In this document: one piece after another, positions 1 through 64,000 of the stretch
Layout of the letters: every line of letters begins with the position of its first letter
Position numbering within the stretch: the first letter of the stretch is position 1
NCBI GenBank assembly: GCA_028707495.1
Contig: JAQWAS010000001.1
Location: 48,382 to 112,381 of the forward strand
Direction of reading: 5' to 3'
Length of the DNA: 64,000 nucleotides
Origin: Patescibacteria group bacterium
Lineage (GTDB): Bacteria > Patescibacteriota > Patescibacteriia > UBA2591 > JAQWAS01
Position numbers and translations under genes: made by a program
The notes under the pieces: model-generated
What the model was told of the DNA's origin: nothing
The model's input: the letters and a program-made list of their open reading frames with translations, nothing else
Databases searched by the model: none

Positions 1-22
1 TACTTTTAATGAATATGAAAGT

Positions 23-223
23 ATGCACCCAGGTGCAAATAAAAAATTTATTAAAGATGCATACAATAAAGTAGTCCAAGATATAGCAAAAAATATTAAT
101 GAAGAAAATAATCTAGTATTTATAAATTTTGCATATAAAATTATAAAAGATACACTTGATTATAAAGATACCGTTTCTGTTTTAGTTAAAATTTTTACAC
201 ATGAAAGTAAAGATAAATCATAA
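23..223 (+). CDS. hypothetical small protein (66 aa)
   Basis: ORF only; no recognisable motif; window edge. Confidence 0.3.
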   Translation: MHPGANKKFIKDAYNKVVQDIAKNINEENNLVFINFAYKIIKDTLDYKDTVSVLVKIFTHESKDKS

Positions 224-270
224 TAAGTTTTAATAATAAAAATATGATAACAAAAAATTAAAATAATTTT

Positions 271-708
271 ATGAAATTGTACAGAGCAACATTAGAAAAA
301 CCAATAGTTTTTTCTGAAAGCATAATTATTACGGCTGAGAATTTAAATTCTATTGATTTTGATAAAGTAATCTATTGTGAAATTAGCCCAAAAGGTGCTA
401 TGGGCAATGAGGGTGGAATTCTAATTTATGTATTGAATAGTGAAGATAATCTGATTACTTATGAGACTAATGTATTTAAAGATCAAGAATCTTTTGATTC
501 TGCAGTAGAACGAATTGAACAAAATTTAGATCTCTTTGTTAATTATAGTGGTGGTTTTGGAAACTATGTTTACATTAAGAAAAATATTGAATTTGAAATT
601 GATGAAAAATATAAATGTTTTTGGTATCATTCTAAAAATACTAAACTAAGGATAGATACTTCTGTTGAGGGGGTTTTTCTTATTGTGTCTGCCGAGATGA
701 CTGGCTAA
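271..708 (+). CDS. hypothetical protein (145 aa)
   Basis: ORF with coding-like composition; no motif recognised. Confidence 0.4.
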   Translation: MKLYRATLEKPIVFSESIIITAENLNSIDFDKVIYCEISPKGAMGNEGGILIYVLNSEDNLITYETNVFKDQESFDSAVERIEQNLDLFVNYSGGFGNYVYIKKNIEFEIDEKYKCFWYHSKNTKLRIDTSVEGVFLIVSAEMTG

Positions 709-721
709 GAATATAAATACT

Positions 722-766
722 AAAATTAATTTCTATGTCCAACTATTTTCCAATATTTAAAAAAAT
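722..766. repeat. 45-bp direct repeat, copy 1 (aaaattaatttctatgtccaactattttccaatatttaaaaaaat)
   Basis: 42/45 identical to 1481-1525; contains a copy of the sppA start codon region. Confidence 0.8.
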
Positions 767-771
767 AAAAT

Positions 772-1311
772 ATGAATCAAAACAAAAACCAAGAAAATAA
801 TTTAGCTTTTATTGACGGACAAAATTTATATATGGGGACAAATTCAGAAGACCCAGAAGATCCAGCTTGGGAGGTTGATCTGGCCAAATTTCGTCAATAT
901 TTAACCAGAAAATATTCTGTTCAAAAAGCATATTATTTTTTAGGTTTTGTGAATGAAGATAATCAAGATTTATATGATCAAATTCAAGAAGCTGGATTTA
1001 TTTTAAAATTTAAGGAGCATAGTTCTGTTATGATGAGTAAGAAAAAAGGCAACGTTGATACGGATATTGTTTTTGATGTGATGAAAAGAATATATAAAAA
1101 AGAACTATTTGATAAAATAGTTCTAGTGACTGGAGACGGAGACTATAAAAAGTTAGTTGATTTTTTGATTGAAGAAAACAGATTTAAAAAGATACTTTTT
1201 CCCAATAAACAGTTTGCGTCATCATTGTATAAAAGTATTACCAGGATATATTTTGATTATATGATTAACTTAAAAAGTATAATTGGACAAAATGAAAAAG
1301 GCGACCTTTGA
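772..1311 (+). CDS. NYN / LabA-like domain protein (predicted RNase fold)
   Basis: N-terminal AFIDGQNLY and VLVTGDGDY motifs typical of the NYN/LabA (DUF88) family. Confidence 0.6.
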   Translation: MNQNKNQENNLAFIDGQNLYMGTNSEDPEDPAWEVDLAKFRQYLTRKYSVQKAYYFLGFVNEDNQDLYDQIQEAGFILKFKEHSSVMMSKKKGNVDTDIVFDVMKRIYKKELFDKIVLVTGDGDYKKLVDFLIEENRFKKILFPNKQFASSLYKSITRIYFDYMINLKSIIGQNEKGDL

Positions 1312-1480
1312 TCTTACGATCGCTGGGAGCCTTTTGTCTTAATAACTTAATTATAGCAAAATATATCTTTCTGTCAACAATTTATTTTTTAGCTTAAATT
1401 AGACTAAATTTGATAAAATTTAATAAAGTTATCCACAATGTCAAATGCTTTAAAATTATTTATTGATGATTATTTTTTAA

Positions 1481-1525
1481 AAAATTAAATTCTATGTCTA
1501 ACTATTTTCCAACATTTAAAAAAAT
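1481..1525. repeat. 45-bp direct repeat, copy 2 (overlaps sppA start)
   Basis: Matches 722-766 with 3 mismatches. Confidence 0.8.
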
Positions 1526-2363
1526 TCTTACTAAAACCTTGGGTTTTAATTTTAAGAAGTTTTTTAAAATTATTTTTATCATAATCATCTTCATCGCCGC
1601 CTATATTATCATTAAAGACGAAGTAAAATATCAATTAGATATAGGCGACGATTATTATGAAAGCGACGACTTATCGTCTGATTGTAATGTGGTTGGTGTC
1701 ATCTTGCATGGCGAGTTGGTGACATATATCGCAGATAGCGATGACTCTGAGAGTAATCAGACGACCTCCGAGAATATTGTTTATACTCTTGAAGATTTAG
1801 CAAAAAACGAGGATGTTAAGGCGATTATTTTAGAAATAGATTCATTGGGTGGAGATCCAGTGGCTGGCGAGGAAGTAGCTAACGCTTTAAAGCGCGTAAC
1901 CAAGCCCACAGTGGCTTTAATTAGGGGATATGGCGATTCAGCCGCTTATTGCGCGGCCACCGGCGCGGATGTGATTTTTGCTTCTAAAAATTCCGATATT
2001 GGCTGTATTGGCGCGACTGCGTCATATTTAGATTATTCTCAACAAAACCAGCAAGAAGGCATTACTTATAATCAGCTCAGCTCAGGCAAATTTAAAGATA
2101 TGTTTGATTATGATAAGCCTTTAACTACCGAAGAGAAGACATTAATTATGCGGGATATAAACATTTTACACGAGAATTTTATTAAAGATGTGGCCGAGAA
2201 TAGACAGATGGATATTGATCAAGTTAGAAAATTAGCTGATGGTTCAAGTATGTTGGGTGAGATGGCTTTAGAAAAAGGCTTGATTGATCAAATAGGCGAT
2301 GAATATGAAGTTAGAAAATATTTAAAAGAAAAATTAGGAGAAGAGATTAAAATCTGTTGGTAA
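1494..2363 (+). CDS. sppA: signal peptide peptidase SppA (S49 family, 36K type)
   Basis: N-terminal TM helix, then S49/ClpP-like core (ILEIDSLGGDPVAGEEVANALKR; GYGDSAAYCAATGADVIFA). Confidence 0.7.
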   Translation: MSNYFPTFKKILTKTLGFNFKKFFKIIFIIIIFIAAYIIIKDEVKYQLDIGDDYYESDDLSSDCNVVGVILHGELVTYIADSDDSESNQTTSENIVYTLEDLAKNEDVKAIILEIDSLGGDPVAGEEVANALKRVTKPTVALIRGYGDSAAYCAATGADVIFASKNSDIGCIGATASYLDYSQQNQQEGITYNQLSSGKFKDMFDYDKPLTTEEKTLIMRDINILHENFIKDVAENRQMDIDQVRKLADGSSMLGEMALEKGLIDQIGDEYEVRKYLKEKLGEEIKICW

Positions 2364-2372
2364 TTTTTAATT

Positions 2373-2543
2373 ATGAAAAAAAGAAAAATACTATCTTTTA
2401 TTTTAGCAATATTTGCCATTTTATTCGGGATTTTTATGTTTATATACGGTGGGCATGATGATAGTCCTGGCGGGCAGTTGTTGGGCGTGATAATCTGTGT
2501 TTTGGGTTTGATGGGTTTATTAAAAAATTTTAAAAGATCGTAG
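2373..2543 (+). CDS. small membrane protein (56 aa); not in ORF track
   Basis: ATG 2373 to TAG 2541; MKKRKILSFILAIFAILFGIFMFIYGG..VIICVLGLMGLL has two hydrophobic helices; followed by terminator hairpin. Confidence 0.3.
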   Translation: MKKRKILSFILAIFAILFGIFMFIYGGHDDSPGGQLLGVIICVLGLMGLLKNFKRS

Positions 2544-2561
2544 TTTTTTCCATAAAAAAAT

Positions 2562-2593
2562 AAGCCAGCACATTGCATTGCGCTGGCTTTTTA
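2562..2593. terminator. bidirectional rho-independent terminator (agccagc..gctggct + T-run)
   Basis: 7-bp stem plus TTTTT between convergent genes. Confidence 0.5.
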
Positions 2594-2596
2594 GTG

Positions 2597-3076
2597 TTAT
2601 AGTGGTAAGCCGTTGGTGGCCAAGCTTTGATTTTTGTAAGCCGGGTCATCGGTTACCTGCTTAACAAAAACATCTGAAATGCATTGGGGCATTTGTGGAC
2701 TGGTGTCTTCTGATGGTAATTCTACCTCGGCGATGACAAGATCCTCAAGAAGAGCACCCTGATATTCGTCGATCTCCCAAGTTAGCCCGTCGTCACCCTG
2801 AATTTTGTATCGATATTTAACGAGACGACTGCTAGATGAGAGGTTTTCGAGAATTTCGTAAACCTCATAAGGAATTTCGATTTCTGTTTCTGTCCGTGTT
2901 AATCCCGAGCCGGTTTTTTGGGTTAACATAAACTTTTTCCCCTTGGCTCGGATGCGGATTTCAGGGTCGCCAGTCAGAAGATACTCTTGAACAATAAGAA
3001 TTGCATTGTCATTTTCGAGGCCTGGTGGCAAACCTCTCAACAGAAATTTTCTTTCAATTTCTTGATTTTTTGGCAT
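2597..3076 (-). CDS. CYTH-domain protein (triphosphate tunnel metalloenzyme family)
   Basis: Starts EIERKFLL, the hallmark CYTH N-terminal motif; size 159 aa. Confidence 0.65.
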   Translation of the reverse strand: MPKNQEIERKFLLRGLPPGLENDNAILIVQEYLLTGDPEIRIRAKGKKFMLTQKTGSGLTRTETEIEIPYEVYEILENLSSSSRLVKYRYKIQGDDGLTWEIDEYQGALLEDLVIAEVELPSEDTSPQMPQCISDVFVKQVTDDPAYKNQSLATNGLPL

Positions 3077-3162
3077 TTTTCCTCCTTGGGTTGAAAATTT
3101 TTAAAAAACACAAACTGTTTTTTAATATACTAGTTTATTTTAAAAAAAATGTCAAGGGTTGT

Positions 3163-4395
3163 TTATTTTTCCGATAATTGTATTTTATTTTTGATTTCAG
3201 AAGCTTCAACCGTATATTGATTGCGTGGATTCCACAAGATCCAGCCATTAGTGTTGTTTTCATCGCAAGCCTTAATTTGCGCATCAATCATCTTGGCGGT
3301 GTAATTGGCACCCATATCAAAATCTTGCAACCAGGGACGAGTACTGGCCGGATTGGCTAAATTAGAATTTTGAACAATTTGATTACCCTCAATTAGACTG
3401 TCATTAACTATTTCATAAGGATGAGCGGCTGGATTAGAATAACCCAAATAGCCATTAGGATAATGCGATGGATAAACCATCGGTGAAATATAATCAAAAT
3501 AGGGGAGCGCATCAATTAAGCGTTGGCCAATACCTAAGTCATATTCTGGGTCAGCCCAATTTTTATAAGTTAAACCAAACAAATCAAGAGAGATTGGTTG
3601 TTTGTAAGAACTTAATTCGGTTTTTAGATATTTAAAAAATTCGTTTAAAACTTGATAACGTTTGCGATTATCAGAAAGTTGATGATAGTCTATATTATTA
3701 ATATTACCATCAGAAGGAAAGCGAATATAATCAAATTGAACTTCATCAAAGCCCAAATCAAAAGCTTCTTTAGCTTGATTTACTGGTAATTGCCAAACTT
3801 GAGGATTAGTCATATCTAGCCAGGCATGTCCACCATAGTCACGCCATAAACGTCCATTTTTGGCCTTTAAGGCGTATTGAGGTAAGACTTCGGCGATAGT
3901 GTTATCTTGAAAGGTGACTATTCGGGCAATGGTATAAATATCCTTATCTTGTAAATCTTTTAAAATATTTTTAACATCCTGATTGCTAATGGCGGTGGGA
4001 GAGATGGGTTGATTTTTTAAAATTTCAGATTGCGGATAAAAAATAAATTTATTATTTGGATCTTTAACATCAATCACGAGTGAATTTAATTCAGAGGTTT
4101 CGACTAGGTCGATTAAGTTTTGTCTTAGATCTGAATGAGTAAAGGAATAACCGGTCATATAGATAGCTTTGACTTTTTGGGGTGTAGGTAAAAATAAATT
4201 TTCCGCCGGAGCGGAATTTTCTGCTGGCGAGGCGATTAAAAAATTATTATTTTCAACAATGAGTGATTCGCTGGAATTAATTATAGGAGTTGTTTTAAAT
4301 CTTATAATTTTAAAATATAAATTTAATAAAATAACTCCACCGCCGACAACAGCACATAAAATTATAAAAAACCAAGATAATGATATTTTTTTCAT
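3163..4395 (-). CDS. membrane-anchored putative glycoside-hydrolase-like protein (GHL/DUF4015-like)
   Basis: N-terminal TM anchor; TIM-barrel-like pattern with many aromatic/acidic residues (YIRFPSDG, WLDMTNP); assignment tentative. Confidence 0.35.
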   Translation of the reverse strand: MKKISLSWFFIILCAVVGGGVILLNLYFKIIRFKTTPIINSSESLIVENNNFLIASPAENSAPAENLFLPTPQKVKAIYMTGYSFTHSDLRQNLIDLVETSELNSLVIDVKDPNNKFIFYPQSEILKNQPISPTAISNQDVKNILKDLQDKDIYTIARIVTFQDNTIAEVLPQYALKAKNGRLWRDYGGHAWLDMTNPQVWQLPVNQAKEAFDLGFDEVQFDYIRFPSDGNINNIDYHQLSDNRKRYQVLNEFFKYLKTELSSYKQPISLDLFGLTYKNWADPEYDLGIGQRLIDALPYFDYISPMVYPSHYPNGYLGYSNPAAHPYEIVNDSLIEGNQIVQNSNLANPASTRPWLQDFDMGANYTAKMIDAQIKACDENNTNGWILWNPRNQYTVEASEIKNKIQLSEK

Positions 4396-4600
4396 AACTA
4401 ATTTTAAAAATAGTTAATGTATTATAGCATAAAAATCTTAATAAAAAAATATCAACAGTTGGGCTATTGCTTATTTTTTAAAACTATGCTAAGATATTAA
4501 AGCAAGTATTTTTCTATGCTTCTTACACAGTTTTAATGTGTGAGTCAAGAAAAGCCAAAGGGTCGACTTGCGTATTTAAATTGTGTAAACATTAGTTACT

Positions 4601-4858
4601 ATGGCAAAGAAATTATATGTTGGTGGAATCTCTTATTCAGCTACAGACGATAGCTTGAAAAATCATTTTTCTCAAGCTGGAACAGTTGAATCAGCCACCA
4701 TTATTATTGACAAAATGTCAGGCCGTTCAAAAGGTTTTGGTTTTGTCGAAATGTCAACCGAAGAAGAAGCTCAGAAAGCAATTGAAATGTTTAATGGTCA
4801 GGACATGGATGGACGTACCATTAAAGTCAATGAAGCTCGTCCACGCGAAGAACGCTAG
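4601..4858 (+). CDS. RNA-binding protein, RRM domain
   Basis: RNP2 KLYVGGIS and RNP1 KGFGFVEM motifs; 85 aa. Confidence 0.85.
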   Translation: MAKKLYVGGISYSATDDSLKNHFSQAGTVESATIIIDKMSGRSKGFGFVEMSTEEEAQKAIEMFNGQDMDGRTIKVNEARPREER

Positions 4859-4890
4859 ATTTTAAAGCATTTATAAAATAATGTTTTTAC

Positions 4891-4924
4891 AAAAGACGAT
4901 TCATAGAATCGTCTTTTGGTTTTA
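4891..4924 (+). terminator. rho-independent terminator (aagacgattc-ata-gaatcgtctt + TTTTGGTTTT)
   Basis: Perfect 10-bp stem followed by T-rich tract, immediately after RRM gene. Confidence 0.75.
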
Positions 4925-4974
4925 AAGCAAAAACTTGATATAATAAAGAATAAAGATAATTAATTTATAAATCT

Positions 4975-5490
4975 ATGCGCATAGCTATTATTTCAGATAC
5001 TCATGATAATTTAGTTAATATTAAAAAATGTTTTGAGTGGCTTAAGCAACATGATATTAAAAATGTAATTCATTGCGGTGATGTGTGTGCGCCAGCGGTT
5101 ATAAAATTTATAATAGAAGATTGTCAATTCGACGGTCGATTGGATTTGGTTTTTGGTAATGTTGATGGCGATGAATTTAGAATAACCAATTTAGCACAGC
5201 GCTATGAAGATAAATTTAAAATTCACGGTGAATTAGGTAAAATAGAACTAGACAATCAAAAAATAGCTTTTTGCCATATGCCAGACTTTGCCAAGGCTTT
5301 GGCTCAGACAGGAGATTATAATTTGGTTTTTTATGGCCACACTCATAAACCCTGGGAGGAAAAAATTAATAATTGTTTATTGTTAAATCCTGGTACTTTG
5401 GCAGGCATGTTTTATAAGGCTAGTTTCGCTATTTATGACACACAAACAGGTCAGGCCGAATTAAAAATTTTAGAACAATTAAATTTTTAA
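4975..5490 (+). CDS. metallophosphoesterase, YfcE/MJ0936 family
   Basis: MRIAIISDTHDN, GDV, GNVDG, GHTH metal-ligand motifs. Confidence 0.7.
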   Translation: MRIAIISDTHDNLVNIKKCFEWLKQHDIKNVIHCGDVCAPAVIKFIIEDCQFDGRLDLVFGNVDGDEFRITNLAQRYEDKFKIHGELGKIELDNQKIAFCHMPDFAKALAQTGDYNLVFYGHTHKPWEEKINNCLLLNPGTLAGMFYKASFAIYDTQTGQAELKILEQLNF

Positions 5491-5650
5491 TCTAGAGTCA
5501 TTTTACATAAATTAAATAAATTTTTTAAAACGTTCTATTCAAATTTAATTTTTTAAGTAAGACATCTAACTTGGGTGTTATTTTTTTGTCTTGATAAATT
5601 TTTTTAGATAAGTTAAAATATAGTATTATCAATTTAAATTAACTAAATAT

Positions 5651-6604
5651 ATGACCGTTAAACAAATTTACGATTTAGCTATTAAGGAAGGAATTCGAGC
5701 TGATTTTCGTGGTCAAAAAGATATTCAAGAAATGCTACGACGTTTAAAGAGTCGATATAGTAAAATGTCAGTTAGACAAAAACAGGAATTTGATCAAGAA
5801 AGATTAGTTAATCCTTTTTCAGATACACGGATTTTAAATGACAATGGCAAACAAATTAAGAAAATTTTAACTGGCATTGATATGGATGTGGCAGAATTAA
5901 TGTTAGCTGATAAGTTGGGCGATATTGATTTGGTTTTAGCTCATCATCCCCAGGGTAAGGCTTTGGCTTGTTTAGATGATGTGATGCGTTTGCAGGCTGA
6001 TGTGATGAGTCAATATGGTGTGCCAATTAACATTGCTGAAGCTTTAATTACTGAAAGATTAGAAGAAGTTGGTAGGGGCATATCAGCTGTTAATCATAAT
6101 CGAGCGGTGGATATGGCAAAAATGTTGCATATAAATTATATGTGCGTACATACGCCTTGTGACAATTTAGTGGCTAATTTTTTAGATAAATTAATTGCTA
6201 AAAATAAACCAACTTATGTTGAAGATTTAATCGATTTACTTAAAGAAGTTCCAGAGTATAAACAAGCTATTCAAATCGGAGCTGGTCCAAAATTATTTAG
6301 TGGAAAAATGGGTAACCGTACCGGTAAAATCGGTTTATTAGAGATTACGGGTGGTACTGAAAGTTCACCCAAAGTTTATACTAAATTAGCTCAAGCTGGG
6401 GTAGGCACGGTAGTCGGTATGCACATTGGCGAGGAGCATCGTAAAGAAGCCTACAAAGCTCATATTAATGTGGTTATCGCTGGTCATATCGCTTCAGATT
6501 CAATTGGGATGAATTTATTTTTAGATCAATTAGAGCAAAAAGGTATTGAAATTATTCCAGTTTCTGGTTTGATTCGGGTTAAGCGTTTTAAGTTAAAAAA
6601 ATAA
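5651..6604 (+). CDS. NIF3 / YqfO-like dinuclear metal centre protein
   Basis: LVLAHHP, CVHTPCDN and IAGHIASDSIG align with the HHP / H..D / GHxxTE motifs of NIF3. Confidence 0.5.
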   Translation: MTVKQIYDLAIKEGIRADFRGQKDIQEMLRRLKSRYSKMSVRQKQEFDQERLVNPFSDTRILNDNGKQIKKILTGIDMDVAELMLADKLGDIDLVLAHHPQGKALACLDDVMRLQADVMSQYGVPINIAEALITERLEEVGRGISAVNHNRAVDMAKMLHINYMCVHTPCDNLVANFLDKLIAKNKPTYVEDLIDLLKEVPEYKQAIQIGAGPKLFSGKMGNRTGKIGLLEITGGTESSPKVYTKLAQAGVGTVVGMHIGEEHRKEAYKAHINVVIAGHIASDSIGMNLFLDQLEQKGIEIIPVSGLIRVKRFKLKK

Positions 6605-6619
6605 AATTATATACAGGTT

Positions 6620-7678
6620 ATGAAAAAAGTTAAACTTTTACCCTTTATTTTTTCAACGGTTATTGGAATTTTTTTATTTGTTTTTATTTTAATTAAAATT
6701 GGCGCTGGCAACATTATTGACACGTTGACTTTATTAAAGCCTATCCCTGCCTTATCAGCGGGTATCGTTTTTTTTATTATGGTGTGTTTGCAGAGTTTAC
6801 GTTGGAAAATAATTCTAAAAAATATGGGTTACCTTGTTAGTTTTGGAAAAATTTTTATGGCAAGAACATCTGGTTTTTCGGTTTCATATTTAACTCCCAT
6901 GAGTTTTTTTGGCGGTGAACCTTGGCGAGCTTATTTTTTAAAGCAAGAAGAGGGGATAGCTATTCATCAAAGTTTAAGCTCAATTTTTATTGAAAAAATT
7001 ATCGATTTATTAATGGGAGCTTTGTTATTTTTAATTTCTTTTTTTTATTTAATTACTCGACCCATTTCAGCCCAATTATTAATTATTAGTATTTTAATTT
7101 TAGCTGGCATCGTAGCTGTTGTTTTCTGGTTTTTTAAAAGTTTAAAAAATAGAAAAAGATTTATTAGTAAATTTACCAAATTAATTGGCTTGCACAAAAT
7201 TAAATATATTCAGGAGCGGAGTGATCGTTTACAACGCATCGAAGAAAATTTAAGTAATTTTTTTTGGCACCAAAGGAAAAATTTAATTGTCGTTTTTTTA
7301 ATTATGACTTTAGAAATAGTTTTATCTTTGATTTTATTTAAAATAATAATTTTAGCTCTCGGTTATGATTTAAATGTGATGCAATTAATTTTTTTACGTG
7401 CCATGACTATGGCGGCGACTTTAGTGCCAATTCCGGCAGCCTTAGGTATTTCTGAGGGGGGTAATATTTTGGCTTTTATCATTTTTGGAGTTAGCGCTTC
7501 GGTCGGTATGGCCTTTAGTTTATTAACTCGTTGTTTTTTTGTTATCGAAGTTATCATTGGTTTAATTTTCTTATCGCATTTTGGAATTAAATTAATTAAA
7601 AATTTATTTATTAAAATGTTTAATAATGGCAATGGCAACGGTAATGGTAACAATGGTAATGAAGACAGTAAGATTTAG
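6620..7678 (+). CDS. flippase-like membrane protein (UPF0104 / lysylphosphatidylglycerol synthase TM-region family), C-terminal NG repeat
   Basis: About 8 TM helices; typical MKK..LLPF start; C-terminus NGNGNGNGNNGN. Confidence 0.5.
   Translation: MKKVKLLPFIFSTVIGIFLFVFILIKIGAGNIIDTLTLLKPIPALSAGIVFFIMVCLQSLRWKIILKNMGYLVSFGKIFMARTSGFSVSYLTPMSFFGGEPWRAYFLKQEEGIAIHQSLSSIFIEKIIDLLMGALLFLISFFYLITRPISAQLLIISILILAGIVAVVFWFFKSLKNRKRFISKFTKLIGLHKIKYIQERSDRLQRIEENLSNFFWHQRKNLIVVFLIMTLEIVLSLILFKIIILALGYDLNVMQLIFLRAMTMAATLVPIPAALGISEGGNILAFIIFGVSASVGMAFSLLTRCFFVIEVIIGLIFLSHFGIKLIKNLFIKMFNNGNGNGNGNNGNEDSKI
7624..7660 (+). repeat. hexanucleotide microsatellite (aatggc/aatggt x6) encoding (NG)n tail
   Basis: Tandem aatggc aatggc aacggt aatggt aacaat ggtaat. 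Confidence 0.7.
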
Positions 7679-7702
7679 TTATTAAAAATTTTTTTAAAAA
7701 TA

Positions 7703-7728
7703 AAATCCGTAGATAGCGGATTTTTTTA
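7703..7728 (+). terminator. rho-independent terminator (aaatccg..cggattt + T7)
   Basis: 7-bp stem plus TTTTTTT after flippase-like gene. Confidence 0.55.
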
Positions 7729-7756
7729 TATAGTTATTTTTGTAAAAAGCTTTAAA

Positions 7757-8170
7757 GTTAAGAATATAATTGAAGCGTTGATTTACGGGATTGCCACCTG
7801 CCTGCGGCGGGCAGGCGTCGTCGTCTGCCGAGTCGGCAGACTCCTCCTCGCAATGACACATACCTAAAGTGTCATACTGAACTTGTTTCAGCATCTGTTA
7901 GCGCCTAAAATGTTGATTCTTAAAAAATGTTTTTTTTCGACTACAGATCCTGAAATAAATTCAGGATGACAGAATAAATGTCATGCTGAACTCTAGTCCG
8001 CCAAATCGGAGGATGTTTCAGCATCTGTTAACAAAAGAAGTGTTATGCTGAACTTGTTTCAGCATCTGTAGTTGAGTTAAAATTTGTTATTTTAAATAGA
8101 CGTCATGAGTGTTTACAGATCCTGAAATAAATTCAGGATGACAATACAAAAATTCAGGATGACATCGATA
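7757..8170. repeat. hairpin-dense GC-rich repeat mosaic, left copy (core about 7794-7971)
   Basis: About 180-bp core about 97% identical to 17993-18169; contains nested perfect hairpins (gcctgc..gcaggc; ctgccga..tcggcag; atgacac..gtgtcat; atgctgaa..ttcagcat x3; atcctgaa..ttcaggat x2). Confidence 0.8.
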
Positions 8171-8176
8171 ATCAAC

Positions 8177-8210
8177 AAAAAGTGCAATATGTGTGTACAC
8201 ATTACCAATA
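8177..8210. mobile_element. solo IS-end remnant (matches terminus of IS at 51118-51153)
   Basis: caaaaagtgcaatatgtgtgtacacattacc is identical over 31 bp to the transposase-proximal end of the IS481-family element. Confidence 0.45.
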
Positions 8211-8214
8211 TACC

Positions 8215-8243
8215 TTGACAAGAAATTTAATTTATGCTAGTAT
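8215..8243 (+). promoter_or_regulatory. sigma70-type promoter TTGACA-N17-TAGTAT (promoter module copy 1)
   Basis: Consensus -35, 17-bp spacer, -10; same module at 38409, 51167, 52130. Confidence 0.55.
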
Positions 8244-8306
8244 ATAGATAGATAATAATTATGGTTCTTTAATATCATATTTAATTGCGAAAAGAACAGA
8301 CTGTTA

Positions 8307-9062
8307 ATGCGGTTGGTTGGTTATCTGACTGATTGCCTTAGTGGTCTACTCTTTTCGCAATTATTTACAAAACAAATTTTCCTAAAGGAGGAAAAAGTGG
8401 AAGCTAAAAAAATCCTAAGAATCATGATTAAAGTAGCTTTGATCGCTATGATTGCCTTTACTTTGTTTTGGGGTGCTTGGTATTTGATTACCGGTAGCAT
8501 ACCTTCGGTCGAAACTATCAAGATGACGGAAGGCTGGAGTATCATTCTGCCCTTTGCCATTCCGCGCTGGACTGACATTCCCCTAGCCGGCATATTTGCT
8601 TGTTTATTAGTTCTGTTGTTTACTAATAAGGGATGGCACAAGCGTTACGCCGACGAAATCGAATGGGAATATGATTATGTGGTCACTCTGTACGTAGGGT
8701 TTCTTTACGGGATAATTGTCGGGCTGGGTGCTGGGCTAATTTGCAGTGCGTGTGATTTAGGTGCCGGGCTAGGCGTCGGATTACTTTGCGGACTAGCTGT
8801 CGGCCTATTTTGGGGACCAGTTGGCGGGCTAGGCTTCAGCCTAGCTTGTATGCTAGGCATCGGTCTAAATATAGGGTTGTTTTACATGCCAGCCTTGGTT
8901 CCAGTTGCCGGGTTGGGTTTTGGGATAGGTGTCGGGCTAAAATATCTTTTTACTAGAGAATTCTGCAAGAAAATCGGTCATTTTATTGAAGGAGTCTACA
9001 AAAAGATCAGTCGTTTTATTGTAGAATCTAGTAAAAAGATTGGCTCTTGGATAACAAAATAA
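8307..9062 (+). CDS. glycine-zipper membrane protein (GxxxG repeats); alternative start GTG 8397 with strong SD
   Basis: Repeats GAGLGVGLLCGLAVGLFWGPVGGLGFSL; aaaggagg SD 8 nt before in-frame GTG at 8397. Confidence 0.5.
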   Translation: MRLVGYLTDCLSGLLFSQLFTKQIFLKEEKVEAKKILRIMIKVALIAMIAFTLFWGAWYLITGSIPSVETIKMTEGWSIILPFAIPRWTDIPLAGIFACLLVLLFTNKGWHKRYADEIEWEYDYVVTLYVGFLYGIIVGLGAGLICSACDLGAGLGVGLLCGLAVGLFWGPVGGLGFSLACMLGIGLNIGLFYMPALVPVAGLGFGIGVGLKYLFTREFCKKIGHFIEGVYKKISRFIVESSKKIGSWITK

Positions 9063-9072
9063 CAACGATTTT

Positions 9073-9104
9073 AAGGCCGAGGGAAATCCTCGGCCCTTGT
9101 TTAT
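9073..9104. terminator. bidirectional terminator (ggccgagg-gaaat-cctcggcc)
   Basis: Perfect 8-bp GC stem between convergent genes. Confidence 0.6.
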
Positions 9105-9122
9105 TCAAGTTTTAAAAATATT

Positions 9123-9734
9123 TTAAGCAATCTTTTCCTTAACACGCATTAAAGAAGTTAAGGCGCTTCTTTCCTGTTCATCAAGTTTATTAGTAATATA
9201 TTTAATAGTTGATTGCATCTGAGGAATAAAAACATATTCTAAGGCATTGACCCGGCGGCGGGTTTTTTCAATTTCTTGAGCCAAAAGACGAGCCGAATGT
9301 TCAATTTCAGCTAAATTAACAATATTATCTAAGCTGGCAGAAAAAGACTCTAAAGCAAAATCAATTTCACTACTAGTCGAAGCTAAAGAATAGCAGACAT
9401 GGTCACCTTCTGATTTAAATTTAAATTGAGGGATATTAACGCTCATAACATTTTTAGTTTCAACTTTCAAAGTTATTTTTTTAGATGGCATAATTAAAGC
9501 TTCTTCGGTGACTTCTGGGCGCATGTCAGCTGAGGCAAAAATAAAAGACTTAAAGGCTTGACCTAATTTTTGTTCAACTTCTTGACGGAGAGTTTGAGCC
9601 TGGCGAATAATCGTCATAAATTCTTTCATTAAGCCATCTCTTTTTTCTTTAAGCAGTTTGTGTCCTTGTTGAGCTACTTTAACTCTTTTTTTAAGTCGTA
9701 TAAGTTCTATGCGTGTTGGATTAATTTTTGCCAT
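9123..9734 (-). CDS. atpD: V/A-type ATP synthase subunit D
   Basis: MAKINPTRIELIRLKKR..QQGHKLLK, typical V-type D N-terminus; operon position. Confidence 0.85.
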   Translation of the reverse strand: MAKINPTRIELIRLKKRVKVAQQGHKLLKEKRDGLMKEFMTIIRQAQTLRQEVEQKLGQAFKSFIFASADMRPEVTEEALIMPSKKITLKVETKNVMSVNIPQFKFKSEGDHVCYSLASTSSEIDFALESFSASLDNIVNLAEIEHSARLLAQEIEKTRRRVNALEYVFIPQMQSTIKYITNKLDEQERSALTSLMRVKEKIA

Positions 9735-9767
9735 ACAAAATTAATTTTTTAAATTAATGTGATAGAT

Positions 9768-11150
9768 TTATTTTTTAGGTAGATATTTTTCAATATATTC
9801 TTCTTTAATTCTTTTTAATTCAGAGCGTGGAAGGATAGTTAATAATTCCCAGCCTAAGTTTAAAGTTGTTAAAATATCACGGTCTTCGTTTAAGCCTTGT
9901 TTAACAAATCTTTTTTCAAATTCATCAGCAAATTGACTAAATTTTTTATCGTTTTCTGATAAGGCAGCTTCACCTAAAATAACAGCTAGTTCGCGAGCCT
10001 CCTTACCACGAGCATAAGATGAAAAAAGTTGATTCATTAAGCCGGCGTGATCTTCTCGAGTTTTTCCCTCGCCAACACCTTTATCTTTTAAACGTGATAA
10101 AGATGGTAAGACGTTTACAGATGGATAAATACCCTTGCGATGCAAATCACGATCAATCATAATTTGACCTTCGGTAATATAACCAGTTAAATCCGGAATG
10201 GGATGGGTTTTATCATCTTCAGGCATGGTTAAAATAGGAATTTGAGTGATTGAACCAGGTTTATTTTTAATTCGACCAGCTCTTTCATACAGAGTTGAAA
10301 GATCAGTATACAAATAACCTGGATAACCTCTGCGGCCGGGAATTTCTTTACGTGCCGCTGAAATTTCTCTTAAAGCTTGGCAATAATTAGTCATGTCGGT
10401 TAAAATAACCAAAACATGCATACCTTTTTCATAAGCTAAATATTCTGCTGTGGTTAAAGCTAAACGAGGAAGAGTAATTCTTTCAACGACTGGGTCATCG
10501 GCTAAATTAATATATAAAACAGCTCGCTCGATTGCGCCGGTTTTTTTAAACTCATTAATAAAATATTCGGCTTCTTCAAATGTAATTCCCATGGCGCCGA
10601 AAATAACAGCAAAAGGCGAATCTTTTCCGTCTTTAGAAATAACTTTGGCTTGGCGAGCAATTTGAGCGGCGAGTTGATTGTGGGTTAAACCAGCACCTGA
10701 AAATATCGGTAATTTTTGGCCACGGACTAAAGTGTTTAAAGCATCAATAGTTGAAATACCAGTTTGAATAAAATCATTAGGATAATCTCTGGCAAAAGGA
10801 TTTAAGGGATCACCATTGACATCAAGTTTTGTTTCGGCAATAATAGCTGGACCCTTATCTTTGGGGCGACCAGAGCCGTCAAAGACTCGACCCAAAACAT
10901 CTAAAGATAATGGTAATTCCATGGTTTTACCTAAAAATTTAGCACTTGAACCTTCTAGGGCAATACCTCGAGTTCCTTCAAATAGTTGGACAATCGCCTT
11001 ATCTCCATTAACTTCTAAAACTTGACCGCGACGAATACTTCCATCGTTTAATTTAATTTCAACCAATTCATCATATTTAACTCCCTCAACTTCATCAACG
11101 ATTAAAAGCGGTCCAGAAACTTCTTTAATTGTTTTATATTCTTTCAACAT
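9768..11150 (-). CDS. atpB: V/A-type ATP synthase subunit B (non-catalytic)
   Basis: 460 aa alpha/beta-fold NTPase paralog lacking an intact P-loop; adjacent to A. Confidence 0.9.
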
Positions 11151-11161
11151 ATAATCTATTT

Positions 11162-12916
11162 TTATTTATTTAATGAATTAATTTGATTTTCAATTTGTTG
11201 AATTAGTTGTTCTAATTTATCGATTTCATCCATGGGGATGGATTTGGCACGACCAATTTCTTCTTTAACCGGCAAATCAAGCAAATCTTTAAGTTTAAAA
11301 CCGCTTTGAATTTTTTCTTTAGCTAGTTTATAAAAAACCATAATAGCCTTAAGAATGAGATATTGTTTTTTAATTGAAGAATAGGTATCAATTTCATCAA
11401 AAGCATTTTGAAGCAAAAAATCTTCTCGAATTGACTTAGCTGTGTCTAGAGTTAATTGTTCTTGAAAAGATAATGATTCGACACCAACCAAACGGACAAC
11501 CTCTTCTAAAGCGGATTCTTCTTGTAAAATTGTCATCGCTTGAATTCTTAATTCTGGCCAATCTTGACCAGCGTGGCTAGCCATATATTCGCTTAAATTG
11601 TCGGTATATAAAGAATAACTATTCAGCCAATTTATAGCTGGAAAATGACGACGGTAAGCTAATTGATCATCTAGTGCCCAAAAAACTTTAGTTACTCTCA
11701 ATGTGTTTTGAGTGACTGGTTCTGATAAATCGCCACCGGGAGGAGAAACAGCTCCGACTACGGTTAAGGAGCCTTCACGGTCACCAGCGCCTAAACATTT
11801 TATTTTTCCAGCACGTTCATAAAATTCAGCTGTGCGTGAAGCTAGATAAGCTGGATAGCCTTCTTCACCTGGCATTTCTTCTAAGCGACCAGAAATTTCA
11901 CGCAACGCCTCAGCCCAGCGAGAAGTAGAATCGCCCATTAAGGCTACGTTATAGCCCATGTCACGATAATATTCAGCAATGGTAATCCCAGTATAAATCG
12001 AAGCTTCGCGGGCAGCCACAGGCATATTTGAAGTGTTGGCAATTAAGACGGTTCTTTCCATTAGGGCTTTGCCGGATTTAGGGTCTTTTAATTCTGGAAA
12101 TTCTTGAAGTACATCAGTCATCTCATTGCCACGTTCACCGCAACCAATGAAAATAATAATATCAGCATCAGCCCATTTGGCTAGTTGGTGTTGGACTACT
12201 GTTTTACCAGAGCCAAAAGGACCAGGAATGCAACCCGCACCGCCTTTGGCAATGGGGAAAAAAGTATCAATAATTCTTTGGCCAGTTAATAGTGGTTCGG
12301 TTGGAATTAGTTTTTCCTTAATTTTACGAGCTTCGCGGATGGGCCAAATTTGAGTCATGGTGATGTCTTGTCCGTCAATTTTAGCTATAGCGTCTTTTAA
12401 GGTAAACGAACCAGATTGAATTGTTTCAATGGTGCCATTTTGAATATGAAGTGGTACCATGATTTTATGAATAATTAATTCGGTTTCTTGAACTTCGCCT
12501 AAAACATCTCCAGCTTCAACCTTATCTCCTTTTTTAACCAAGGGTTTAAATTCCCATTTTTTCTTTTCATCCAAGGCTGGAACTTCAACGCCTCGGGTGA
12601 TATAAGCTCCAGTTTTTTCTTCAAGCTTATCTAACGGGCGTTGAATTCCATCATAAATTGAAGTCAATAAACCTGGTCCTAAAACTACAGACAGGGGATG
12701 GCCAGTTAAGTAAACCGGTTCGCCTGGTCCAATGCCTGAGGTATTTTCATAAACTTGAATTGAAGCTTTGTCGCCATCGAGTTCAATAACTTCACCAATA
12801 AGTTTGTGTTCTGAAACTTTAACTACTTCATACATTTTAACTCCAAACATGCCTTCGGCGACAACAAGCGGTCCGGCGACTTTGATAATTTTTCCTTGAG
12901 TTTTTTCTTTTAACAT
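11162..12916 (-). CDS. atpA: V/A-type ATP synthase catalytic subunit A
   Basis: 584 aa; Walker A GPFGSGKT; non-homologous insert region typical of A subunits. Confidence 0.9.
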
Positions 12917-12933
12917 ATTATTTTTTTATAAAA

Positions 12934-13260
12934 TTAATTTTCTGATTTAGATAAAATATCACTCCCAACAGCTTGTTCAACTATTTTTTTTAAATTTTGA
13001 TAACCGTAATTTGTGGTGCCATGTTGAGATGGGATGAAAGTAATAGCGGGCATGGTTTGACGAGCTAGTTCATCAATTTCGTCTTTAAGTTGAGTTGCCC
13101 AATCCTCAGTGATAAATAAGACGCCATAAGATCCGTTTTTAATTTTTTCTAAAGCTTGATGAGCATCGGCAATTTCAACCACTGGAAAAATTTCAACCCC
13201 AAGGGCTTTAAACCCTAAAACGGCATTAGCTGAACCTAAAATAGCGATTTGATATTCCAT
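12934..13260 (-). CDS. atpF: V/A-type ATP synthase subunit F
   Basis: 108 aa; position between C and A. Confidence 0.75.
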   Translation of the reverse strand: MEYQIAILGSANAVLGFKALGVEIFPVVEIADAHQALEKIKNGSYGVLFITEDWATQLKDEIDELARQTMPAITFIPSQHGTTNYGYQNLKKIVEQAVGSDILSKSEN

Positions 13261-13267
13261 AAATTTT

Positions 13268-14263
13268 TTAAAATAAATTTCTTTGACGTTGTTTTAACTC
13301 TTCGGCTGGAATATTATTTAATTTACCAGTCATAACTAAACGAACATTGCGAATAGCATTTTTTTTAGCTAAATAATAGCCAACTAAAATTTCTGGGCCA
13401 TAGCCTATCCATTTAGTTTGTCGAACGAAATCAAGTTCCATATTTTCTAAATCTTTTTCTAATTCCGATAAATTTTGATGCTCTAAATAGTGATCAATAA
13501 AAATTGAAGCATCTTTAGAAAAATTATTTTTTATTTCAATTAAACCTTCTTCGAGTGGTTTTTCTACTAGACGAGCAAAATCATCTAAATCTAAACTACC
13601 TTTTTCTAAAATTTCAGAAACAATATATTCGGACGAGCGTTGCATACGCTTACCACGAATAAATATTTTAAGATTGGCAATATCTATTTGGAGTTTAATC
13701 AATTCTTGAATAAATTTGTTTTTTGTTTTTTGGCCTAAGGCATAAAGAGTTTCAAAATATTGCCAATCAGACCAACGATCAAGCCAATTTGGTTGAACCC
13801 CCTCAGTTTCAATTTTATTTTTAATATAATCAATCGCAAATTTTATTTCTGACGGTAACTCGTTTTTTGCGTCTTCTAAAATAACTTGTTTGAGCTTTGC
13901 AAAATTAACCACCCCCAAATCAGAAGCATAATCTTCGGTGTTTTTGTGACTATATTTTTCTTTAAACAAGAGTTTTATGTTTTGAAAATCATAGCGAATA
14001 AAAAGTATTTTTAACAAATTTTCATCTGGTACAATTTGAAAAAAAAGTTCGCGAACTTGTCTGAGATCATCTTGTAGAGCTTGGTTAAAATTTTTAACTG
14101 GCACATCTAAAAGATTATCGGCATAATCAGTATCATTAAAAACCCTAAAAGCCTGTTCGGCATCAGGAGCGTCGAGCATTCTTTCAAGTTCAGCTTGGTT
14201 TAAAAGCTTATTTTCTTTGGATCTAATTAGACCAGTTGCATAAAGATATTTACTTCGAGACAT
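13268..14263 (-). CDS. atpC: V/A-type ATP synthase subunit C
   Basis: 331 aa helical protein in conserved operon position. Confidence 0.75.
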   Translation of the reverse strand: MSRSKYLYATGLIRSKENKLLNQAELERMLDAPDAEQAFRVFNDTDYADNLLDVPVKNFNQALQDDLRQVRELFFQIVPDENLLKILFIRYDFQNIKLLFKEKYSHKNTEDYASDLGVVNFAKLKQVILEDAKNELPSEIKFAIDYIKNKIETEGVQPNWLDRWSDWQYFETLYALGQKTKNKFIQELIKLQIDIANLKIFIRGKRMQRSSEYIVSEILEKGSLDLDDFARLVEKPLEEGLIEIKNNFSKDASIFIDHYLEHQNLSELEKDLENMELDFVRQTKWIGYGPEILVGYYLAKKNAIRNVRLVMTGKLNNIPAEELKQRQRNLF

Positions 14264-14270
14264 GCAAAAA

Positions 14271-14837
14271 TTAGTTAAATAATGTTTTAGCTATTTTTTC
14301 CTCAGTTTCTTGTTGGGCACGTTTAATTATTTGTTCAAACGAATTATCAATGTTAATTTTGGGCGAAACAAAAATAAAGCCACCTTTGATTTTTTCATTT
14401 TCTTCGATTAATTCGAAATTGCGTTGACTTTGGTTAAGCGCCTGTTGGGTAAGTTTAACTTTATTTTTGGCTGGCTGAATTTGACCATTTTCAAGCTCTG
14501 GTAGATCATAAATCAATTGGCTAATCAGCTCAATATATTGTTTATCATTGAGTTCTAATAATTCATCTAAAGCCATTTTATAAACTTGATCAATAGTTTT
14601 TCTTTTTTTCTCTAAAATTTGAGCGTTGTTTTTTAATTTATTTTGAAACAACTCTTGATCGGCCAGTTTTTCAAGCTGTTGTTTTTTAGCGTCCAAGAGT
14701 ATCTTTTTTTTAGCTTCAATTTTAGTTTGATATTCTGTTTCAAGTTCTTTTGTTGTTTTTTTTGTTTCAGCTTCAATTTTTTTTATTTCAGCTTGAGTTT
14801 CTTGCTGAATTTTTTGAATAATATTTTGTAAAGACAT
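14271..14837 (-). CDS. atpE: V/A-type ATP synthase subunit E
   Basis: 188 aa; N-terminal coiled coil, then globular C-terminus. Confidence 0.75.
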   Translation of the reverse strand: MSLQNIIQKIQQETQAEIKKIEAETKKTTKELETEYQTKIEAKKKILLDAKKQQLEKLADQELFQNKLKNNAQILEKKRKTIDQVYKMALDELLELNDKQYIELISQLIYDLPELENGQIQPAKNKVKLTQQALNQSQRNFELIEENEKIKGGFIFVSPKINIDNSFEQIIKRAQQETEEKIAKTLFN

Positions 14838-14863
14838 AGATTAAATATGTTTGACTAAAATTA

Positions 14864-15352
<489 letters not shown>

Positions 15353-15392
15353 TTAATAATTATTAATTAAAAATTTAAATTTATAATATAAA

Positions 15393-17384
15393 TTAATTTT
15401 GATTTTCCGGTGTAGTAAATTGACCTTGTTTTTTAACTGGTTTAAAGCGCCGACCGCCACCTTCCATAAATTTAGGGAAAAATTCAACATATTGCAAGCG
15501 ACCAGAGTGAATAAATGAACCTAAGGCGTTGATGGCTAAATTAAAGATATGCCCACCAATCAAAATTAAAATAGCAATGGGCCAGCCGATAAAAGGAATC
15601 ATATCTTTAAATAACATGGCAATTAAATTAATTACCATGGCAATAATGCCAGTTGCCAAGCCGAGAGCGAGAATACGCGAATATGATAAAACATCGGATA
15701 AATAACCAACCAAGTCATATAAAGAGAGAATGCCTTGAGGAATTTTTAAAAATATATTTTTGGCGCGACGACCTTGAGTTAAAACAACAGCAGCTACACC
15801 AAGATAAACTAAATAAGTTGCTAATTGACTTAAGCTGGCGATTAATCCAACCTTAGTTAACATCCAAAACAAAATACTAAAAATAAAATATAACCAAATT
15901 GCACTGTCAAAAGATTGATCCCAATCTTTATTTTTTAAATTCCAATATAAATTCACAGCAATACCAACAACAACTTGTATAATTCCTAAAATTAACGAAA
16001 CAACTAGCATTTTTAAAGGTTCTTCGACTGGATTGATAATTCTAATTTTTAATAGAAAATTTCTGATTGGTTCTAAGGATGCTGGTAAATTTTCAAGAGT
16101 AATTCCAAACCAGCCACCTAAAATAGCTCCCATGATAAAAGTTGCTACGCCACCATAAATTAATAATTTGAAAAAGCCTCGTTTTTCTTTCGGAGTTTTT
16201 AAAACTTTCATAGCTAGAAAAGAAAATAAAGCTAAAATAATTCCATAGCCAGCATCACTTAAACACAAACCAAAGAAAATAATAAAAAATGGAGCTAAAT
16301 AGGGAGTTGGATCAACTTCGTGAGATTGAGGAGCTCCGTAGATATTAGTGACAGATTCAAAGGGTTGAACAAAGTTGGAATTACGCAAAACAACCGGCGG
16401 AGTTTCATTTTTTTCTAATTCAATTTTGACAATTTCAGTTTCACTTGAAATTTTATTTAATATTTTTTTTAAATTTTCAACGTGGCGACTTTCGATCCAG
16501 GCCGACAAGCCAAAGGTGTGCTGGGTTTTAGTTATTTGACTGTCAATAATCATTTTTTCTTTTTGCCAAAAAAAGTAATCATAAACAATTTTTAAATCAT
16601 CAAGATAGTGACCCAGATCTTGAATTTGATGTAAAATTTCTTGTTGTTTTTTTTCAGCTTGAATAATCTCTTTTTGAAGGTGTTGAATTGTTTCTTTAGG
16701 TTTTTGGTTTGGATAAATTAAATCAGCATGTTGAAAATCAAATTTTTTAAACAGTTCATCAATTTCTTTTTGAAGAGTTTTAAAATAAATAATTAAAATA
16801 TAATTTTCTTTTTCATCTTCTTTAATATTAATAACCTCAATCAGATCTTTATCTTTTTCAATTTCTTGTAAGAATAAGTCAAAATGTTTTTTGTTAATAA
16901 TGCCAATAGTTGAAATTGTTTTTTGAGTATCTTGAATACTTTGTGGTGGATAAATTAAATCTTGCCAAGGTTCTAATATTTTAATTTCACTTTGATATTT
17001 AATAATTAAATTATTGCATTGATTAAGGTTTTCATTTAAATTTTGTGTTTTTTCAACTAAATCTTGGTAGTCAAAACTAGATAAAATTTTATTTATTTTC
17101 GTTTGAGTGATCGGAATTTTAGGATTTAATAGGTTGTTTATTTTTTTCTGCCAGTTTTTTTCTTTGGGCTTATATTGTTCAATAAAATCGACGCCTGATT
17201 TTATTTGAGCTAATTTATAATCTAAATCAGAAATAACTTTATAGCTATATTGATCTTCTTGGTTTTCCAAATCTTTATTCGAAATAATTTCAAGCCAACC
17301 CAATTGATAAATTGTTTCAATAATTTTTTCTTGATGTTCAACGTGTCCGACTAAACATATTTTTTGGATAGGGGAGACAGCCAT
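15393..17384 (-). CDS. atpI: V/A-type ATP synthase subunit I/a
   Basis: 663 aa; soluble coiled-coil N-terminal half plus multi-TM C-terminal half. Confidence 0.85.
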   Translation of the reverse strand: MAVSPIQKICLVGHVEHQEKIIETIYQLGWLEIISNKDLENQEDQYSYKVISDLDYKLAQIKSGVDFIEQYKPKEKNWQKKINNLLNPKIPITQTKINKILSSFDYQDLVEKTQNLNENLNQCNNLIIKYQSEIKILEPWQDLIYPPQSIQDTQKTISTIGIINKKHFDLFLQEIEKDKDLIEVINIKEDEKENYILIIYFKTLQKEIDELFKKFDFQHADLIYPNQKPKETIQHLQKEIIQAEKKQQEILHQIQDLGHYLDDLKIVYDYFFWQKEKMIIDSQITKTQHTFGLSAWIESRHVENLKKILNKISSETEIVKIELEKNETPPVVLRNSNFVQPFESVTNIYGAPQSHEVDPTPYLAPFFIIFFGLCLSDAGYGIILALFSFLAMKVLKTPKEKRGFFKLLIYGGVATFIMGAILGGWFGITLENLPASLEPIRNFLLKIRIINPVEEPLKMLVVSLILGIIQVVVGIAVNLYWNLKNKDWDQSFDSAIWLYFIFSILFWMLTKVGLIASLSQLATYLVYLGVAAVVLTQGRRAKNIFLKIPQGILSLYDLVGYLSDVLSYSRILALGLATGIIAMVINLIAMLFKDMIPFIGWPIAILILIGGHIFNLAINALGSFIHSGRLQYVEFFPKFMEGGGRRFKPVKKQGQFTTPENQN

Positions 17385-17412
17385 ATTTTTATAAAAAAAT
17401 AAAAAATAAATC

Positions 17413-17730
17413 TTAAGACTTATTTAATATATAATCTAAAATTATTTTTTGAGCTTGATTATTTTTTTTCGTATCTAATTTTTCAATTTTTTTAAAATCT
17501 TGTTTAAATTTTTCATCTGCCTGTGTAAGACGAATTTGATTGTTGTTTTTAATATCTTTATTGAGTGCGTCAAAATCGTCTTGAATTTCTTTTTCAAGTT
17601 GATCAATTAAGGTTTCTTGCGCCTGTTTGAATTGGGTTATTTTTTGTTGATTTTGATTTTGAGCTAATTGAATTTTTTCTTGAGCTGTTCGTTCTATTTT
17701 TTTTATTTCATCAATTGGGTTTTGAGTCAT
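17413..17730 (-). CDS. V/A-type ATP synthase subunit G/H (peripheral stalk)
   Basis: 105 aa charged coiled-coil protein, first gene of the operon as in Thermus atpG. Confidence 0.6.
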   Translation of the reverse strand: MTQNPIDEIKKIERTAQEKIQLAQNQNQQKITQFKQAQETLIDQLEKEIQDDFDALNKDIKNNNQIRLTQADEKFKQDFKKIEKLDTKKNNQAQKIILDYILNKS

Positions 17731-17764
17731 ATTCTTTTAAGTCTAAAAATTTAAGAATTTGTTT

Positions 17765-17793
17765 ATTATAAATCTATTTTAAGAAGAAGTCAA
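17765..17793 (-). promoter_or_regulatory. promoter of V-ATPase operon: TTGACT-N17-TATAAT on minus strand
   Basis: Reverse complement reads TTGACTtcttcttaaaatagattTATAAT, about 35 nt upstream of the first start codon. Confidence 0.55.
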
Positions 17794-17835
17794 TTATTTT
17801 TTATGTGGATAAAATAAACATCTCGGCTTTTTTAA

Positions 17836-18260
17836 AAGAGTCATTGCGAGGAATCCCGATTTTTGGGATGACGAAGCAATTTCGTAAAAGAAAACCTTAA
17901 AATTAAGAATACAATTGAAGCGTTGATTTACGGGATTGCTTCGTCGTCGGATTACCTCCTTCTCACAATGACACTTTAGGAACGGGATTGCCACCTGTCT
18001 GCGGCGGGCAGGTGTCGTCGTCTGCCGAGTCGGCAGACTCCTTCTCGCAATGACACATACCTAAAGTGTCATGCTGAACTTGTTTCAGCATCTGTTAGCG
18101 CTTAAAATGTTGATTCTTAAAAAATGTTTTTTTTTCGACTACAGATCCTGAAATAAATTCAGGATGACAATACAAAAATTCAGGATGACAATGGGGTTCT
18201 GGATAACAATACAAAGCATTCCATTGCACGGAACTCTGCTCGCAATGACGCTTGTTTTTT
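17836..18260. repeat. hairpin-dense GC-rich repeat mosaic, right copy (core about 17993-18169, plus a degenerate partial copy 17905-17992)
   Basis: Same modules and order as 7757-8170, direct orientation. Confidence 0.8.
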
Positions 18261-18314
18261 AATATTAACTTCCCATTTTTAATTATTTTTGCTATACTGA
18301 CTTAATTGATTTTT

Positions 18315-19826
18315 ATGTCTAAACCAACAACACAAAAAGAAAAAAGATTTTATCGTTTTCTAGAAATTTGGCCAGGCGCAATTGTTTGGGCAACTTACAT
18401 TGCAGCTATTGGTCTATCTTTTTTTAAACCACTTTGGGTGATTTATTTTATTATTGCTTTTAGTATTTATTGGGTAATGAGAATTCTTTATTTGTTGATT
18501 TATAATATTTATTCCTGGATAAAAATGCGTCAAACTGTAAAAGTTGATTGGCTATCCAAACTTAAAGAAGAAAAAAATTGGCAAGATTATTATCATTTAA
18601 TTTTTTTACCGACATACAAAGAGGGGATAGAAATTTTACGCGAATCTTTTAAACATTTAACTCAAACAGATTATCCGAGCGATAAATTTATAATAGTTCT
18701 GGGCGGAGAAGAACGTGATAAAGAAAATTTTTTGCAAATAGCAGAACAGATAAAAAAAGAGTTTTCTGAAAAAATATTTAAAATGTTAATTACGGTTCAT
18801 CCCAAAGGTTTACCCGACGAAATTCCCGGCAAAGGTTCAAATGTTAATTGGATGGGACATCAAGCTAAAAAATTAATTGATGAATTAAATTTAGATTATG
18901 AAAAAATAATTGTTTCAACTTTTGATATTGACACTTGTGTTCATCCGACTTATTTTGCTCATTTAACTTATAAATACATAAATCATCCTAATCCAACTAG
19001 GGCCAGTTATCAGCCAATCGCAGTTTATCATAATAATATTTGGGAGGCCCCGGCCGTTTTGCGTGTAGTTGCCAATTCAACCACTTTTTGGTTGCTTTCA
19101 GAGTTGGCTCGACCAGAACGACTTTTTACTTTTTCCTCGCACAGTATGAGTTTTAGGGCATTAGTAGATGTGGGTTTTTGGGAAAAAGATATTGTGACCG
19201 AAGATTCAAGGATATTTTTACAATGTTTTATTCATTACAAGGGTGAATATAGCGTAGAACCTATGTTTATACCAGTTTCTATGGATACGGTTATGTCAGA
19301 TAATTTATGGCAAAGCTTTAAAAATCAATATAAACAAATTCAACGTTGGGGTTGGGCGGTTGAACACTTTCCGTATATGGTTTGGAATTTTTTTAAAAAT
19401 CCCCAAGGCAAACAAATTCCTTGGCTTAAAAAGATGCGCTATCTTTTTCAATTTACTGAAGGTGAATATTCTTGGCCAACAGCGCCAATTCTATTGTTAG
19501 TTTTGGGTCGTTTGCCTTTGTTTCTAGCTGACCCAGCTACTGAAGCTAAGGTTATAGCCCAAAATGCACCTTATGTTTTACAGTGGATTATGACTTGTGG
19601 TGTGCTTGGTCTTATAATTTTAGCTATTTTAAGTACAATTATTTTACCTAAACGGCTTCATAAAAGCTCTAAATTTGGGTATGTGATAATGATCGTTCAG
19701 TGGATTTTAGTGCCAATTACAATGATAATTTTTGGTTCTATTCCGGCAGTTGATGCTCAAACACGTTTAATGTTAGGTAAAAATTTAGGTTTTAGGGTGA
19801 CAGAAAAAAAGAGAAAACAAAGATAA
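18315..19826 (+). CDS. GT2-like membrane glycosyltransferase (processive-type QxxRW motif)
   Basis: N- and C-terminal TM helices; FDIDT (DxD-like) and QIQRWGWA (QxxRW); ATG at 18315 preferred over TTG at 18306. Confidence 0.45.
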   Translation: MSKPTTQKEKRFYRFLEIWPGAIVWATYIAAIGLSFFKPLWVIYFIIAFSIYWVMRILYLLIYNIYSWIKMRQTVKVDWLSKLKEEKNWQDYYHLIFLPTYKEGIEILRESFKHLTQTDYPSDKFIIVLGGEERDKENFLQIAEQIKKEFSEKIFKMLITVHPKGLPDEIPGKGSNVNWMGHQAKKLIDELNLDYEKIIVSTFDIDTCVHPTYFAHLTYKYINHPNPTRASYQPIAVYHNNIWEAPAVLRVVANSTTFWLLSELARPERLFTFSSHSMSFRALVDVGFWEKDIVTEDSRIFLQCFIHYKGEYSVEPMFIPVSMDTVMSDNLWQSFKNQYKQIQRWGWAVEHFPYMVWNFFKNPQGKQIPWLKKMRYLFQFTEGEYSWPTAPILLLVLGRLPLFLADPATEAKVIAQNAPYVLQWIMTCGVLGLIILAILSTIILPKRLHKSSKFGYVIMIVQWILVPITMIIFGSIPAVDAQTRLMLGKNLGFRVTEKKRKQR

Positions 19827-19828
19827 CA

Positions 19829-20797
19829 ATGCTTACTCAAAAATTTTCTAAAATTCAACAAAATATAAATTTAGCCGAATATACGACTTTTAAGATTGGT
19901 GGACCGGCTAAGTATTTTTATGTGGCTGAAGACAAAGACGACTTAATTGAGGTCTTAAATTTTTGTTTAGAAAATAAAATTCCATATTTTATTTTAGGTG
20001 GTGGGAGTAATATTTTAATTAGCGATCAGGGGTTTGGTGGTTTGGTAATTAAAATTATAAACAATAATTTAAAAATAATAAATCAAGATGAAAAATCTAA
20101 AATTATTCAAGCTGGTGCTGGTGATAAATTGGCCAATGTAGTGGGCTTAGCTTTGCAAAACGAGTTGAGTGGCTTGGAAAATTTTATTGGTATTCCGGGC
20201 ACAATCGGCGGGGCGGTGAGAGGCAATGCGGGTGCTTATTTAAAATCCATTAGCGATGTTCTAAAATCGGTCACGGTTTTACGCTTAGAAAATGGGGATT
20301 GGCAAATTCAAAAATTAACACCCAAGGAGTGTAATTTCGAATATCGTCAAAGTATTTTTAAAGCCAATCAAGATATAATCTGGCAAGTAGAATTGGAATT
20401 AATTTCGGGCAATAAAGAGGAAATATTGGCTAAAATGAAGGAATATATTTTAAAACGCCAGCAAGTTCAGTCACCAACTTGGTTGAGTGCTGGCTGTGTT
20501 TTTATTAATCCTTCAGTACAAAATATTGATTTGTTGGTTTTAGAGGACCAAGGTTATGACGTGGCTAGGTTTAAAGAAACCGGTAAGATACCAGCCGGTT
20601 GGTTGATTGAACAATTAAATTTAAAGGGTAAAACTATTGGTCAAGCTCAAGTAACTTACGAGCATGCTAATTTTATAATTAATTTAGGCCAAGCGACAGC
20701 TGATGATGTTTTAAAATTAATTAAGTTTGTTCAGGAGCAGGTTAAGAATAAATTTAAAATAAATTTAGAATTAGAAATCGAATTGGTTGGATTTTAG
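19829..20797 (+). CDS. murB: UDP-N-acetylenolpyruvoylglucosamine reductase MurB
   Basis: FAD-binding N-terminus YTTFKIGGPA..ILGGGSN; C-terminal MurB domain. Confidence 0.85.
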   Translation: MLTQKFSKIQQNINLAEYTTFKIGGPAKYFYVAEDKDDLIEVLNFCLENKIPYFILGGGSNILISDQGFGGLVIKIINNNLKIINQDEKSKIIQAGAGDKLANVVGLALQNELSGLENFIGIPGTIGGAVRGNAGAYLKSISDVLKSVTVLRLENGDWQIQKLTPKECNFEYRQSIFKANQDIIWQVELELISGNKEEILAKMKEYILKRQQVQSPTWLSAGCVFINPSVQNIDLLVLEDQGYDVARFKETGKIPAGWLIEQLNLKGKTIGQAQVTYEHANFIINLGQATADDVLKLIKFVQEQVKNKFKINLELEIELVGF

Positions 20798-20843
20798 CAA
20801 GCCGATATGAATAATTTTAAGTAGTTGATGTATATATTGGGGC

Positions 20844-20872
20844 TTGACAAAAATAATAAAATAAACTAAGAT
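20844..20872 (+). promoter_or_regulatory. promoter TTGACA-N17-TAAGAT upstream of giant protein gene
   Basis: Consensus -35, 17-bp spacer. Confidence 0.45.
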
Positions 20873-20923
20873 GATTAATTAATAATTAGGTGATATTTTA
20901 TTATTTATTAATTAATTAAATAT

Positions 20924-23900
20924 ATGCATCAATTCAAAATTCAACAGGAGGGAAAAAATAGCAAAAGAGCAATTATTTTTATAGTTGTTTTTACTTTTTT
21001 AAACGTATTTTTAATTTCATCTATTTCGTCTGTTTTGGCTCAGACCCCCATCCAGAGCAAGAATTTGATAAATGGCTTAAGTTTCTCGGGTGATAATTTA
21101 AAACAGATTGCATCTAAATCAATTGAAATAAATAAAGTTCCGGGCATTTTAAAATATACCCCCAAATTGACAAATTTAAATCAAAATTTAAACGAAAGTC
21201 ATTTATTAATTAACAATATTAAAATAGATAAGCAGTCTTGGTCTAGTTTTAAATTAGATGATTATCGTAATTTTAAAGAATATAAAATACAGGGACGAGT
21301 TAATTTAGGAGATTTAGATTATAAAGTTTTTGATATTGCAAATCTTTCCACGGTTGAATCTGTGGTTTTTTCAGGAAAAGTCACGACATTTCCAATTTTA
21401 AAACCTGATGGTCAAAATTATGGTCATGGTTTCGCAAGGGTAATTTTAATTGGTCAAGATGAAAAGGGCAAAATTCGTGAATATGCAGTTTTAGATACTT
21501 CTCATTTTTATGCTGACAAATTTGATAATTCTAAAAATGAATATGATTTTAATATGATTGGGGATGAAGCCTTAGCTCTTCCAGGTTCAATTAAACCCTT
21601 GCATCTCGTTGTTGAGGGTAGTAATGTTGAAGTTAATTTTGAAAAAATTTATTATTCAACAACTAAAACTGGTCTTGATTTTAAGCAAGTTTTAAACGAA
21701 CAAAATGATGCTAAAATTAGAATGATTAACGAAAAAAATGAGAGGTTTGGTTATCACTGGGAAGCGGGGAATACTGGCATTTCACAAGAATCTTATGAGA
21801 TAAAAAAGGCTTATTTAGGAGACACAATGACTGGTCAATATGACTCGGTTAAAGTTTATAAGCCCATGCCAAACGCTGAGATAATTTATTATTCTGGAGG
21901 CGTTTTTTCTTTTGTGCCCATGGGAGAAATGACATATTCTTTACCCTCAAGACATTTAGAAGATTCGGGGTCTGCAATGCTTCCATCTTCTCCAACGGCT
22001 TTGCCGGCTGATTATGATAAAATAGAATTCTCATGGAGAGATGCGCATAACCAAGATTGGACAACATCAGTTAAAACCCAGGTTGGCGCAACGTGTTGGG
22101 CGTACGCAGCCACAGCAGCCCATGAACTAATGGTTAATACTTATTTTGCAAGGCATTTAGATAAAGATTTAAGCGAACAGCAGTTTATATCAAGAGGCGG
22201 AACAACCGACCCCATTTGTGGAGGGCAAGTTAATCCCGCAGAACAGGTTGCTTATACCCGCGGTCAGTTTGATGAGACATGTTTCCCAGCAACGGGTTTA
22301 TCTACAACACCTTGCAGTCCTTGTGCGGATTGGGATACGAGGGCATGGAAATCAACAACATATGAAAATTCAATAAATTACAGAAACCCTGTTGACTTAA
22401 TGAAGGATTTAAGAAGCAACGCAGGTATGGTTTTAGGATTAAACGAATGGAATCACGCAGTTAATCTTGTTGGAGCTGAAATATGGAGAGACGATTCGTC
22501 GCTTATTATGGAATATAAAAATTCCTGGGGCCCAACATGGGGAATTGACGGTTATGGTTATTTGTACGGTCCGATAGATATTGCAGTTTTTAATAAATGG
22601 GGTCACCCTGAAACTGCGGCTACAGGAGCGCCGACAACACAGCTTTGCACTGATGCAGACAGCGATGGTTATTGTTGGTGGGGATTAGGATCTAAACCTT
22701 CAACTGGTTGTCCAACTAGCTGTGCAGGAAACAGTGTTGCTGATTGCGACGATTCAGATGCAAATAAACAAGGCCTAGTTGATGGGTATATTTGTGCTGA
22801 CAATTCGGACGTGATTTCGTCATGTACAACAATTAACTCCCCTGGAACATATTATTTAAGTGGGGACATGTCAGCAAGCGGAAATTGCATTAACATTAAC
22901 AGTGATAATGTAGCTTTAACGTGCAGTGGCGCAACAATCACAGGAACTGGAACAGGAACCGGCATAAAGATTGATTCACAATCTGATGTTAGAATTTATG
23001 ATTGTAATTTAAATAATTTTAATATTGGTGTTGAAATTTTAAACTCAGACGGAGTAATGTTAGCTGATTCAAATGTAAGCAATTCAAATACAGGATTTAA
23101 AATAAACGGAAGTGAAAACGTGGTTGAAAAATATGGAATTTTAACTTCAAACGGAAAAGGTGTTGAATTAATTAATTCAAATAATAATTACATTTATCAA
23201 AACACATTCCAATCAAATACATACGGAATTTATTTAACTAATTCATTAAATAATGAATTTCAGGGAAATGTGATTAAAACATCAAGCAATACAGGATTTT
23301 ATGCAGATAGTGCAAGTGATAATAATGAGGTCGGAAATTTATATGCGTGTAGCTCGTCTGTTAAGGATATTAATGATCAAGGAACAAATGATTATTCTAT
23401 AACTGCGTGCGGTTCAGCCACGGGGACAACTTGCGATTATACATGTTCTGTTGGATGCACCAATTTATATTGGCCGGCAACATATCCAGGGGGAGATGCA
23501 TATTATCCAGAGAGAATTAGAGAGACATCAGAAGAAGGCAAGCATTATTTTATAATTGATGCTTATGGCGGGACAATTAATTTATGCGAAGATGGTTATT
23601 ATCCGTTGGATTATCCAACACAGCAAATCTTACTCGGAACTTACAATGTTGTAGTTGATTTTAAAAATTCAGAATTTGTCGGCAAAACAAGGGATTATGG
23701 CGATTATATTTTTGATCCGGGCGTATATCCGCCTTTTGGAAATTATCCATTAGTCCGCGAGGATTATGATGCTTGGTTTTCAAAAGGAACAATTAAGAAT
23801 ATGAAAATATCAAATGTTTCTACCGGCATAGCGCTGATGGGAACTTCGGGCTCAACAATAACAACCTGGGATAATATTCACTTTGAAAATGTTAAAGTTG

Positions 23901-26900
23901 GTGCTTATGCAAGAAATTTAAAAATAATTAATTCTAAATTTATAAATTGCGATGAATATGGGATTTACCTTTATGATGTGGAAGGAAACCAGTTGATTGT
24001 TGAAAATTCAGAATTTAAAAATATCGGAATTAATGGGATTTACACCAATGCAGTGTCAACAGTACAGGTAGGGGGAACTGGAACAACCGACATTGAAAAA
24101 GGAAATTATTTTGAAAATTGCAATAAAATTTATCTTGGAAGAGGTGATACAACTGGAACTGATAATATTCGGCATAATGTTTTAGTTGATACGGGGCTAG
24201 AAACTGAGCTTGAAAATGTTAATTTTATTAATAATAAAATTTTTAATTCTCCTTATTATGGCTTAAATGTTTCTACCTATTCGGCAGGGACTGTGGCGGT
24301 TCAAAATAATACAGTTTGCGGAAGTATCGGAACAAGAGACATATATGATTCGTCTACCAGAGGAACCTATTTAAACAATGCCTGTGGCTCATCAACACCA
24401 AGTGGATTATGTGTTTTTACTGGCAATACTTATTATCGGGATGTAGATGGTGATGGATATGGAAATCCGGACACAACACAAACAAGAGCATGTCCAACTG
24501 TGGGCTATATTTGGAGAGCTGGTGATTGTGATGATACTGATGTAGATGTTAATCCAGAGGGAGAAGAAGTTTGTGATAATAAAGATAATAACTGTGATGG
24601 GACAACAGACAACATACTAGAAGATTGTGGTTCTGGTGTTTGTATTGGAACTAAATTATGCACTGCCGGGATTTGGGGTGTTTGTTCATCTTCGGGAAAT
24701 GATGCAGGAGTTTGTGCAAAATGTAGTGATACTGGAATTGCAGTTTATGACGGAACGCAAAATATAGATTGTGATGATGGAGCATACTGTAACGGTACAG
24801 AAGTTTGTAGTGCAATTTATACATGTACCGCAGGCACACCGATAAATTGTTCAGTTAACAATTTAGACCCAATTGGAATGTGCATTTGGAATCCAGACGG
24901 AAACCCATTAACCTGGGATTATTTTGCTGGTTTTACATCTGCATGCAATGAAACAACCGATTCATGCACTTCAGGAACAGTTGAATTAACACACACTTGC
25001 GACGTAACTACTTGTGGCGCAGAATGTGACGCAACCCACGAATGTGAAGACAGTTCATGCGAAGAAACATACACCGATTATTGTGATGGTTTAAAATTAA
25101 CAGAATACAATTCAAATCTTATTTTAGATTCAATTTTAATTTCTGATTCATGCGAAAATATGTGTGGAGTAGATTGTGGATGTACCGATTGCGACACGGA
25201 TTGTTCTGCGCCAAGTACGAACACATATTGTGTGAAAGACGTGTGTGGCGCAGTTTGCGATTCGCACGATGATTGTGCGCCAACAGAATGTACACACTTA
25301 AGCGGTTGTGTGGGTAATGATTATTATGAATATTCAAACGTGTCCAATGATTGTACGGGTGGTTGTGCTTGCACAAGCAATGACTGTGGAATACCAATAA
25401 TCTATGAGTTTGATTCAAGATGTGTTGAATGTATGATTGATGACGACTGCAATTCTTATGATGCAGACTATTGTACAGGAAATTCAATCATGCATGATGA
25501 GGGTAGATGTTTAGGGTATGTATGCGAAACTGAAACAACAGAAACGCAAAATTGTAATTTATTAAACAATAATTATTGTTTAGGAACAGACATTATGCAA
25601 GATATTTACACATGTTCATTGGCAGTCTGTGTAATTGATGAAACAAATTTAATTGAAAATTGTAATGATGAATTATATTGTAATGGAGCAGAAACATGCG
25701 CAGATGCAATTTGTACCGCAGGCACACCGATAAATTGTTCAGTTAACAATTTAGACCCAATTGGAATGTGCATTTGGAATCCAGACGGAAACCCATTAAC
25801 CTGGGATTATTTTGCTGGTTTTACATCTGCATGCAATGAAACAACCGATTCATGCACTTCAGGAACAGTTGAATTAACACACACTTGCGACGTAACTACT
25901 TGTGGCGCAGAATGTGACGCAACCCACGAATGTGAAGACAGTTCATGCGAAGAAACATACACCGATTATTGTGATGGTTTAAAATTAACAGAATACAATT
26001 CAAATCTTATTTTAGATTCAATTTTAATTTCTGATTCATGCGAAAATATGTGTGGAGTAGATTGTGGATGTACCGATTGCGACACGGATTGTTCTGCGCC
26101 AAGTACGAACACATATTGTGTGAAAGACGTGTGTGGCGCAGTTTGCGATTCGCACGATGATTGTGCGCCAACAGAATGTACACACTTAAGCGGTTGTGTG
26201 GGTAATGATTATTATGAATATTCAAACGTGTCCAATGATTGTACGGGTGGTTGTGCTTGCACAAGCAATGACTGTGGAATACCAATAATCTATGAGTTTG
26301 ATTCAAGATGTGTTGAATGTGTTGATTTAGATGATGAAGAAACTTTCTTGGGTAGGGTTGTCAGATCGGGCGATTCTTATCTTATAAATGATGATATTAT
26401 GTTATGTTCTGGAACATACAATTTTGACGATACGGCATTAATAGCTAATAGCAATAATTTGATTATTGATTGTAATGATGCGGAATTGATTGGACAAGGG
26501 ATAAGGTCTGGATATTATATTGATAATTATTATGGAATTGAAATTAACAATAAAAATAATGTTATTATTAAAAATTGTCATATTGAAAATTTTATAAAGG
26601 GATCAGTAATTAATAATGTTCAGGGTGTTCAGTTTATTGATAATGAATTTATTAACAATACAGATGCGAGTATCTATGGTGAGATGAGTATTAACGATGT
26701 TTTAATTCAAGGAAATTATATTATTAACGATCCCTTGGCTTCATCAACTTATGGGATTCAATTACAAGATGTTTCTAATTCATTAATTATTGAAAACAAC
26801 GTGAGTCAAAATAGTCTTGGTATTTATCTTGGACCTGATTCTGAAAATAATAATATAACAAACAATTATTTAGAAAATAATTTTAATTCAGGAATTTCAT

Positions 26901-28372
26901 TAACTTTAGCAAATAATAATTTAATTAATGGAAATAATTTAGAAAGCAATAGTAAAGGAATCACTACGAGTTCTTGTTCTAATATTGATATTTACAATAA
27001 CACAAATTTATTTAGTGAAGATGTCGGAATTGAGATTTATCAATCGGATCTTTGTGAGGTAATTAATAATACAATTATTGACTCAGGATTTGGAATTAAG
27101 GTGGAAATGGGAAATGATAATTCTATATTAAATAATAATATAGACGGTTCTATGCAAGGTATCAAAATATCAAGAACGACAAATAATAATATTGAAGATA
27201 ATATAATTGATATTAATGCGGGTTATTTAGAAAACGCTTATAGTATTGATGTTAGTGTGGGAACTGATGAATTATACAATAATTGTAATAATATTATAAA
27301 AAGAAATACGGACTCAGCAGGAAAGCAGATTATTTATTTTAAAAATGATGATGATATTGAATCAATTTTACCCATGATAATAGAACCAATTACAGAACTC
27401 ATATTGTGTAATACAGATGATGTGGTTGTTGATGGTATAGAAATTGATGGAAGTAATATCGATGGTAATACTAATGGTGTGATTATTGAAAGCTCAGATA
27501 ATATCATTTTTAGAAATTCAAACATTATTAATAGTTATATTGGAATTAATATTAGAGAGTCTAAATTTAATTATTTTAATTTAAATCAAATTAATAACAA
27601 TAATTTCGGAATAATATTAACAATGTCAAGTGAAAATATAATTGAAAATAATAATATTTGTGACAATGAATTTGTTGATTTATTGATTGGAGAGGCGAGT
27701 AGCTATAACGATGGTGATAATATTTGCAATGACGTTATTTATGGATCTGGATTAGAATTATATAATACTATTGAATGTTCAACTAGTTGTTCAGAGGCAA
27801 GAGTTAAATTTTTACCACCTTTAGAAAAAATAAAAGATATGTTTGGTATTATTGAAAATAAAATTAAAAAAGTTATAGGTATTAAAGTAAAGCTGGGAAA
27901 TGGCAATGAGACTTCCAATACAAAAATAATAGAAGACAATCAAATCGTAGATGAAAATAATGGAAACATAATTAAACCAAAAACAGAAGATAATTTTGTC
28001 ACTATCAAAGAGGGGGTTAAAATAGAAGGGACAGAAATAATTTTTGAACATCAAGATAACAATGTTGTTTTAGATTTAGAAATTAAAGAGACGACAGAAC
28101 AAGAAAAATTATCAGACGGAGTTGTTGTGATTGAAGAAGAAAATAAAGAAATTAAAGAATCTGAAATTGGTTCGATAATTAAAAATAAAAATGTTGAAAT
28201 AATGCCGATAGAAGTTGTTAAAAAAGAAACAGAAATGGTGGTTGGTGAATTTATGTCAAGTTTTAAAAAAGATATTATTGAAATTAAACCAGAAATAACA
28301 TCGACCGACATTTTAATCACCACTAAAGAGGGCGTTAAAAAAATAGAGGATTTGGAAGTCGATAAGAATTAA
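20924..28372 (+). CDS. giant secreted multidomain protein (2482 aa): signal peptide, papain-like C1 cysteine protease, two parallel beta-helix repeat blocks, Cys-rich metal-binding-like modules, duplicated Cys-rich modules, E/K/I-rich C-terminal region
   Basis: C1 catalytic signatures QVGATCWAYA (Gln/Cys), NHAVNLVG (His), YKNSWGPTWGIDGYGY (Asn/Trp); beta-helix repeats such as NNNYIYQNTFQSNTYGIYLTNS; DVDGDGYGNPD..CDDTDVDVNPEGEEVCDNKDNNCDG. Confidence 0.85.
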   Translation: MHQFKIQQEGKNSKRAIIFIVVFTFLNVFLISSISSVLAQTPIQSKNLINGLSFSGDNLKQIASKSIEINKVPGILKYTPKLTNLNQNLNESHLLINNIKIDKQSWSSFKLDDYRNFKEYKIQGRVNLGDLDYKVFDIANLSTVESVVFSGKVTTFPILKPDGQNYGHGFARVILIGQDEKGKIREYAVLDTSHFYADKFDNSKNEYDFNMIGDEALALPGSIKPLHLVVEGSNVEVNFEKIYYSTTKTGLDFKQVLNEQNDAKIRMINEKNERFGYHWEAGNTGISQESYEIKKAYLGDTMTGQYDSVKVYKPMPNAEIIYYSGGVFSFVPMGEMTYSLPSRHLEDSGSAMLPSSPTALPADYDKIEFSWRDAHNQDWTTSVKTQVGATCWAYAATAAHELMVNTYFARHLDKDLSEQQFISRGGTTDPICGGQVNPAEQVAYTRGQFDETCFPATGLSTTPCSPCADWDTRAWKSTTYENSINYRNPVDLMKDLRSNAGMVLGLNEWNHAVNLVGAEIWRDDSSLIMEYKNSWGPTWGIDGYGYLYGPIDIAVFNKWGHPETAATGAPTTQLCTDADSDGYCWWGLGSKPSTGCPTSCAGNSVADCDDSDANKQGLVDGYICADNSDVISSCTTINSPGTYYLSGDMSASGNCININSDNVALTCSGATITGTGTGTGIKIDSQSDVRIYDCNLNNFNIGVEILNSDGVMLADSNVSNSNTGFKINGSENVVEKYGILTSNGKGVELINSNNNYIYQNTFQSNTYGIYLTNSLNNEFQGNVIKTSSNTGFYADSASDNNEVGNLYACSSSVKDINDQGTNDYSITACGSATGTTCDYTCSVGCTNLYWPATYPGGDAYYPERIRETSEEGKHYFIIDAYGGTINLCEDGYYPLDYPTQQILLGTYNVVVDFKNSEFVGKTRDYGDYIFDPGVYPPFGNYPLVREDYDAWFSKGTIKNMKISNVSTGIALMGTSGSTITTWDNIHFENVKVGAYARNLKIINSKFINCDEYGIYLYDVEGNQLIVENSEFKNIGINGIYTNAVSTVQVGGTGTTDIEKGNYFENCNKIYLGRGDTTGTDNIRHNVLVDTGLETELENVNFINNKIFNSPYYGLNVSTYSAGTVAVQNNTVCGSIGTRDIYDSSTRGTYLNNACGSSTPSGLCVFTGNTYYRDVDGDGYGNPDTTQTRACPTVGYIWRAGDCDDTDVDVNPEGEEVCDNKDNNCDGTTDNILEDCGSGVCIGTKLCTAGIWGVCSSSGNDAGVCAKCSDTGIAVYDGTQNIDCDDGAYCNGTEVCSAIYTCTAGTPINCSVNNLDPIGMCIWNPDGNPLTWDYFAGFTSACNETTDSCTSGTVELTHTCDVTTCGAECDATHECEDSSCEETYTDYCDGLKLTEYNSNLILDSILISDSCENMCGVDCGCTDCDTDCSAPSTNTYCVKDVCGAVCDSHDDCAPTECTHLSGCVGNDYYEYSNVSNDCTGGCACTSNDCGIPIIYEFDSRCVECMIDDDCNSYDADYCTGNSIMHDEGRCLGYVCETETTETQNCNLLNNNYCLGTDIMQDIYTCSLAVCVIDETNLIENCNDELYCNGAETCADAICTAGTPINCSVNNLDPIGMCIWNPDGNPLTWDYFAGFTSACNETTDSCTSGTVELTHTCDVTTCGAECDATHECEDSSCEETYTDYCDGLKLTEYNSNLILDSILISDSCENMCGVDCGCTDCDTDCSAPSTNTYCVKDVCGAVCDSHDDCAPTECTHLSGCVGNDYYEYSNVSNDCTGGCACTSNDCGIPIIYEFDSRCVECVDLDDEETFLGRVVRSGDSYLINDDIMLCSGTYNFDDTALIANSNNLIIDCNDAELIGQGIRSGYYIDNYYGIEINNKNNVIIKNCHIENFIKGSVINNVQGVQFIDNEFINNTDASIYGEMSINDVLIQGNYIINDPLASSTYGIQLQDVSNSLIIENNVSQNSLGIYLGPDSENNNITNNYLENNFNSGISLTLANNNLINGNNLESNSKGITTSSCSNIDIYNNTNLFSEDVGIEIYQSDLCEVINNTIIDSGFGIKVEMGNDNSILNNNIDGSMQGIKISRTTNNNIEDNIIDINAGYLENAYSIDVSVGTDELYNNCNNIIKRNTDSAGKQIIYFKNDDDIESILPMIIEPITELILCNTDDVVVDGIEIDGSNIDGNTNGVIIESSDNIIFRNSNIINSYIGINIRESKFNYFNLNQINNNNFGIILTMSSENIIENNNICDNEFVDLLIGEASSYNDGDNICNDVIYGSGLELYNTIECSTSCSEARVKFLPPLEKIKDMFGIIENKIKKVIGIKVKLGNGNETSNTKIIEDNQIVDENNGNIIKPKTEDNFVTIKEGVKIEGTEIIFEHQDNNVVLDLEIKETTEQEKLSDGVVVIEEENKEIKESEIGSIIKNKNVEIMPIEVVKKETEMVVGEFMSSFKKDIIEIKPEITSTDILITTKEGVKKIEDLEVDKN
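24824..25434 (+). repeat. perfect tandem duplication, copy 1 (611 bp, period 888 bp)
   Basis: Identical at every position I compared to 25712-26322; explains the two identical minus-strand phantom ORFs. Confidence 0.85.
25712..26322 (+). repeat. perfect tandem duplication, copy 2
   Basis: See copy 1. Confidence 0.85.
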
Positions 28373-28485
28373 AATTGTAAATAAAGTTTGGCAAGAATTT
28401 AAATTTATGTTAAGATAAAAGTATCAATTTTAAGTGTGTGGAAAAATAAAATTTATACTTATTAACACATATAATTTTAAAAGGG

Positions 28486-28514
28486 TTGACAAAAAAAAAT
28501 AAATAAATTATCAT
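28486..28514 (+). promoter_or_regulatory. candidate promoter TTGACA-N17-TATCAT for infA-rpmJ-rps operon
   Basis: Consensus -35; weaker -10. Confidence 0.35.
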
Positions 28515-28565
28515 TTAATAAATGTGTAAATGTTTTTTTACATTCAACACATTTTTAATTTTATT

Positions 28566-28799
28566 ATGGTACAAGAAACAACTTCTAAATCCAAAGAATA
28601 TTTAGAGCTAGATGGAGAAATTATTGAACTTTTACCAGCAACCAACTTTGAGATTGAATTAGAAAACGGGCAGACGATTCGAGCTTATTTATCTGGCAAG
28701 ATGAGAATGCATCGTATTCGTTTGGCAGTTGGCGATAAGGTAAAAGTAAAAATTAGTCCATACGATCTAGGAAAAGGTATTATTGTCTATCGTTATTAA
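28566..28799 (+). CDS. infA: translation initiation factor IF-1
   Basis: S1-like fold [47 protein letters not shown]; start at MVQETT. Confidence 0.85.
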
Positions 28800-28809
28800 T
28801 TTAAAATAC

Positions 28810-28923
28810 ATGAAAGTAAGAGCATCAGTTAAAAAAATTTGTAAAGATTGTAAAGTTATTCGACGCCAAGGTCGAGTGTGTGTTGTGTGTAAAAATCCTA
28901 AACACAAGCAACGCCAGAAATAG
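28810..28923 (+). CDS. rpmJ: 50S ribosomal protein L36 (37 aa; not in ORF track)
   Basis: [37 protein letters not shown], canonical L36 zinc ribbon. Confidence 0.85.
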
Positions 28924-28926
28924 GAA

Positions 28927-28956
28927 CAGTGAGTAGGGAGTAGCGGGTAGGTTGTA
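28927..28956. repeat. left arm of inverted repeat bracketing the four-helix-bundle gene (core gggtaggttgta)
   Basis: 12-bp perfect plus extended imperfect complementarity to 29384-29415. Confidence 0.7.
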
Positions 28957-28999
28957 AAGAAGAGAGAAATGATGAATTTTAAAAATAAAAAATATTATT

Positions 29000-29365
29000 A
29001 TGGAAAACCAAATAAGATCTTATAAAGATTTAATTGTTTGGAAAAAATCCATGGATTTAGTTGAGGCTATTTATAAATTAACACAGAATTTTCCACAGTC
29101 AGAAACTTATGGTTTAGTTTCTCAAATGAGACGGTGTGTTGTTTCCATCCCTTCAAATATTGCTGAAGGATGTAAACGCGGCACTAAAAAAGATTACAGA
29201 CAGTTTTTGATTATAGCCTATAGTTCAGGAGCTGAATTAGAAACTCAAATAGAAATTTCAAAAAGATTAAATTTTACAGAAACAATAAATTATATTAAAG
29301 TAGATGGTTTGTTGGATGAGATTATGCGTATGTTAAATACAATTATTGGCAAATTAAGTATTTAA
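29000..29365 (+). CDS. four-helix-bundle protein (23S rRNA intervening-sequence protein / bAvd-like, TIGR02436 family)
   Basis: YKDLIVWKKSMDLVEAIYKLTQNFPQSETYGLVSQMRRCVVSIPSNIAEG..SSGAELETQ matches the family closely. Confidence 0.75.
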   Translation: MENQIRSYKDLIVWKKSMDLVEAIYKLTQNFPQSETYGLVSQMRRCVVSIPSNIAEGCKRGTKKDYRQFLIIAYSSGAELETQIEISKRLNFTETINYIKVDGLLDEIMRMLNTIIGKLSI

Positions 29366-29383
29366 TTTTTATTACCTAATCAC

Positions 29384-29415
29384 TACAACCTACCCACTAA
29401 TCACTAATCACTAAC
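29384..29415. repeat. right arm of inverted repeat (tacaacctaccc + (actaatc)n)
   Basis: Reverse complement of 28945-28956. Confidence 0.7.
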
Positions 29416-29420
29416 AAAAA

Positions 29421-29810
29421 ATGGCAAGAATCGCAGGTATAAATTTACCACAAAATAAACGAGTTGAAATAGGTTTAACCTATATTTTTGGCATTGGCAA
29501 TGTGACCGCCAATAAAATTTTAAAACAAACCAAAATTGATCCCAGTACTCGGATTAAAGATTTAAATAATGACGAAGTTGAAAGTTTGAGACAGTTGATA
29601 GAAAAAAATTATCGTGTAGAGGGTGATTTAAGACGTGATATAGTTTTTAATATTAAAAGATTAAAAGAAATCAATTGTTATCGTGGCGAGCGACATAAAA
29701 GAAAATTACCAGCAAGAGGTCAAAGAACTAAAACTAATAGTCGCACAGTCCGTGGTAATGTTAGAAGAACTACTGTAAGTGGTCGAGCTAAAGCAGCTCA
29801 AAAAACCTAA
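29421..29810 (+). CDS. rpsM: 30S ribosomal protein S13
   Basis: [23 protein letters not shown]. Confidence 0.9.
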
Positions 29811-29822
29811 AATTTTTAAAAT

Positions 29823-30467
29823 ATGAAACAACAGATTCAAGATCAACAATTAGATAAAGATTTAAATAACGAAGAACAAACTTCAGAAGATTTAGCTGAA
29901 GATGTTAAAGTTGCAGATGCAGTGGACGCGGAGGAACAAGATAAAACAAAAACAGACGCCCAGGGAGAAACGGAAATTAAAGATGAAAAAGTAAAAGAAG
30001 AAGTTAAAGTTGAACAGGAAGTTAAAATTGAACCAGAATACAAAAAATTAAAAGCTCGTAAACGTGGTTCGGGTTCTTATAAAACTAAATTAGGTAAAAA
30101 ACGTAAAAAAGCGCATTTGCCAGTTAAAAGAGGTAAGGCTTATGTTTTCGCAACTTATAACAATACTCATATAACTTTAACTGACTTAGGCGGTAATGTA
30201 ATTGCCTCGGCTTCAGCTGGAGAATGTGGTTTTAAAGGACCAAAAAAAGCGACACCTTATGCTGCGGGTGTAATAGTTAAGACTGCGGTTGATAAAGCAA
30301 AGCAACGAGGCTTTGAAGAGGCGTCAGTATTTGTTAAGGGTGTGGGTTTAGGCCGTGAAGCTGCGGTCCGGAGTTTATATGCTAACGGAGTTAATATAGT
30401 TGCTATTAAAGACATCACTCCAGTGCCACATAACGGTTGTCGACCTAAAAAACCGCGACGCGTTTAA
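29823..30467 (+). CDS. rpsK: 30S ribosomal protein S11 with about 85-aa acidic/lysine-rich N-terminal extension
   Basis: Core AYVFATYNNTHITLTDLGGNVIASASAG..; extension E/K/D low complexity. Confidence 0.85.
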   Translation: MKQQIQDQQLDKDLNNEEQTSEDLAEDVKVADAVDAEEQDKTKTDAQGETEIKDEKVKEEVKVEQEVKIEPEYKKLKARKRGSGSYKTKLGKKRKKAHLPVKRGKAYVFATYNNTHITLTDLGGNVIASASAGECGFKGPKKATPYAAGVIVKTAVDKAKQRGFEEASVFVKGVGLGREAAVRSLYANGVNIVAIKDITPVPHNGCRPKKPRRV

Positions 30468-30494
30468 AAATTAATTTTTAGTTTTAATAAATCA

Positions 30495-31127
30495 ATGGCC
30501 AGAAATTTAGATCCAAAATGTAAACAATGTCGACGCGAAGGCGAAAAACTCTTTTTAAAGGGTGAGCGTTGTTATTCAAGTAAATGTGCAATGGTTAAAC
30601 GTAAATATCCACCCGGACAACACGGAACTAAAAGAACTGGACGCATGTCGCAGTATGGTATTCAATTACGTCAGAAACAAAAAGCCAAACGCATGTATAT
30701 GGTTCTGGAAAAACAATTTAAAAATTATTTCTTGCAAGCCCGTAAATTAAAAGGTGATACCGGTAAAACTTTATTAGAATTATTAGAACGTCGCTTAGAT
30801 AATGTGGTTTATCGTTCATCATTATTAACTTCTCGTCAAGCTGCCCGTCAAGCTATAACACATGGTCATATTACAGTTAATAGTAAAAAAGTTGATATAC
30901 CATCTTATAGTGTTAAAAAGGGTGATGTGGTTAGTATTAAAGAGACGAGTAAAATGAAAAGTAAGATTGAAGAAGTTTTAAATTCAAATTCTGGCTCTCA
31001 GGAAATTCCTAAATGGTTGAAGGTTGATGTTAAAAAAATGACTATTCAAATTGAAAGCTTACCACAGCCAGAGGATCTACCGCAAGATGTTGATACATTA
31101 TTAATCACTGAGTTTTATTCAAGATAA
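30495..31127 (+). CDS. rpsD: 30S ribosomal protein S4
   Basis: MARNLDPKCKQCRREGEKLFLKGERC.. zinc-finger N-terminus and S4 domain. Confidence 0.9.
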   Translation: MARNLDPKCKQCRREGEKLFLKGERCYSSKCAMVKRKYPPGQHGTKRTGRMSQYGIQLRQKQKAKRMYMVLEKQFKNYFLQARKLKGDTGKTLLELLERRLDNVVYRSSLLTSRQAARQAITHGHITVNSKKVDIPSYSVKKGDVVSIKETSKMKSKIEEVLNSNSGSQEIPKWLKVDVKKMTIQIESLPQPEDLPQDVDTLLITEFYSR

Positions 31128-31154
31128 TTTTAAATTTTTTAAAAAACAAAAAAT

Positions 31155-31988
31155 ATGGAAAATATTCCTTTACCTAGTCAAGTTACTATTAATCAGGACA
31201 AAAATGATAAAAATCAAGCTGAAATTGTTGTCGAACCTTGCTATCCTGGTTATGGCTTGACTTTAGGAAATTCTTTACGTCGAGTTTTGTTGTCATCTTT
31301 AAAAGGCACAGCTATTTATGCGGTTAAAATTAAAGGCGTAGCTCATGAATTTTCCGGCATTCAATATGTAAAAGAAGACGTGGTAGATATTATTTTAAAT
31401 TTAAAACAAGTCCATTTAAAATCTTTCACTGACGAACCCGTGGAATTAGAATTAAAAGTTAAAGGTAAAAAGAAAGTTACAGCTGGCGATATTAGTAAGA
31501 ATGCTCAAGTGGAAATTATCAATAAAGATTTAGTTATTGCGACTTTAACAGACGCTAAAGCTGATTTTGATATGAAAATTTGGGTTGATAGAGGCTTAGG
31601 TTATATTCTGGTTGAAGAGAAAAAAGATTTTAATGCTGAGGTTGGCGTGATCGGAGTAGATGCGATTTACACACCAGTTTTAAAATGTGGTTTTAATGTT
31701 GAAAATGTGCGTGTCGGTGATCGTACCGATTATGATAAAATAATCTTTGATTTAGAAACTGACGGGACAATTACACCAGAAAACGCTTTTAATAAAGCGG
31801 CTGGAATTTTAGTCAGACAATTTGGCTTCATTTTAGATGCTACTCAGGGCGAGGATGTTAAGGAAATTAAAATTAAAAAAGAAAATGAAGACGTTGAAGA
31901 AGCTGAAGAAGTCGAAGAAAAAGAAGCCGAAAAGAAAACCAAAAAGATAGCCAAAGAAAAAGCCACTAATAAAAAAACCAAAAAATAA
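31155..31988 (+). CDS. rpoA: DNA-directed RNA polymerase alpha subunit; short form with K/E-rich tail in place of a canonical alpha-CTD
   Basis: NTD motifs EPCYPGYGLTLGNSLRRVLLSSL; total 277 aa; last about 50 aa low-complexity EEAEEVEEKEAEKKTKK. Confidence 0.85.
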   Translation: MENIPLPSQVTINQDKNDKNQAEIVVEPCYPGYGLTLGNSLRRVLLSSLKGTAIYAVKIKGVAHEFSGIQYVKEDVVDIILNLKQVHLKSFTDEPVELELKVKGKKKVTAGDISKNAQVEIINKDLVIATLTDAKADFDMKIWVDRGLGYILVEEKKDFNAEVGVIGVDAIYTPVLKCGFNVENVRVGDRTDYDKIIFDLETDGTITPENAFNKAAGILVRQFGFILDATQGEDVKEIKIKKENEDVEEAEEVEEKEAEKKTKKIAKEKATNKKTKK

Positions 31989-32025
31989 TTTTTTAAATTT
32001 AGATTTTATATTTTAATTTATTATT

Positions 32026-32376
32026 ATGCGTCACTTAAAGAAAGGTAGAAAACTAGATAGAAAAAAAGCGCCTCGTGAAGCTTTATTAAAAAATTTAGCT
32101 CAATCTTTGATTTTATATGAAAAAATTGAAACTACAGAGGCCAAAGCTAAAGAAATGCGTTCAATAGTCGAAAAAATGATTACTATTGGTAAAGAAAATA
32201 ATTTAACCACGCGTCGGCATTTGATAAGTCTTTTACCAACCAAAAACGCTGTTGATAAGGTTTTGGAAGTTTTAGGTCCAAAATACAAAGATCGACCCGG
32301 TGGTTATACTCGCATTGTGAAAATTGGGCCACGTCAAGGAGATGGCGCTAAAATAGTACAGATTAGTTTGGTGTAG
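32026..32376 (+). CDS. rplQ: 50S ribosomal protein L17
   Basis: MRHLKKGRKLDRK.. Confidence 0.9.
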   Translation: MRHLKKGRKLDRKKAPREALLKNLAQSLILYEKIETTEAKAKEMRSIVEKMITIGKENNLTTRRHLISLLPTKNAVDKVLEVLGPKYKDRPGGYTRIVKIGPRQGDGAKIVQISLV

Positions 32377-32432
32377 ATACAATATGGGATTTATTAGTGT
32401 TATTGGTATAAATTAGTATTATAAATATATAT

Positions 32433-32774
32433 ATGGAAAGACAAACAATAAAAATTGATGCCACAGACCAAGTTTTAGGTAGACTAGCAACTCAGATTGT
32501 GACTTTTTTGCGTGGTAAAAACAAGCCTGGCTTTAGACCTAATGTTGATGGGGGAGAAATAGTTATAATCGAAAATGCGTCTAAAATCAAGGTAACTGGT
32601 AATAAGATGGACAAGAAAGAATATTTTCGCTATTCTGGTTATCCCAGCGGACGTAAAAGTCGTAAAATGAATGAATTGTCTATGACTCAATTATTGACCA
32701 AGGCGGTTTATAATATGTTACCTAAAAATAAATTACGCAATTCAATGATGAAACGTTTAACCATTAACGAATAG
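32433..32774 (+). CDS. rplM: 50S ribosomal protein L13
   Basis: LGRLATQIVTFLRGKNKP.. Confidence 0.85.
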   Translation: MERQTIKIDATDQVLGRLATQIVTFLRGKNKPGFRPNVDGGEIVIIENASKIKVTGNKMDKKEYFRYSGYPSGRKSRKMNELSMTQLLTKAVYNMLPKNKLRNSMMKRLTINE

Positions 32775-32778
32775 ATCT

Positions 32779-33231
32779 ATGACCGAGAAAAAAAGTGTTG
32801 AAATTAAAGAAAAAAAAACAACCACAATTTCTAAATCCAAAGAAAAATATATTGGTGCCAGCGGCGGACGCAAAACAGCCACTGTTCAGGTGAGATTATA
32901 TCCACAAGGTAGTGGCGAGGTTGTTATTAACGATAAGAAATTAAAAGAATATTTTCCACAGCCAGAATTTCAAAGAATTGTTTTACAGTCTTTAAAAATG
33001 ACTGATGAAAAAAGTAGTCTTGATTTATCAATTAAAGTTAAGGGTGGCGGGGTGCACGGTCAGGCTGAAGCAATTCGACATGGTATTAGCCGAGCTTTAG
33101 TTAAATATAATGAAGAATATAGAACAACTTTAAAAAAGAATGGATTTTTAACTCGAGATGCACGTAAAAAAGAACGTAAAAAACCTGGCTTGAAAAAAGC
33201 TAGACGCGCCCCACAATGGAAGAAACGTTAA
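32779..33231 (+). CDS. rpsI: 30S ribosomal protein S9 (short N-terminal extension)
   Basis: GGRKTATVQVRLYPQGSG..C-terminal ARRAPQWKKR. Confidence 0.9.
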   Translation: MTEKKSVEIKEKKTTTISKSKEKYIGASGGRKTATVQVRLYPQGSGEVVINDKKLKEYFPQPEFQRIVLQSLKMTDEKSSLDLSIKVKGGGVHGQAEAIRHGISRALVKYNEEYRTTLKKNGFLTRDARKKERKKPGLKKARRAPQWKKR

Positions 33232-33304
33232 TAAGGAGGTTTATTATGGCTTGGGATGGCAGTGACTCTGAAGGCGATCAAAAGGTTATCAAAAAAAAGG
33301 TAAA

Positions 33305-33334
33305 AAGGGGATCGAAAGGTCCCCCCTTTTTTTA
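33305..33334 (+). terminator. rho-independent terminator after rpsI (gggga..tcccc + T7)
   Basis: GC hairpin followed by TTTTTTT. Confidence 0.6.
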
Positions 33335-33353
33335 TAAAAACATGATTCAGGAC

Positions 33354-33382
33354 TTGACATTTTTCTAAAAATAAGCTAAGAT
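33354..33382 (+). promoter_or_regulatory. promoter TTGACA-N17-TAAGAT for CAP-domain gene
   Basis: Consensus -35, 17-bp spacer. Confidence 0.5.
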
Positions 33383-33479
33383 TGAGGCGGTTCTTTAAAA
33401 GATTAACATAACTATAAAATTTTTACAAAAATAACCAAACAGAAATAACCAAACAAATCTTATTTAAAGGGAGAGAAAG

Positions 33480-34369
33480 ATGAAAAGATGTTGCGTATTA
33501 CTGGGATTGATTTTAATCTCGGTATTTTCCGTTCAGGGGTTTGAGAACGATCCAGACTTGAACCGAGAAAACTTGGTCGATATGATCAATAGCTATCGGG
33601 AAGATTACAAATATTCACCTCTAGAAATTAGCCCAACTCTGGAACGGTTGGCTATGGACTATTGCAAGAAAATTCTTCGAACGGGCGTAATTAATCCCGA
33701 CTCGGCGAGTTTGGATGGCGGGCTGACAGAGAGAATCAAAGCCAGTGGTTATAAGGGCACTTATCAATATCAAGTAGCTATGCAACGGAACGATGGTTTT
33801 AGTCTAAGCTACGTCCTGAGTCAATTATTCGAGGATTCCGAAGTACTTAGGAGCTCAGACTATCAGCACATTGGTATTGGTTATATCACTGCTTCACAAA
33901 AACCACCTACGTCATTATTTTTGGTGGGAGCGGTTCAAGCCAAAAAAAAGATTCACCACAAGATCTGATTAAAAACATTAACGATTTCAGGTCTTCGATT
34001 GGTGCGCCACCGTTAAAAAATAACCATCTCTTATCTTTGGCTGCCCAAAATCACTGTCAGTATTTATTTGAAGTGGAAGATTTTAGCCATTGGGGAAGAG
34101 ACGGGTCGTATCCGGCTGACAGGATTAAGGCTTGTGGATATAAAGCTGTCTACAGTGGCGAAAATCTTGCCGCTGTTGCTGGCGGATTTAATTCACAAGA
34201 GGTCGTTAAAGGATGGGAAAATAGCCCTAAACATCGAGAAATAATGTCGGATCGACATTACGAAGAGATAGGTATTGGCTATATCACCACAGACGAATGG
34301 GGATACGAAGATCTTTACGGTACAATGGTGACTATCTATGTGGTGACCTTTGGGGCTCGTGATGATTAG
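33480..34369 (+). pseudogene. secreted tandem CAP/SCP (PR-1-like) domain protein interrupted by a -1 frameshift in an A8 tract at 33942-33949 (ORFs 33480-33968 and about 33941-34369)
   Basis: Signal peptide; both halves begin with a CAP-type N-terminus and carry GIGY; second half has GENLAAV and HYEEIGIGY; adding one A restores a single about 300-aa frame. Confidence 0.5.
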
Positions 34370-34385
34370 TGAAATTTTATTAACA

Positions 34386-34420
34386 AAAGGGATGGTGTAA
34401 GCCGTCCCTTAAAATTTATA
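34386..34420 (+). terminator. candidate terminator (agggatgg..ccgtccct)
   Basis: 8-bp stem with one G-U pair; weak T tract. Confidence 0.35.
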
Positions 34421-34515
34421 ATTATTTTTTTAAACAAAATAAAAATTAAAATTAAATTTTAAAAACTTAAATTTAAAAATTTAAAAAATAAAAGGTTTAT
34501 TTTTTTGTTTTTTTA

Positions 34516-35967
34516 ATGTATAATAAATATATTATGACATCTGGTCGCATAACTAAAAACACGTTTTATTTGACTTTAGCCTATGTAATCCAAAAGGTGA
34601 TAGCTTTTGTTTATTTTGCATTATTAGCTCGCTTTTTGGGGGCTGGAGACGTTGGTAAATATGTTTTTGCTTTATCTTTCACAACTATATTTTCAGTTTT
34701 TGTGGATGTGGGTTTGAATTCAGTTTTAACTCGGGAAGTAGCTAAACAAAAAGATAAAAGCAATGTTTTTTTAAAAAATGTTTTTACTTTTAAATTAATT
34801 GCCTCGGTGCTTATTTATGGAGCGATTGTGTTAGTAATTAATTTATTGGGCTATCAGACAATCACCAAACAATTAGTTTATTTAGCTGGTTTAGTCATGA
34901 TTCTGGATTCTTTTACTTTAAGTTTTTATGCTATTTTTCGGGGTCATCAAAATTTAAAATATGAAGGTATTGGCACAATTATTTATCAAATAATTGTCAT
35001 GACTGGTGGTGGAATAGCGATTTTTTTAAAATTACCTTTGCACGTTTTTATTTCTGTTTTAATTTTAGCTAGTTTATTTAACTTTAGTTTTTCTCTAATA
35101 TTGTTATACAAAAAATTAAATATTCAATTAGGTTGGCAAATCGACAAGCCAATTTTAAAATTTTTGTTAACCATTACAATTCCCTTTGCCATTGCCGGCA
35201 TTTTTATTAAAGTTTATTCTTATATGGATCAGGTTTTGTTATCAAAATTAGCCGGTGATACTGCCTTGGGTTTTTATAGTGTAGGCTATAAATTAACTTT
35301 TGCCTTACAATTTATTCCAGCAGCTTTTGGGGCGTCTATTTTTCCAGCTTTGGCAGAATTTTATGTTCAGGCACGAGAAAAATTGTCACAAACTTTCGAA
35401 AAAGCTATTAGCTATTTAAGCGTTTTGGCTTTTCCAATTTCAGTTGGTGGTTTCATTTTAGCTGATAAAATTATTTTAGAAATTTATGGTCCGGAATATC
35501 AAGCCTCAATCTTGGTTTTGCAAATTTTGATTTGTGCTATGTTTTTTATTTTTATCAATTATCCACTGGGTTCAATTTTAAACGCTTGTGATCGTCAGAA
35601 AAATAATACGATCAATATTGGCATAACTATGGTAGTAAATATTATTTTAAATTTAATTTTAATTCCACGTTATACTTATTTGGGTGCATCTATCGCAGCT
35701 TTGATTAGCCATGGTTTACTGACAGGTTTAGGTTTGTATTGGGTGGGTAAGACTATTGATTATAACCGCTGGCATGTTTGGAAGATAATTTTAAAATCGA
35801 TTTTGGCTAGTTTGATTATGGGTGGAGTGATTTATTGTTTTAAATCTTGGTTATGGTGGCCATTTTGGATTCCGGTGGGTGGTGGAATCTATATTTTAAT
35901 TATTATTTTAATTGGCGGTTTAAAACGCCAAGATGTACAATCAATTTTACTTTCGTTTAAAAAATAA
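34516..35967 (+). CDS. wzx: oligosaccharide flippase Wzx (MOP superfamily)
   Basis: 483 aa, about 12-14 TM, polysaccharide-biosynthesis-protein pattern. Confidence 0.65.
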   Translation: MYNKYIMTSGRITKNTFYLTLAYVIQKVIAFVYFALLARFLGAGDVGKYVFALSFTTIFSVFVDVGLNSVLTREVAKQKDKSNVFLKNVFTFKLIASVLIYGAIVLVINLLGYQTITKQLVYLAGLVMILDSFTLSFYAIFRGHQNLKYEGIGTIIYQIIVMTGGGIAIFLKLPLHVFISVLILASLFNFSFSLILLYKKLNIQLGWQIDKPILKFLLTITIPFAIAGIFIKVYSYMDQVLLSKLAGDTALGFYSVGYKLTFALQFIPAAFGASIFPALAEFYVQAREKLSQTFEKAISYLSVLAFPISVGGFILADKIILEIYGPEYQASILVLQILICAMFFIFINYPLGSILNACDRQKNNTINIGITMVVNIILNLILIPRYTYLGASIAALISHGLLTGLGLYWVGKTIDYNRWHVWKIILKSILASLIMGGVIYCFKSWLWWPFWIPVGGGIYILIIILIGGLKRQDVQSILLSFKK

Positions 35968-35972
35968 TTTAT

Positions 35973-37109
35973 ATGAAGATTTTAATTATTAATCCCAATT
36001 CTGATGGTGGCGTGTGCCAATACACGCAAGCCCTATGCCAGGCTTTAGAAAAAGAGCGAGCCAGTTTTATTTTATTAACTACTCAGGGTAAAAATGAGTT
36101 AGATTATTTTAAAAATGATTTTATAATTCGCCGCGAATTGAAATCGCCACGGGCGTTTTTATTTTTTAAATTATGGCGTTATTGGCACAATCGCCGTTGT
36201 ATTTTAAAAATGGTTCGTCGGGAAAAAATCGATGTAGTACATTTTGAGTGGTTATTGAGTCAAACTATGGATACCGGTTTAATAAAGAAATTACAGCGTT
36301 TAAACATTTTAACTGTTTACACGGCGCATAATATTTTACCGCACGAAGCTCGACCGGGAGATAAGCGTAAATTAAAAAAAATTTATCAAACAGTTGAAAA
36401 AATAATAGTTCACGCTGAAAATAATAAACAAGATCTAATTGATAATTTTAATATTCCAGCTAACAAAATAGATGTTATTTTCCATGGTAATTTTTTAAAT
36501 GTGGTTAAATTGCAATCAGAATTAACTTTTCTTGAAGCGCGCCGCATGTTAGGTTTAGAACAAAACAATTTTATAATTTTATTTTTTGGCAACGTGCGAC
36601 CCTATCGCGGATTAGATGTTTTAATTAAAGCCATGGTATATTTACGCAAATATTCCAATATTAAACTGGTGATTGCCGGTAAAATTCATGATTTTGAAAT
36701 TACGCAGGATTTGATTGATTTGTTTAAAGTTCGTGAAAGTACAGATTTTCATTTAAATTATATCTCGCTAGATGAAGTGCATAAATATTTTTATGCGGCT
36801 GATGTGGTGGTATTACCTTATCATAAAATTTATCAAAGTGGAGCAATTCAATTAGCTTATTCTTTTGGTCGACCGGTAATTAGTACCCAAACTGGTGGTG
36901 TGCCAGAAGTTATTGATGAAGATAAAAGTGGTTTTGTTATTCCGGTTGATGATTCTAAAATATTGGCTAAAAAGATTTTAACAATGTATCAGAATTTAGA
37001 TAAAACCAAATTAATGGGACGCTATAGTTTAGAATTAGCCAAGCAAAAATTTGATTGGACGGACATAGCTAAAAAAACCATTCAAGTTTATCAAAATAAT
37101 TTAAAATAA
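35973..37109 (+). CDS. glycosyltransferase family 1 (GT4-like)
   Basis: C-terminal GT-B nucleotide-sugar binding region (GRPVISTQTGGVPEVI). Confidence 0.7.
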   Translation: MKILIINPNSDGGVCQYTQALCQALEKERASFILLTTQGKNELDYFKNDFIIRRELKSPRAFLFFKLWRYWHNRRCILKMVRREKIDVVHFEWLLSQTMDTGLIKKLQRLNILTVYTAHNILPHEARPGDKRKLKKIYQTVEKIIVHAENNKQDLIDNFNIPANKIDVIFHGNFLNVVKLQSELTFLEARRMLGLEQNNFIILFFGNVRPYRGLDVLIKAMVYLRKYSNIKLVIAGKIHDFEITQDLIDLFKVRESTDFHLNYISLDEVHKYFYAADVVVLPYHKIYQSGAIQLAYSFGRPVISTQTGGVPEVIDEDKSGFVIPVDDSKILAKKILTMYQNLDKTKLMGRYSLELAKQKFDWTDIAKKTIQVYQNNLK

Positions 37110-37110
37110 T

Positions 37111-37833
37111 ATGCCACGATTGAGTGTTATAATTCCGACCTATCAGGATGGTAAATTAATTTCACAAACCATTGAATCAATTTTAGATCAAAATTTTAAA
37201 GATTTTGAAATTATTGTCGTGGTGGATGGTTCGACCGACGATACCTTAGAGAATTTAAAATGTTATAAAAACAAGATCAAGATTTTTTATCAGACCAACC
37301 AAGGCGCACCAGCAGCCCGTAATCGAGGGCTAAGAGAAGCTAATCCAAATTCAGAATTTATTATTTTTTGTGATAGCGATATGATATTATATGAAACAGC
37401 TTTTGAAAAAATGATCCAAATTTTAGAGCAACATCCCGACAAAAGTTATGTTTATAGTTCGTTCAGGTGGGGAAGTAAAAAATTTAAATTGCATGAATTT
37501 GATGCTATGAAATTAAAACAAGAAAATTATATTCACACCAGCTCGATGATCCGTCGTTGTGACTTTTCTCAACAAGGTTGGGACGAAAGTTTAAAAAGAT
37601 TTCAAGATTGGGATTTGTGGTTAACCATGTTAGAGCAAGGTAAAACCGGTAAATGGATTGATGAGATTTTATTTTATTTTTCTCCAGGCAAAAATCGTAT
37701 TAGTTCATGGTTGCCCAAATTTGTTTATAAAATACCTTGGCAGAAAATTGGTTGGGCGCCAACTTTAATCCAAAAATATTTTCAAGCCAAAAAAATTATT
37801 CAAAAGAAGCATACTCTTGACAGAAAAAGTTAG
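37111..37833 (+). CDS. glycosyltransferase family 2
   Basis: LSVIIPTYQDG..IIVVVDGSTDDT and CDSDM DxD motif. Confidence 0.75.
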   Translation: MPRLSVIIPTYQDGKLISQTIESILDQNFKDFEIIVVVDGSTDDTLENLKCYKNKIKIFYQTNQGAPAARNRGLREANPNSEFIIFCDSDMILYETAFEKMIQILEQHPDKSYVYSSFRWGSKKFKLHEFDAMKLKQENYIHTSSMIRRCDFSQQGWDESLKRFQDWDLWLTMLEQGKTGKWIDEILFYFSPGKNRISSWLPKFVYKIPWQKIGWAPTLIQKYFQAKKIIQKKHTLDRKS

Positions 37834-37892
37834 TCATGATAAATTATAAATTAAGATTGATCTTTTTAATTTTTTAAAAAAAGGAGGTTCTA

Positions 37893-38138
37893 TTGGTTCA
37901 CGAACAGGGAATCTTAAATTGGGTAGAAGACATGTTAAGGGGGTTGTTGGATGGTCAATTTTTAGAGGGGTTAAACATGACCTTTGGCCCCCAAGACAAA
38001 GAGCTTATAGCTCAAAGAATTATGGATGAATGGAATATCGATTTTTCCCCAGGTGACATTGTTAATAATGTAACAGTCAGGCTATTAGTTGATATAATTG
38101 AAAAAAAAATAGAAAGGAAAAAAATTGCTGGAAATTAG
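37893..38138 (+). CDS. small ACP-like protein, paralog 1 (81 aa; TTG start with perfect SD)
   Basis: aaggaggt SD; C-terminal DEWNIDFSPGDI..TVRLLVDII resembles ACP helix III-IV (EEFDTEIPDEEAEKITTV..AIDYI); no canonical DSL serine. Confidence 0.45.
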   Translation: MVHEQGILNWVEDMLRGLLDGQFLEGLNMTFGPQDKELIAQRIMDEWNIDFSPGDIVNNVTVRLLVDIIEKKIERKKIAGN

Positions 38139-38364
38139 TTTAATGGATGTTCAAAAAATTCTCATGTTTGTTCTTGGCATTGCTTGTTCTAGAGCTTTAT
38201 CGGCTCAAAGCAATATTTCGGACAAAATGGAAGAAGCGTCTTTTAGAGAAGAAATAGCTAAAAAACTTCAAGATGAATTTAACATCCAAATTAATCCTGA
38301 CGATATAAAAGGTATATCCACTCCAAGAGAGTTAACTAAGTTTTTAATTAACTCCTCAAATTAG
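38125..38364 (+). CDS. small ACP-like protein, paralog 2 (79 aa)
   Basis: DEFNIQINPDDIKGISTPRELTKFLI; overlaps paralog 1 by 14 nt (translational coupling). Confidence 0.45.
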   Translation: MLEISLMDVQKILMFVLGIACSRALSAQSNISDKMEEASFREEIAKKLQDEFNIQINPDDIKGISTPRELTKFLINSSN

Positions 38365-38371
38365 AAGATCT

Positions 38372-38404
38372 TGAAGCTCGTGCATTTGCGCGAGCTTTTT
38401 ATTT
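38372..38404 (+). terminator. rho-independent terminator (aagctcg..cgagctt + T5)
   Basis: 7-bp stem plus TTTTT. Confidence 0.55.
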
Positions 38405-38408
38405 ACTC

Positions 38409-38437
38409 TTGACAAGAAATTAAATATATGCTAGTAT
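38409..38437 (+). promoter_or_regulatory. promoter module copy 2: TTGACA-N17-TAGTAT
   Basis: Near-identical to 8215-8243. Confidence 0.55.
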
Positions 38438-38483
38438 TAAATAATAATAAAAAAATTAAAACTAAAAAATAGAAAGAGGAAGA

Positions 38484-38735
38484 ATGTGTGTTAACAAATT
38501 TAATCCCGCACGAGAAATTCCCAAGATTATTGCTACCACCTTAGGAATTGAAGTTGGTGAAATAGGTTTGGGAACTAAGGTGCAAGATCTAATAGATCAC
38601 GATAATCCGGATTCCAGAGAGCAGTTGATCTGCGCTTTAACATCTGTCAAAGAAGTTAGAGTGAGTAGAGCTGATATTTTTGGACTTAAAACGGTAATAG
38701 AGATAATAAATCTCTTTTATGAAAGAATCTTCTGA
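38484..38735 (+). CDS. small ACP-like protein, paralog 3 (83 aa) with DS motif
   Basis: Good SD aaagagga; NPDSREQLICAL aligns with the ACP DSLxxVEL helix II; own promoter and terminator. Confidence 0.45.
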   Translation: MCVNKFNPAREIPKIIATTLGIEVGEIGLGTKVQDLIDHDNPDSREQLICALTSVKEVRVSRADIFGLKTVIEIINLFYERIF

Positions 38736-38744
38736 TGATGAATT

Positions 38745-38780
38745 TAAACCCCGCCTAGTCGGGGTTTTCCTTTGTTTTAA
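38745..38780 (+). terminator. rho-independent terminator (aaccccg..cggggtt + T)
   Basis: 7-bp stem plus T tract. Confidence 0.6.
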
Positions 38781-38807
38781 ATTTAAAAATAGGTTAAAAT
38801 AGTATAT

Positions 38808-39674
38808 ATGTCTCAACAAATTGATTTATCAATTATTATTGTTAATTGGAATGTTAAGGATTTATTGATCAAATCTTTGCAAAGTATTTTAGATAACACA
38901 CATGATATTAATTATGAAATTATTGTAGTAGATAATGCTTCGCAAGATGGTAGCGCAGATACGATTAAAGAAAAATTTCCGCAAATAAAGTTGATCGTCA
39001 ATCAACAAAATTTGGGTTATGCTCGAGCTAATAACCAGGGCATTCAACAGGCCAGGGGAGAGTATATTTTATTATTAAACCCAGATACATTGATTTTGGA
39101 AAACGCTTTGGTAAAATGTTTAAATTATATTAAAATTAATCCCAATATCGGAGTTTTAGGTTGTCGATTATTAAATCCTGATGGCTCTTTACAGCCGTCT
39201 GTAAGGCGTTTTCCGGGGCTTTGGGATCAAGTTGGTATATTACTCAAATTACATCACATTATGCCAAATTTAGCCGTTTTTAAACGTTATTTAGCAAATG
39301 ATTTAGATTATAGTCGTAGCCAGTCGGTTGAGCAGGTGATGGGTGCTTTTTTCTTAATTCCACACAAAATTATAAATCAAGTTGGTTTATTAGACGAAAT
39401 TTTTTTTATCTGGTTTGAGGAAGTAGATTATTGTCAACGAGTTAAGCAAGCTGGCCATCAAGTCTATTATTTTAATCAAGCGCAAATTATTCATCATTTT
39501 GGTCAAAGCTTTAAACAAAGATTGAGTTTAGACAAACAAAAAATTTTTAATCAAAGTTTGAGTTATTATTTTAAAAAACACCATTCTAAATTAGAATATA
39601 TAATTATTAATTTATTGCGACCCGTAAGTTTGGCGTTAGCTGGTTTAAGTCAGATTTTTAATTTTAAACAATGA
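38808..39674 (+). CDS. glycosyltransferase family 2
   Basis: LSIIIVNWN..VVDNASQDGS; LLLNPDT; EEVDYCQRV. Confidence 0.75.
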   Translation: MSQQIDLSIIIVNWNVKDLLIKSLQSILDNTHDINYEIIVVDNASQDGSADTIKEKFPQIKLIVNQQNLGYARANNQGIQQARGEYILLLNPDTLILENALVKCLNYIKINPNIGVLGCRLLNPDGSLQPSVRRFPGLWDQVGILLKLHHIMPNLAVFKRYLANDLDYSRSQSVEQVMGAFFLIPHKIINQVGLLDEIFFIWFEEVDYCQRVKQAGHQVYYFNQAQIIHHFGQSFKQRLSLDKQKIFNQSLSYYFKKHHSKLEYIIINLLRPVSLALAGLSQIFNFKQ

Positions 39675-41158
39675 AATTATTAACCCAAAAAACAAACTAT
39701 TTAAAAATTGGCACGATTTTTTTATTTTTATTATTTTTAGAAATAACATCGTTTGTAGGTTATTTAAATCCTGAAGTTAATGTTTTAGTTTTTAGTTTAA
39801 TTTTATTTTTTACTTTGATTTTAAGCTGGCAAAAATTAGAATACGGAATTTACATTATTTTAGCTGAGTTATTTATTGGTTCAAAGGGTTATTTATTTTT
39901 TTTACCAGTTGGTGAAAAAATGATTTCCTTGCGGATTGCTTTATTTGTGATAATGATGTTGGTTTGGGGATTAAAACTAATTATAGTTTGGTTTAAGAAA
40001 CATTCTTGGCCTGATAATTTTTTTGAAATTAGAAAATCTAAATTTTTTAAATATTATTTAATTTTGGCTTTATGTTTAATCTGGGGTGTAGTTTGGGGGT
40101 TAATTAGAAAAAATAGTTTAAGCAATCTATTTTTTGATTTTAATGGTTGGTTATATTTTATTTTAGTTATACCATTTTTTGATATTATTAAAACTGAACA
40201 ACATATTCAAAATATATTTAAAATTTTATCAGCTAGCTTGTTGATAGTTTGTTTTAAAACGGTATTTTTATTCTGGGTTTTTACTCATAACTTAGTTTGC
40301 TGGATGCAACCATTATATCGTTGGATGAGCGACAATTATATTGGTGAAATTAGTCTGATGAGTTATGATTTTTATCGTGTTTTTATTCAATCACAAATTT
40401 TTGTTTTAGTTGGTTTTTTTGTATTTTTGGTTGTTAGTTTGCGTTTTTTATTTAAACAAAACAACGGCTGGTTTAAAAATAAAAATTTGGCTTACGTTCT
40501 AACTGTTTTAAGCAGTTTAACTTTATTGATTAGTTTTTCGCGCTCTTTTTGGGTGGGTCTATTGGCTGGTATAATTTTATTGTTAATTTTAAGTAAAAAA
40601 GCGTGGCCACAGATTAAAATTAGTTTAGTAAAAATAGTTTTAGTTTTAATTTTAATTGCAGTTAGTAGTGCAGTTTTGGCCTTAGGTCTAGCTAATTTGC
40701 CCAAACCTTCTGGCGAGGTGGTTTCCCTGACCAGTTTAGTCGAGAAAAGACTAACCCAAAACGAGGTGGCTGGTATGAGCCGTTTAAATTTAATTCAACC
40801 ATTATTAAAAGCTATCGCTAAACATCCGGTGATTGGTTCGGGTTTTGGGCAGACGGTAACTTATCAATCCTTAGATCCTAGAAATTTAAAAGATAATTCT
40901 GAAGGTTGGTACACAACTTTCGCTTTCGAATGGGGTTATTTTGATATTTGGTTAAAAATTGGTTTGGTTGGATTGATGGTTTATTTATTTTTAATCTGGC
41001 AGATTATAAAAAGTGGCTGGCAAAATAGGTCAATTTTAAATATAAGTTTAATTCTAGGTTTAGTCGCGGTTTTAGTTACTAGTTTTTTTAGTCCGTATCT
41101 AAATCATCCCTTGGGGATTGGTTATTTAATTTTATGTTCAGTTATTTTTGAAAAATGA
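39671..41158 (+). CDS. Wzy / O-antigen-ligase-like polytopic membrane protein
   Basis: 495 aa, about 10-12 TM, large periplasmic loop with RSFWVGLLAG. Confidence 0.5.
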   Translation: MKLLTQKTNYLKIGTIFLFLLFLEITSFVGYLNPEVNVLVFSLILFFTLILSWQKLEYGIYIILAELFIGSKGYLFFLPVGEKMISLRIALFVIMMLVWGLKLIIVWFKKHSWPDNFFEIRKSKFFKYYLILALCLIWGVVWGLIRKNSLSNLFFDFNGWLYFILVIPFFDIIKTEQHIQNIFKILSASLLIVCFKTVFLFWVFTHNLVCWMQPLYRWMSDNYIGEISLMSYDFYRVFIQSQIFVLVGFFVFLVVSLRFLFKQNNGWFKNKNLAYVLTVLSSLTLLISFSRSFWVGLLAGIILLLILSKKAWPQIKISLVKIVLVLILIAVSSAVLALGLANLPKPSGEVVSLTSLVEKRLTQNEVAGMSRLNLIQPLLKAIAKHPVIGSGFGQTVTYQSLDPRNLKDNSEGWYTTFAFEWGYFDIWLKIGLVGLMVYLFLIWQIIKSGWQNRSILNISLILGLVAVLVTSFFSPYLNHPLGIGYLILCSVIFEK

Positions 41159-41976
41159 AATTACCAAATTTAACATCAAGATTTTATATTTTTTTTAGTC
41201 ATAAAGTTTTCAAAAAATGGAAATCAACCCTACGGGGTTTATATTATAGTTTAACTAAGTTGATTTATTATGGTACTTTTGATATGTTTGCAGCAGTGGA
41301 TATAGAGACCATTAGTAGTTGTAATTTAAAATGCCATTATTGTCCGACAGCTTATTATGATCGTGGTCAGCATTTAATGTCAGAAAATTTGTTCAAAAAA
41401 ATTATTGATGAATTGGCTGAAATTAGGTTTAGGGGTAGGATTTCACCACATTTTTATGGCGAACCATTATTAGATGATAGATTGTCTAAATTATTATTAT
41501 ATGCTCGACAAAAATTACCACAGGCCGATATTATTATTCATACCAATGGTTTGTTATTAACTAAAAAAAAGTTTGATGAATTTTTAAAAAATAAAGTTGA
41601 TGGATTTGTAATTACCCTGCACAATGATTTAGTTAAAAATAAAATGGATCAATTTTTTAAATTATTAAATAAAAAAGAAAAACGTAAAATCAGAATTTTA
41701 AAGCCCGAAAAAATGATTTTATTTAATCGCGGTGGATTGGTTAAAATAACAAGAGCACATAAAATAAAAAGATGTTTTTATATACGCGATGAAATAGCCA
41801 TTAATTATGGCGGTGAAGTGGTTTGTACTAATGATTTTTTGGCTAAATATAGTTTTGGTAATGTTAAAAATCAATCATTGACGGATATTTGGCATAAACC
41901 CAAATTTAAACAAATCAGACGAAATCTTTTAAAAGGAAAACCGGCCATGAATATTTGTCGAAATTGTTTGAAATAA
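41155..41976 (+). CDS. radical SAM protein with SPASM/twitch-like C-terminal Cys cluster
   Basis: CNLKCHYCP (CxxxCxxC) and C-terminal C..C..CRNC. Confidence 0.65.
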   Translation: MKLPNLTSRFYIFFSHKVFKKWKSTLRGLYYSLTKLIYYGTFDMFAAVDIETISSCNLKCHYCPTAYYDRGQHLMSENLFKKIIDELAEIRFRGRISPHFYGEPLLDDRLSKLLLYARQKLPQADIIIHTNGLLLTKKKFDEFLKNKVDGFVITLHNDLVKNKMDQFFKLLNKKEKRKIRILKPEKMILFNRGGLVKITRAHKIKRCFYIRDEIAINYGGEVVCTNDFLAKYSFGNVKNQSLTDIWHKPKFKQIRRNLLKGKPAMNICRNCLK

Positions 41977-42044
41977 AAAACCCCCGAACGTGATTAGTCC
42001 GGAGTAGGTTTTATTCGATCCAACATTAATTTATCAAATTATTT

Positions 42045-43058
42045 ATGTCAACAACTAAAGTCGCTATTAGTTTGGTTACCTGGAACGCAGTCAAATATCT
42101 GCCATGGTGTTTGGATTCAGTTTTAAATCAAACTTTCAAGGATTATGAAATTTTAATTATTGATAATGCCTCGACTGATGGCACAGTTGATTTTATTCGA
42201 CAAAACTATCCGAATTTAAAAGTAGTAGTTAATAAAAATAACTTAGGTTTTAGTCAGGCACACAATCAAGCGATTCATTGGACCGAAAGTCAATATGTTT
42301 TATGCTTAAATCAAGATGTAATTTTAGAGCCAGATTTTTTACAACAAGCCATTGATTTTTTAGATCACAATTCAAAGATTGGGAGTTTAACTGGCAAATT
42401 ATTAACTTGGAATTTTGACGAATCTAGCATCTTGCCCAAAATTACCAAAAGTGGTAAGTTAGACAGCGCGGGTCTAGTCATTCATAAAAATCATCAAATA
42501 GTTGATATTGGTCAGGGACGCAGAGATGGAGAACAATTTAAAACTGGTCAGGAAATTTTTGGAGTTTCTGGCGCTGCGCCAATTTATCGTCGTCAAGCCC
42601 TAAATGATGTTAAATATAAAAACGAATATTTTGATGAAAACTTTTTTATGTACAAAGAAGATGTTGATTTAGCTTATCGTTTAAGATGGTATGGTTGGTC
42701 GGCGGCATATTGGCCAGCAGTTGTGGCTTATCATCAACGGGGTGCCCAAGGTAAAGAAAATTTTAAAAGTACTCATCAGCATCGTTCAGTTAAGTCTGAT
42801 TTTGTTAATTATCATTCCTATAAAAATCACTGGTATGTTTTAATTAAAAACGAAACGCTGAACAATATATTTGTTCATTTACCGCATATCTTTTGGTACG
42901 AATTTAAAAAGTTTATTTATTTAATTCTATTTGAAAAACAAACCTTAAAAAGCTTTAAAGAAATTAAAAAATATTGGCGTTTAATGTTAAATAAGCGGCA
43001 CTATATTTTAAAAAATAAAAAAGTTGAATCTAAAGAAATAAGACAATGGTATGTATAA
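42045..43058 (+). CDS. glycosyltransferase family 2
   Basis: ISLVTWN..IIDNASTDGT; KEDVDLAYRL. Confidence 0.75.
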   Translation: MSTTKVAISLVTWNAVKYLPWCLDSVLNQTFKDYEILIIDNASTDGTVDFIRQNYPNLKVVVNKNNLGFSQAHNQAIHWTESQYVLCLNQDVILEPDFLQQAIDFLDHNSKIGSLTGKLLTWNFDESSILPKITKSGKLDSAGLVIHKNHQIVDIGQGRRDGEQFKTGQEIFGVSGAAPIYRRQALNDVKYKNEYFDENFFMYKEDVDLAYRLRWYGWSAAYWPAVVAYHQRGAQGKENFKSTHQHRSVKSDFVNYHSYKNHWYVLIKNETLNNIFVHLPHIFWYEFKKFIYLILFEKQTLKSFKEIKKYWRLMLNKRHYILKNKKVESKEIRQWYV

Positions 43059-43860
43059 AGATGTAGCTATAATCATAGTAAATTATAAATCAAAAGGCTT
43101 ATTGAAAAATTGTTTAAAGTCTATTTTTAGTGATTTGGAAAATACAACTTTAAATTACAGTGTAGTCGTGATTGATAATGATTCTCAAGATGATAGCGAA
43201 CAAATGTTAATTCAAGAATTTCCTCGGACTGAGAGGATTTTTTTAAAAAATAATTTAGGCTACGCTCGAGCCGTTAACCTTGGTTTGAAAAAATTTCCAG
43301 CTAAATATTATTTTGTTTTAAATCCTGATACTCTGTTTTTAGAAAAAAAAGTTATTGAGCGTTTGTTTAATTTTATGGAGGCACATCCACGAGTTGGTTT
43401 GGTTGGACCGAAATTAATTAATCCCGACCGAAGTATTCAATATTCAGCTTGTCGTTTCCCTAACTTTTGGGTACCAATTTATCGTCGAACCAAATTAGGT
43501 AAATTAAAACGAGCGAGTCAAAAAATTGATCATTTTTTAATGCATGAATGGGATCATCGTGATACTCGAGAAGTTGATTGGGTTTTGGGTACGGGTATGT
43601 TTGTGCGCCATCAGGCTATGGAAGAGGTTGGTGGTATGGACGAAAGATTTTTTATGTATTTTGAAGACGTGGATTGGTGTCGGCGTTTTAAAGAAAAGAA
43701 TTGGCCAGTTTATTATTTGGCTGACGTTGAGGTTATTCATTATCATGGCCGTCCTTCAGCTGAAATGACAGGTATTAAAAGTATTTTATTTAGTCGTGGC
43801 ACGCGCATACACATTGCTTCTTGGTTAAAATATTTTTTAAAATATTGGCTTCATAAATAA
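43051..43860 (+). CDS. glycosyltransferase family 2
   Basis: IIVNYKS..VIDNDSQDDS; FEDVDWCRRF. Confidence 0.75.
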   Translation: MYKDVAIIIVNYKSKGLLKNCLKSIFSDLENTTLNYSVVVIDNDSQDDSEQMLIQEFPRTERIFLKNNLGYARAVNLGLKKFPAKYYFVLNPDTLFLEKKVIERLFNFMEAHPRVGLVGPKLINPDRSIQYSACRFPNFWVPIYRRTKLGKLKRASQKIDHFLMHEWDHRDTREVDWVLGTGMFVRHQAMEEVGGMDERFFMYFEDVDWCRRFKEKNWPVYYLADVEVIHYHGRPSAEMTGIKSILFSRGTRIHIASWLKYFLKYWLHK

Positions 43861-43866
43861 TTTTTT

Positions 43867-45819
43867 ATGGATTATTATACCTTTCAGCAACAAGCAACTA
43901 ATTTTTTAGACCAACAAATTAACCGGCCACGCTGGCGCAAAGTTAAAATTGGCTTAACGATTTTTTTCTGTTTAATTTTAATTTTAATTGGTTTTAGTAT
44001 TAAAGATTTATTTTTAATTAAAAATGTTATTCAAAACAGTTTACAAGCTAAAGATTTAATTGTCACCGTGCAAAATGATTTAATGCGTCAGGATTATCAA
44101 GTTATTAATCAAAACATCGATCAGGCTGATTACATTTTAAATCAACAATTGTCGGCGCTAGATAGATTATTAATTTTAGATAAATTGCCGATGGTTAGGC
44201 GACAGGTTTTTTTAATTGAAAATTTTTTAATGTTAGGGCAAAACACGACACAAACTTTAAAAATAATTTTACCGATAGCAGATAATTTATTGCAAATTAT
44301 TAGTCAAGCCCAATCATTAGAAAATGTTTTGCAAGATCAACGTTTAACAATTTTAAATTATTTAGAAGCGAATCATACACAATTAATTTTAGCAACTGAA
44401 AAAATTAATGTTTCTCAAGAATTAATTCAAATAATTGATGATTATTCAACCTTTAAACAAGCTGAAGAATTAATTGATGTGTATGTTAAAGATTTGAAAT
44501 CAACCTATAAATTAGTTGGTCAAATAGTTGATTTTTTAAATATTGCGCCACAAGCCTTGGGTTATCCTCAAGAAAAAAATTATTTAATAATTTTACAAAA
44601 TAATAATGAATTAAGACCAACGGGCGGTTTTATCGGTAGTTATGGAATTTTAAAATTACAAAATGCAGAAATCAAAGAATTGAAAATAGATGACGTCTAT
44701 AATCTCGATAAATTAGTTGAGGGTGATTTAAATCAATCATCCCCAGAGCCTTTGTGTCAGCACGCGCATTGGTGTGATTGGTATTTACGAGATGCCAATT
44801 GGTGGCCAGATTTTCCCACCTCAGCTCAAAATATAATTCATTTTTATCAACTCGAAAGACAAGTAGCTAATTTAGACCTACAGCAAATTGATGGGGTGAT
44901 AGCGATTAATCCAGAATTTGTAGTTAATCTAGTGGAATTAATTGGTCCGATTAAAATCAATAATATAGAATTCAGTAGTGATAATTTTGTTCAACTTTTA
45001 CAAGAAGAGGTTGAGATGACATATTATGAAAAGGGCATTCCGCAGGCTGAGCGTAAGGAAATTTTAAATGATTTATACGCTTTTATTTTTAAACAAATTT
45101 TAAGTTTACCTTTGGAAAAATATTTAACGCTAGTTAATATTACACAGAATAATATCAATCAACGTAATTTAACTTTTTATTTTACGGATCAAAATTTACA
45201 AAATTATTTTGAACAACATAATTGTACGGGCGAAATAAAAAATTTGGCGGGAGATTATTTGATGTTGGTGGATACTAATTTACGTAGTTTAAAAACCGAT
45301 CGTTTAATTCAACGTCAAATAAATTATCAAGTTTATCCCGATGAAGATGATTTGATAGTGCAACTAAAAATTCATTATACTAATTTGGGTCAAAATGAGG
45401 ATTGGCAAACCGATGATTATCGAAATTATGTTAGAATTTATTTACCCAAAGATATAGGATTAATTGACAGTTATGGTTTTATAAAAAATGAAGGTACGCC
45501 AGCCTCAGCTGAGCCTTTAATATATACAGAAAATAATAAAACCGTTTTAGCTGGTTTAATTATGGTTCCCTTGGGTCAAGAAAAAGAAATCGGATTTACA
45601 TATCGTTTACCAAAAGAAATTAGTCAATTTAAAGATTATAATTTATATATTCAAAAACAATCGGGTATGCAAAATGTAAGTCTAAATGTTGATTTAAAAT
45701 TTAATAAAAAAATTAGTCAAACTAAGGCTACAGATGTGTATATTCAGCAAATCAATCAACAACAAGTTAAAATTGAAAATAATTTAAAACAAGATTTGGC
45801 GATTGAAATAAATTTTTAA
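43867..45819 (+). CDS. DUF4012-like membrane-anchored protein
   Basis: N-terminal TM; NNELRPTGGFIGSYG signature as recalled for DUF4012. Confidence 0.45.
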   Translation: MDYYTFQQQATNFLDQQINRPRWRKVKIGLTIFFCLILILIGFSIKDLFLIKNVIQNSLQAKDLIVTVQNDLMRQDYQVINQNIDQADYILNQQLSALDRLLILDKLPMVRRQVFLIENFLMLGQNTTQTLKIILPIADNLLQIISQAQSLENVLQDQRLTILNYLEANHTQLILATEKINVSQELIQIIDDYSTFKQAEELIDVYVKDLKSTYKLVGQIVDFLNIAPQALGYPQEKNYLIILQNNNELRPTGGFIGSYGILKLQNAEIKELKIDDVYNLDKLVEGDLNQSSPEPLCQHAHWCDWYLRDANWWPDFPTSAQNIIHFYQLERQVANLDLQQIDGVIAINPEFVVNLVELIGPIKINNIEFSSDNFVQLLQEEVEMTYYEKGIPQAERKEILNDLYAFIFKQILSLPLEKYLTLVNITQNNINQRNLTFYFTDQNLQNYFEQHNCTGEIKNLAGDYLMLVDTNLRSLKTDRLIQRQINYQVYPDEDDLIVQLKIHYTNLGQNEDWQTDDYRNYVRIYLPKDIGLIDSYGFIKNEGTPASAEPLIYTENNKTVLAGLIMVPLGQEKEIGFTYRLPKEISQFKDYNLYIQKQSGMQNVSLNVDLKFNKKISQTKATDVYIQQINQQQVKIENNLKQDLAIEINF

Positions 45820-45854
45820 ATTTGCTATAATACAAGACTATAAAAATTAAACTT

Positions 45855-46862
45855 ATGTTTAGTAAAAAAATAGGTATTGATTTGGGGACAACTAACACTT
45901 TGGTCCATATTCCCAAACGTGGGGTGGCAATTAACGAACCATCGGTCATTGCTATTTCTAAAATTGATAAAAAAATATTAGCCGTAGGCGAAGAAGCTAA
46001 AGACATGTTGGGTCGCACACCAGATTCAATTATTGCTTCTCAACCCATGAAAGATGGAGTAATCGCCGATTATCGAGCCACTGAAGCTATGTTAAAATAT
46101 TTTATTAATAAAACTTTAACCGGTTTTCGTTTTTTTCGTCCCGAAGTGATGGTCTGTACACCCGGCGGTGCGACTTCAACTGAAAAACGGGCGGTGATTG
46201 ATGCGGCCATGGCGGCGGGGGCTAAAGCGGCTTATATTATTAAAGAACCAATTGCGGCAGCCATTGGGGCTTCTATTCCAATTGGATCAGCTTCAGGACA
46301 TATGATTGTAAATATGGGTGGTGGAACTTGCGAAATTGCTGTTATTTCTTTGGGCGGTATTGTAGCTAGCAGCTCAATTCGAGTCGCTGGTAATAAATTT
46401 GATATGGCTATTTTAGAACACGTGCGTCGTCGCTATAATTTAGATATTGGCGAAGCGACCGCTGAACAAGTTAAAATTAATATTGGTTCAGCTCTTTTCT
46501 TAGAAAATAAATTAAAAATGCGAGTCAGGGGTCGCAATACTATTACGGGTTTGCCGTATACAGTGACAATTACTTCTAATGATGTAACTGAAGCTATTCA
46601 AATAGAATTAGAAAACATTATTTCTGCTATCAAAATGGTTCTACGGGATACGCCTCCAGAACTTTCGGCTGACGTGATGGATAAGGGTATTGTTTTAGCT
46701 GGTGGTTCATCACAGCTACGCAAATTAGATAAATTATTTTCTCAGGCTTTAAATATTCCAGTTTATATTGCGGATGAACCGATTTTATGTGTCATTCGAG
46801 GAATTGGTTTAGCCTTAGATAATTTGGATTCATACAAGAGAAGTTTGTTATCTAATAAATAA
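45855..46862 (+). CDS. actin-like MreB paralog (first copy)
   Basis: IGIDLGTTNTLV; GGGTCEIAVISLGG; full-length MreB alignment. Confidence 0.8.
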   Translation: MFSKKIGIDLGTTNTLVHIPKRGVAINEPSVIAISKIDKKILAVGEEAKDMLGRTPDSIIASQPMKDGVIADYRATEAMLKYFINKTLTGFRFFRPEVMVCTPGGATSTEKRAVIDAAMAAGAKAAYIIKEPIAAAIGASIPIGSASGHMIVNMGGGTCEIAVISLGGIVASSSIRVAGNKFDMAILEHVRRRYNLDIGEATAEQVKINIGSALFLENKLKMRVRGRNTITGLPYTVTITSNDVTEAIQIELENIISAIKMVLRDTPPELSADVMDKGIVLAGGSSQLRKLDKLFSQALNIPVYIADEPILCVIRGIGLALDNLDSYKRSLLSNK

Positions 46863-46864
46863 AT

Positions 46865-48418
46865 ATGGAAGGATCACCTGACTACAAATCACAACCTGAT
46901 ATTGAAAATGATAGAATAAATCAAGCTGATAAATTAATTAATACGGAAGAAAAATTAAAAGAACCAGAATCTTTTTGGTTAAAAAATTTTGAAAAACTCA
47001 AAGAAAAAGCTAAAGAAATTTTAAAGAAGTCCTCGGCTAAAGCTAGGACTTTTGTGCTTTACGGTATGATTTGTTTGGCAACAGCTAGTCCAGAAGCAAC
47101 CCTAGCTAAAGCTAAATTTAATATTGATAATGAAAAAAATATTTGGGAATTGTTTATTGATGATGAAGATGAAAAAAATAAAGAAGTCAAAGAGGGATAT
47201 TGTTTGAAATTAGTTCCATTAAATGAAATTGGAATTGACACAACGAGTCATAAATTTCAATCACCGGTTTTTGAAAAAATAGACACTACAGCCGTAGAGA
47301 TGTCTGGTGTTAATTATGAAATTAAAGATCGCCAAAGTTTTAATGATTTTGTTTCAGAGCAAGCAATTTTAAAATCAGAGGAATTAGGTTTTGAGCTCGA
47401 CAAAATTACACCTCAAGAATTAATTTTACTCACAGCTAAAATCACGGAAGATAATTTAGAATACGAATACGGAGCAAATTGGCTTGATGCTGTAGTTTAT
47501 TCGGATAGTATTGATCAAGAGATAAGTGAAATGCCCTTAGATCAAATGTTAATTAAAAATAAAAAGGGTGTTTGTCGGCATTATGCTGTTTTATATAAAT
47601 TAATTTTTGATGAAATAAAAGAAATATCCAAATCGTCATATTTAGAAAATATTTTAGTTAAAGAGGTGCCGAATTTTAACATAATGCATGCGTATAATGT
47701 GGTTTTTGAATTACATCAAGATGATAAATCAACCACGATTAAAATGTCATTTTTAGATACAACCTTTGACGATAATTTGGGGAATTTTAACGATAATTTG
47801 GAGGCGGGAGATGAAGACCATGGGGGTAAAAGAGAAAATTTTTTGGGCACTACTTTTGGTACGGTTGAATTGTTTAATTTTAATGAACAAATTGATGTTT
47901 TGGACGCTTTTAAAGAATTTTACGTTGATTCGACAGATGTATATAATGAAATGGTAATTTCTAAATATGATTTAATTATGTATTATGCTGATCAAGAAAT
48001 GGCTCAAGCGGTTTTATTTTCCGAGAAAAAAGATCCTGAGGGGATAGAAAAATCTTTAGAAATTTTACAGCGGGCTTGGGATGAATTTAAAAATGATGTG
48101 GTGGCACGAGATAAATATAATCCAAATTTTATTAGTTTAGAGGACAGATTGTTTGTAGATCGTAAGTTGGGAGATTATGTTAAATTATATTGGAGAGATA
48201 TTCCAATAGAGATTTTAGATCCTATGATTAAAGAATCTATAGATATGGGCATTATAATGCCAGCTAGGTTTTTATTAACTAATCTACAAGAAGAAGCTTT
48301 AGTTTTGTCATCTAAAAAGGCCAGAAAAGAAAATCAAAAGAGAATAGATGATTTAGAAGGATATTTAATTGGGACTGAATTTAAATTTGCCATGGGATTG
48401 GATAAATCCAAAAAATAA
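46865..48418 (+). CDS. transglutaminase-like (TGc) domain protein
   Basis: KGVCRHYAVLY (Cys), MHAYNVVFE (His), SFLDTTFD (Asp) with canonical spacing. Confidence 0.5.
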   Translation: MEGSPDYKSQPDIENDRINQADKLINTEEKLKEPESFWLKNFEKLKEKAKEILKKSSAKARTFVLYGMICLATASPEATLAKAKFNIDNEKNIWELFIDDEDEKNKEVKEGYCLKLVPLNEIGIDTTSHKFQSPVFEKIDTTAVEMSGVNYEIKDRQSFNDFVSEQAILKSEELGFELDKITPQELILLTAKITEDNLEYEYGANWLDAVVYSDSIDQEISEMPLDQMLIKNKKGVCRHYAVLYKLIFDEIKEISKSSYLENILVKEVPNFNIMHAYNVVFELHQDDKSTTIKMSFLDTTFDDNLGNFNDNLEAGDEDHGGKRENFLGTTFGTVELFNFNEQIDVLDAFKEFYVDSTDVYNEMVISKYDLIMYYADQEMAQAVLFSEKKDPEGIEKSLEILQRAWDEFKNDVVARDKYNPNFISLEDRLFVDRKLGDYVKLYWRDIPIEILDPMIKESIDMGIIMPARFLLTNLQEEALVLSSKKARKENQKRIDDLEGYLIGTEFKFAMGLDKSKK

Positions 48419-48523
48419 GTTTATGCTGATTGGCATCGACCCCGCCCATCACGAAAGGTGGGGCGCGACGAGGATGTTTCAATGTTTGTTTTATCAAATA
48501 AGTTTAATTTTTAAAATAAGTTT

Positions 48524-49648
48524 ATGTTTATCGGTATCGACGCTTCACGCGCCAATAAAAAACATAAAACCGGAGTCGAATGGTATGCTTATCATTTAAT
48601 CCAAAATTTAAAAAAAATTGATTCACACAATCAATATTTTTTATATACCAACAAAAAATTAAAAGGCGAACTAGGCGATTGCCCGGCTAATTTTCAAGAG
48701 GTAGTTTTAAATTGGCCACCACGGTATTTATGGACGCAAATTAGATTATCTTGGGCTATGAAATTTAGCAAATACAAACCAGATGTTTTATTTATTCCAG
48801 CTCACACTATTCCAATTTTACATCCGAAAAATTCAATCGTGACTATTCACGATGTGGGTTTTGCGCGTTTTCCAAAATTATATAACTGGAAAGATAAATT
48901 GTATCACAACTGGACTTTAAAATTTATCAAAAAGCATGCTAAAAAAATAATTACAGTCTCCCAATTTTCCAAACAAGAAATCGTTAAATTTTATAAAATT
49001 AAGCCAGACAAAATCCAAGTTATTTACAATGGCTTTGATGCGGGCAATTATCAATCTGTTCAAGATAAAAACTTAATTCAACTAATTTTAGAAAAATATA
49101 GCATCACTCAACCTTATTTTTTAAATATCGCACGCTTGGAATATAAAAAAAATATTTTAGGCTTAATTAAGTCTTTTGAAATTTTTAAAAATAAATTTGA
49201 ATCAGCCCAAAATTTTAAATTAATTTTAGTTGGCAATAGGGGAGCTGGCGCAGATCAAATTTTACAAGCTATTGAGAAATCAAAATTTAAAAAAGACATT
49301 TTAACTTTAGGTTGGCTTGACAGAAGAGATTTAAACTATTTAATGAACGGTTGTCGAGCTTTTATTTTTCCATCTTTATACGAAGGTTTTGGCATTCCAG
49401 TTTTAGAAGCCATGTCGTGTGGCGTACCAGTGATAACTTCTCGAGCAGCTTCATTACCAGAGGTGGTCGCAGATGCTGCTTTGTGTGTTGATCCAGAAAA
49501 TTATAATGATTTGGCTCAAAAAATGTATCAAATTGATACAGATGAGAATTTGCGTCAAGAATTAATTAAAAAAGGTTTTCAGCAAATTAAAAAGTTTTCT
49601 TGGCAGGAATGTGCGCAAAGAGTTTTGGATGTGTTGACAAGAGATTAA
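48524..49648 (+). CDS. glycosyltransferase family 1 (GT4)
   Basis: YEGFGIPVLEAMSCGVPVI. Confidence 0.8.
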   Translation: MFIGIDASRANKKHKTGVEWYAYHLIQNLKKIDSHNQYFLYTNKKLKGELGDCPANFQEVVLNWPPRYLWTQIRLSWAMKFSKYKPDVLFIPAHTIPILHPKNSIVTIHDVGFARFPKLYNWKDKLYHNWTLKFIKKHAKKIITVSQFSKQEIVKFYKIKPDKIQVIYNGFDAGNYQSVQDKNLIQLILEKYSITQPYFLNIARLEYKKNILGLIKSFEIFKNKFESAQNFKLILVGNRGAGADQILQAIEKSKFKKDILTLGWLDRRDLNYLMNGCRAFIFPSLYEGFGIPVLEAMSCGVPVITSRAASLPEVVADAALCVDPENYNDLAQKMYQIDTDENLRQELIKKGFQQIKKFSWQECAQRVLDVLTRD

Positions 49649-49731
49649 TTATGTGATAGGTTTATAACAATATTAAATAATATAAAAAGTTCTTTATAGA
49701 ATACAATAAAAAAATAAGGAGAGAAGGCATA

Positions 49732-50127
49732 ATGAAAAAATATTTCGTAAGCGAATTGGTGGCCGTTATTCTAACTGTTATACTGTATTTAATAACCAGA
49801 TTAGTTTTTAAACTTAGTTATGAGATTTCAATGGGGGTAATATTCTTTTTTTCTCTACTCATATTAGCTAATTCTGAAGTTGAAATTGGGGCAGCCGATG
49901 GTGTCGTAACAATTGTTGTCGGTATTTTTATCGGCTTTGTTAATCCAATTGCGAGTATAATAGTTTTTTTGGGAACAATTACCGCTATAATTATAATGAT
50001 AGCTTCGGTAAGTAGCGATAAGACTCTCAACTCTAGAATCAAAAAATTTTTCATTTTCATGACCTTGCTGGTAGAATTTATTTTTTTAGGAATGGCCTTT
50101 GATCAATTTCTACCAACGTTCTTATAG
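49732..50127 (+). CDS. small membrane protein (131 aa)
   Basis: Three to four hydrophobic helices. Confidence 0.4.
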   Translation: MKKYFVSELVAVILTVILYLITRLVFKLSYEISMGVIFFFSLLILANSEVEIGAADGVVTIVVGIFIGFVNPIASIIVFLGTITAIIIMIASVSSDKTLNSRIKKFFIFMTLLVEFIFLGMAFDQFLPTFL

Positions 50128-50133
50128 TTTTCT

Positions 50134-50162
50134 TAAAAACCGCTACAATGGCGGTTTTTTAT
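50134..50162 (+). terminator. rho-independent terminator (aaaaccgc..gcggtttt + T6) abutting IS end
   Basis: 8-bp stem plus TTTTTT. Confidence 0.6.
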
Positions 50163-51153
50163 TGTTTTAGACACATACATTTTGCACCCTCAAACCAAGG
50201 GCTTGATTAGGAGTTAGACCGTTTAAGGCACAATGTTCTAAATCATTGTAATACATATTCCAAAGTTTAATCTTGTATTTTAATTCTTCAAAACTATTAA
50301 ATTTAACCTGGTTATAGAATTGTTCTTGATCGGTACGATGACTACGCTCTACGTGTCCATTTTGAGCAGGCTTACCAGGATCAATCAGATAATGTTGTAT
50401 GTTTAATCTTTGACATTCTAAATCAAGTATGTGTAGGCGTGGATTAAGTGGATGGATACTTTTAATATAGCCCGTATAACGATTAGTGAAGATCGAAGCA
50501 TTGTCAGTCTTGATAGCTAAGATTTTATGAGGGAAGTTTTGAATAACTTGATTAAAAAAATCTAGACTTAAATGATTGCCTTGGGCTTCATAGATTTTAA
50601 TATAGCGCCAACGTGTAGCACAGTCAATAGCTGTAAACTGGTAAAAACGCCTAGAACCTAGTAATTGAGGCACATATTTAACGTCTATCTCAACTAAGTC
50701 ACCTGGTTGTAGTTGTGCTTTAACATACTTGTATTTAACTTTACGCACACGATATTTACGTGTTAAACCCTCTGTTTTGATGATTTTACCAATAGTGCGA
50801 TGATGAAGATGAATCCCTTGTTTATTTAAGCGCCAGGCTAATTTTTGAGCGCACAGACCTGTTTCTTGTCTTAACTCAATAACTTGTTCTTTGATTCGAA
50901 TAGACGTCTCTTGGGGATGGCTTTTAGGGCGAGTTGACTTGTTGACTAGACCAGCTAAACCAGACTGTTTAAAGTTAGCTAACCAATACTTAAGAGTCCT
51001 TTCACAGAAGGGACAAACTTGAACCATATTTTTAATGGTAATTTTACCATCAAGGATTGGTTTAATCCAACGAAGTTTTTCTTCGATTGTTGATTTGGGC
51101 ATAGTTTTAGACATGCCCCTAGTTTAGCAAAAAGTGCAATATGTGTGTACACA
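50160..51153 (-). mobile_element. IS481-family insertion sequence (about 1 kb) with imperfect terminal inverted repeats
   Basis: TIR candidates tgttttagacacatacattttgcac (left) and reverse complement of gtgcaatatgtgtgtacaca (right); transposase stop codon lies inside the IR as usual for IS481. Confidence 0.6.
50167..51114 (-). CDS. DDE transposase, IS481 family (HTH + integrase core)
   Basis: N-terminal HTH; rve core with D..D..E (IDVKYV, KTDNASIF, HVERSHRT). Confidence 0.75.
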   Translation of the reverse strand: MSKTMPKSTIEEKLRWIKPILDGKITIKNMVQVCPFCERTLKYWLANFKQSGLAGLVNKSTRPKSHPQETSIRIKEQVIELRQETGLCAQKLAWRLNKQGIHLHHRTIGKIIKTEGLTRKYRVRKVKYKYVKAQLQPGDLVEIDVKYVPQLLGSRRFYQFTAIDCATRWRYIKIYEAQGNHLSLDFFNQVIQNFPHKILAIKTDNASIFTNRYTGYIKSIHPLNPRLHILDLECQRLNIQHYLIDPGKPAQNGHVERSHRTDQEQFYNQVKFNSFEELKYKIKLWNMYYNDLEHCALNGLTPNQALGLRVQNVCV

Positions 51154-51166
51154 TTACCTTATCCCC

Positions 51167-51195
51167 TTGACAAGAAAAATAATTTATGATAACAT
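51167..51195 (+). promoter_or_regulatory. promoter module copy 3: TTGACA-N17-TAACAT, directly outside IS end
   Basis: Same module as 8215, 38409, 52130. Confidence 0.45.
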
Positions 51196-51295
51196 ATAGA
51201 TAGTTCGTTTAATGCCTGGATTATCCTAGGAGGGTAATTTCAGGAACAAAATGTTTCATTTAAAATTGTTCCCAGGAGGAACAAGGAGGTATTTC

Positions 51296-52075
51296 ATGCT
51301 CGGAGAAGGTAAACTCAAACACACAGCAGTAGTTGTGCGTAGTTACAAAAACTCTCATGTTACGCAGCAAATTCGAAATCTGTTGAATATGGGTGTGGGA
51401 AAGATCTACGTGGTGGTTAAGAATACCGAGGATAAGGGGTCAACCAAGGGTTGGCTCAAAAAATATAAGAACGATCCTAGGTTGGAAGTCTTCGAGATGG
51501 AAGATGGATATACCTGGTGTAATGCGCTTAATGCGGCGATCTACAAGATTCAAATGGAAAATCTCTCTGAGAGATCCACTGTCGAGTTCGTGCTGAATCT
51601 GTCGGTAGAAACCAAGATCACCAAGAAACACCTGGTTACTATGTTGGACGTTTTGACTGACAGTCAACGCGTCGGCGTAGTAGGTAGTTCTTTTGTCGGT
51701 TACTGTCAGGGCAATCAGGTTAGTCTCGGGAGATCATACCGTCACCCCCGTAACACTGGGATGGTGATTAGATTTGAGGTGTTTAAAAAACTTCTCGGTC
51801 TATTCAACAACTTGTGTGATGACAAGGGCGGCATGGAGGATATCGAATTTATCCTTCGCATGTTAGTATACACCAACTATGAATACAGGATGCTCAATTT
51901 GGGTATCAAGCTCGTTGTAGGGGTGTATTACAATCAGGACACGAAGGAACAAAGAGAGCAATCTGCCATGGATCTGATTATTCAGATGTGGCGCAACACT
52001 TTTCCCAACAAAGACTCTGAGGGTCGTCTGCGCTTCGAAAATGCAATCGCAGAAATGGGACTCGAAGAAGCTTAA
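51296..52075 (+). CDS. GT-A-fold (GT2-like) glycosyltransferase-like protein, compositionally foreign (GC-rich); start at ATG 51296 with AGGAGG SD
   Basis: TAVVVRSYKN..KIYVVVKN GT-A N-terminus; GGMEDIEFILRM resembles GT2 EDxDxxxR; GC visibly higher than flanks. Confidence 0.45.
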   Translation: MLGEGKLKHTAVVVRSYKNSHVTQQIRNLLNMGVGKIYVVVKNTEDKGSTKGWLKKYKNDPRLEVFEMEDGYTWCNALNAAIYKIQMENLSERSTVEFVLNLSVETKITKKHLVTMLDVLTDSQRVGVVGSSFVGYCQGNQVSLGRSYRHPRNTGMVIRFEVFKKLLGLFNNLCDDKGGMEDIEFILRMLVYTNYEYRMLNLGIKLVVGVYYNQDTKEQREQSAMDLIIQMWRNTFPNKDSEGRLRFENAIAEMGLEEA

Positions 52076-52092
52076 AGCTTTCTTTCGGTATA

Positions 52093-52127
52093 ACGCCGTC
52101 GACAGTTTTGTCGGCGGCTTTTTATTA
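52093..52127 (+). terminator. GC-rich rho-independent terminator (gccgtcgaca..tgtcggcggc + T5)
   Basis: 10-bp stem with one G-U pair, then TTTTT. Confidence 0.6.
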
Positions 52128-52129
52128 TC

Positions 52130-52158
52130 TTGACAAGAAAAATAATTTAAAGTATAAT
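52130..52158 (+). promoter_or_regulatory. promoter module copy 4: TTGACA-N17-TATAAT upstream of typA
   Basis: Perfect consensus hexamers. Confidence 0.6.
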
Positions 52159-52228
52159 TAAAAATTCGTATATATTCTTTATTAAGAAATTACGTGAATT
52201 CGTAATTTTTTTAAATAATAATTAAATT

Positions 52229-54013
52229 ATGGAAATTAGAAATATTGCTATCATCGCACATGTTGATCATGGTAAAACAACCTTAACTGATGCTTTAATG
52301 AAGCAAACTGGCATGACAGATGGGTCAGTGACGATGGATAGCAATGACATGGAAAAAGAAAGGGGCATTACGATTTATTCTAAAAATACATCGGTTTTTT
52401 ATAATGGAACTAAAATAAACATCGTTGATACGCCTGGCCACGCTGATTTCAGCTCTGAAGTTGAACGAATTTTGCGTTCAATTGACTGCGTCCTTCTTTT
52501 GGTGGATGCTCAAGAGGGTCCCATGCCTCAAACTAAGTTTGTTTTAAAAAAATCATTAGAACTTGGATTAAAACCAATTGTCGTTATTAATAAAATTGAT
52601 AAGCCTGACGCTCGACCAGAAGAAGTTAGAGAGATGGTTTTTGAATTATTTTTAGATTTGGGAGCTAGCGATGAACAGTTAGATTTTCCGGTTATTTTTG
52701 CCACTTCAAAACTAGGCATAGCTAAATTGAATTTAGCAGATGAATCAACTGATTTAAACCCACTTTTAGATTTAATTTTAGATAAAGTTGTGCCGGTTCC
52801 AGCTAAGATGGTTGATGAGTTATTTAGCGCTCAACCTTTTAATTTAGCTTATGATAATTTTTTAGGCCGATGTGCTATTTGTCGAATTTATTCTGGAAAA
52901 GTTAAAAATGGTCAAACAATAAAAATAATTAATTCAGAAAAAAATAATCGGAGTGGTAAAATAACCAAGCTTTTTACTTTTCATGGCTTGGAAAGAAAAG
53001 AAGTCGAAGAAGCTGTGGCTGGTGATATTGTAATGATTGCTGGATTTCCAAATATTAATATCGGTGAAACTCTGGTTGAAAATGAATCTCAAATTCCTCT
53101 GCCGGATATTAAAATAGACGAGCCGACAATTTCTTTAAATTTTTTAGTTAACAATTCGCCCTTTGCTGGCCGAGAAGGAAAATTTGTAACCAGTCGACAA
53201 TTGAAAGAGCGTTTAGAAAAAGAACTTGAGGTGAATGTTGGTCTTAAAGTAGATTTTTCAGAAACAGCTTATTATAATGTTTGCGGTCGAGGAGAATTAC
53301 ATATCGCTATTTTACTTGAGAATTTGCGACGTGAAGGTTATGAACTCCAAGTTTCACAACCAAAAGTTATCATTAAAAAAGAAAATGGTCTGGATCTTGA
53401 ACCATTCGAGGAATTAACCATTGATGTGCCAGAAAAAAATTCAGGTGTCGTAATTGAAAAAATTTCTAAAAGACGAGGTCAATTAATTAATATAAAAAAT
53501 CATCATAATCAAAGTCGTTTAATTTTTGAAATTCCAACGCGCGGTTTACTTGGTTATCGCAATGAATTTGTGGTTGATACGCGTGGTGAAGGAATTTTAT
53601 GTACTCATTTTTTAGATTTTAAACCCTTTGTCGGAGAAATAGAAAAAAATGAGCTAGGTTCAATGATTTCTGGATTTTTAGGCAAATCCTCAGCCTATTC
53701 TTTAGCTAATTTACAAGAAAGAGGTTCCTTATATATCGGACCAAATGTTGAAGTTTATGAGGGTATGGTAATCGGAAATGTTGCCAAGGGAAATGATATG
53801 GTTGTTAATCCAATCAAGGGTAAAGCTTTAACTAATATGCGTGCTTCCGGTGCTGATGATGCCATAAAATTAGTTAATCCACTTGAAATCTCATTAGAAC
53901 GTGGGCTAAGTATTGTTGGAGAAGATGAATATTTAGAAGTGACGCCTAAAAATATTCGTTTAAGAAAAAAAATGCTAACTGCTATTGAAAGAGCGCGCCA
54001 CAAAAAGAAGTAA
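52229..54013 (+). CDS. typA: translational GTPase TypA/BipA
   Basis: NIAIIAHVDHGKTTL, DTPGHADF, NKIDKP; 594 aa with EF-G-like domains. Confidence 0.9.
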   Translation: MEIRNIAIIAHVDHGKTTLTDALMKQTGMTDGSVTMDSNDMEKERGITIYSKNTSVFYNGTKINIVDTPGHADFSSEVERILRSIDCVLLLVDAQEGPMPQTKFVLKKSLELGLKPIVVINKIDKPDARPEEVREMVFELFLDLGASDEQLDFPVIFATSKLGIAKLNLADESTDLNPLLDLILDKVVPVPAKMVDELFSAQPFNLAYDNFLGRCAICRIYSGKVKNGQTIKIINSEKNNRSGKITKLFTFHGLERKEVEEAVAGDIVMIAGFPNINIGETLVENESQIPLPDIKIDEPTISLNFLVNNSPFAGREGKFVTSRQLKERLEKELEVNVGLKVDFSETAYYNVCGRGELHIAILLENLRREGYELQVSQPKVIIKKENGLDLEPFEELTIDVPEKNSGVVIEKISKRRGQLINIKNHHNQSRLIFEIPTRGLLGYRNEFVVDTRGEGILCTHFLDFKPFVGEIEKNELGSMISGFLGKSSAYSLANLQERGSLYIGPNVEVYEGMVIGNVAKGNDMVVNPIKGKALTNMRASGADDAIKLVNPLEISLERGLSIVGEDEYLEVTPKNIRLRKKMLTAIERARHKKK

Positions 54014-54128
54014 AATAAAATTATATTTTTTAAACTCATCAATTTTTGTTGGTGGTTTTTTTATTTAATATATATTACGTGGTTTTTAGTTTGTCTAACA
54101 ACTAAATTTATGCTAAAATATATTCAAT

Positions 54129-55139
54129 ATGTCGCAGATTAAATTTAATTGGCCAATTTGTGGCCATCAAAATATAGTCAATTTTTTACAACACAGTATT
54201 CAACAAGATAATTTAATGAATGCTTATTTATTTTATGGTTCACAACATTTAGGTAAAACTGCTGTGGCAAAATATTTTATTCAATCTATTTTTTGTTCAG
54301 CCGAACAACGGCCTTGTCAACAATGCGTTTTGTGCCAACAAATTCAAAAAAATATCCATCCAGACATTATTTGGTTGACTCGAAATGAAGATAAAAAAAA
54401 CATTACCATTGAACAAATTCGGGAATTACGCCAAAAATTAAGATTAGAATCGTTTTTAAACTCTTATAAAATAGCCGTTATTCAGCAAGCAGAATTAATG
54501 ACTACCGAAGCCAGTAACGCCTTATTAAAAACATTGGAAGAGCCTAGTTGGCACACGATTATTATTTTAATTGCCGATCAAATCAAGTTGATTCCTAGTA
54601 CAGTTATTTCACGTTGCCAAACTTTAAATTTTAAAACAGTTAGCCGTCAGACTATTAGTCAATTTTTAAAAGATAATTCTAAATTAAATAAATTAGATAT
54701 TGAAAAAATTGTAGCTTTGAGTCTGGGTCGGCCAGGCATAGCGATGAATTTTATTCAGCAAACCGATAGTTGGCTTGAACATACTAAACGAGCGAAGGAA
54801 TTTGTAAATCAAATTTTAGTTAATCAAAATTTAAATCAGCGTTTTAAATATATTCAGCAACTGGCTGGCGAACAAAAAACTTTTATTGAATCTCAAAATT
54901 CATGGCAAGAAGATTTGATGATGTGGAGTTTGATTGTTAGGGATCTAATTTTAATTAAAAAAAATTTAAGTCAGGCGATAACTTATCTAGAATTTGAAAA
55001 TCAATTACGCCAAGTTACTTCAGATTACACACTTCAACAATTAACCAAATTTTTATATAATATACAACAGACGGGCATGTATTTAAAGCGCAATTTAAAT
55101 CCTAAATTGGTTTTAGAAAATTTAATTCTTTCAATATAA
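54129..55139 (+). CDS. holB: DNA polymerase III subunit delta-prime
   Basis: AAA+ clamp-loader fold with CQQCVLCQQI zinc module. Confidence 0.7.
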   Translation: MSQIKFNWPICGHQNIVNFLQHSIQQDNLMNAYLFYGSQHLGKTAVAKYFIQSIFCSAEQRPCQQCVLCQQIQKNIHPDIIWLTRNEDKKNITIEQIRELRQKLRLESFLNSYKIAVIQQAELMTTEASNALLKTLEEPSWHTIIILIADQIKLIPSTVISRCQTLNFKTVSRQTISQFLKDNSKLNKLDIEKIVALSLGRPGIAMNFIQQTDSWLEHTKRAKEFVNQILVNQNLNQRFKYIQQLAGEQKTFIESQNSWQEDLMMWSLIVRDLILIKKNLSQAITYLEFENQLRQVTSDYTLQQLTKFLYNIQQTGMYLKRNLNPKLVLENLILSI

Positions 55140-55143
55140 ATTT

Positions 55144-56259
55144 ATGTCTAAGAAAATTTTATTTCTTATAACAATTTTAATTTTAATCTTACCTTTGTCT
55201 GGATGTATTACAATTAAAACTCAAAAAGACGCACCCAATGGTGGTATTTTTAAGGCTGTCGATGGGGCCATTGGCGTTGAAAGCTGGCAACAAAAAAATT
55301 TCATTGAGCAAATTGAAATTAAAAAATTTTTATCAAAAAAAACCGAAGTACGCACCATTGATTTAGCCAATATCAAAGAAATTATTTTTGATCCACAAGA
55401 AAGTCAAATTTTATATATTATTACCAACCAAGGTTTGCATGTCTCGTATGATGGAGCTGAAAAATGGACTAAAATTCATCCAGCTGGTAATATTAGTTCT
55501 TTAGCTACTCACCCGAGTGATCGCAATATTTTGTATTTAGCGGTTGGTAATTTAATTTATAAAACTTGGGACGCAGGGAATCAATGGCAAAATATTTATA
55601 CTGAGGCAACTGGCGCAGGAATTAATAGTTTGGCCATAGACAGCTATGATGCACGTAAAGTTTATGCTGGTCGATCAGACGGGACATTAATTCGTAGTTT
55701 AGACAATGGTGACAGTTGGGACGTGGTCGAAAAATTTGACAATCCCATTAATAAAATATTGATTAATAAAAATGATACACGCATTATTTATATAGTGACA
55801 CAAGATAAGGGTGTTTTTAAAACGACTGATTTAGGTGCCAATTGGCAGGATATTATTAATAGCGAAGTTAAAAAGGAATATAAGGGTATTACAACTATTT
55901 ATCAGATTATGTTAAATTATGCTCATCGCGATGCTATTTTAATGGCAACTAACTATGGTTTGGTCGAAAGTTTAGATGGGGGACAGACTTGGCAAGCCTT
56001 TAATTTATTGTCAGCACCCAATAGTATGGTTTTTTATTCTTTAGCTGTAAATCCGCAAAATGATAATTATATTTATTACGGAACTAAAAATAATATTTAT
56101 AAAACCACTGATCGAGGAGGCACTTGGATTACTCAAAATTTACCAACTTCCAGAACACCCACCAGTTTAAAAGTAGACCTAGATGATGGTCAAATTATTT
56201 ATATGGGTGTGACTAAATTTGAAGAAAAAAAGGGTGGCTTATTTCGGTCGGGCTTGTAA
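55144..56259 (+). CDS. lipoprotein with BNR/Asp-box (S-x-D-x-G-x-x-W) beta-propeller repeats
   Basis: Lipobox LSGC; repeats SYDGAEKW, DAGNQW, DNGDSW, DLGANW, DGGQTW, DRGGTW. Confidence 0.65.
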   Translation: MSKKILFLITILILILPLSGCITIKTQKDAPNGGIFKAVDGAIGVESWQQKNFIEQIEIKKFLSKKTEVRTIDLANIKEIIFDPQESQILYIITNQGLHVSYDGAEKWTKIHPAGNISSLATHPSDRNILYLAVGNLIYKTWDAGNQWQNIYTEATGAGINSLAIDSYDARKVYAGRSDGTLIRSLDNGDSWDVVEKFDNPINKILINKNDTRIIYIVTQDKGVFKTTDLGANWQDIINSEVKKEYKGITTIYQIMLNYAHRDAILMATNYGLVESLDGGQTWQAFNLLSAPNSMVFYSLAVNPQNDNYIYYGTKNNIYKTTDRGGTWITQNLPTSRTPTSLKVDLDDGQIIYMGVTKFEEKKGGLFRSGL

Positions 56260-56304
56260 TTAGCAATTTAATTATTTAATTATTAATTTTTTAAATTAAA
56301 TTTT

Positions 56305-56859
56305 ATGAATCAAATCATTGAACAACACAATGCCAAATTTGACCAAATTATTGAACATTTAAAAACCGAATTGAAGGAATTACACATTGGTCGAGCTCAA
56401 CCGAGTTTAGTTGAAAATGTAAAAATTGAATCTTATGGCACTCAAACACCTTTACAGCAATTAGGGAGTATTACGGTGAGTGATGCGAGATCGTTAGTTA
56501 TTCAAATTTGGGATAAGAGTATTTTAAAAAATGTTGAAAAAGCTTTAATTGATTCACCAATTGAAATGAGCGTGAATGTGGACGGAGAACTGATTCGAAT
56601 TAATTTACCAGCTTTAACCGAGGAACGTCGACAACAATTAACCAAAGTTTTACATCAACGTTTGGAACAGGCCAAAATTGCAGTTAGAAATTTGCGAGAT
56701 GAGGTTAGAGATGAAATTATGCAAAAGTTTAGAGATAAAGAATTAACCGAAGATGATAAATATCGTTTATTTGAGGAATTGGATAAATTTACCGGCGAAT
56801 ATAATGATAAAATTAAAGAGATTGGCGAAAATAAAGAAAAAGAGATTATTACAGTTTAA
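56305..56859 (+). CDS. frr: ribosome recycling factor
   Basis: 184 aa; typical RRF pattern. Confidence 0.85.
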   Translation: MNQIIEQHNAKFDQIIEHLKTELKELHIGRAQPSLVENVKIESYGTQTPLQQLGSITVSDARSLVIQIWDKSILKNVEKALIDSPIEMSVNVDGELIRINLPALTEERRQQLTKVLHQRLEQAKIAVRNLRDEVRDEIMQKFRDKELTEDDKYRLFEELDKFTGEYNDKIKEIGENKEKEIITV

Positions 56860-56889
56860 ATTTAATCATTGATTAAAAAATAATAAAAT

Positions 56890-58017
56890 ATGCTAACAAC
56901 TATTTTAGTTTTTGTTTTAGTTTTAGGCTTAATCGTTTTTGTGCACGAATTGGGCCATTTTTTAACTGCTAAAAAATTTGGAGTTAAAGCTGAGGAATTT
57001 GGTTTTGGTTTTCCGCCACGCATCTGTGGTTGGCGGAAGGTTGGAGATAAACGAAAATTTTTTTTGGGCAACAAAGATATTTATTCTGATGACACAATTT
57101 ATTCTTTAAATTGGATTCTGCTTGGCGGTTTTGTTAAAATTAAGGGTGAAAATGGTGAATCAAATCAAGATAAAGACAGTTTTAGTTATCAAAAAATTTG
57201 GCGTCGAACTTTAATTTTATCAGCTGGCGTTTTAATGAACGTAATTTTAGCTTTTATAATTTTTTCGGTTGGTTTTTCGGTTGGTTTACCCCAGTCTTTA
57301 GATGGTGACTTGCCCAACAGCGCTAGAATAAAAAATAGACACATTCAAATTATTGAAGTTTTGGCTGATTCGCCAGCTGATGAACGGGGGATTAAAATGG
57401 GAGATATTTTAATTGCGATTGATGATCAAGAATTTAAAAATATTTCAGAAATTCAGCAATACGTTGATCAACATCAGTCTCAAAATATTAATTTAACTTT
57501 ACAAAGAGGTCAAGATAAAATTAATCAAGACATCGTACCAATTAAAAACGACGATCAGACCTCAGCTAAAATTGGAGTAAGTTTATCGGAAACTGGCATT
57601 GTCTCATATCCATGGTATAGAGCTATTTTATTAGGTATAACCACAACTATCAGTTTGTTGTGGTATATTGTTGTAGCCTTGTTTACGATAATTAAAAATT
57701 TAATTTTAGGTGCTGGTGTGCCAGAGGGTGTGGCCGGGCCAATTGGAGTAGCGGTTTGGACTGGTCAACTGGTAGATTTAGGTTGGATGTATGTTTTAAA
57801 TTTTGTAGCCATCTTGTCGTTAAATTTGGCAATTATTAATTTTTTGCCCTTTCCAGCCTTAGATGGGGGACGAGTCTTATTTTTAGTTATTGAAAAATTA
57901 CGTGGCAAGCCGGTTGATCAAAGGATAGAAAATTTAATCCATAGTATCGGTTTTATTTTATTAATTCTTTTGATGGTTTTGATAACTTATCGCGATATAG
58001 TTAAATATATATTTTAA
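56890..58017 (+). CDS. rseP: RIP zinc metalloprotease RseP (site-2 protease) with PDZ domain
   Basis: HELGHF in first TM helix; PDZ; LDGG motif. Confidence 0.85.
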   Translation: MLTTILVFVLVLGLIVFVHELGHFLTAKKFGVKAEEFGFGFPPRICGWRKVGDKRKFFLGNKDIYSDDTIYSLNWILLGGFVKIKGENGESNQDKDSFSYQKIWRRTLILSAGVLMNVILAFIIFSVGFSVGLPQSLDGDLPNSARIKNRHIQIIEVLADSPADERGIKMGDILIAIDDQEFKNISEIQQYVDQHQSQNINLTLQRGQDKINQDIVPIKNDDQTSAKIGVSLSETGIVSYPWYRAILLGITTTISLLWYIVVALFTIIKNLILGAGVPEGVAGPIGVAVWTGQLVDLGWMYVLNFVAILSLNLAIINFLPFPALDGGRVLFLVIEKLRGKPVDQRIENLIHSIGFILLILLMVLITYRDIVKYIF

Positions 58018-58025
58018 TAAAATTT

Positions 58026-58343
58026 ATGAAGATCAACCTACCCTTTAAAATTGACGCATCTTCCAAAGAGATCATGGACTTAATGCGCTCTTGTAGTTAT
58101 CATCTAATTCATGATAGAATGAATAATAAATTGAGTTATGTGCGTCCGTTGGGTAATTATCATTATCCAAGATTTCATATTTATATTGAAAATAATCCCC
58201 AGGGCGAATTAATTTTAAATTTACACTTAGATCAAAAAAGTGTAAGTTACGGAAGGCAGACGGCACATAGTGGGGAATATGATGATGAGACGGTAAAACA
58301 AGAAGGTGAGCGTTTAAAAATATTTTTAAATTTGAAAGCTTAA
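58026..58343 (+). CDS. hypothetical protein (105 aa)
   Basis: ORF only. Confidence 0.35.
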   Translation: MKINLPFKIDASSKEIMDLMRSCSYHLIHDRMNNKLSYVRPLGNYHYPRFHIYIENNPQGELILNLHLDQKSVSYGRQTAHSGEYDDETVKQEGERLKIFLNLKA

Positions 58344-58347
58344 AATT

Positions 58348-59577
58348 ATGTTACAATCAAAATTATTTACCAAAACAACTAAAACCATACCTCGAGATGA
58401 AATCAGTGTTAATTCCCAGCTTTTAATTAGAGCTGGCTTTATTGATAAAACCATGGCTGGGGTTTATTCATATTTACCTTTAGGTTTGAAAGTTTTAAAT
58501 AAAATTAAAAATATTATTAGAGATGAAATGGACGCTATTGGTGGACAAGAAATTTTAATGCCCGCTTTAACCCCAAAAGAAATTTGGCAACAAACTCAAC
58601 GCTATGACAATTTTGATGCTTTGTTTAAATTAAAAGGTATTGGTGATAAGGATTATGTTTTAGGTGCAACTCATGAGGAAGTGGTTACACCTTTAGTTAA
58701 AAATTTTGTTCAGTCATATAAAGATTTACCAGTTTATGTTTATCAAATTCAAGACAAATATCGTAATGAACCACGCGCTAAATCGGGTTTATTGCGCGGT
58801 CGAGAATTTAGTATGAAAGACTTATACTCTTTTCATCTAGATGAAAAGAATTTAGATGAATATTACGAAAAAGTTAAACAAGCTTATTTTAAAATTTTTA
58901 AACGAGTTGGTTTGGGCGAGATGACTTATTTAACTTATGCGTCTGGTGGTGTTTTTTCAAAATATTCGCACGAATTTCAATCTTTGGCTAAAACTGGAGA
59001 AGATATAATCTATCTTTGTAATAAATGTCACAACGCTTTAAATAAAGAACTAATTAAATCTGAAGGTAAAAAATGTCCGGAATGTGGCAACCTAGAATTA
59101 GAAGAAAAAACAGCCATTGAGGTGGGAAATATTTTTAAATTAGGTACTAAATTTTCTCAAGCTTTTGATTTAAATTATACTGACGAAAATGGCCAGCTTC
59201 AACCAGTTTTAATGGGTTGTTATGGTATGGGACCATCGAGAATTATGGGAGCCGTGGTAGAAATTCATCATGACACTAATGGAATAATTTGGCCACAAGA
59301 AATTACACCTTATCAAGTTCATTTATTAAATTTAGCTAGTCAACAGAAATTAACCGATAAAATTTATGAAACTTTACAAAAACGGCATATTGAAGTATTA
59401 TATGATGATCGCGAGGTTTCACCAGGTACAAAACTTAAAGATGCTGATTTAATCGGTTTACCGTGGCGATTGGTCGTAAGCGATAAGACGGGAGATAAGG
59501 TTGAAATTAAACAGCGAACCAGTCAGGATATTAAATTAATTAAAGCTCAAGATATAATTAAAATTATTAATAAATAA
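58348..59577 (+). CDS. proS: prolyl-tRNA synthetase, short form with Cys4 zinc insert
   Basis: Class II motifs YQIQDKYRNEPRAKSGLLRGREFSMKDLYSFH; CNKCH..CPECG. Confidence 0.75.
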   Translation: MLQSKLFTKTTKTIPRDEISVNSQLLIRAGFIDKTMAGVYSYLPLGLKVLNKIKNIIRDEMDAIGGQEILMPALTPKEIWQQTQRYDNFDALFKLKGIGDKDYVLGATHEEVVTPLVKNFVQSYKDLPVYVYQIQDKYRNEPRAKSGLLRGREFSMKDLYSFHLDEKNLDEYYEKVKQAYFKIFKRVGLGEMTYLTYASGGVFSKYSHEFQSLAKTGEDIIYLCNKCHNALNKELIKSEGKKCPECGNLELEEKTAIEVGNIFKLGTKFSQAFDLNYTDENGQLQPVLMGCYGMGPSRIMGAVVEIHHDTNGIIWPQEITPYQVHLLNLASQQKLTDKIYETLQKRHIEVLYDDREVSPGTKLKDADLIGLPWRLVVSDKTGDKVEIKQRTSQDIKLIKAQDIIKIINK

Positions 59578-59578
59578 T

Positions 59579-60646
59579 ATGTTTAAAAAGTTATTGGGTC
59601 ATTTTATTCGAGCACACGACATGGGGATTGATATGGGAACAGTTAATACTTTAGTTTATGTCAGAGATAAAGGAATTGTAATTAATGAGCCATCAGTCGT
59701 GGCAATTAATACTAAATCAGATCAAATTTTAGCAATTGGCGATGAAGCTAAAAAAATGTTAGGGAAGACGCCAGAACATATTTTAGCGACTCGACCGTTA
59801 GAACGTGGAGTAATTTCTGATTTTGAGGCTACTGAAAAAATGATTCATTATTTTATTGATAAAGTTCATCAAACTAAAAATTTATTTTTACCTCACCCAC
59901 GCATTGTAACGGGTTTACCATTAGACGTGACGGAGGTTGAAAAAAAGGCAGTTGAAGATGCTATTTTGCAGGCCGGAGCTCAACGTGTTTATTTGGTCGA
60001 AGAGCCTTTGGCAGCAGCGGTTGGCGCTCATTTACCAATTGAACAGCCGACCGGCTATATGATTGTTGACTTAGGGGGTGGCACAACTAAAATTGCGGTG
60101 ATTTCTTTGGGAAGTATTGTTAGTCAAAAAAGTATTGATGTCGCTGGTCAAGAATTGAACAAAGATATTGTTCAGTATGCCCAAGACGAATTAAATATTT
60201 TATTAGGCGAAGAAACGGCTGAAAGATTAAAGATTAAAATTGGTTCGGCGGTGGTAGAAAAAGAGTTAAAAGAATTAAAAGTTAGGGGTCGTGATTTAAA
60301 TACTGGCTTACCACGAGAGATAGTTTTAAATGAGGGACAGGTACTAGAAGCCATTAATCGATCACTAAGAATTATAGTTGATAATATAAAATACGTTTTA
60401 GAGGTAACACCACCAGAATTAGTGTCAGATATTTATGAACGGGGACTTTTCTTGAGTGGTGGCGGTGCTTTATTAAGAAACATTGACCAATATATTAGTC
60501 AACAAATTAATATTCAAGTAAATTTAATTGACGATCCTTTAACGGCAGTTGTGCGTGGCACGGGAGCTATTTTAGAAAATTTAGAAACCTTAAAAGAGGT
60601 TTTGATTCCATCTGCCAAGGAAGAAGCAAAAGAAAACAAAATTTAA
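59579..60646 (+). CDS. mreB: rod-shape-determining protein MreB (second copy, with mreCD-mrdA)
   Basis: GIDMGTVNTLVYV; DLGGGTTKIAVISLG. Confidence 0.9.
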   Translation: MFKKLLGHFIRAHDMGIDMGTVNTLVYVRDKGIVINEPSVVAINTKSDQILAIGDEAKKMLGKTPEHILATRPLERGVISDFEATEKMIHYFIDKVHQTKNLFLPHPRIVTGLPLDVTEVEKKAVEDAILQAGAQRVYLVEEPLAAAVGAHLPIEQPTGYMIVDLGGGTTKIAVISLGSIVSQKSIDVAGQELNKDIVQYAQDELNILLGEETAERLKIKIGSAVVEKELKELKVRGRDLNTGLPREIVLNEGQVLEAINRSLRIIVDNIKYVLEVTPPELVSDIYERGLFLSGGGALLRNIDQYISQQINIQVNLIDDPLTAVVRGTGAILENLETLKEVLIPSAKEEAKENKI

Positions 60647-60673
60647 ATTTTTAAGTTTAAATTATTTTGACTT

Positions 60674-61525
60674 ATGTCAAGGTTTAACCAATCAAAATTT
60701 AAACTGGCGGGGTTTGTTATACTTCTGCTTATTTTTTTATTATTTTTTGGAATTTTATCAGGTTTTAAAAATATAGTATTTAAAATTACTCAGCCTTTCA
60801 GTCGAGCTTTTTATGGCCTAAGCCAACGTGTTAACGATTCAATTGGTTGGTGGCAATATCGCGAAAGCTTTGCTGAAATACAAAATAAATTAGAATTGGA
60901 AATTAAAGATTTAGCGCTAGATCAAGTGGCTTTATTAAAATTAAAAGAAGAAAACCAAATTTTACGTCAAAATTTAGATTTTTTTAATCAAAAAAATTAT
61001 GATTATAAATTAGCTAATTTAATTAGTAAAACTAGTCCGAGTTATTTAAACAATACTGACCAAGAAAATTTATGGATTATTGATCGAGGTTGGCAGGATA
61101 ATTTAAAAAAAGATTATGCTGTTATCGTGCCACGCCAGACTAATCAAAATACGGTTGAAGGATTTTTGGTTGGTAAAATTTTTAAAGTTGAAAAAAATCA
61201 ATCTTGGGTTTTGCCAGTTTTAGCTAATCAAAGCAAAATAGCCGCTAAAATTCTTAGTCAACAGCAAACAACGGGCTTAGTTGAGGGTATGTATAATCAA
61301 AATTTAAAAATGGATTTAATTCCACAAGATCAAGAAATTTACCAAGGAGACTTAGTTATAACTTCTGGTCTTGAGCCAGGAATGCCAGGTGATTTAATTC
61401 TAGGTCGAGTTAAAGAAATTGAAGAAACTAATTTACAAAAAATATTTAAAACTGCTCTAATTGAACCGTTAATTAATTTTGATCATATTAATTTAGTAAC
61501 AGTTTTAATTCCACATGCAGAATAA
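60674..61525 (+). CDS. mreC: rod-shape-determining protein MreC
   Basis: N-terminal TM, coiled coil, beta-barrel region; position. Confidence 0.75.
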   Translation: MSRFNQSKFKLAGFVILLLIFLLFFGILSGFKNIVFKITQPFSRAFYGLSQRVNDSIGWWQYRESFAEIQNKLELEIKDLALDQVALLKLKEENQILRQNLDFFNQKNYDYKLANLISKTSPSYLNNTDQENLWIIDRGWQDNLKKDYAVIVPRQTNQNTVEGFLVGKIFKVEKNQSWVLPVLANQSKIAAKILSQQQTTGLVEGMYNQNLKMDLIPQDQEIYQGDLVITSGLEPGMPGDLILGRVKEIEETNLQKIFKTALIEPLINFDHINLVTVLIPHAE

Positions 61526-62069
61526 AGCTTCAAAATCGTTTAAATTTATTTTTTATTTTATTTTAGCTGGATTAATTATTTTATTTCAGCTTAATTTTTT
61601 AAATCAAGTTCCGTATTTTAAAAATTTAAATTTGATTTTAGTTGGTTTAATTTTTTTAATTTTTATTAAAATTAAACACACTTGGTTTTATTTTTTATTA
61701 GTTGGTCTAATATTAGATTTGATTTTACCTTTGAATGATGGTTTTCTACTGATATACTTTGGTATAATTTGGTTAGTTAATATTTTTTTAATTCAGAAAA
61801 TTATTATTGCTAATCAGGTGGTTAGTTTATTTTTGCTTTTATGTATTGATATAGTTTTTTATTATATATATTTATGGCTAGGTTTTTATGTATTAAATTT
61901 ATTTTGGTCAACAACATCTAGTTTTGTTTTTAGCTGGCAAATATTAAAAGAAATTTTGCAACACATATTAATAAATAGTATTTTTTTAATTTTAATTTAT
62001 TTTATTTTTAAAAATAAAATTGATCAATTACATGAAGGAAGTAAACCCTTTTATACCACAATTGGATAA
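61515..62069 (+). CDS. mreD: rod-shape-determining protein MreD
   Basis: Small polytopic membrane protein after mreC. Confidence 0.65.
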   Translation: MQNKASKSFKFIFYFILAGLIILFQLNFLNQVPYFKNLNLILVGLIFLIFIKIKHTWFYFLLVGLILDLILPLNDGFLLIYFGIIWLVNIFLIQKIIIANQVVSLFLLLCIDIVFYYIYLWLGFYVLNLFWSTTSSFVFSWQILKEILQHILINSIFLILIYFIFKNKIDQLHEGSKPFYTTIG

Positions 62070-63942
62070 AAATTTTAAAGAATATTCAGTCGGCAAACTA
62101 AAGGAGCATGAAATTGAGGGTGATTTTACCAGTGCCAGCCGAGCAAAATTTTTAAAACTTAGTTTTAATTCTAAAAATATTACTTGGATTTTTATTGTTT
62201 TTTTTCTGGGTATAATTGTTTTGGCAAGTAGATTATTTTTTTTGCAAATAGTAAAAAACGATTATTATTTAAATCTGGCCGAAGGCAATCGGATTCGTCT
62301 ACACACAATTTTAAGCCCACGAGGAATTTTTTATGATCGCAATAATCAACCCTTAGTTAAAAATGTTCCTAGGTTTTTTTTACAAATTGTGCCAGCTGAT
62401 TTACCATTAGACATAACCGAGCGTAATAATTTAATTCAACAAGTTAGCAATCAAACGCACATTATTCAATCTAAGATTGAAGATAGATTGGCAACAGTTT
62501 CAAAATATTCGTACCAACCAATTGTTTTTGATCAAACTTTGGATTATCAAACGGCTTTACTTTTTAAAACCCAGGAAAACAATTTGCCGGGTTTTAACAT
62601 TGTAACTCAAGAATCGCGTGAATATCTTTATCCGCAAGCCTTGGCGCACGTTTTGGGCTATATTGGTATAATTTCTAGCGAAGAGATTCAAAAGCTTGAA
62701 AAAGAAAATTATACTTCACAAGATTTAATTGGTAAAACCGGTTTAGAATATTTTTACGAACCATTTTTAAAAGGTCAAAATGGTGTCGAAAAGGTTGAAG
62801 TGAATTCTATCGGTAAAGTTGCACGTGTTATTGATAGTCGTGCGCCTCAATCAGGTCAAGATATATATTTAACCTTGGATTTAGATTTACAACTTAGATT
62901 AACTGAAATTACGCAAGGAATTTTAGATAAAAATAATTTAGTTCGGGGTGCGGTTATAGCTATGGATCCTCGTGATGGCAGTGTTTTAGCCTTAAATTCT
63001 TTTCCAACCTTTGATAATAATAAATTTGTGACCGGTTTTTCACAGTCAGAATTTGAACAGGTTTTTAACAATCCCGATCAGCCATTATTTAAAAGATTTA
63101 TCCAAGGAGAATATCCACCTGGTTCAGTTATTAAACCTTTAATCGCTTTAGGAGCTTTAGAAGAGGGAATTATTAATCGAAATACCAGTTTTTTAAGCGT
63201 AGGTGGTTTTTGGATAAGTGAATGGTTTTTCCCAGATTGGAAAGCTGGCGGGCATGGCTTAACAAATGTGACTAAAGCCATCGCTGAATCGGTTAATACC
63301 TTTTTTTATTATATTGGTGGCGGTTACCAAGATTTTCAAGGTTTAGGTTTGGAAAAGATAAATTATTATTTAAAAAAATTTGGTTTGACCCAAGTTACGG
63401 GCATAGATTTGGCTAATGAAAAAAGTGGATTTTTACCAACTCAAGAGTGGAAGGAAGAAGTTAAAAATGAAGTGTGGTATATTGGCGACACTTATCATTT
63501 GAGTATTGGACAGGGTGATGTGTTGGTTACGCCATTGCAAGTAGCTAATTATACCGCAGCGATTGCTAACGATGGGACGCTTTATCAACCACATTTAATT
63601 CAACAGCACCAACCAATAATTTTAAGTCAAAATTTAGTTGATTTTAAAAATTTAGAAATAGTTCAACAGGGCCTACACGAGACAACTTTATACGGTAGCG
63701 CCAGCAGTTTTTCGGCTTGGGGAATTAGCGCAGCAGGTAAAACCGGTACAGCTCAGGTGGGTGGTGACAAATTACCACATTCGTGGTTTACCGGATATGC
63801 GCCTTATGATGATCCGGAAATTGTTATTACGGTTTTAATTGAAAATGCCGGTGATGGCAGTTTGTATGCTTCACCCATCGCTAGGGAATTCTTAAAATAT
63901 TATTTCGATCGCCAACCAGTAGTGGATAAACCGCTTGATTAA
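62020..63942 (+). CDS. mrdA: penicillin-binding protein 2 (transpeptidase)
   Basis: GSVIKP (SxxK), ESVN (SxN), KTGTAQ (KTG). Confidence 0.9.
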   Translation: MINYMKEVNPFIPQLDKNFKEYSVGKLKEHEIEGDFTSASRAKFLKLSFNSKNITWIFIVFFLGIIVLASRLFFLQIVKNDYYLNLAEGNRIRLHTILSPRGIFYDRNNQPLVKNVPRFFLQIVPADLPLDITERNNLIQQVSNQTHIIQSKIEDRLATVSKYSYQPIVFDQTLDYQTALLFKTQENNLPGFNIVTQESREYLYPQALAHVLGYIGIISSEEIQKLEKENYTSQDLIGKTGLEYFYEPFLKGQNGVEKVEVNSIGKVARVIDSRAPQSGQDIYLTLDLDLQLRLTEITQGILDKNNLVRGAVIAMDPRDGSVLALNSFPTFDNNKFVTGFSQSEFEQVFNNPDQPLFKRFIQGEYPPGSVIKPLIALGALEEGIINRNTSFLSVGGFWISEWFFPDWKAGGHGLTNVTKAIAESVNTFFYYIGGGYQDFQGLGLEKINYYLKKFGLTQVTGIDLANEKSGFLPTQEWKEEVKNEVWYIGDTYHLSIGQGDVLVTPLQVANYTAAIANDGTLYQPHLIQQHQPIILSQNLVDFKNLEIVQQGLHETTLYGSASSFSAWGISAAGKTGTAQVGGDKLPHSWFTGYAPYDDPEIVITVLIENAGDGSLYASPIAREFLKYYFDRQPVVDKPLD

Positions 63943-64000
63943 AATTTAAATTTATTGTATTCTTTACTTTATGTTTTATTAAAAATTAATTATAATTAAT

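What the first reader, a model, noticed from the sequence alone, without database searches (positions are those of the whole stretch)
8177..8250. Solo IS-end remnant fused to a reused promoter module upstream of the glycine-zipper gene
caaaaagtgcaatatgtgtgtacacattacc (8180-8210) is identical to the transposase-proximal terminus of the IS at 51118-51148. Both are followed 10-20 bp later by ccTTGACAagaaa..N..atagatag. So the same IS-end-plus-outward-promoter junction exists twice, once with an intact IS and once as a solo end. The palindrome tgtgtacaca inside the IS end could be a protein-binding site. This suggests IS-driven promoter delivery, or site-specific IS insertion next to this promoter module.
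Basis: seen in the sequence. Interest (0 to 1): 0.5.

Follow-up and report, generated by a model that had tools for sequence, protein, structure and literature searches.

The report
Insertion sequence that targets promoter −35 boxes
The 31-bp match is a leftover end of a small jumping gene, and this jumping-gene family, common in Patescibacteria, almost always lands exactly 8 bp upstream of the −35 box of a host promoter, in one orientation; I found no published description of this habit.

Summary
CAAAAAGTGCAATATGTGTGTACACATTACC occurs at 8176-8206 and 51128-51158, and nowhere else in the window.

The second copy is the transposase-proximal end of an intact 996-bp IS481-type insertion sequence (IS) at 50163-51158. 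It has imperfect 25-28-bp terminal inverted repeats (IRs) and a 4-bp target duplication, TTAT. The first copy is a solo end: no transposase, no other IR. Identity between the two copies stops exactly at the IS tip.

In both copies the tip is followed by 8 unrelated bases and then a TTGACA-N17-TAnnAT promoter with an extended −10. This is not a carried promoter module. Among 128 unique ends of this IS family from other Patescibacteria genomes and metagenomes, 81 have exact TTGACA at offset 8, and about 100 have it with at most one mismatch. The flanks are otherwise unrelated and the downstream genes are diverse. The target duplication lies between the IS tip and the −35 box.

So "promoter delivery" is rejected. 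"Site-specific insertion next to promoters" is supported, and it applies to the whole IS family.

How the hexamer is recognised is inferred, not shown. I favour direct DNA read-out over tethering to RNA polymerase. I found no published description. Why short solo ends are so common remains unexplained.

The parts
8176..8206 (+). Solo transposase-proximal inverted repeat of the IS. It comprises the complete 28-bp conserved IR (8179-8206) plus 3 more bases identical to the resident IS.
   Evidence: 31/31 identical to 51128-51158. Identity ends at the IS tip. No transposase or distal IR upstream. The conserved IR length of 28 bp comes from 100 intact copies.
8207..8214 (+). 8-bp non-conserved spacer between the IS tip and the −35 box. 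The first 4 bp correspond to the position of the target-site duplication.
   Evidence: aatatacc here versus ttatcccc at the intact copy. Positions 1-6 carry no information across 128 family flanks.
8215..8243 (+). Host sigma-70-type promoter of the 8397 gene: −35 TTGACA at 8215-8220, 17-bp spacer, TG at 8235-8236, −10 TAGTAT at 8238-8243.
   Evidence: Best promoter-like site in 7000-9500, 10 of 12 matches with TG. Same geometry as the family-wide flank profile.
8397..9062 (+). Downstream gene: 221-aa Gly-rich membrane protein with a GTG start after AAGGAGG. It is preceded by a leader of about 147 nt.
   Evidence: ORF list and sequence. No Pfam or NCBIfam match.
50163..51158 (-). Intact 996-bp IS481-type insertion sequence.
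   Evidence: Boundaries from the IRs plus the flanking 4-bp direct repeat. Family copies are 992-1013 bp.
50167..51114 (-). Transposase gene, 315 aa.
   Evidence: Pfam HTH_28, HTH_32, LZ_Tnp_IS481, rve, rve_3. NCBIfam IS481 model 208 bits across the full model length. An identical protein is present in an NCBI Patescibacteria MAG (metagenome-assembled genome).
50163..50187 (+). Transposase-distal IR: TGTTTTAGACACATACATTTTGCAC.
   Evidence: Matches the reverse complement of the proximal IR at 16/25 positions in register, with a 13/15 core. The same end is found in 37 other full copies.
51131..51158 (+). Transposase-proximal IR, 28 bp: AAAGTGCAATATGTGTGTACACATTACC.
50159..50162 (+). Left copy of the 4-bp target-site duplication, TTAT.
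   Evidence: Identical to 51159-51162. A perfect 4-bp duplication is seen in 15 of 36 full family copies that have both flanks.
51159..51162 (+). Right copy of the 4-bp target-site duplication, TTAT.
51167..51195 (+). Host promoter of the 51296 gene: −35 TTGACA at 51167-51172, 17-bp spacer, −10 TAACAT at 51190-51195, preceded by TG.
51296..52075 (+). Downstream gene, 259 aa, with no family match.
   Evidence: The exact protein is on record in sample SRR22315502. No Pfam or NCBIfam hit.

Best explanation
8176-8206 is the decayed remnant (a solo transposase-proximal inverted repeat) of a copy of the 996-bp IS481-type insertion sequence that is intact at 50163-51158.

Both copies lie with their tip exactly 8 bp upstream of a host −35 hexamer because this IS family integrates at a specific site and in a specific orientation. 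The 4-bp staggered cut falls at about −43 to −40 of a sigma-70 promoter. The transposase-proximal end faces the promoter, so the transposase gene is transcribed divergently from the host gene. The insertion sits between the upstream gene's terminator and the next promoter and leaves both intact, which makes it one of the few harmless sites in a very compact genome.

The promoters are host promoters and are not carried by the IS. Their mutual resemblance reflects this genome's promoter consensus.

Shown: the IS boundaries, the target duplication, the fixed distance and orientation, and the independence of the flanks.

Inferred: the transposition complex reads the TTGACA hexamer itself. I put direct DNA read-out at about 0.5 and tethering to sigma/RNA polymerase at about 0.3. 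Selection then removes most insertions next to non-promoter hexamers. Solo ends arise by later deletions, which cannot extend into the adjacent promoter.
For: Two exact copies of the 31-mer, with none expected by chance.

IS481-type transposase.

IRs in register, with a TTAT duplication exactly 1000 bp apart.

Genome scan: 14 loci from Patescibacteria MAGs (metagenome-assembled genomes). Most have 8 variable nt and then TTGACA after the conserved ...ATTACC IS tip.

Metagenome scan: of 128 unique ends, 81 have exact TTGACA at offset 8 and about 100 have it with at most 1 mismatch. The profile then shows TG and TAnnnT after a 17-bp spacer, while flank positions 1-6 carry no information.

Four copies in one MAG are identical inside the IS and unrelated beyond the ACC tip.

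A perfect 4-bp duplication flanks 15 of 36 full copies. There is no sequence signal on the distal side.

Distal ends abut an outward-facing promoter in only 3-4 of about 40 cases.

Copies found through their protein rather than their IR carry variant IRs, and still sit 8 bp from TTGACA or TTTACA at 5 of 7 distinct sites.

Downstream genes are diverse. An ORF with a ribosome-binding site follows at a median of 60 nt.

L039 shows a new full copy, with a GCAT duplication, inserted between an older solo end and the same promoter.

For direct DNA read-out: insertions with a target duplication that interrupt long ORFs still have TTGCCA or TTGATA at offset 8 and no −10 (L064, L056).
Against: No empty (pre-insertion) site was recovered, because all contigs from the source population break at the IS.

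About 20% of ends have no hexamer at offset 8.

Half of the full copies lack a perfect duplication. That may reflect chimeric assembly of a multi-copy element, but this is unproven.

Most of the sample was gathered with an exact IR pattern, so IR conservation and remnant lengths are biased.

The transposase has no extra domain that would explain hexamer recognition.

The pile-up of solo remnants at 25-39 bp, with the complete 28-bp IR usually kept, is not obviously what neutral erosion predicts.
Confidence: 0.88

Rival explanations
1. Targeting works through a protein tether. The transposition complex docks on sigma-70 region 4 or RNA polymerase holoenzyme bound at promoters, and integrates at a fixed distance from it. 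This would be a bacterial analogue of Ty3 at Pol III promoters.
For: 91 of 100 flanks with a hexamer at offset 8 also have a −10 at 16-18 bp, often with the extended TG. Orientation specificity is about 10:1. The IS tip falls in the region just upstream of the −35 hexamer, which is where the alpha C-terminal domain of RNA polymerase contacts DNA (from general knowledge, not tested here).
Against: The −35 hexamer is more sharply conserved than the −10. Gene-interrupting insertions without a −10 still have TTGCCA, TTGATA, TTGACA or TTGACG at offset 8 (L064, L056, L088, L051). Survivorship alone could explain why most retained sites are real promoters.
Confidence: 0.3
2. Promoter delivery. The IS end carries an outward-facing promoter, or at least its −35 box, and brings it to the genes it lands next to.
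For: A promoter follows the IS end in both window copies and in most relatives. IS ends that carry outward −35 boxes are well known in other families (from general knowledge).
Against: The 4-bp target duplication lies between the IS tip and the −35 box. The 8-bp gap and the 17-bp spacer are unrelated among copies, including copies with identical interiors in one genome. Identity between the two window copies drops from 31/31 to 2/8 at the tip.
Confidence: 0.02
3. The 28-31-bp motif is a host regulatory site (an operator or activator site at about −54) that belongs to promoters. The IS either inserts beside it or has merely acquired it.
For: 20 of 133 instances are solo, and most keep the full 28-bp unit. 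L002 has two such motifs at two divergent promoters. The motif contains a short palindrome.
Against: The motif pairs in register with the IR at the other end of the IS (18/25 in the common variant). The target duplication encloses it. Remnants form a graded series: 25-74 bp, 83, about 200, about 313, about 420 and about 760 bp. Of 276 promoter-like sites in the fetched loci, the unoccupied ones show only background similarity to the motif. Downstream genes share no function. The palindrome's centre shifts between variants.
Confidence: 0.04
4. Insertion is random, and only insertions that happen to fall just upstream of promoters survive in these compact genomes.
For: Coding density is high. 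Insertions between a terminator and the next promoter should be the least harmful: 12 of 37 left flanks end in a T-run.
Against: Selection cannot produce a single-base register: offset 8 in about 100 cases, against offsets 7 or 9 in 3. Nor can it produce a 10:1 orientation bias. Insertions inside ORFs still show the hexamer at offset 8.
Confidence: 0.03
5. The two window loci resemble each other over 76 nt because a segment holding the IR plus the promoter was copied, or gene-converted, from one locus to the other. They would then not be two independent insertions.
For: 76 nt at 86% identity. ATATAGATAG after the −10 is shared only by these two promoters in the window.
Against: The 8 bp between the IR and the −35 box differ at 6 of 8 positions, while the IR is 31/31 identical. 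Up to the −10, each promoter is as similar to an unoccupied promoter (38409 or 52130) as the two are to each other. The family-wide rule predicts this arrangement without any copying.
Confidence: 0.05

Closest known systems
IS481 family insertion sequences (for example IS481 of Bordetella pertussis)
   Same: A single ORF of about 315 aa with N-terminal HTH domains and an rve (DDE) catalytic core. Element length about 1 kb, short terminal IRs, short target duplication, and the stop codon lies inside the distal IR.
   Different: From my own knowledge, IS481 itself prefers a short NCTAGN target. Here the determinant is an asymmetric TTGACA hexamer 8 bp from the joint, and insertion is orientation-specific. 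The host range is Patescibacteria.
IS1202-group elements that abut XerCD recombination sites
   Same: A DDE-type IS repeatedly found at a fixed position next to a conserved host or plasmid DNA site (bioRxiv 10.1101/2022.12.17.520857, abstract as listed).
   Different: A different transposase family and a different target. The target here is a core promoter element present hundreds of times per genome.
Ty3 retrotransposon integration at Pol III transcription start sites
   Same: A mobile element that uses the transcription-initiation region as a precise, harmless landing site (PMC5911963, listed; mechanism from my own knowledge).
   Different: Eukaryotic, uses an RNA intermediate, and is tethered by TFIIIB. 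A tether is not shown for the bacterial IS, and I favour direct DNA read-out.
Other site-selective bacterial elements: IS1111/IS110 (REP and attC sites, guided by seeker/bridge RNA), group IIC introns (after terminators), Tn7 (attTn7)
   Same: The strategy of choosing conserved intergenic features so as to avoid damaging the host (one search lists PMC11187229 and PMC3001079).
   Different: No DEDD transposase, no long non-coding guide region, no intron RNA and no accessory targeting proteins. The element is only 996 bp and carries one gene.
IS elements that activate genes through outward or hybrid promoters (IS1, IS2, IS5, ISAba1 and others)
   Same: An IS end lies immediately upstream of a gene's promoter region (review PMC9330008, listed).
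   Different: In those cases the IS supplies the −35 box or the whole promoter. Here both hexamers are pre-existing host DNA outside the target duplication.

Membership tests
IS481 family insertion sequence | Transposase with N-terminal HTH domains plus an rve/DDE integrase core, and best match to IS481-type models | tested here: met
   Pfam HTH_28, HTH_32, LZ_Tnp_IS481, rve and rve_3 are all above their cut-offs. NCBIfam NF033577 is by far the best hit, covering model positions 2-283 of 284. A 72%-identical homologue is named 'IS481 family transposase' by NCBI.
IS481 family insertion sequence | Score above NCBIfam's curated equivalog cut-off | tested here: inconclusive
   208.4 bits against a cut-off of 224. 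This is a divergent member or a sister clade. The threshold is a naming convention, not a biological criterion.
IS481 family insertion sequence | Element of about 1 kb with a single ORF, bounded by terminal inverted repeats | tested here: met
   996 bp, IRs of 25-28 bp, 16/25 matches in the window copy and 18/25 in common variants.
IS481 family insertion sequence | Short direct target-site duplication | tested here: met
   TTAT in the window. A perfect 4-bp duplication in 15 of 36 full copies, against roughly 1% expected by chance per copy.
IS481 family insertion sequence | Transposition chemistry (DDE catalysis, circular intermediate) | not testable with these tools
   The only hints are a distal tip-TTTT-proximal IR junction on a 1,033-bp contig (L157) and IR-4 bp-IR junctions in L127, L039 and L151. 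These could also be tandem copies or assembly effects.
Solo IS end (decay remnant) | Identity to one IS terminus that stops at the IS tip, with no transposase and no second IR | tested here: met
   31/31 identity ending at the ACC tip. No transposase ORF and no distal IR within 1.2 kb. The upstream DNA belongs to another repeat family.
MITE (non-autonomous element with two IRs) | Two inverted ends flanking a short interior, with a target duplication | tested here: not met
   The window solo has no second end and no duplication around it. A true internally deleted derivative does exist elsewhere (L006/L046, about 357 bp).
IS with outward or hybrid promoter (promoter delivery) | The −35 box or the whole promoter lies inside the mobile element | tested here: not met
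   Both hexamers lie outside the tip and outside the 4-bp duplication. Spacers are unrelated between copies.
Target-site-specific transposable element (functional class, not a homology family) | Reproducible position and orientation relative to a conserved target motif at independent insertions | tested here: met
   Exact TTGACA at offset 8 in 81 of 128 ends, and with at most 1 mismatch in about 100. Orientation bias about 10:1. The same holds for copies found through their protein rather than their IR.
Target-site-specific transposable element (functional class, not a homology family) | An unoccupied target site shown to exist before insertion | tested here: inconclusive
   No empty orthologous site was recovered. 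Indirect support comes from the target duplications, from reconstruction of an intact 1,152-nt ORF at L064, and from re-insertion beside an older solo end in L039.

The most novel reading that the evidence does not exclude
The element is a bacterial counterpart of Ty3. Its transposition complex docks on sigma-70/RNA polymerase, or copies sigma region 4's reading of the −35 hexamer, in order to integrate at −44. The 28-bp solo ends it leaves behind persist because they act as transposase-responsive operators, coupling host promoters to IS activity. Even without the operator part, a minimal one-gene DDE element with a programmable-looking 'promoter-seeking' specificity would be a new targeting principle for bacterial IS. 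It would also be a candidate promoter-trap tool.
Probability: 0.2. Interest if true: 0.85.

Novelty: new variant of a known kind. Interest (0 to 1): 0.7.

Why it matters
If confirmed experimentally, this would be a one-gene bacterial DDE insertion sequence that picks the core promoter itself as its landing site: single-base register with the −35 hexamer, in a fixed orientation.

That is of interest for four reasons:
- How can a plain HTH-rve transposase read an asymmetric 6-bp target 8 bp from the joint?
- How do mobile elements persist in the extremely compact, gene-dense genomes of Patescibacteria? The slot between a terminator and the next promoter may be the only safe place.
- Every IS end or solo end would mark a real promoter in organisms where promoters are otherwise unmapped.
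- It could serve as a natural promoter-seeking integration tool.

For the window itself, the finding is explained: one intact copy and one decayed copy of such an element. The "reused promoter module" is ordinary host promoter consensus.

Tried and rejected
Looked for empty sites or strain variants using the exact neighbouring proteins. Several starts were not on record. The contigs that were found all end at the IS or inside the glycine-rich gene (L015, L019, L140).

Searched Rfam over the intergenic region and over the whole window. Nothing credible.

Looked for a sigma-region-4-like or additional DNA-binding domain in the transposase N-terminus. Only the usual HTH_28, HTH_32 and related transposase HTH families were found.

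Looked for distal-IR remnants upstream of the solo ends, and for a target duplication around them. None found (and inspection by eye).

Looked by eye for a junction promoter (−35 in one end, −10 in the other) and for a transposase promoter that uses the host −35 box on the opposite strand. The spacings do not fit. The best candidate for the transposase promoter is an extended −10 (TGnTAnnnT) about 30-38 bp inside the proximal tip. This is inference only.

Tested whether the IS is registered to the −35 box or to the −10 box by using variation in spacer length. Uninformative, because 68 of 81 spacers are 17 bp.

Looked for partly decayed solo ends at other promoters in the fetched loci. None had 4-11 mismatches.

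Checked whether the downstream genes form one family or regulon. They do not. tRNA genes are rarely the target.

Ran six literature searches. No description of this behaviour was found. The library does not cover ISfinder or most subscription journals.

Full report
1. THE OBSERVATION

The 31-mer CAAAAAGTGCAATATGTGTGTACACATTACC is present exactly twice in the window, at 8176-8206 and 51128-51158, both on the + strand. There are no further copies even with three mismatches allowed, and none are expected by chance.

Gap-free similarity continues for 76 nt at 86% (family D7), but it is uneven:
- 31/31 identical in the first block
- 2/8 in the next 8 bp (aatatacc versus ttatcccc)
- 32/37 in the promoter that follows

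TTGACAAGAAA begins 8 bp after the 31-mer in both places, at 8215 and 51167.

2. WHAT THE TWO COPIES ARE

The copy at 51128-51158 lies just upstream of a 315-aa ORF on the minus strand (50167-51114).
- Pfam: HTH_28, HTH_32, LZ_Tnp_IS481, rve and rve_3 domains.
- NCBIfam: the best model by far is the IS481-family transposase, 208 bits over the whole model. This is slightly under the curated cut-off of 224.

The other end of the element reads TGTTTTAGACACATACATTTTGCAC (50163-50187). In register, it matches the reverse complement of ...GTGCAATATGTGTGTACACATTACC at 16 of 25 positions, with a 13/15 core. The four bases outside each end are both TTAT (50159-62 and 51159-62).

The IS is therefore 50163-51158: 996 bp with a 4-bp target duplication. 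The identity between the two window copies ends exactly at the IS tip.

Upstream of 8176 there is no transposase, no IS interior and no distal IR within 1.2 kb. The adjacent DNA (7746-8166) belongs to a different repeat, also present at 17891-18192. So 8176-8206 is a genuine solo end, derived from the same IS lineage as the resident copy. It shares the minority TACACA variant of the IR and three further interior bases with that copy.

A note on naming: this end is the transposase-proximal IR, which is the conventional "IRL". It appears on the right only because of the window's orientation.

3. THE PROMOTERS ARE HOST PROMOTERS

8215-8243 is TTGACA-17-TAGTAT with an upstream TG. It is the best promoter-like site in the region. 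51167-51195 is TTGACA-17-TAACAT with TG.

TTGACAAGAAA also heads the promoters at 38409 and 52130. Neither has an IS end, and both sit directly after terminator hairpins. Up to the −10, each of the two IS-adjacent promoters is as similar to one of these unoccupied promoters as they are to each other (family D3). Only the ATATAGATAG after the −10 is private to the pair.

4. THE FAMILY-WIDE PATTERN

A scan of species-representative genomes with 22 nt of the IR gave 14 loci, nearly all in Patescibacteria MAGs (metagenome-assembled genomes). Together with the window, these give 133 unique ends.

Of the 128 ends with at least 45 nt of outside flank:
- 81 have exact TTGACA starting at the ninth base after the ...ATTACC IS tip.
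- About 100 have it with at most one mismatch.
- Offsets of 7 or 9 occur three times.

The flank profile shows no information at positions 1-6. Position 7 weakly prefers T and position 8 prefers A or C. Then come TTGACA (T 118, T 118, G 111, A 111, C 100, A 95 of 128), TG at positions 29-30 and TAnnnT at 32-37. This is a canonical extended −10 sigma-70 promoter with a 17-bp spacer.

Further points:
- 91 of the 100 hexamer-bearing flanks have a recognisable −10.
- An ORF preceded by a ribosome-binding site follows at a median of 60 nt.
- The downstream genes are unrelated to each other: SLT, SecDF, OMP decarboxylase, hydrolases and others.
- Four copies in one MAG (L004, L007, L010, L011) are identical inside the IS and unrelated from the first base beyond ACC. 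Their −35/−10 spacers also differ.
- Full copies are 992-1013 bp. A perfect 4-bp duplication flanks 15 of the 36 copies with both sides present, against roughly 1% expected by chance per copy.
- The left flanks show no sequence signal, apart from frequent terminator T-runs.
- Only 3-4 of about 40 distal ends face an outward promoter at offset 7-8 (L045, L033, L006/L046). Orientation is therefore biased about 10:1.

To avoid the bias of searching with the IR itself, I also fetched copies through three homologous transposases, 67-68% identical to the window's. Their proximal IRs differ from my search pattern (GGTAATGTATACACAC... and GGTAATGTGTATACTC...). Even so, 5 of 7 distinct sites again show TTGACA, TTTACA or TTGATT at offset 8 with a −10, two of them with a perfect duplication.

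In the 767 kb of fetched DNA there are 276 promoter-like sites. Eighty carry the IR at offset 8, and the remainder show only background similarity to it. In the window, 2 of 14 such sites are occupied.

5. WHAT THIS RULES IN AND OUT

Ruled out:
- Promoter delivery. Both hexamers lie outside the tip and outside the duplication, and the spacers are unrelated between copies.
- A native host operator. The motif is one arm of an IR pair enclosed by the duplication. Remnants form a graded series from 25 bp to about 760 bp. Unoccupied promoters lack the motif.
- Pure survivorship of random insertions. Selection cannot give a single-base register or the orientation bias.

Ruled in: targeted integration at about −44/−40 of sigma-70 promoters.

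Two loci show the process directly. In L039 a full copy with a GCAT duplication sits between an older, degenerate solo end and the same promoter. L127 and L151 show the same solo-4 bp-distal-tip arrangement.

6. MECHANISM (INFERRED)

The transposase has only the usual two HTH domains plus the catalytic core. Even at lenient thresholds there is no extra or sigma-like domain.

Arguments for direct reading of the hexamer:
- The register is exact.
- The −35 box is more sharply conserved than the −10.
- Some insertions are clearly not at promoters yet keep the hexamer. L064 has a perfect TAAG duplication, and removing the IS restores a 1,152-nt open frame. Its flank reads taagtatcTTGCCA with no −10. 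L056, L088, L051, L110 and L111 are similar.

A tether to sigma or RNA polymerase remains possible, and I put it at about 0.3. About 20% of ends have no hexamer, so specificity is strong but not absolute.

A plausible selective rationale is that the slot between a terminator and the next −35 box is one of the few neutral positions in these compact genomes. The divergent arrangement also keeps host transcription out of the transposase gene. Both points are inference.

7. THE SOLO ENDS

Of the 133 ends:
- 42 are full copies.
- 53 carry a transposase gene cut off by a contig end.
- 13 cannot be classified.
- 5 are partial.
- 20 are solo.

Positions 24-28 of the IR were not part of my search pattern, yet they are about 100% conserved in intact copies. 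The functional IR is therefore 28 bp: AAAGTGCAATATGTGTGTRCACATTACC.

Solo remnant lengths are approximately 25, 27, 28, 30, 31, 31, 32, 32, 33, 34, 34, 35, 38, 38, 39, 45, 54, 56, 57 and 74 bp. None retains the distal IR or a target duplication.

My reading is progressive deletion that cannot proceed into the adjacent promoter, combined with a detection floor of 23 bp. The clustering at or just above 28 bp is not fully explained. Protection by bound transposase, or a retained function, cannot be excluded. L013 (solo) and L042 (IS present) share an orthologous flank at 68% identity. This could mean an ancient insertion or repeated hits on the same promoter.

8. THE PALINDROME

TGTGTACACA is part of an alternating pyrimidine-purine tract. 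In relatives it reads TGTGCACA, TGTATACA, GTGTGCACAC or GTATAC, and the centre of symmetry moves by one or two bases. This tract is the least conserved part of the IR, so a fixed dyad binding site is not supported.

9. NOVELTY

Six full-text searches found no description of an IS481-type element, or of any bacterial IS, registered to the −35 hexamer, and nothing on IS481 in the candidate phyla radiation. The library lacks ISfinder and most subscription journals, so prior description cannot be excluded.

The element is a member of a known kind (an IS481-like DDE insertion sequence) with an apparently new target specificity. The family is large: 6,789 homologues at E ≤ 1e-20, many of them on contigs of about 1 kb.

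10. VERDICT

The solo end and the site-specific insertion are right. The promoter module, promoter delivery and the palindrome as a binding site are not.
- The local feature is an ordinary decayed IS end. The rule it reveals is unusual, well supported statistically, and testable by experiment.

Noticed in passing
window 7746-8166 and 17891-18192: A composite repeat of about 400 nt, built from hairpin modules (...ctcgcaatgac..., gtcatgctgaac/gtttcagcat, atcctgaaataaattcaggat). It lies in two intergenic regions upstream of + strand genes. The first copy has an internal duplication (7867-7978 versus 8038-8150). It folds far better than shuffled sequence (z = −10) and has no Rfam match.
   Followed up: partly
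window 8282-8363: A near-perfect 82-nt hairpin in the roughly 147-nt leader, between the promoter and the GTG start at 8397. Whole leader: −49 kcal/mol, z = −6.5. No Rfam family matches. It could be a regulatory leader or another small palindromic element.
   Followed up: partly
window 24824-25123 and 25712-26011: A 300-nt direct repeat, 100% identical, spaced 888 nt apart. It lies inside a 2,482-aa Cys-rich ORF (20924-28372), so it is a very recent in-frame internal duplication of a segment of about 296 aa.
   Followed up: partly
window 8215, 38409, 51167, 52130: Four promoters share the extended motif cTTGACAAGAAA followed by an A/T-rich spacer (TAATTTA in three of them). The two without an IS end sit immediately after terminator hairpins, which shows the typical empty target architecture.
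   Followed up: partly
L157 (whole 1,033-bp contig); L127 about 4847-4900; L039 about 230-260; L151 about 2152-2190: Junctions in which the distal IS tip is separated by exactly 4 bp from a proximal IR. In L157 this could be a circle or tandem junction, or an assembly wrap-around. In L127, L039 and L151 a solo or degenerate proximal IR abuts a full copy, which suggests repeated use of the same target.
   Followed up: partly
L006 2689-3045 (same element in L046): An internally deleted derivative of about 357 bp that keeps both IRs and only transposase codons 1-96 (MITE-like). Outward promoter-like sites lie at offset 7 on both sides.
   Followed up: no
L002 6200-6645: Two solo proximal IRs in inverted orientation, 446 bp apart. 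Each is exactly 8 bp from an outward-facing TTGACA promoter, so both promoters of a divergent pair carry a remnant.
   Followed up: no
L117 and L076, flank just outside the proximal IR: Two independent contigs share the flank TTGGTAa..cgcacatttcggacaaa at offset 8. It looks like the end of another repeated element, so this may be an IS inserted into another mobile element.
   Followed up: no
window 9123-11150 (minus strand) and L015: V/A-type ATPase operon (subunits I, c, E, C, F, A, B, D) immediately downstream of the glycine-rich gene, in a Patescibacteria genome.
   Followed up: no

Follow-up and report, generated by a model that had tools for sequence, protein, structure and literature searches.

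A four-helix-bundle gene enclosed by inverted heptamer arrays between rpmJ and rpsM in a Patescibacteria genome, a candidate cassette of the rRNA intervening sequence type

In a 64,000-nt stretch of DNA from a Patescibacteria group bacterium (contig JAQWAS010000001.1; this whole stretch is called the window here), the spacer between the ribosomal-protein genes rpmJ and rpsM is wholly occupied by a 485-nt element (28928..29412, forward strand), in which two complementary arms of tandem heptamers are predicted to form a stem and a 427-nt loop holds the gene of a four-helix-bundle (4HB) protein. We read this element, with a probability of about 0.6, as a cassette of the rRNA intervening sequence (IVS) type, with its 4HB gene in the loop of an inverted-heptamer stem, that has been inserted in the rpmJ-rpsM spacer instead of in a helix of 23S rRNA. 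The design of a gene between inverted heptamer arrays recurs in most homologs of this gene and in several phyla, and includes a bona fide IVS of 23S rRNA.

The 4HB gene (29000-29365, forward strand) encodes a protein of 121 amino acids with a pI of 8.9. The first-pass annotation had assigned the protein to the four-helix-bundle family and its gene to a ribosomal-protein operon, and both assignments are confirmed by profile searches. The protein scores 133.5 bits against PF05635 (cut-off 33.8) and 129.3 bits against TIGR02436 (cut-off 24), the family described as '23S rRNA intervening sequence protein' (S23p), while its neighbours match the Pfam families of IF-1 (infA, 28566-28799), L36 (rpmJ, 37 amino acids, 28810-28923, forward strand; PF00444, 68.5 bits) and S13 (PF00416, 104.5 bits), the last encoded by rpsM (29421-29810, forward strand), which is the first gene 3′ of the cassette. 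S11 (rpsK) is also among the operon neighbours, and rpsD, rpoA and rplQ are named from their translations alone. The window contains no rRNA, since a search of its full length at the Rfam gathering thresholds returned no family, and likewise no tRNA (ARAGORN), no meaningful PADLOC match to a defence system and no signature of rnc or RNase III.

In sequence and in fold, the 4HB protein agrees with XCC0516 (PDB 2GSC; E = 1.6e-25) and BT_0352 (PDB 2RLD). The AlphaFold model of the monomer (pLDDT 90.4) consists of four long helices (residues 8-28, 37-58, 63-88, and 99-120), and Foldseek aligns it to these two structures with TM scores of 0.84 and 0.77, respectively. Five chains are present in 2GSC, and a pentamer of the family has been described in the literature. 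The family motif was published as GxxRxxxSxxxNxxE (PMC3936711); the protein has the RxxxSxxxNxxE(G) portion, within which R45, S49, N53, E56 and G57 are invariant in an alignment of 29 homologs, and carries Q42 where the published motif has its leading glycine. Identity among homologs by codon position is 0.68, 0.77 and 0.42, which is the pattern of conservation of a coding sequence, and the 4HB protein is under purifying selection in Patescibacteria. The family as a whole comprises 20,956 clusters at 50% identity (E <= 1e-3).

A closer look at the arms reveals a tandem-heptamer build that the first-pass annotation had missed. The left (5′) arm, 29 nt on the forward strand (28928..28956), consists of tandem heptamers ending in TAG, with the formula (NNNNTAG)n; it reads TAGGGAG TAGCGGG TAGGTTG TAAAG with a period of 7 nt, and includes a TAG chain of three units (28934-28950) and a GTA chain of four (28933-28956). 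The right (3′) arm, also 29 nt (29384..29412, forward strand), has the reverse-complement sequence of its left counterpart and falls inside an array of six tandem CTANNNN units (29376-29413; TRF period 7, 5.6 copies), of the formula (CTANNNN)n. The rpmJ stop codon, a TAG at 28921-28923, precedes the left arm by 5 nt and is almost in phase with its heptamers; counting this codon, each of the three reading frames meets a TAG inside a 28-nt stretch. The right arm presents TAG in all three frames of the minus strand and ends 8 nt before the rpsM ATG. Within the loop, the leader of the 4HB gene (28957..28999, forward strand) opens with the purine-rich AAGAAGAGAGAAA (28957-28969) and continues as an A/T-rich run to the ATG. 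As arrays of at least three head-to-tail 7-nt units in a spacer, these repeats belong to the STRR/LSSR class.

The arms also bear out what had been noted earlier of this spacer, namely a 12-nt inverted repeat, an imperfect extension of its complementarity and a possible long stem around the open reading frame. The sequence GGGTAGGTTGTA at 28945-28956 has its exact reverse complement at 29384-29395, and the arms in full (28928-28956 and 29384-29412) are 86% complementary at a distance of 427 nt. An in-silico fold of the region 28915-29425 contains the long-range stem in its MFE structure and in its centroid alike, with z = -4.9 and none of 100 shuffles doing as well, and the two arms joined by a short loop reach -34.5 kcal/mol (z = -5.9). 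The predicted stem contains 25 pairs over ~29 bp with four 1x1 mismatches (three G.A and one C.A), and its base takes up the rpsM initiation region (about -19 to -9). Chance does not account for the arms: their extended score is equalled by one other pair in the 64-kb window and in none of 40 simulated windows. A reading of the right arm as part of an intrinsic terminator was rejected; a scan found no such terminator in the cassette, and the arm is followed by AACAAAAAATG, with no G+C-rich hairpin and U-tract.

The same architecture surrounds most related genes in Patescibacteria. We sampled 80 loci, which represent the closest homologs rather than the breadth of the family, and analysed 79 genes. 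A strict 7-nt TAG chain was dropped because 7- and 8-nt units mix and the arrays were undercounted; arrays were defined as chains of at least three units with 7- or 8-nt steps. By this measure, TAG chains lie upstream of 64 of the 79 genes and CTA chains downstream of 50, with either present in 70, while the opposite-motif controls gave 1 and 0. The arms were compared by local-alignment scores, since the RNA duplex energies of 120-nt flanks are large for shuffled sequence too and so tell little. By these scores, complementarity of the arms lies above the 95th percentile of shuffles in 59/79 loci and above the maximum of 632 shuffles in 52/79; about a quarter of the Patescibacteria loci are without significant arm complementarity. 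The arm sequences vary between loci and agree within a locus, as seen in the Jaccard overlap of heptamer words (0.22 within a locus compared to 0.044 between loci).

Cassettes share the orientation of the operons that hold them and run directly up to the stop and start codons on either side. The upstream gene is co-oriented with the 4HB gene in 74/78 cases and both neighbours are in 64/79, with median gaps of 42 nt upstream and 27 nt downstream. Upstream genes end in TAG in 53/74 cases compared to 21/64 for downstream genes, the upstream stop codon belongs to the TAG chain in 39/62 related loci, and the median distance from the last CTA to the start codon that follows is 4 nt. The neighbours themselves are diverse housekeeping genes with no constant partner, and the design recurs at over 60 unrelated junctions. 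Among 16 atypical Patescibacteria loci, the 4HB gene lies inside an rRNA in none and is followed by a tRNA in two.

Outside Patescibacteria, 13/16 cyanobacterial, Bacteroidota and Gemmatimonadota plasmid homologs have 7-8-nt arrays and 10/16 have strong inverted repeats. Array words such as GGGAACA, GGAGATA and GAGGGCAG, used outside Patescibacteria, contain no stop codon, so the TAG core is not universal, and the arrays of the Pseudanabaena homolog are direct rather than inverted. A 23S rRNA IVS of Azospirillum (A. lipoferum AZO_p2), 469 nt in length, holds a homologous open reading frame between 36-nt heptamer-built arms (words GACAGAG and GACGGAG) that are 86% complementary and 397 nt apart. 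This geometry is nearly that of the rpmJ-rpsM cassette and, along with the 28-bp stem of the Coxiella IVS (PMC4990558), upholds the likeness to rRNA IVSs first proposed from this spacer. The first-pass annotation also proposed a search for the same bracketed gene inside 23S rRNA or elsewhere in the genome. Such a gene lies in 23S rRNA in Azospirillum, and no further copy of the arms or of the 4HB gene was found in the 64-kb window.

For the cleavage, mobility and protein function of the cassette, we infer the following course. The cassette would have neither a promoter nor a terminator of its own and would be co-transcribed with infA, rpmJ, rpsM and the genes that follow, from a site upstream of infA. 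The likely source of this transcript is TTGACA-17-TATCAT (28486..28514, forward strand), a promoter-like site by consensus match only (11/12 positions), in a region where the total of such sites is not above shuffled expectation; it is the best site in 28300-30000, and the scan of this interval found no strong promoter inside the element. In the transcript, the arms would pair into the ~29-bp stem (25 pairs), which, by analogy with rRNA IVSs, is a likely substrate of RNase III. A cut there would set the 4HB mRNA free and part the infA-rpmJ RNA from the rpsM-rplQ RNA. The left arm, with TAG in every frame, is expected to halt any ribosome entering the element, and thus the cassette could abut, or even supply, the stop codon of the upstream gene. 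The base of the stem would bring the rpmJ stop beside the rpsM start, and a ribosome terminating at rpmJ would open the stem base and free the rpsM initiation region, such that the insertion would be nearly neutral for the operon. Finally, a 4HB pentamer may bind its own repeat stem, by analogy with Avd (PDB 4DWL, 8UB7). The Avd pentamer is a basic barrel, and all five of its protomers take part in binding a stem-loop of RNA located beside its own gene.

The arms may instead act as DNA. In such an account, the cassette would move or recombine without a transposase of its own; the arrays would serve as terminal inverted repeats, or as portable homology by which recombination copies the gene (e.g., after natural transformation) into ORF-less heptamer hairpins that already exist at other junctions, and any RNA stem would be a by-product. 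We consider this account unlikely, though it is the most serious of the alternatives. The arms show no wobble bias in the sense RNA, with 36 sense-strand G:U mismatches to 41 A:C and hence no G:U excess, and the antisense strand of the cassette folds equally well; complementarity could therefore be maintained in the DNA itself instead of through selection acting on this RNA. The same genomes contain ORF-less TAG...CTA hairpins with loops of 7-128 nt and a bimodal distribution of loop sizes, and in other lineages the rpmJ-rpsM junction is itself occupied by repeat hairpins or solo arms. Many loci and genomes have the most frequent arm words in common (TAGCTTG, TAGCTTTT and others), cross-locus arm complementarity exceeds the shuffled level, distinct insertion sites are many, and a period of 7-8 is dominant among the tandem arrays of these genomes. 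However, no target-site duplication is seen beside the inverted repeats, the outer flanks of the cassette sharing only the 3-nt AAC, and no transposase, integrase or reverse transcriptase is found nearby or among the neighbours of the homologs, although an enzyme may act in trans. Within-genome paralogs share 57-76% nucleotide identity, an indication that these copies are old and that there was no recent burst of transposition, and orthologous copies look vertically inherited. An element acting purely as DNA also has no obvious reason to be co-oriented with its upstream gene as often as is seen here (74/78).

A comparison of the rpmJ-rpsM junction among relatives bears on whether the stem is a host device. 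It has the 4HB gene in 0/77 relatives, and the converse picture, in which relatives all carry the gene at this site without inverted repeats, is contradicted both by this count and by the complementary arms of 59/79 homologs elsewhere. The spacer has a median of about 21 nt in relatives compared to 497 nt here. The nearest S13 homologs are 59-70% identical and the comparison spans distant lineages, for which reason the insertion cannot be dated. Repeat-built, ORF-less hairpins do occur at this junction in at least 12/77 relatives, in many lineages; among the seven hairpins that were folded, five have z between -3.4 and -7.4, and 8/13 period-7/8 arrays in S13 loci lie at the rpmJ-rpsM junction. 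These observations, together with the pairing of the rpsM initiation region in the stem base, would suit a regulatory device of the rpsM (alpha) operon leader, working through translational coupling, masking of rpsM or a site of mRNA processing or stability, with the 4HB gene as incidental cargo. Yet the junction hairpins are wholly different in sequence between lineages, and in most relatives the spacer is 3-30 nt long and hairpin-free. Since the same design recurs at over 60 unrelated junctions and also within rRNA, the cassette is not specific to the rpsM operon, and we regard a host device as improbable.

The 4HB gene was also described in the first-pass annotation as bAvd-like, a label that stands at the level of fold (TM 0.71-0.74 to Avd) but not of sequence, where identity is 13% and the matches are weak, with 34.5 bits against bAvd (PF22296, curated cut-off 40) and 26.4 bits against DGR Avd (NF033474, cut-off 80). 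The reading in which an intact or vestigial diversity-generating retroelement has this gene as its Avd is effectively refuted, with scores below the cut-offs, no RVT domain (reverse transcriptase) in the 17 open reading frames scanned between 13268 and 41158 and no second copy of the arm sequences in the window. Nor is reverse transcriptase among the leading families of the 154 neighbour genes of the homologs. Although Avd and the 4HB protein have the same four-helix-bundle fold, neither a reverse transcriptase nor a TR/VR pair was found here. Last, a chance match in AT-rich intergenic DNA is refuted by the family-wide arrays, the arm complementarity, the 0/40 simulated windows and the fold z of -4.9 and -5.9, with the same geometry recurring in most homologs, even though exact 12-mer inverted repeats less than 600 nt apart are by themselves not rare (10 G/C-containing matches, or about 6 distinct pairs, in the window, and about 4 such matches per run of a Markov simulation).

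A broader proposal extends the IVS-type reading to the family. The 4HB gene and its heptamer arrays may constitute an autonomous, transposase-less element of transcribed RNA-coding and operon-spacer DNA across bacteria, in which the pentamer would recognise its own stem as Avd does, the arms would provide all-frame stops and a stem that functionally re-joins the host RNA, and spread would occur by arm homology or through an RNA intermediate. Owing to such stops and such a stem, the element could reside almost free of cost in helices of rRNA, in cas operons and in operons of ribosomal proteins. We offer this proposal as speculation and think it quite doubtful; if it were true, the classical rRNA IVSs would be the rRNA-resident minority of a much larger class.

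Although rRNA IVSs and S23p open reading frames were already known by about 1990, they have, to our knowledge, no accepted origin or function. The present analysis places the gene-in-a-stem unit in mRNA operons as well, with arms that are almost always matched inverted arrays of 7-8 nt. The cassette design ties together IVSs, heptamer repeats (STRR, TAACTGA, GGGAATC) and the 'CRISPR-associated' 23S_rRNA_IVP genes, and it suggests that 4HB genes in cas or ribosomal operons are to be read as inserted cassettes and not as functional partners of their neighbours. Three questions become testable: whether the stem is an RNase III site in mRNA, whether the pentamer binds the repeat stem and whether all-frame stops make for neutral insertion.

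Among known systems, intergenic heptamer repeats resemble the arms in build. TAACTGA repeats occur in Beggiatoaceae, cyanobacteria and Bacteroidetes and have been described as placing a stop codon in every frame (PMC4679880), and the GGGAATC repeats of Xanthomonas include 70-75 convergent inverted pairs that are able to form stem-loops (PMC4692102). The cyanobacterial STRR, TAACTGA and GGGAATC repeats resemble the cassette arms in that all are 7-nt tandem units in intergenic spacers, which in many cases border a start codon and extend over the upstream stop. Unlike these described repeats, the cassette arrays form a matched inverted pair around a 4HB gene. A text search found no mention of the 4HB or IVS-protein family in the main text of either report (PMC4679880, PMC4692102), and we found no literature that links the family in general to flanking heptamer arrays, only a note on Coxiella heptamers upstream of S23p. 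XCC0516 of Xanthomonas likewise occupies a junction within an operon, where bccP ends 6 nt upstream and a GGGAATC heptamer array covers the start of XCC0516, although this heptamer word differs from those at the rpmJ-rpsM cassette. REP/BIME elements and MITEs are, like the cassette, dispersed intergenic inverted repeats in operons that are transcribed as stem-loops. In contrast to them, the cassette has arms of short tandem units whose sequence varies between copies, a conserved protein-coding cargo and no evident target-site duplication.

The nearest relatives of the cassette are the rRNA IVSs with an S23p open reading frame, known from Coxiella burnetii, Leptospira and Azospirillum. The cassette lies outside any 23S or 16S rRNA helix but has the complementary termini, the S23p open reading frame and the heptamers of an IVS. 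Both have an open reading frame of the same family in 430-490 nt, set inside a terminal stem (28-36 bp in IVSs, 29-nt arms here), with tandem heptamers that form or adjoin the 5′ arm and a purine-rich stretch before the ATG. The Coxiella IVS, of 428-444 nt with a 28-bp stem and an S23p open reading frame, is cut by RNase III in mid-stem, as shown experimentally (PMC4990558). It contains three copies of the heptamer GACAGAT, variable in number, and a putative Shine-Dalgarno-like element, AGAAGA, in the same relative place as AAGAAGAGAGAAA. The Coxiella S23p open reading frame is decaying and probably untranslated, whereas that of the cassette is intact, and selection on its family in Patescibacteria is purifying. 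For the Coxiella IVS, cutting by RNase III is proven, while the cassette is known from its sequence and predicted fold. The host RNA differs as well, being helix 9, 25 or 45 of 23S rRNA for the IVSs and, for the cassette, a spacer of a polycistronic ribosomal-protein mRNA.

The 121-aa ORF at 29000–29365 lies between rpmJ (28810–28923) and rpsM (29421–29810) in a low-G+C (about 32%) window from a Patescibacteria (CPR) genome. infA (28566–28799) precedes rpmJ, and rpsK, rpsD, rpoA and rplQ follow rpsM in that order, all on the forward strand (infA, rpmJ and rpsM by ORF calls and Pfam). The first-pass annotation had placed a four-helix-bundle (4HB) gene with inverted-repeat flanks at this junction, and profile scores and the repeat arms confirm it. 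The protein belongs fully to PF05635/TIGR02436 (133.5 and 129.3 bits), has an exact database entry named "four helix bundle protein" from a Patescibacteria group MAG, and matches the crystallised homolog XCC0516 (PDB 2GSC, E = 1.6e-25). Structure prediction yields a four-helix bundle with high confidence (pLDDT 90.4), with Foldseek TM-scores of 0.84 to 2GSC and 0.77 to 2RLD, and homolog identity by codon position (0.68, 0.77, 0.42) indicates purifying selection on the protein.

Upstream of infA, across a spacer (28373–28565) with a promoter-like near-consensus site (TTGACA-17-TATCAT, 28486–28514), stands a giant surface-protein ORF and not secY-adk-map. This 2482-aa ORF (20924–28372, forward strand, ORF call) has Beta_helix, NosD and MopE-type domains and an apparent exact internal tandem duplication of ~888 nt: one 18-mer array occurs both at 25110 and at 25998, and the translation has two copies of a ~296-aa Cys-rich block. 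The rpsK ORF (29823–30467, 214 aa) carries an acidic/Lys-rich N-terminal extension of ~85 aa, the C-terminal tail of rpoA (31155–31988) is K/E-rich, and a V-type ATPase gene cluster (subunit I, c proteolipid, E, C/AC39) occupies 13268–17384 on the reverse strand.

The two inverted 12-mers of the first-pass annotation are present exactly as described (28945–28956 and 29384–29395), and are by themselves unremarkable in 64 kb. The extended imperfect complementarity it had reported resolves into two 29-nt arms, 28928–28956 and 29384–29412, that are 86% complementary, a score matched by a single further pair in the window and by none in 40 simulated windows. That other pair (7940–7971 / 8041–8072) lies in an intergenic region (7880–8180) containing the motifs gaacttgtttcagcatctgt (three times) and acagatcctgaaataaattcaggatgaca (twice), for which Rfam gave no match. 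In silico folding, which the annotation had suggested, recovers the long-range stem in the MFE structure of a 511-nt RNA and also in its centroid (z = −4.9); the stem alone has −34.5 kcal/mol (z = −5.9), and the antisense strand folds as well as the sense, as with any inverted repeat. Both arms are made up of tandem heptamers, a feature the annotation had missed: the left reads TAGGGAG-TAGCGGG-TAGGTTG-TAAAG and the right is CTANNNN repeated six times. Counting the rpmJ stop codon TAG, each of the three reading frames meets a TAG at the left arm within 28 nt; on the opposite strand the right arm likewise has one in every frame. A TAG-array…CTA-array unit reads alike on either strand, so it would stop translation from both sides. 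This cassette (28928–29412) spans the entire spacer, its left arm beginning 5 nt after the end of rpmJ and rpsM starting 8 nt after its right arm.

The same architecture is conserved among 80 genome loci with the closest homologs (60–72% identity), almost all Patescibacteria. With the window's own gene counted, 79 genes had both flanks complete. TAG chains of at least three units at 7/8-nt steps occur upstream of 64 of the 79 genes and their CTA counterparts downstream of 50, with one or the other at 70; opposite-motif controls gave 1 and 0, and such chains appear in ~1% of other 150-nt windows. When each upstream flank was compared with the reverse complement of its downstream flank and scored against shuffles, complementarity was above the 95th percentile in 59/79 and, in 52/79, above the best of 632 shuffles. 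The variable 4–5 nt of the heptamers differ among loci (CTTG, CTTTT, GTTG, TTTG, TGAG and others) and agree between the arms of one locus, with a heptamer-word Jaccard overlap of 0.22 within loci versus 0.044 between them; complementarity is thus kept while sequence changes. ORF-less TAG…CTA hairpins in the same loci have loops of 7–128 nt, and those loaded with an ORF 352–545 nt. Some MAGs are rich in TAGCTTG-type arrays beyond those flanking the 4HB gene, several per 8 kb, as in locus L017 (168–184, 2340–2378, 2974–2997, 6719–6750) and in L010, L023 and L063.

Placement is operon-internal, co-oriented and flush. Both neighbours share the orientation of the 4HB gene in 64/79 cases and the upstream neighbour in 74/78, with a median spacing of 42 nt from the upstream stop codon to the gene and of 27 nt from the gene to the following start codon. 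The upstream gene's stop is TAG in 53/74, versus 21/64 for downstream genes, and in 39/62 it doubles as one unit of the array; the last CTA precedes the next start codon by a median 4 nt. Clustering the neighbours gave 114 groups of ordinary housekeeping genes; corA-4HB-cysS (nine times) and one PrgI context (six times) recur, and every other context occurs once. The leading neighbour families of the Patescibacteria homologs include no transposase, integrase or reverse transcriptase.

The 4HB gene is absent from the rpmJ-rpsM junction of all 77 metagenomic relatives sampled (S13 59–70% identical), whose spacer has a median of ~21 nt, versus 497 nt in the window. At least 12 of these junctions carry ORF-less hairpins of 7–8-nt repeats or solo CTA/TAG arrays just upstream of the S13 match (loci L081, L082, L095/L096, L110, L112, L123, L124, L129, L132, L134 and L146), and five of the seven that were folded were significant (z −3.4 to −7.4). 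Period 7–8 is the dominant tandem-array class in both the 4HB-homolog and S13 locus sets, and 8 of 13 period-7/8 arrays in the latter sit at rpmJ-rpsM, which looks like a favoured site.

Beyond Patescibacteria, we inspected 16 plasmid homologs; 7–8-nt arrays flank 13 of them on one side or both, and strong inverted arms are present in 10, the arm words including GGGAACA, GGTGACA, GGGAAAA, GGAGATA, AAGGTTT and the 8-mer GAGGGCAG. Several are embedded in cas operons, as cas6-4HB-cas4 or cas10/cmr2-4HB-cmr3, and flanked by heptamer arrays, among them those of Pseudanabaena (L162), Anabaena sp. 90 (L168) and Picosynechococcus (L164); such insertion probably explains the listing of the 23S_rRNA_IVP family as CRISPR-associated. 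Near-identical 4HB genes on Nostoc plasmids (L163, L171, L173), with CTTCTGC heptamers downstream, directly follow ISL3/IS204-family or stand beside other transposase genes, and may be carried inside or alongside IS elements. One of the 16 lies in a genuine 23S rRNA gene (an Rfam LSU hit of 912 bits), on Azospirillum lipoferum plasmid AZO_p2 (L176, 535–1022). Here a 469-nt intervening sequence (IVS) holds a 4HB ORF between 36-nt arms, 86% complementary and 397 nt apart, in essentially the window's geometry; the arms are built of GACAGAG/GACGGAG heptamers that also allow register-shifted pairings. Published data fit this pattern. In the Coxiella IVS, which contains an S23p ORF, RNase III cleaves a 28-bp stem in its middle, and the ATG is preceded by three GACAGAT heptamers, their copy number varying among strains (PMC4990558). 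Xanthomonas campestris XCC0516, listed only as "conserved", has a four-unit GGGAATC array over its start codon, 6 nt after bccP (XCC0516–XCC0517 in the supplementary table of PMC4692102).

The reading as an intrinsic terminator is rejected, as the terminator scan found none in the cassette. No MITE-style target duplication was seen at its flanks, which share only a 3-nt AAC. As for the accessory protein Avd of diversity-generating retroelements (DGR), the annotation's "bAvd-like" label holds for the fold (TM 0.71–0.74) and fails for the sequence (13% identity, Avd-specific models below cut-offs); a DGR Avd is rejected on these models and on a scan of 17 ORFs within 13268–41158, which found no reverse transcriptase.

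The sequence scan revealed no convincing promoter or terminator of the cassette's own, and we hypothesize that its transcription starts at the promoter-like site in front of infA. The arms would pair in the transcript and RNase III, by analogy with rRNA IVSs, would cut the stem, freeing the 4HB mRNA and splitting the operon RNA. The all-frame TAG array would let the element abut or replace an upstream stop codon. The stem base would put the rpmJ stop beside the rpsM start, where a ribosome terminating at rpmJ could open it and unmask the rpsM initiation region. The 4HB protein is a basic bundle of the pentamer type and may attach to the repeat stem of its own cassette; the model for this putative binding is Avd, all five protomers of which bind a stem-loop. 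Against a purely RNA-level role stand the lack of a G:U excess over A:C among sense-strand arm mismatches (36 vs 41), the lineage-specific TAG core, the direct arrays of the Pseudanabaena homolog (CTAAAAG ×14 and CCAAAAG) and the ~1/4 of loci without significant arm pairing. Any mobility, by a means of spread that is itself hypothetical, is not recent: within-genome paralogs are 57–76% identical in nucleotides and orthologous copies look vertically inherited.

Taken together, the compared sequences indicate that the 4HB family and its matched inverted 7–8-nt repeat arrays form one unit across phyla, in mRNA operons and in rRNA, a statement of which literature searches did not find. The heptamer arrays belong to the STRR/TAACTGA/GGGAATC class of bacterial repeats, for which the all-frame-stop property and inverted pairing had already been noted (PMC4679880, PMC4692102); text searches of the main text of both papers found no mention of the 4HB gene family. 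The IVS-like interpretation of the first-pass annotation is supported by the shared geometry of the Azospirillum IVS and the same pattern in Coxiella. We liken the cassette to ORF-bearing 23S rRNA IVSs in its build and putative working. It differs from them in their defining feature, residence in rRNA, so we class it as an IVS-type cassette residing in mRNA rather than as an rRNA IVS.

What the first reader, a model, noticed from the sequence alone, without database searches (positions are those of the whole stretch)
37893..38735. Three tandem paralogous ACP-like small proteins embedded in the surface-glycan locus
Three ORFs of 81, 79 and 83 aa are present. The first two overlap by 14 nt and share one strong SD; the third has its own promoter module, a good SD and its own terminator. 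All three end with a pattern (DEWNIDFSPGDI..TVRLLVDII; DEFNIQINPDDIKGISTPRELTKFLI; ..VRVSRADIFGLKTVIEII) that aligns with helices III-IV of acyl/peptidyl/D-alanyl carrier proteins. Only paralog 3 has a DS(R) motif at the expected phosphopantetheine site; paralogs 1 and 2 lack the serine. Carrier-protein-like triplets between Wzx/GT genes and a Wzy-like/radical-SAM block suggest either acyl or amino-acyl decoration of the glycan, or a novel small-protein function such as precursor peptides or regulators.
Basis: partly seen in the sequence, partly recalled or inferred. Interest (0 to 1): 0.55.

Follow-up and report, generated by a model that had tools for sequence, protein, structure and literature searches.

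The report
Three orphan carrier-protein-like genes in glycan locus
Three small genes inserted into a cell-surface sugar-polymer gene cluster of an uncultured ultra-small (Patescibacteria) bacterium encode very divergent copies of the acyl-carrier-protein fold, at least one of which has lost the serine that normally carries the cofactor, so they probably do something other than classical acyl shuttling.

Summary

ORF1 has Pro33 at the phosphopantetheine position. ORF2 has a serine (EEASF) one residue out of register. The ORF3 "DSR" serine lies 2-3 residues after the canonical column.

The trio has no orthologue among 1.84 billion representative proteins. In six syntenic loci from related metagenomic Patescibacteria the flanking genes stay adjacent in the four that carry both, so the trio is a lineage-specific insertion. 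The nearby radical-SAM gene is also lineage-specific. It is a BtrN-type sugar dehydrogenase, not a peptide maturase. No PPTase, ligase or acyltransferase lies in about 76 kb.

Best reading (about 0.4): cofactor-independent or degenerate ACP-fold adaptors of glycan assembly. The main rival (about 0.3) is classical carriers with partners encoded elsewhere. The finding is a new variant of a known kind, of moderate interest.

The parts
37817..37845 (+). Promoter-like site (TTGACA, 17 nt, TAAATT, with a TG extension) inside the 3' end of the upstream GT2 gene. It is the putative promoter of ORF1-ORF2.
   Evidence: This is a consensus match only.
37883..37887 (+). Strong Shine-Dalgarno sequence GGAGG, 5 nt upstream of the ORF1 TTG start.
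   Evidence: Sequence.
37893..38138 (+). ORF1, 81 aa (NCBI PHS07_00430, 'hypothetical protein'). It has the carrier-protein fold with Pro33 (codon 37989-37991) where the phosphopantetheine serine should be.
38125..38364 (+). ORF2, 79 aa from the TTG start. An alternative ATG at 38143 gives 73 aa, and NCBI aa as 'phosphopantetheine-binding protein'. It is ACP-like, with an atypical 'EEASF' serine (Ser39, codon 38239-38241) and an unusually hydrophobic helix I (ILMFVLGIA).
   Evidence: PF00550, 21.7 bits against a cut-off of 20.8; 17 of 18 PDB hits are ACPs.
38373..38398 (+). Intrinsic-terminator-like hairpin (11 bp stem) plus T-run, ending the ORF1-ORF2 unit.
38408..38437 (+). Copy of a conserved promoter module, CTTGACAAGAAAnnnAATnTATGnTA (extended -10), driving ORF3. 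The same module precedes the ribosomal-protein cluster and typA/bipA.
   Evidence: (5 copies in the window, 0.02 expected).
38484..38735 (+). ORF3, 83 aa (NCBI PHS07_00440, 'hypothetical protein'), preceded by SD GAGG at 38476-38479. It is ACP-like over its full length. Its 'DSR' serine (Ser44, codon 38613-38615) lies 2-3 residues downstream of the canonical serine column.
   Evidence: (low-confidence model, pLDDT 52.6).
38746..38767 (+). Intrinsic-terminator-like hairpin plus T-run, ending the ORF3 unit.
41155..41976 (+). BtrN-like Twitch-domain radical SAM dehydrogenase. It is the second lineage-specific insertion in the same glycan locus. Any link to the trio is only circumstantial.
   Evidence: (PDB 4m7t BtrN, E 1.6e-36, residues 43-271; absent from all 80 related loci).

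Best explanation
Shown:
- The three ORFs are real genes encoding very divergent proteins of the acyl/peptidyl-carrier-protein four-helix fold.
- They form two transcription units, ORF1-ORF2 and a monocistronic ORF3 behind a housekeeping-type promoter module.
- Together they make a roughly 975-bp insertion, specific to this lineage, between two glycosyltransferase genes of an otherwise conserved locus: Wzx-GT4-GT2-GT2-Wzy-GT2-GT2-DUF4012-MreB.
- ORF1 has proline at the phosphopantetheine position and cannot be a cofactor-bearing carrier.

Inferred:
- ORF2 ('ASF', register off by one) and ORF3 ('DSR', off by two to three, with no hydrophobic residue after the serine) have degenerate sites.
- The host belongs to a phylum reported to lack fatty-acid synthesis.
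- No PPTase, loading enzyme or acyltransferase is nearby.

The most likely mechanism is therefore that these proteins work without, or largely without, the prosthetic group. They would act as small acidic protein-binding subunits or regulators of the membrane glycan-assembly or decoration machinery encoded around them. Two precedents exist. Ser-less mitochondrial ACP binds Isd11-Nfs1 in Plasmodium. AcpM sits on the cytoplasmic face of the mycobacterial arabinosyltransferases EmbA/B/C.

Confidence is about 0.9 for the fold and gene reality, about 0.85 for the insertion, and about 0.4 for the cofactor-independent adaptor mechanism.
For: Coding and signals.

Fold:
- PF00550 scores above its cut-off for ORF2, and NCBIfam gives weak ACP hits for ORF2 and ORF3.
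- 17 of the 18 PDB sequence hits of ORF2 are ACPs.
- The trio profile hits PDB ACPs over their full length at E 4e-5.
- hhalign gives 98.6% probability.

Serine site: ORF1 helix II starts at P33, 14 residues before W47, which is exactly the Ser36-to-Phe50 spacing of E. coli ACP (that spacing is recalled from memory).

Orphan status:
- There were only self hits in the word-indexed 5.8-billion-protein database.
- The exhaustive HMMER search of 1.84 billion representatives returned 15 hits, none better than generic ACPs at 41 bits or less, apart from the trio itself and two multi-carrier megaproteins.

Insertion: in the four syntenic loci that carry both flanking GT2 genes (L023, L018, L042, L016) those genes are adjacent, and no ACP-like ORF occurs in any of the 80 loci.

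No partner enzymes.

Precedents:
- PMC8547962 describes a Ser-to-Phe mACP that is essential and binds Isd11-Nfs1 after loss of FASII and the PPTase.
- PMC7305291 describes AcpM bound to EmbB through helices 2 and 3.
- PMC12455944 states that Patescibacteria lack fatty-acid biosynthesis.
- A Ca. Woykebacteria ACP has Thr in place of Ser in a NusB-ACP-RNase III context, and another ACP-like protein has Pro at the site.
Against: - No binding partner is identified, and nothing tests binding.
- ORF2 and ORF3 do keep a serine near the N-terminus of helix II. A one-residue register shift could be tolerated.
- Only about 76 kb was inspected: the 64-kb window of a 159.7-kb contig, plus Logan contigs reaching about 10 kb beyond its downstream end and 1.7 kb beyond its upstream end. 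The genome is of unknown total size, so a PPTase or ligase may lie elsewhere.
- Variable slots of glycan loci usually hold decoration genes, which fits a true carrier role just as well.
- With no orthologues, no conservation or covariation test of any surface is possible.
- The ORF3 model is low-confidence, and ORF2 was not modelled.
Confidence: 0.4

Rival explanations
1. Classical carrier proteins. ORF3, ORF2 or both would be phosphopantetheinylated and loaded with an acyl or aminoacyl group, which is then transferred onto the surface glycan. This resembles DltC, NodF, RkpF or BtrI. The PPTase, loading enzyme and transferase would be encoded elsewhere in the genome, and ORF1 would be a degenerate paralogue.
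For: - The fold is ACP, and ORF2 passes PF00550.
- A serine lies near the start of helix II in ORF2 and ORF3.
- The genes sit in a variable 'accessory' slot of a glycan locus. Relatives carry a methyltransferase-like gene in another slot, and this genome carries a BtrN-like sugar dehydrogenase.
- The butirosin cluster also combines BtrN with the ACP BtrI. This rests on my own knowledge, with BtrI's role in the AHBA side chain cited in PMC11405602.
- ORF3 has a strong promoter.
Against: - No PPTase, AMP-ligase, ATP-grasp enzyme, MBOAT or acyltransferase lies in about 76 kb.
- The serine contexts 'ASF' and 'DSR' are atypical and off-register.
- Helix II is not acidic (sequence).
- The phylum lacks fatty-acid synthesis (PMC12455944).
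- A working carrier must keep interfaces with three partner enzymes, which is hard to reconcile with there being no detectable orthologue in 1.84 billion representatives.
Confidence: 0.3
2. A function unrelated to the glycan. The ORF1-ORF2 pair and ORF3 would be a small selfish or accessory module (for example toxin-antitoxin-like, or a secreted or membrane small protein) that happened to land in an intergenic gap. The hydrophobic N-terminus of ORF2 would act as a signal or anchor.
For: - The insertion is compact, with its own promoters and terminators, and the two small genes overlap.
- It is lineage-specific.
- ORF2 has a 9-residue stretch, ILMFVLGIA, with Kyte-Doolittle 2.99, followed by an ALSA-Q motif.
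- An ENA contig places an IS481-like transposase end directly upstream of the ORF3 promoter, so the site is recombinationally active.
Against: - There is no PADLOC, PHROG, phage or plasmid similarity.
- The hydrophobic stretch aligns with ACP helix I.
- The n-region has no net positive charge, and the 19-residue hydropathy is marginal (1.45-1.65).
- I know of no toxin-antitoxin family with an ACP fold.
Confidence: 0.1
3. Decaying relics. An acquired ACP gene was triplicated and is now drifting without function, with the ORFs still open by chance or because the event is recent.
For: The three sequences are extremely divergent, the serine is lost or shifted, and there are no orthologues.
Against: - All three frames are intact, with SDs, promoters and terminators, in a streamlined genome.
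- Three open frames of this length are not expected by chance.
- ORF1, the member without serine, gives a confident, well-packed ACP model.
- ORF3 carries a promoter module shared with housekeeping genes.
Confidence: 0.07
4. Precursor peptides or scaffold proteins modified by the neighbouring radical SAM/SPASM enzyme, as in a RiPP system.
For: Small ORFs lie 2.4 kb from a gene with Pfam Radical_SAM and SPASM hits. Both are lineage-specific additions to the locus.
Against: - The enzyme is a near-full-length homologue of BtrN, a small-molecule aminocyclitol dehydrogenase (E 1.6e-36). Its hits to peptide-maturase models are far below their cut-offs (PMC10337720).
- The small proteins are folded four-helix domains with no Cys-rich or repeat core (0, 1 and 2 Cys).
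- Two conserved backbone genes separate them from the enzyme.
Confidence: 0.03

Closest known systems
Type II acyl carrier proteins / free-standing peptidyl carrier proteins (Pfam PF00550 PP-binding)
   Same: Size is about 80 aa. The topology is the four-helix bundle: helix I, long loop, helix II, short helix III, helix IV. The C-terminal 'DEF-N-I-x-I/F-x-P-x-D-I...T-V' pattern is shared. There are full-length profile matches and structural matches.
   Different: The (D/G/H)-S-(L/I/M) site is absent in ORF1 (Pro) and atypical or out of register in ORF2 ('ASF') and ORF3 ('DSR'). pI is 4.7-5.3 against about 4.0-4.4 for the ACPs retrieved. No FAS, PKS, NRPS or PPTase genes are nearby. Only ORF2 reaches the Pfam threshold, and it does so with its C-terminal half only.
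Ser-less mitochondrial ACP of Plasmodium falciparum (and Toxoplasma homologues)
   Same: The ACP fold is retained after loss of the fatty-acid pathway, with the cofactor serine replaced (Phe there, Pro in ORF1). That protein is essential as a binding subunit (PMC8547962).
   Different: It is eukaryotic and organellar, and it binds LYR protein Isd11 for Fe-S biogenesis. No LYR-type partner or Fe-S assembly genes occur here. The present genes are a tandem trio in a glycan locus.
AcpM bound to mycobacterial arabinosyltransferases EmbA/EmbB/EmbC
   Same: An ACP acts as a stoichiometric cytoplasmic subunit of a polytopic membrane enzyme that builds a cell-envelope polysaccharide. Contact is through helices 2 and 3 (PMC7305291; PDB titles).
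   Different: AcpM is the organism's canonical, cofactor-bearing meromycolate ACP and is not encoded in the emb locus. Here the proteins are dedicated and divergent, and any interaction with Wzy, Wzx or the glycosyltransferases is untested.
Carrier proteins of envelope-glycan or aminoglycoside decoration (DltC; NodF/RkpF; BtrI of the butirosin cluster)
   Same: A small carrier protein is encoded among glycan or aminoglycoside biosynthesis genes. The butirosin cluster also contains BtrN, the closest solved relative of the locus's radical SAM enzyme (PMC11405602; the remainder is from my own knowledge).
   Different: Those systems always co-encode the loading enzyme and transferase: DltA/DltB/DltD, NodE, or BtrJ/BtrK/BtrH. 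None is present here. No NCBIfam DltC-type model was hit.
ACP-like proteins with substituted serine in other uncultured bacteria (P0008, Ca. Woykebacteria, 'DADT'; P0009, 'EIEPHQ')
   Same: These are about 80-aa PP-binding-fold proteins with Thr or Pro at the serine column. One comes from another Patescibacteria lineage.
   Different: They share only about 37 bits with the trio profile. They are single-copy genes in housekeeping or other contexts (NusB-ACP-RNase III-S16; next to a Glucosamine_iso gene), not in a glycan locus.

Membership tests
Acyl/peptidyl carrier protein (PF00550 PP-binding) | Four-helix-bundle carrier fold | tested here: met
Acyl/peptidyl carrier protein (PF00550 PP-binding) | Sequence match to the family model above the curated threshold | tested here: inconclusive
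   ORF2 scores 21.7 bits against a cut-off of 20.8, covering only its C-terminal half. ORF1 and ORF3 have no Pfam hit. The trio profile against PDB ACPs gives E 4e-5. hhalign gives 98.6%, though the ACP set used had been chosen by the trio profile.
Acyl/peptidyl carrier protein (PF00550 PP-binding) | Conserved serine at the N-terminus of helix II in a (D/G/H)-S-(L/I/M) motif | tested here: not met
   The feature is not met for ORF1, which has Pro33 at the exact spacing. It is inconclusive for the other two. ORF2 Ser39 in 'EEASF' is aligned to the serine by two alignments but is one residue out of register. ORF3 Ser44 in 'DSR' falls 2-3 residues after the serine column, and Asn41 aligns with the serine.
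Acyl/peptidyl carrier protein (PF00550 PP-binding) | Post-translational 4'-phosphopantetheinylation by a PPTase | not testable with these tools
   No PPTase-like ORF occurs in the window plus about 12 kb of flanks. This rests on Pfam scans, gene tables, and phmmer with AcpS/Sfp sequences recalled from memory.
D-alanyl carrier protein system (DltC with DltA/B/D) | DltC-type sequence and neighbouring DltA ligase, DltB MBOAT and DltD | tested here: not met
   There is no DltC model hit in NCBIfam. The structural match to DltC is only generic (rank 29). No AMP-binding, MBOAT or DltD genes occur in the window.
RiPP precursor plus radical SAM/SPASM maturase | A peptide-modifying rSAM maturase adjacent to short precursor(s) with a leader/core organisation | tested here: not met
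   The rSAM is a BtrN homologue (E 1.6e-36, residues 43-271 aligned to 23-255 of the 270-residue chain). Maturase models score far below their cut-offs. The small proteins are folded ACP-like domains.
Cofactor-independent (Ser-less) ACP adaptors, e.g. Plasmodium mACP | ACP fold with the serine substituted, in a lineage lacking FASII | tested here: met
   The feature is met for ORF1 only (Pro33). Loss of fatty-acid synthesis at phylum level is taken from PMC12455944 and was not verified for this genome.
Cofactor-independent (Ser-less) ACP adaptors, e.g. Plasmodium mACP | Stable binding to a defined partner protein (LYR protein or membrane enzyme) | not testable with these tools

The most novel reading that the evidence does not exclude
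The trio would represent a previously unrecognised use of the carrier-protein fold in bacteria. These would be dedicated, cofactor-free (or non-canonically modified) ACP-like subunits that dock onto and tune a Wzx/Wzy-type surface-glycan assembly line in a fatty-acid-synthesis-deficient Patescibacterium. They would have arisen by acquisition and tandem triplication, and they evolve so fast that no orthologue is detectable in 15 billion proteins.
Probability: 0.25. Interest if true: 0.65.

Novelty: new variant of a known kind. Interest (0 to 1): 0.4.

Why it matters
Patescibacteria are reported to lack fatty-acid synthesis, so carrier-protein genes in them need an explanation. A tandem trio with a lost or degenerate cofactor site, inserted in the cell-surface glycan locus, would be a bacterial counterpart of the Ser-less organellar ACPs. 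It would add to the emerging picture of ACPs as structural partners of envelope-building membrane enzymes, as with AcpM-Emb.

If instead ORF2 or ORF3 is modified, the locus points to an acyl or aminoacyl decoration of a CPR surface glycan made with unrecognised partner enzymes. Either outcome concerns the cell surface, which mediates the episymbiotic lifestyle of these organisms.

The practical value is limited for now. The organism is uncultured, the genes are orphans, and no partner is identified.

Tried and rejected
- Word-indexed homology searches of each ORF returned only the proteins themselves. In hindsight one of the three searches would have been better spent on a neighbouring gene.
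- The exhaustive profile search found only generic ACPs.
- A GTDB genome scan with the radical SAM protein gave only distant rSAMs at about 30% identity. There was no synteny, and the source genome is not a species representative there. No ACP-like ORFs lie near those rSAMs.
- Exact-protein look-ups returned only identical assemblies of the same population, so no dN/dS was possible.
- tblastn against phage and plasmid collections gave no match. PHROGs and PADLOC gave nothing significant.
- Rfam on 37500-39000 gave nothing near a gathering score. The weak hits sit on the terminator hairpin.
- The RiPP-precursor idea was rejected after the BtrN match.
- The DltC idea was rejected for lack of Dlt partners.
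- The signal-peptide reading of the ORF2 N-terminus is judged weak.
- A search for terminal inverted repeats of the IS481-like element found nothing convincing.
- The afdb50 fold library was unavailable.
- The ORF3 structure prediction was low-confidence, so the structural position of its serine remains open.
Full report
**1. What is there.** The window comes from a Patescibacteria-group MAG (locus tags PHS07_00430 to 00440, contig 159,733 bp).

Between the stop of a GT2 glycosyltransferase gene (37111-37833) and the start of the next GT2 gene (38808-39674) lie three same-strand ORFs:
- ORF1, 37893-38138 (81 aa, TTG start).
- ORF2, 38125-38364 (79 aa, TTG start).
- ORF3, 38484-38735 (83 aa, ATG start).

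Three ORFs of at least 79 codons on one strand of a 974-bp, 32% GC stretch never occurred in 5000 Markov-1 random sequences. Codon-position composition is coding-like.

ORF1 has a strong GGAGG 5 nt upstream of its start. The TTG start of ORF2 overlaps ORF1 by 14 nt and has its own weaker AAAGGAA. An ATG at 38143 is an alternative start. The 66-aa NCBI call would cut off helix I.

Promoter-like sites (37817-37845 and 38409-38437) and terminator-like hairpins (38373-38398 and 38746-38767) delimit two units, ORF1-ORF2 and ORF3. The ORF3 promoter is one of five copies of a conserved module, CTTGACAAGAAAnnnAATnTATGnTA. The module also precedes the ribosomal-protein cluster and typA/bipA, which suggests strong expression. 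No Rfam family explains the region.

**2. They have the carrier-protein fold.**
- ORF2 just passes Pfam PP-binding (21.7 bits against a cut-off of 20.8, C-terminal half only).
- NCBIfam gives weak ACP hits for ORF2 and ORF3.
- 17 of the 18 PDB sequence hits of ORF2 are ACPs (E 0.05-1). The best hit of ORF3 is a full-length ACP alignment.
- ORF1 has no direct hit but is significantly similar to ORF2 (38% over 34 aa, E 7e-6).
- A profile of the three hits PDB ACPs end to end (8gsa, E 4e-5; P. falciparum ACP, E 8e-4), and the list is dominated by carrier proteins.
- hhalign of the trio against nine ACPs gives 98.6% probability over 79 columns. That ACP set had been picked by the trio profile, so this test is partly circular.
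- AlphaFold2 gives a confident ORF1 model (pLDDT 84.2, pTM 0.73) with helices at 2-18, 33-47, a short turn at 53-55, and 62-80.
- The ORF3 model is poor (pLDDT 52.6), yet its top 49 matches are all ACPs.

**3. The cofactor site.**

In ORF1, helix II begins at Pro33, exactly 14 residues before Trp47. That equals the Ser36-to-Phe50 spacing of E. coli ACP, a figure I recall from memory. MAFFT shows a 9-residue deletion of the loop that normally carries the D-S-L motif. ORF1 therefore cannot carry phosphopantetheine.

ORF2 does have a serine (Ser39, 'EEASF'). Two HMMER alignments place it on the cofactor serine at the cost of a one-residue gap in helix II, and a third aligns Ala38 instead.

The 'DSR' serine of ORF3 (Ser44) falls 2-3 residues after the serine column in both independent alignments, with Asn41 under the serine. 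It is followed by Arg rather than the usual hydrophobic residue.

One site is lost and two are atypical and unresolved.

pI values are 4.7-5.3, against about 4.0-4.4 for eight of the nine ACPs retrieved (the ninth is 5.0). Helix II carries mixed charges.

**4. Orphans.** Each protein finds only itself in the 5.8-billion-cluster word-indexed database. The exhaustive HMMER search of 1.84 billion representatives with the trio profile returned 15 hits at E of 1e-3 or better:
- the three proteins themselves;
- three multi-domain megaproteins;
- nine ordinary ACPs of about 80 aa, at 41 bits or less.

There is no similarity in the phage or plasmid collections, PHROGs or PADLOC.

Two of the retrieved ACP-like proteins also lack the serine. 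P0008 is 'acyl carrier protein [Candidatus Woykebacteria]' with the motif DADT, and it sits in a NusB-ACP-RNase III-S16 context. P0009 has EIEPHQ. Substituted ACPs therefore exist elsewhere, including in another CPR lineage.

**5. Context and synteny.** The neighbours are:
- Wzx-type flippase (34516).
- GT4 (35973).
- GT2 (37111).
- The trio.
- GT2 (38808).
- Wzy_C / O-antigen-ligase-like (39671).
- Radical SAM (41155).
- Two further GT2 genes (42045 and 43051).
- DUF4012 (43867).
- MreB (45855).

Anchoring on MreB retrieved 80 metagenomic loci with 55-76% MreB identity. Six of them share the backbone Wzx-GT4-GT2a-GT2b-Wzy-(GT2c)-GT2d-(DUF4012)-MreB-...-GT4b (L023, L018, L042, L016, L024, L021). 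L023 is the closest, with orthologue identities of 43-60%.

In the four of these that carry orthologues of both flanking genes (L023, L018, L042, L016), GT2a and GT2b are directly adjacent. The intergenic gap is 55 bp in L023, and the genes abut or overlap in L018, L042 and L016. L024 has no GT2a orthologue, and L021 starts downstream of this point. None of the 9410 six-frame ORFs of the 80 loci resembles the trio or ACPs. The trio is therefore a lineage-specific insertion of about 975 bp.

The radical SAM gene is likewise absent from all 80 loci. L018 and L042 instead carry a methyltransferase-like gene between GT2b and Wzy. The backbone thus has variable 'accessory' slots.

The radical SAM protein is a near-full-length homologue of BtrN (PDB 4m7t, E 1.6e-36, residues 43-271). 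[quoted passage not shown] Peptide-maturase models score far below their cut-offs. This removes the basis for a RiPP reading.

**6. Partner enzymes.** Pfam scans of essentially all ORFs of at least 100 aa in the window, apart from part of the ribosomal-protein cluster, were examined. So were the gene tables of Logan contigs, which also cover the ribosomal cluster and reach about 10 kb beyond the downstream end of the window and 1.7 kb beyond the upstream end. None shows a PPTase, adenylate-forming ligase, ATP-grasp enzyme, MBOAT, acyltransferase or FAS gene.

A six-frame search with an ACP HMM finds only the trio. AcpS and Sfp sequences recalled from memory find nothing. The rest of the genome could not be reached.

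**7. Mechanism.** The shown steps are that the genes are real, that they have the ACP fold, that they are a lineage-specific insertion, that ORF1 has no cofactor site, and that no partner enzymes are nearby.

My preferred model (about 0.4) is an inference from those facts. The proteins would act without, or largely without, phosphopantetheine, as small acidic binding subunits or regulators of the glycan-assembly or decoration machinery. Three lines support it. Patescibacteria are reported to lack fatty-acid synthesis (PMC12455944). Plasmodium kept a Ser-to-Phe ACP as an essential Isd11-Nfs1 subunit after losing FASII and its PPTase (PMC8547962). AcpM is a stoichiometric cytoplasmic partner of the polysaccharide-building membrane enzyme EmbB, contacting it through helices 2 and 3 (PMC7305291).

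The main rival (about 0.3) is that ORF2, ORF3 or both are true carriers for an acyl or aminoacyl decoration, with partners encoded elsewhere. This fits the 'accessory slot' position and the retained serines. It is weakened by the atypical sites, the missing partners and the extreme divergence.

Minor rivals are an unrelated selfish or secreted module (0.1), decaying relics (0.07) and rSAM substrates (0.03).

**8. Comparison and novelty.** The proteins work like, and descend from, carrier proteins. Strict membership of the functional family, meaning a serine-borne cofactor, fails for ORF1 and is unresolved for ORF2 and ORF3. The finding is a new variant of a known kind: an orphan, tandemly triplicated, partly Ser-less ACP-fold set in a CPR surface-glycan locus.

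Interest is moderate (0.4). A specialist would find the combination unexpected. But no partner or phenotype is in reach, and there are no orthologues, so evolutionary tests are not possible.

**9. Limits.**
- ORF2 was never modelled, and the ORF3 model is poor.
- No complex predictions were possible.
- The ACP profile used for register analysis was built from sequences selected by the trio.
- E. coli and B. subtilis ACP, AcpS and Sfp sequences came from memory and serve only as leads.
- The phylum-level claim about fatty-acid synthesis was not verified for this genome.

Noticed in passing
window 8214-8239, 28387-28412, 38408-38433, 51166-51191, 52129-52154 (+ strand); 25-mer at 8182-8206 and 51134-51158: A conserved promoter module, CTTGACAAGAAAnnnAATnTATGnTA, occurs five times where 0.02 are expected. 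It lies upstream of ORF3, the ribosomal-protein cluster, typA/bipA and two unknown genes. Two copies are preceded, 7 nt upstream, by an identical 25-mer GTGCAATATGTGTGTACACATTACC containing the palindrome TGTGTACACA. That 25-mer could be an operator or the end of a mobile element.
   Followed up: partly
L014 (ENA ERZ27247363 k141_2278239, 832 bp) versus window 38401-39140 and 51067-51177: In this independent assembly, the ORF3 promoter, ORF3 and the start of GT2b are 100% identical to the window. The sequence directly upstream is different. It is the N-terminal end of an IS481-like transposase plus the 25-mer (96% to window 51067-51177), not ORF2 and its terminator. This is either an IS insertion or recombinant variant at this site, or an assembly chimera. 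No terminal inverted repeats were found for the window's IS copy at 50167-51114.
   Followed up: partly
window 41155-41976: The 'radical SAM/SPASM' gene is a near-full-length BtrN homologue, i.e. a Twitch-domain radical SAM dehydrogenase (PDB 4m7t, E 1.6e-36). It is absent from all 80 related loci, which suggests an anaerobic sugar or cyclitol oxidation step specific to this lineage's glycan.
   Followed up: partly
L018 4700-5644 and the equivalent gap in L042: Related Patescibacteria carry a 314-aa gene between the GT2b and Wzy orthologues. By its sequence motifs it looks like a class I SAM methyltransferase with an N-terminal zinc-ribbon, though it was not scanned against any family library. 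It shows that the conserved glycan backbone has lineage-specific accessory slots.
   Followed up: no
L099 8001-8246 (P0008, Ca. Woykebacteria); L100 8001-8252 (P0009, GCA_964421565.1): Other ACP-like proteins have the cofactor serine replaced. One has Thr ('DADT') and lies between nusB and rnc-rpsP-trmD in a CPR genome. The other has Pro ('EIEPHQ') and lies next to a Glucosamine_iso-family gene. Ser-less ACPs may be more common in reduced genomes than is appreciated.
   Followed up: partly
window 20924-28372: A giant 2482-aa ORF carries multiple right-handed beta-helix/NosD repeats and a MopE-like metal-binding motif. It is probably a surface protein.
   Followed up: no
window 45855-46862 and 59579-60646; 60674-63942: There are two MreB paralogues. 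The second is followed by MreC, a 184-aa unknown (possibly MreD) and a PBP2-type transpeptidase. The first is embedded at the end of the glycan locus, an arrangement conserved in relatives.
   Followed up: no
window 9123-17730 (- strand): A V/A-type ATPase operon (subunits D, B, A, F, C, E, K, I) in a Patescibacteria genome.
   Followed up: no
window 38143-38200 (ORF2 N-terminus): Helix I of ORF2 is unusually hydrophobic (ILMFVLGIA, Kyte-Doolittle 2.99 over 9 residues) and is followed by ALSA-Q. This superficially resembles a signal peptide, but there is no positively charged n-region, and the significance is unresolved.
   Followed up: partly
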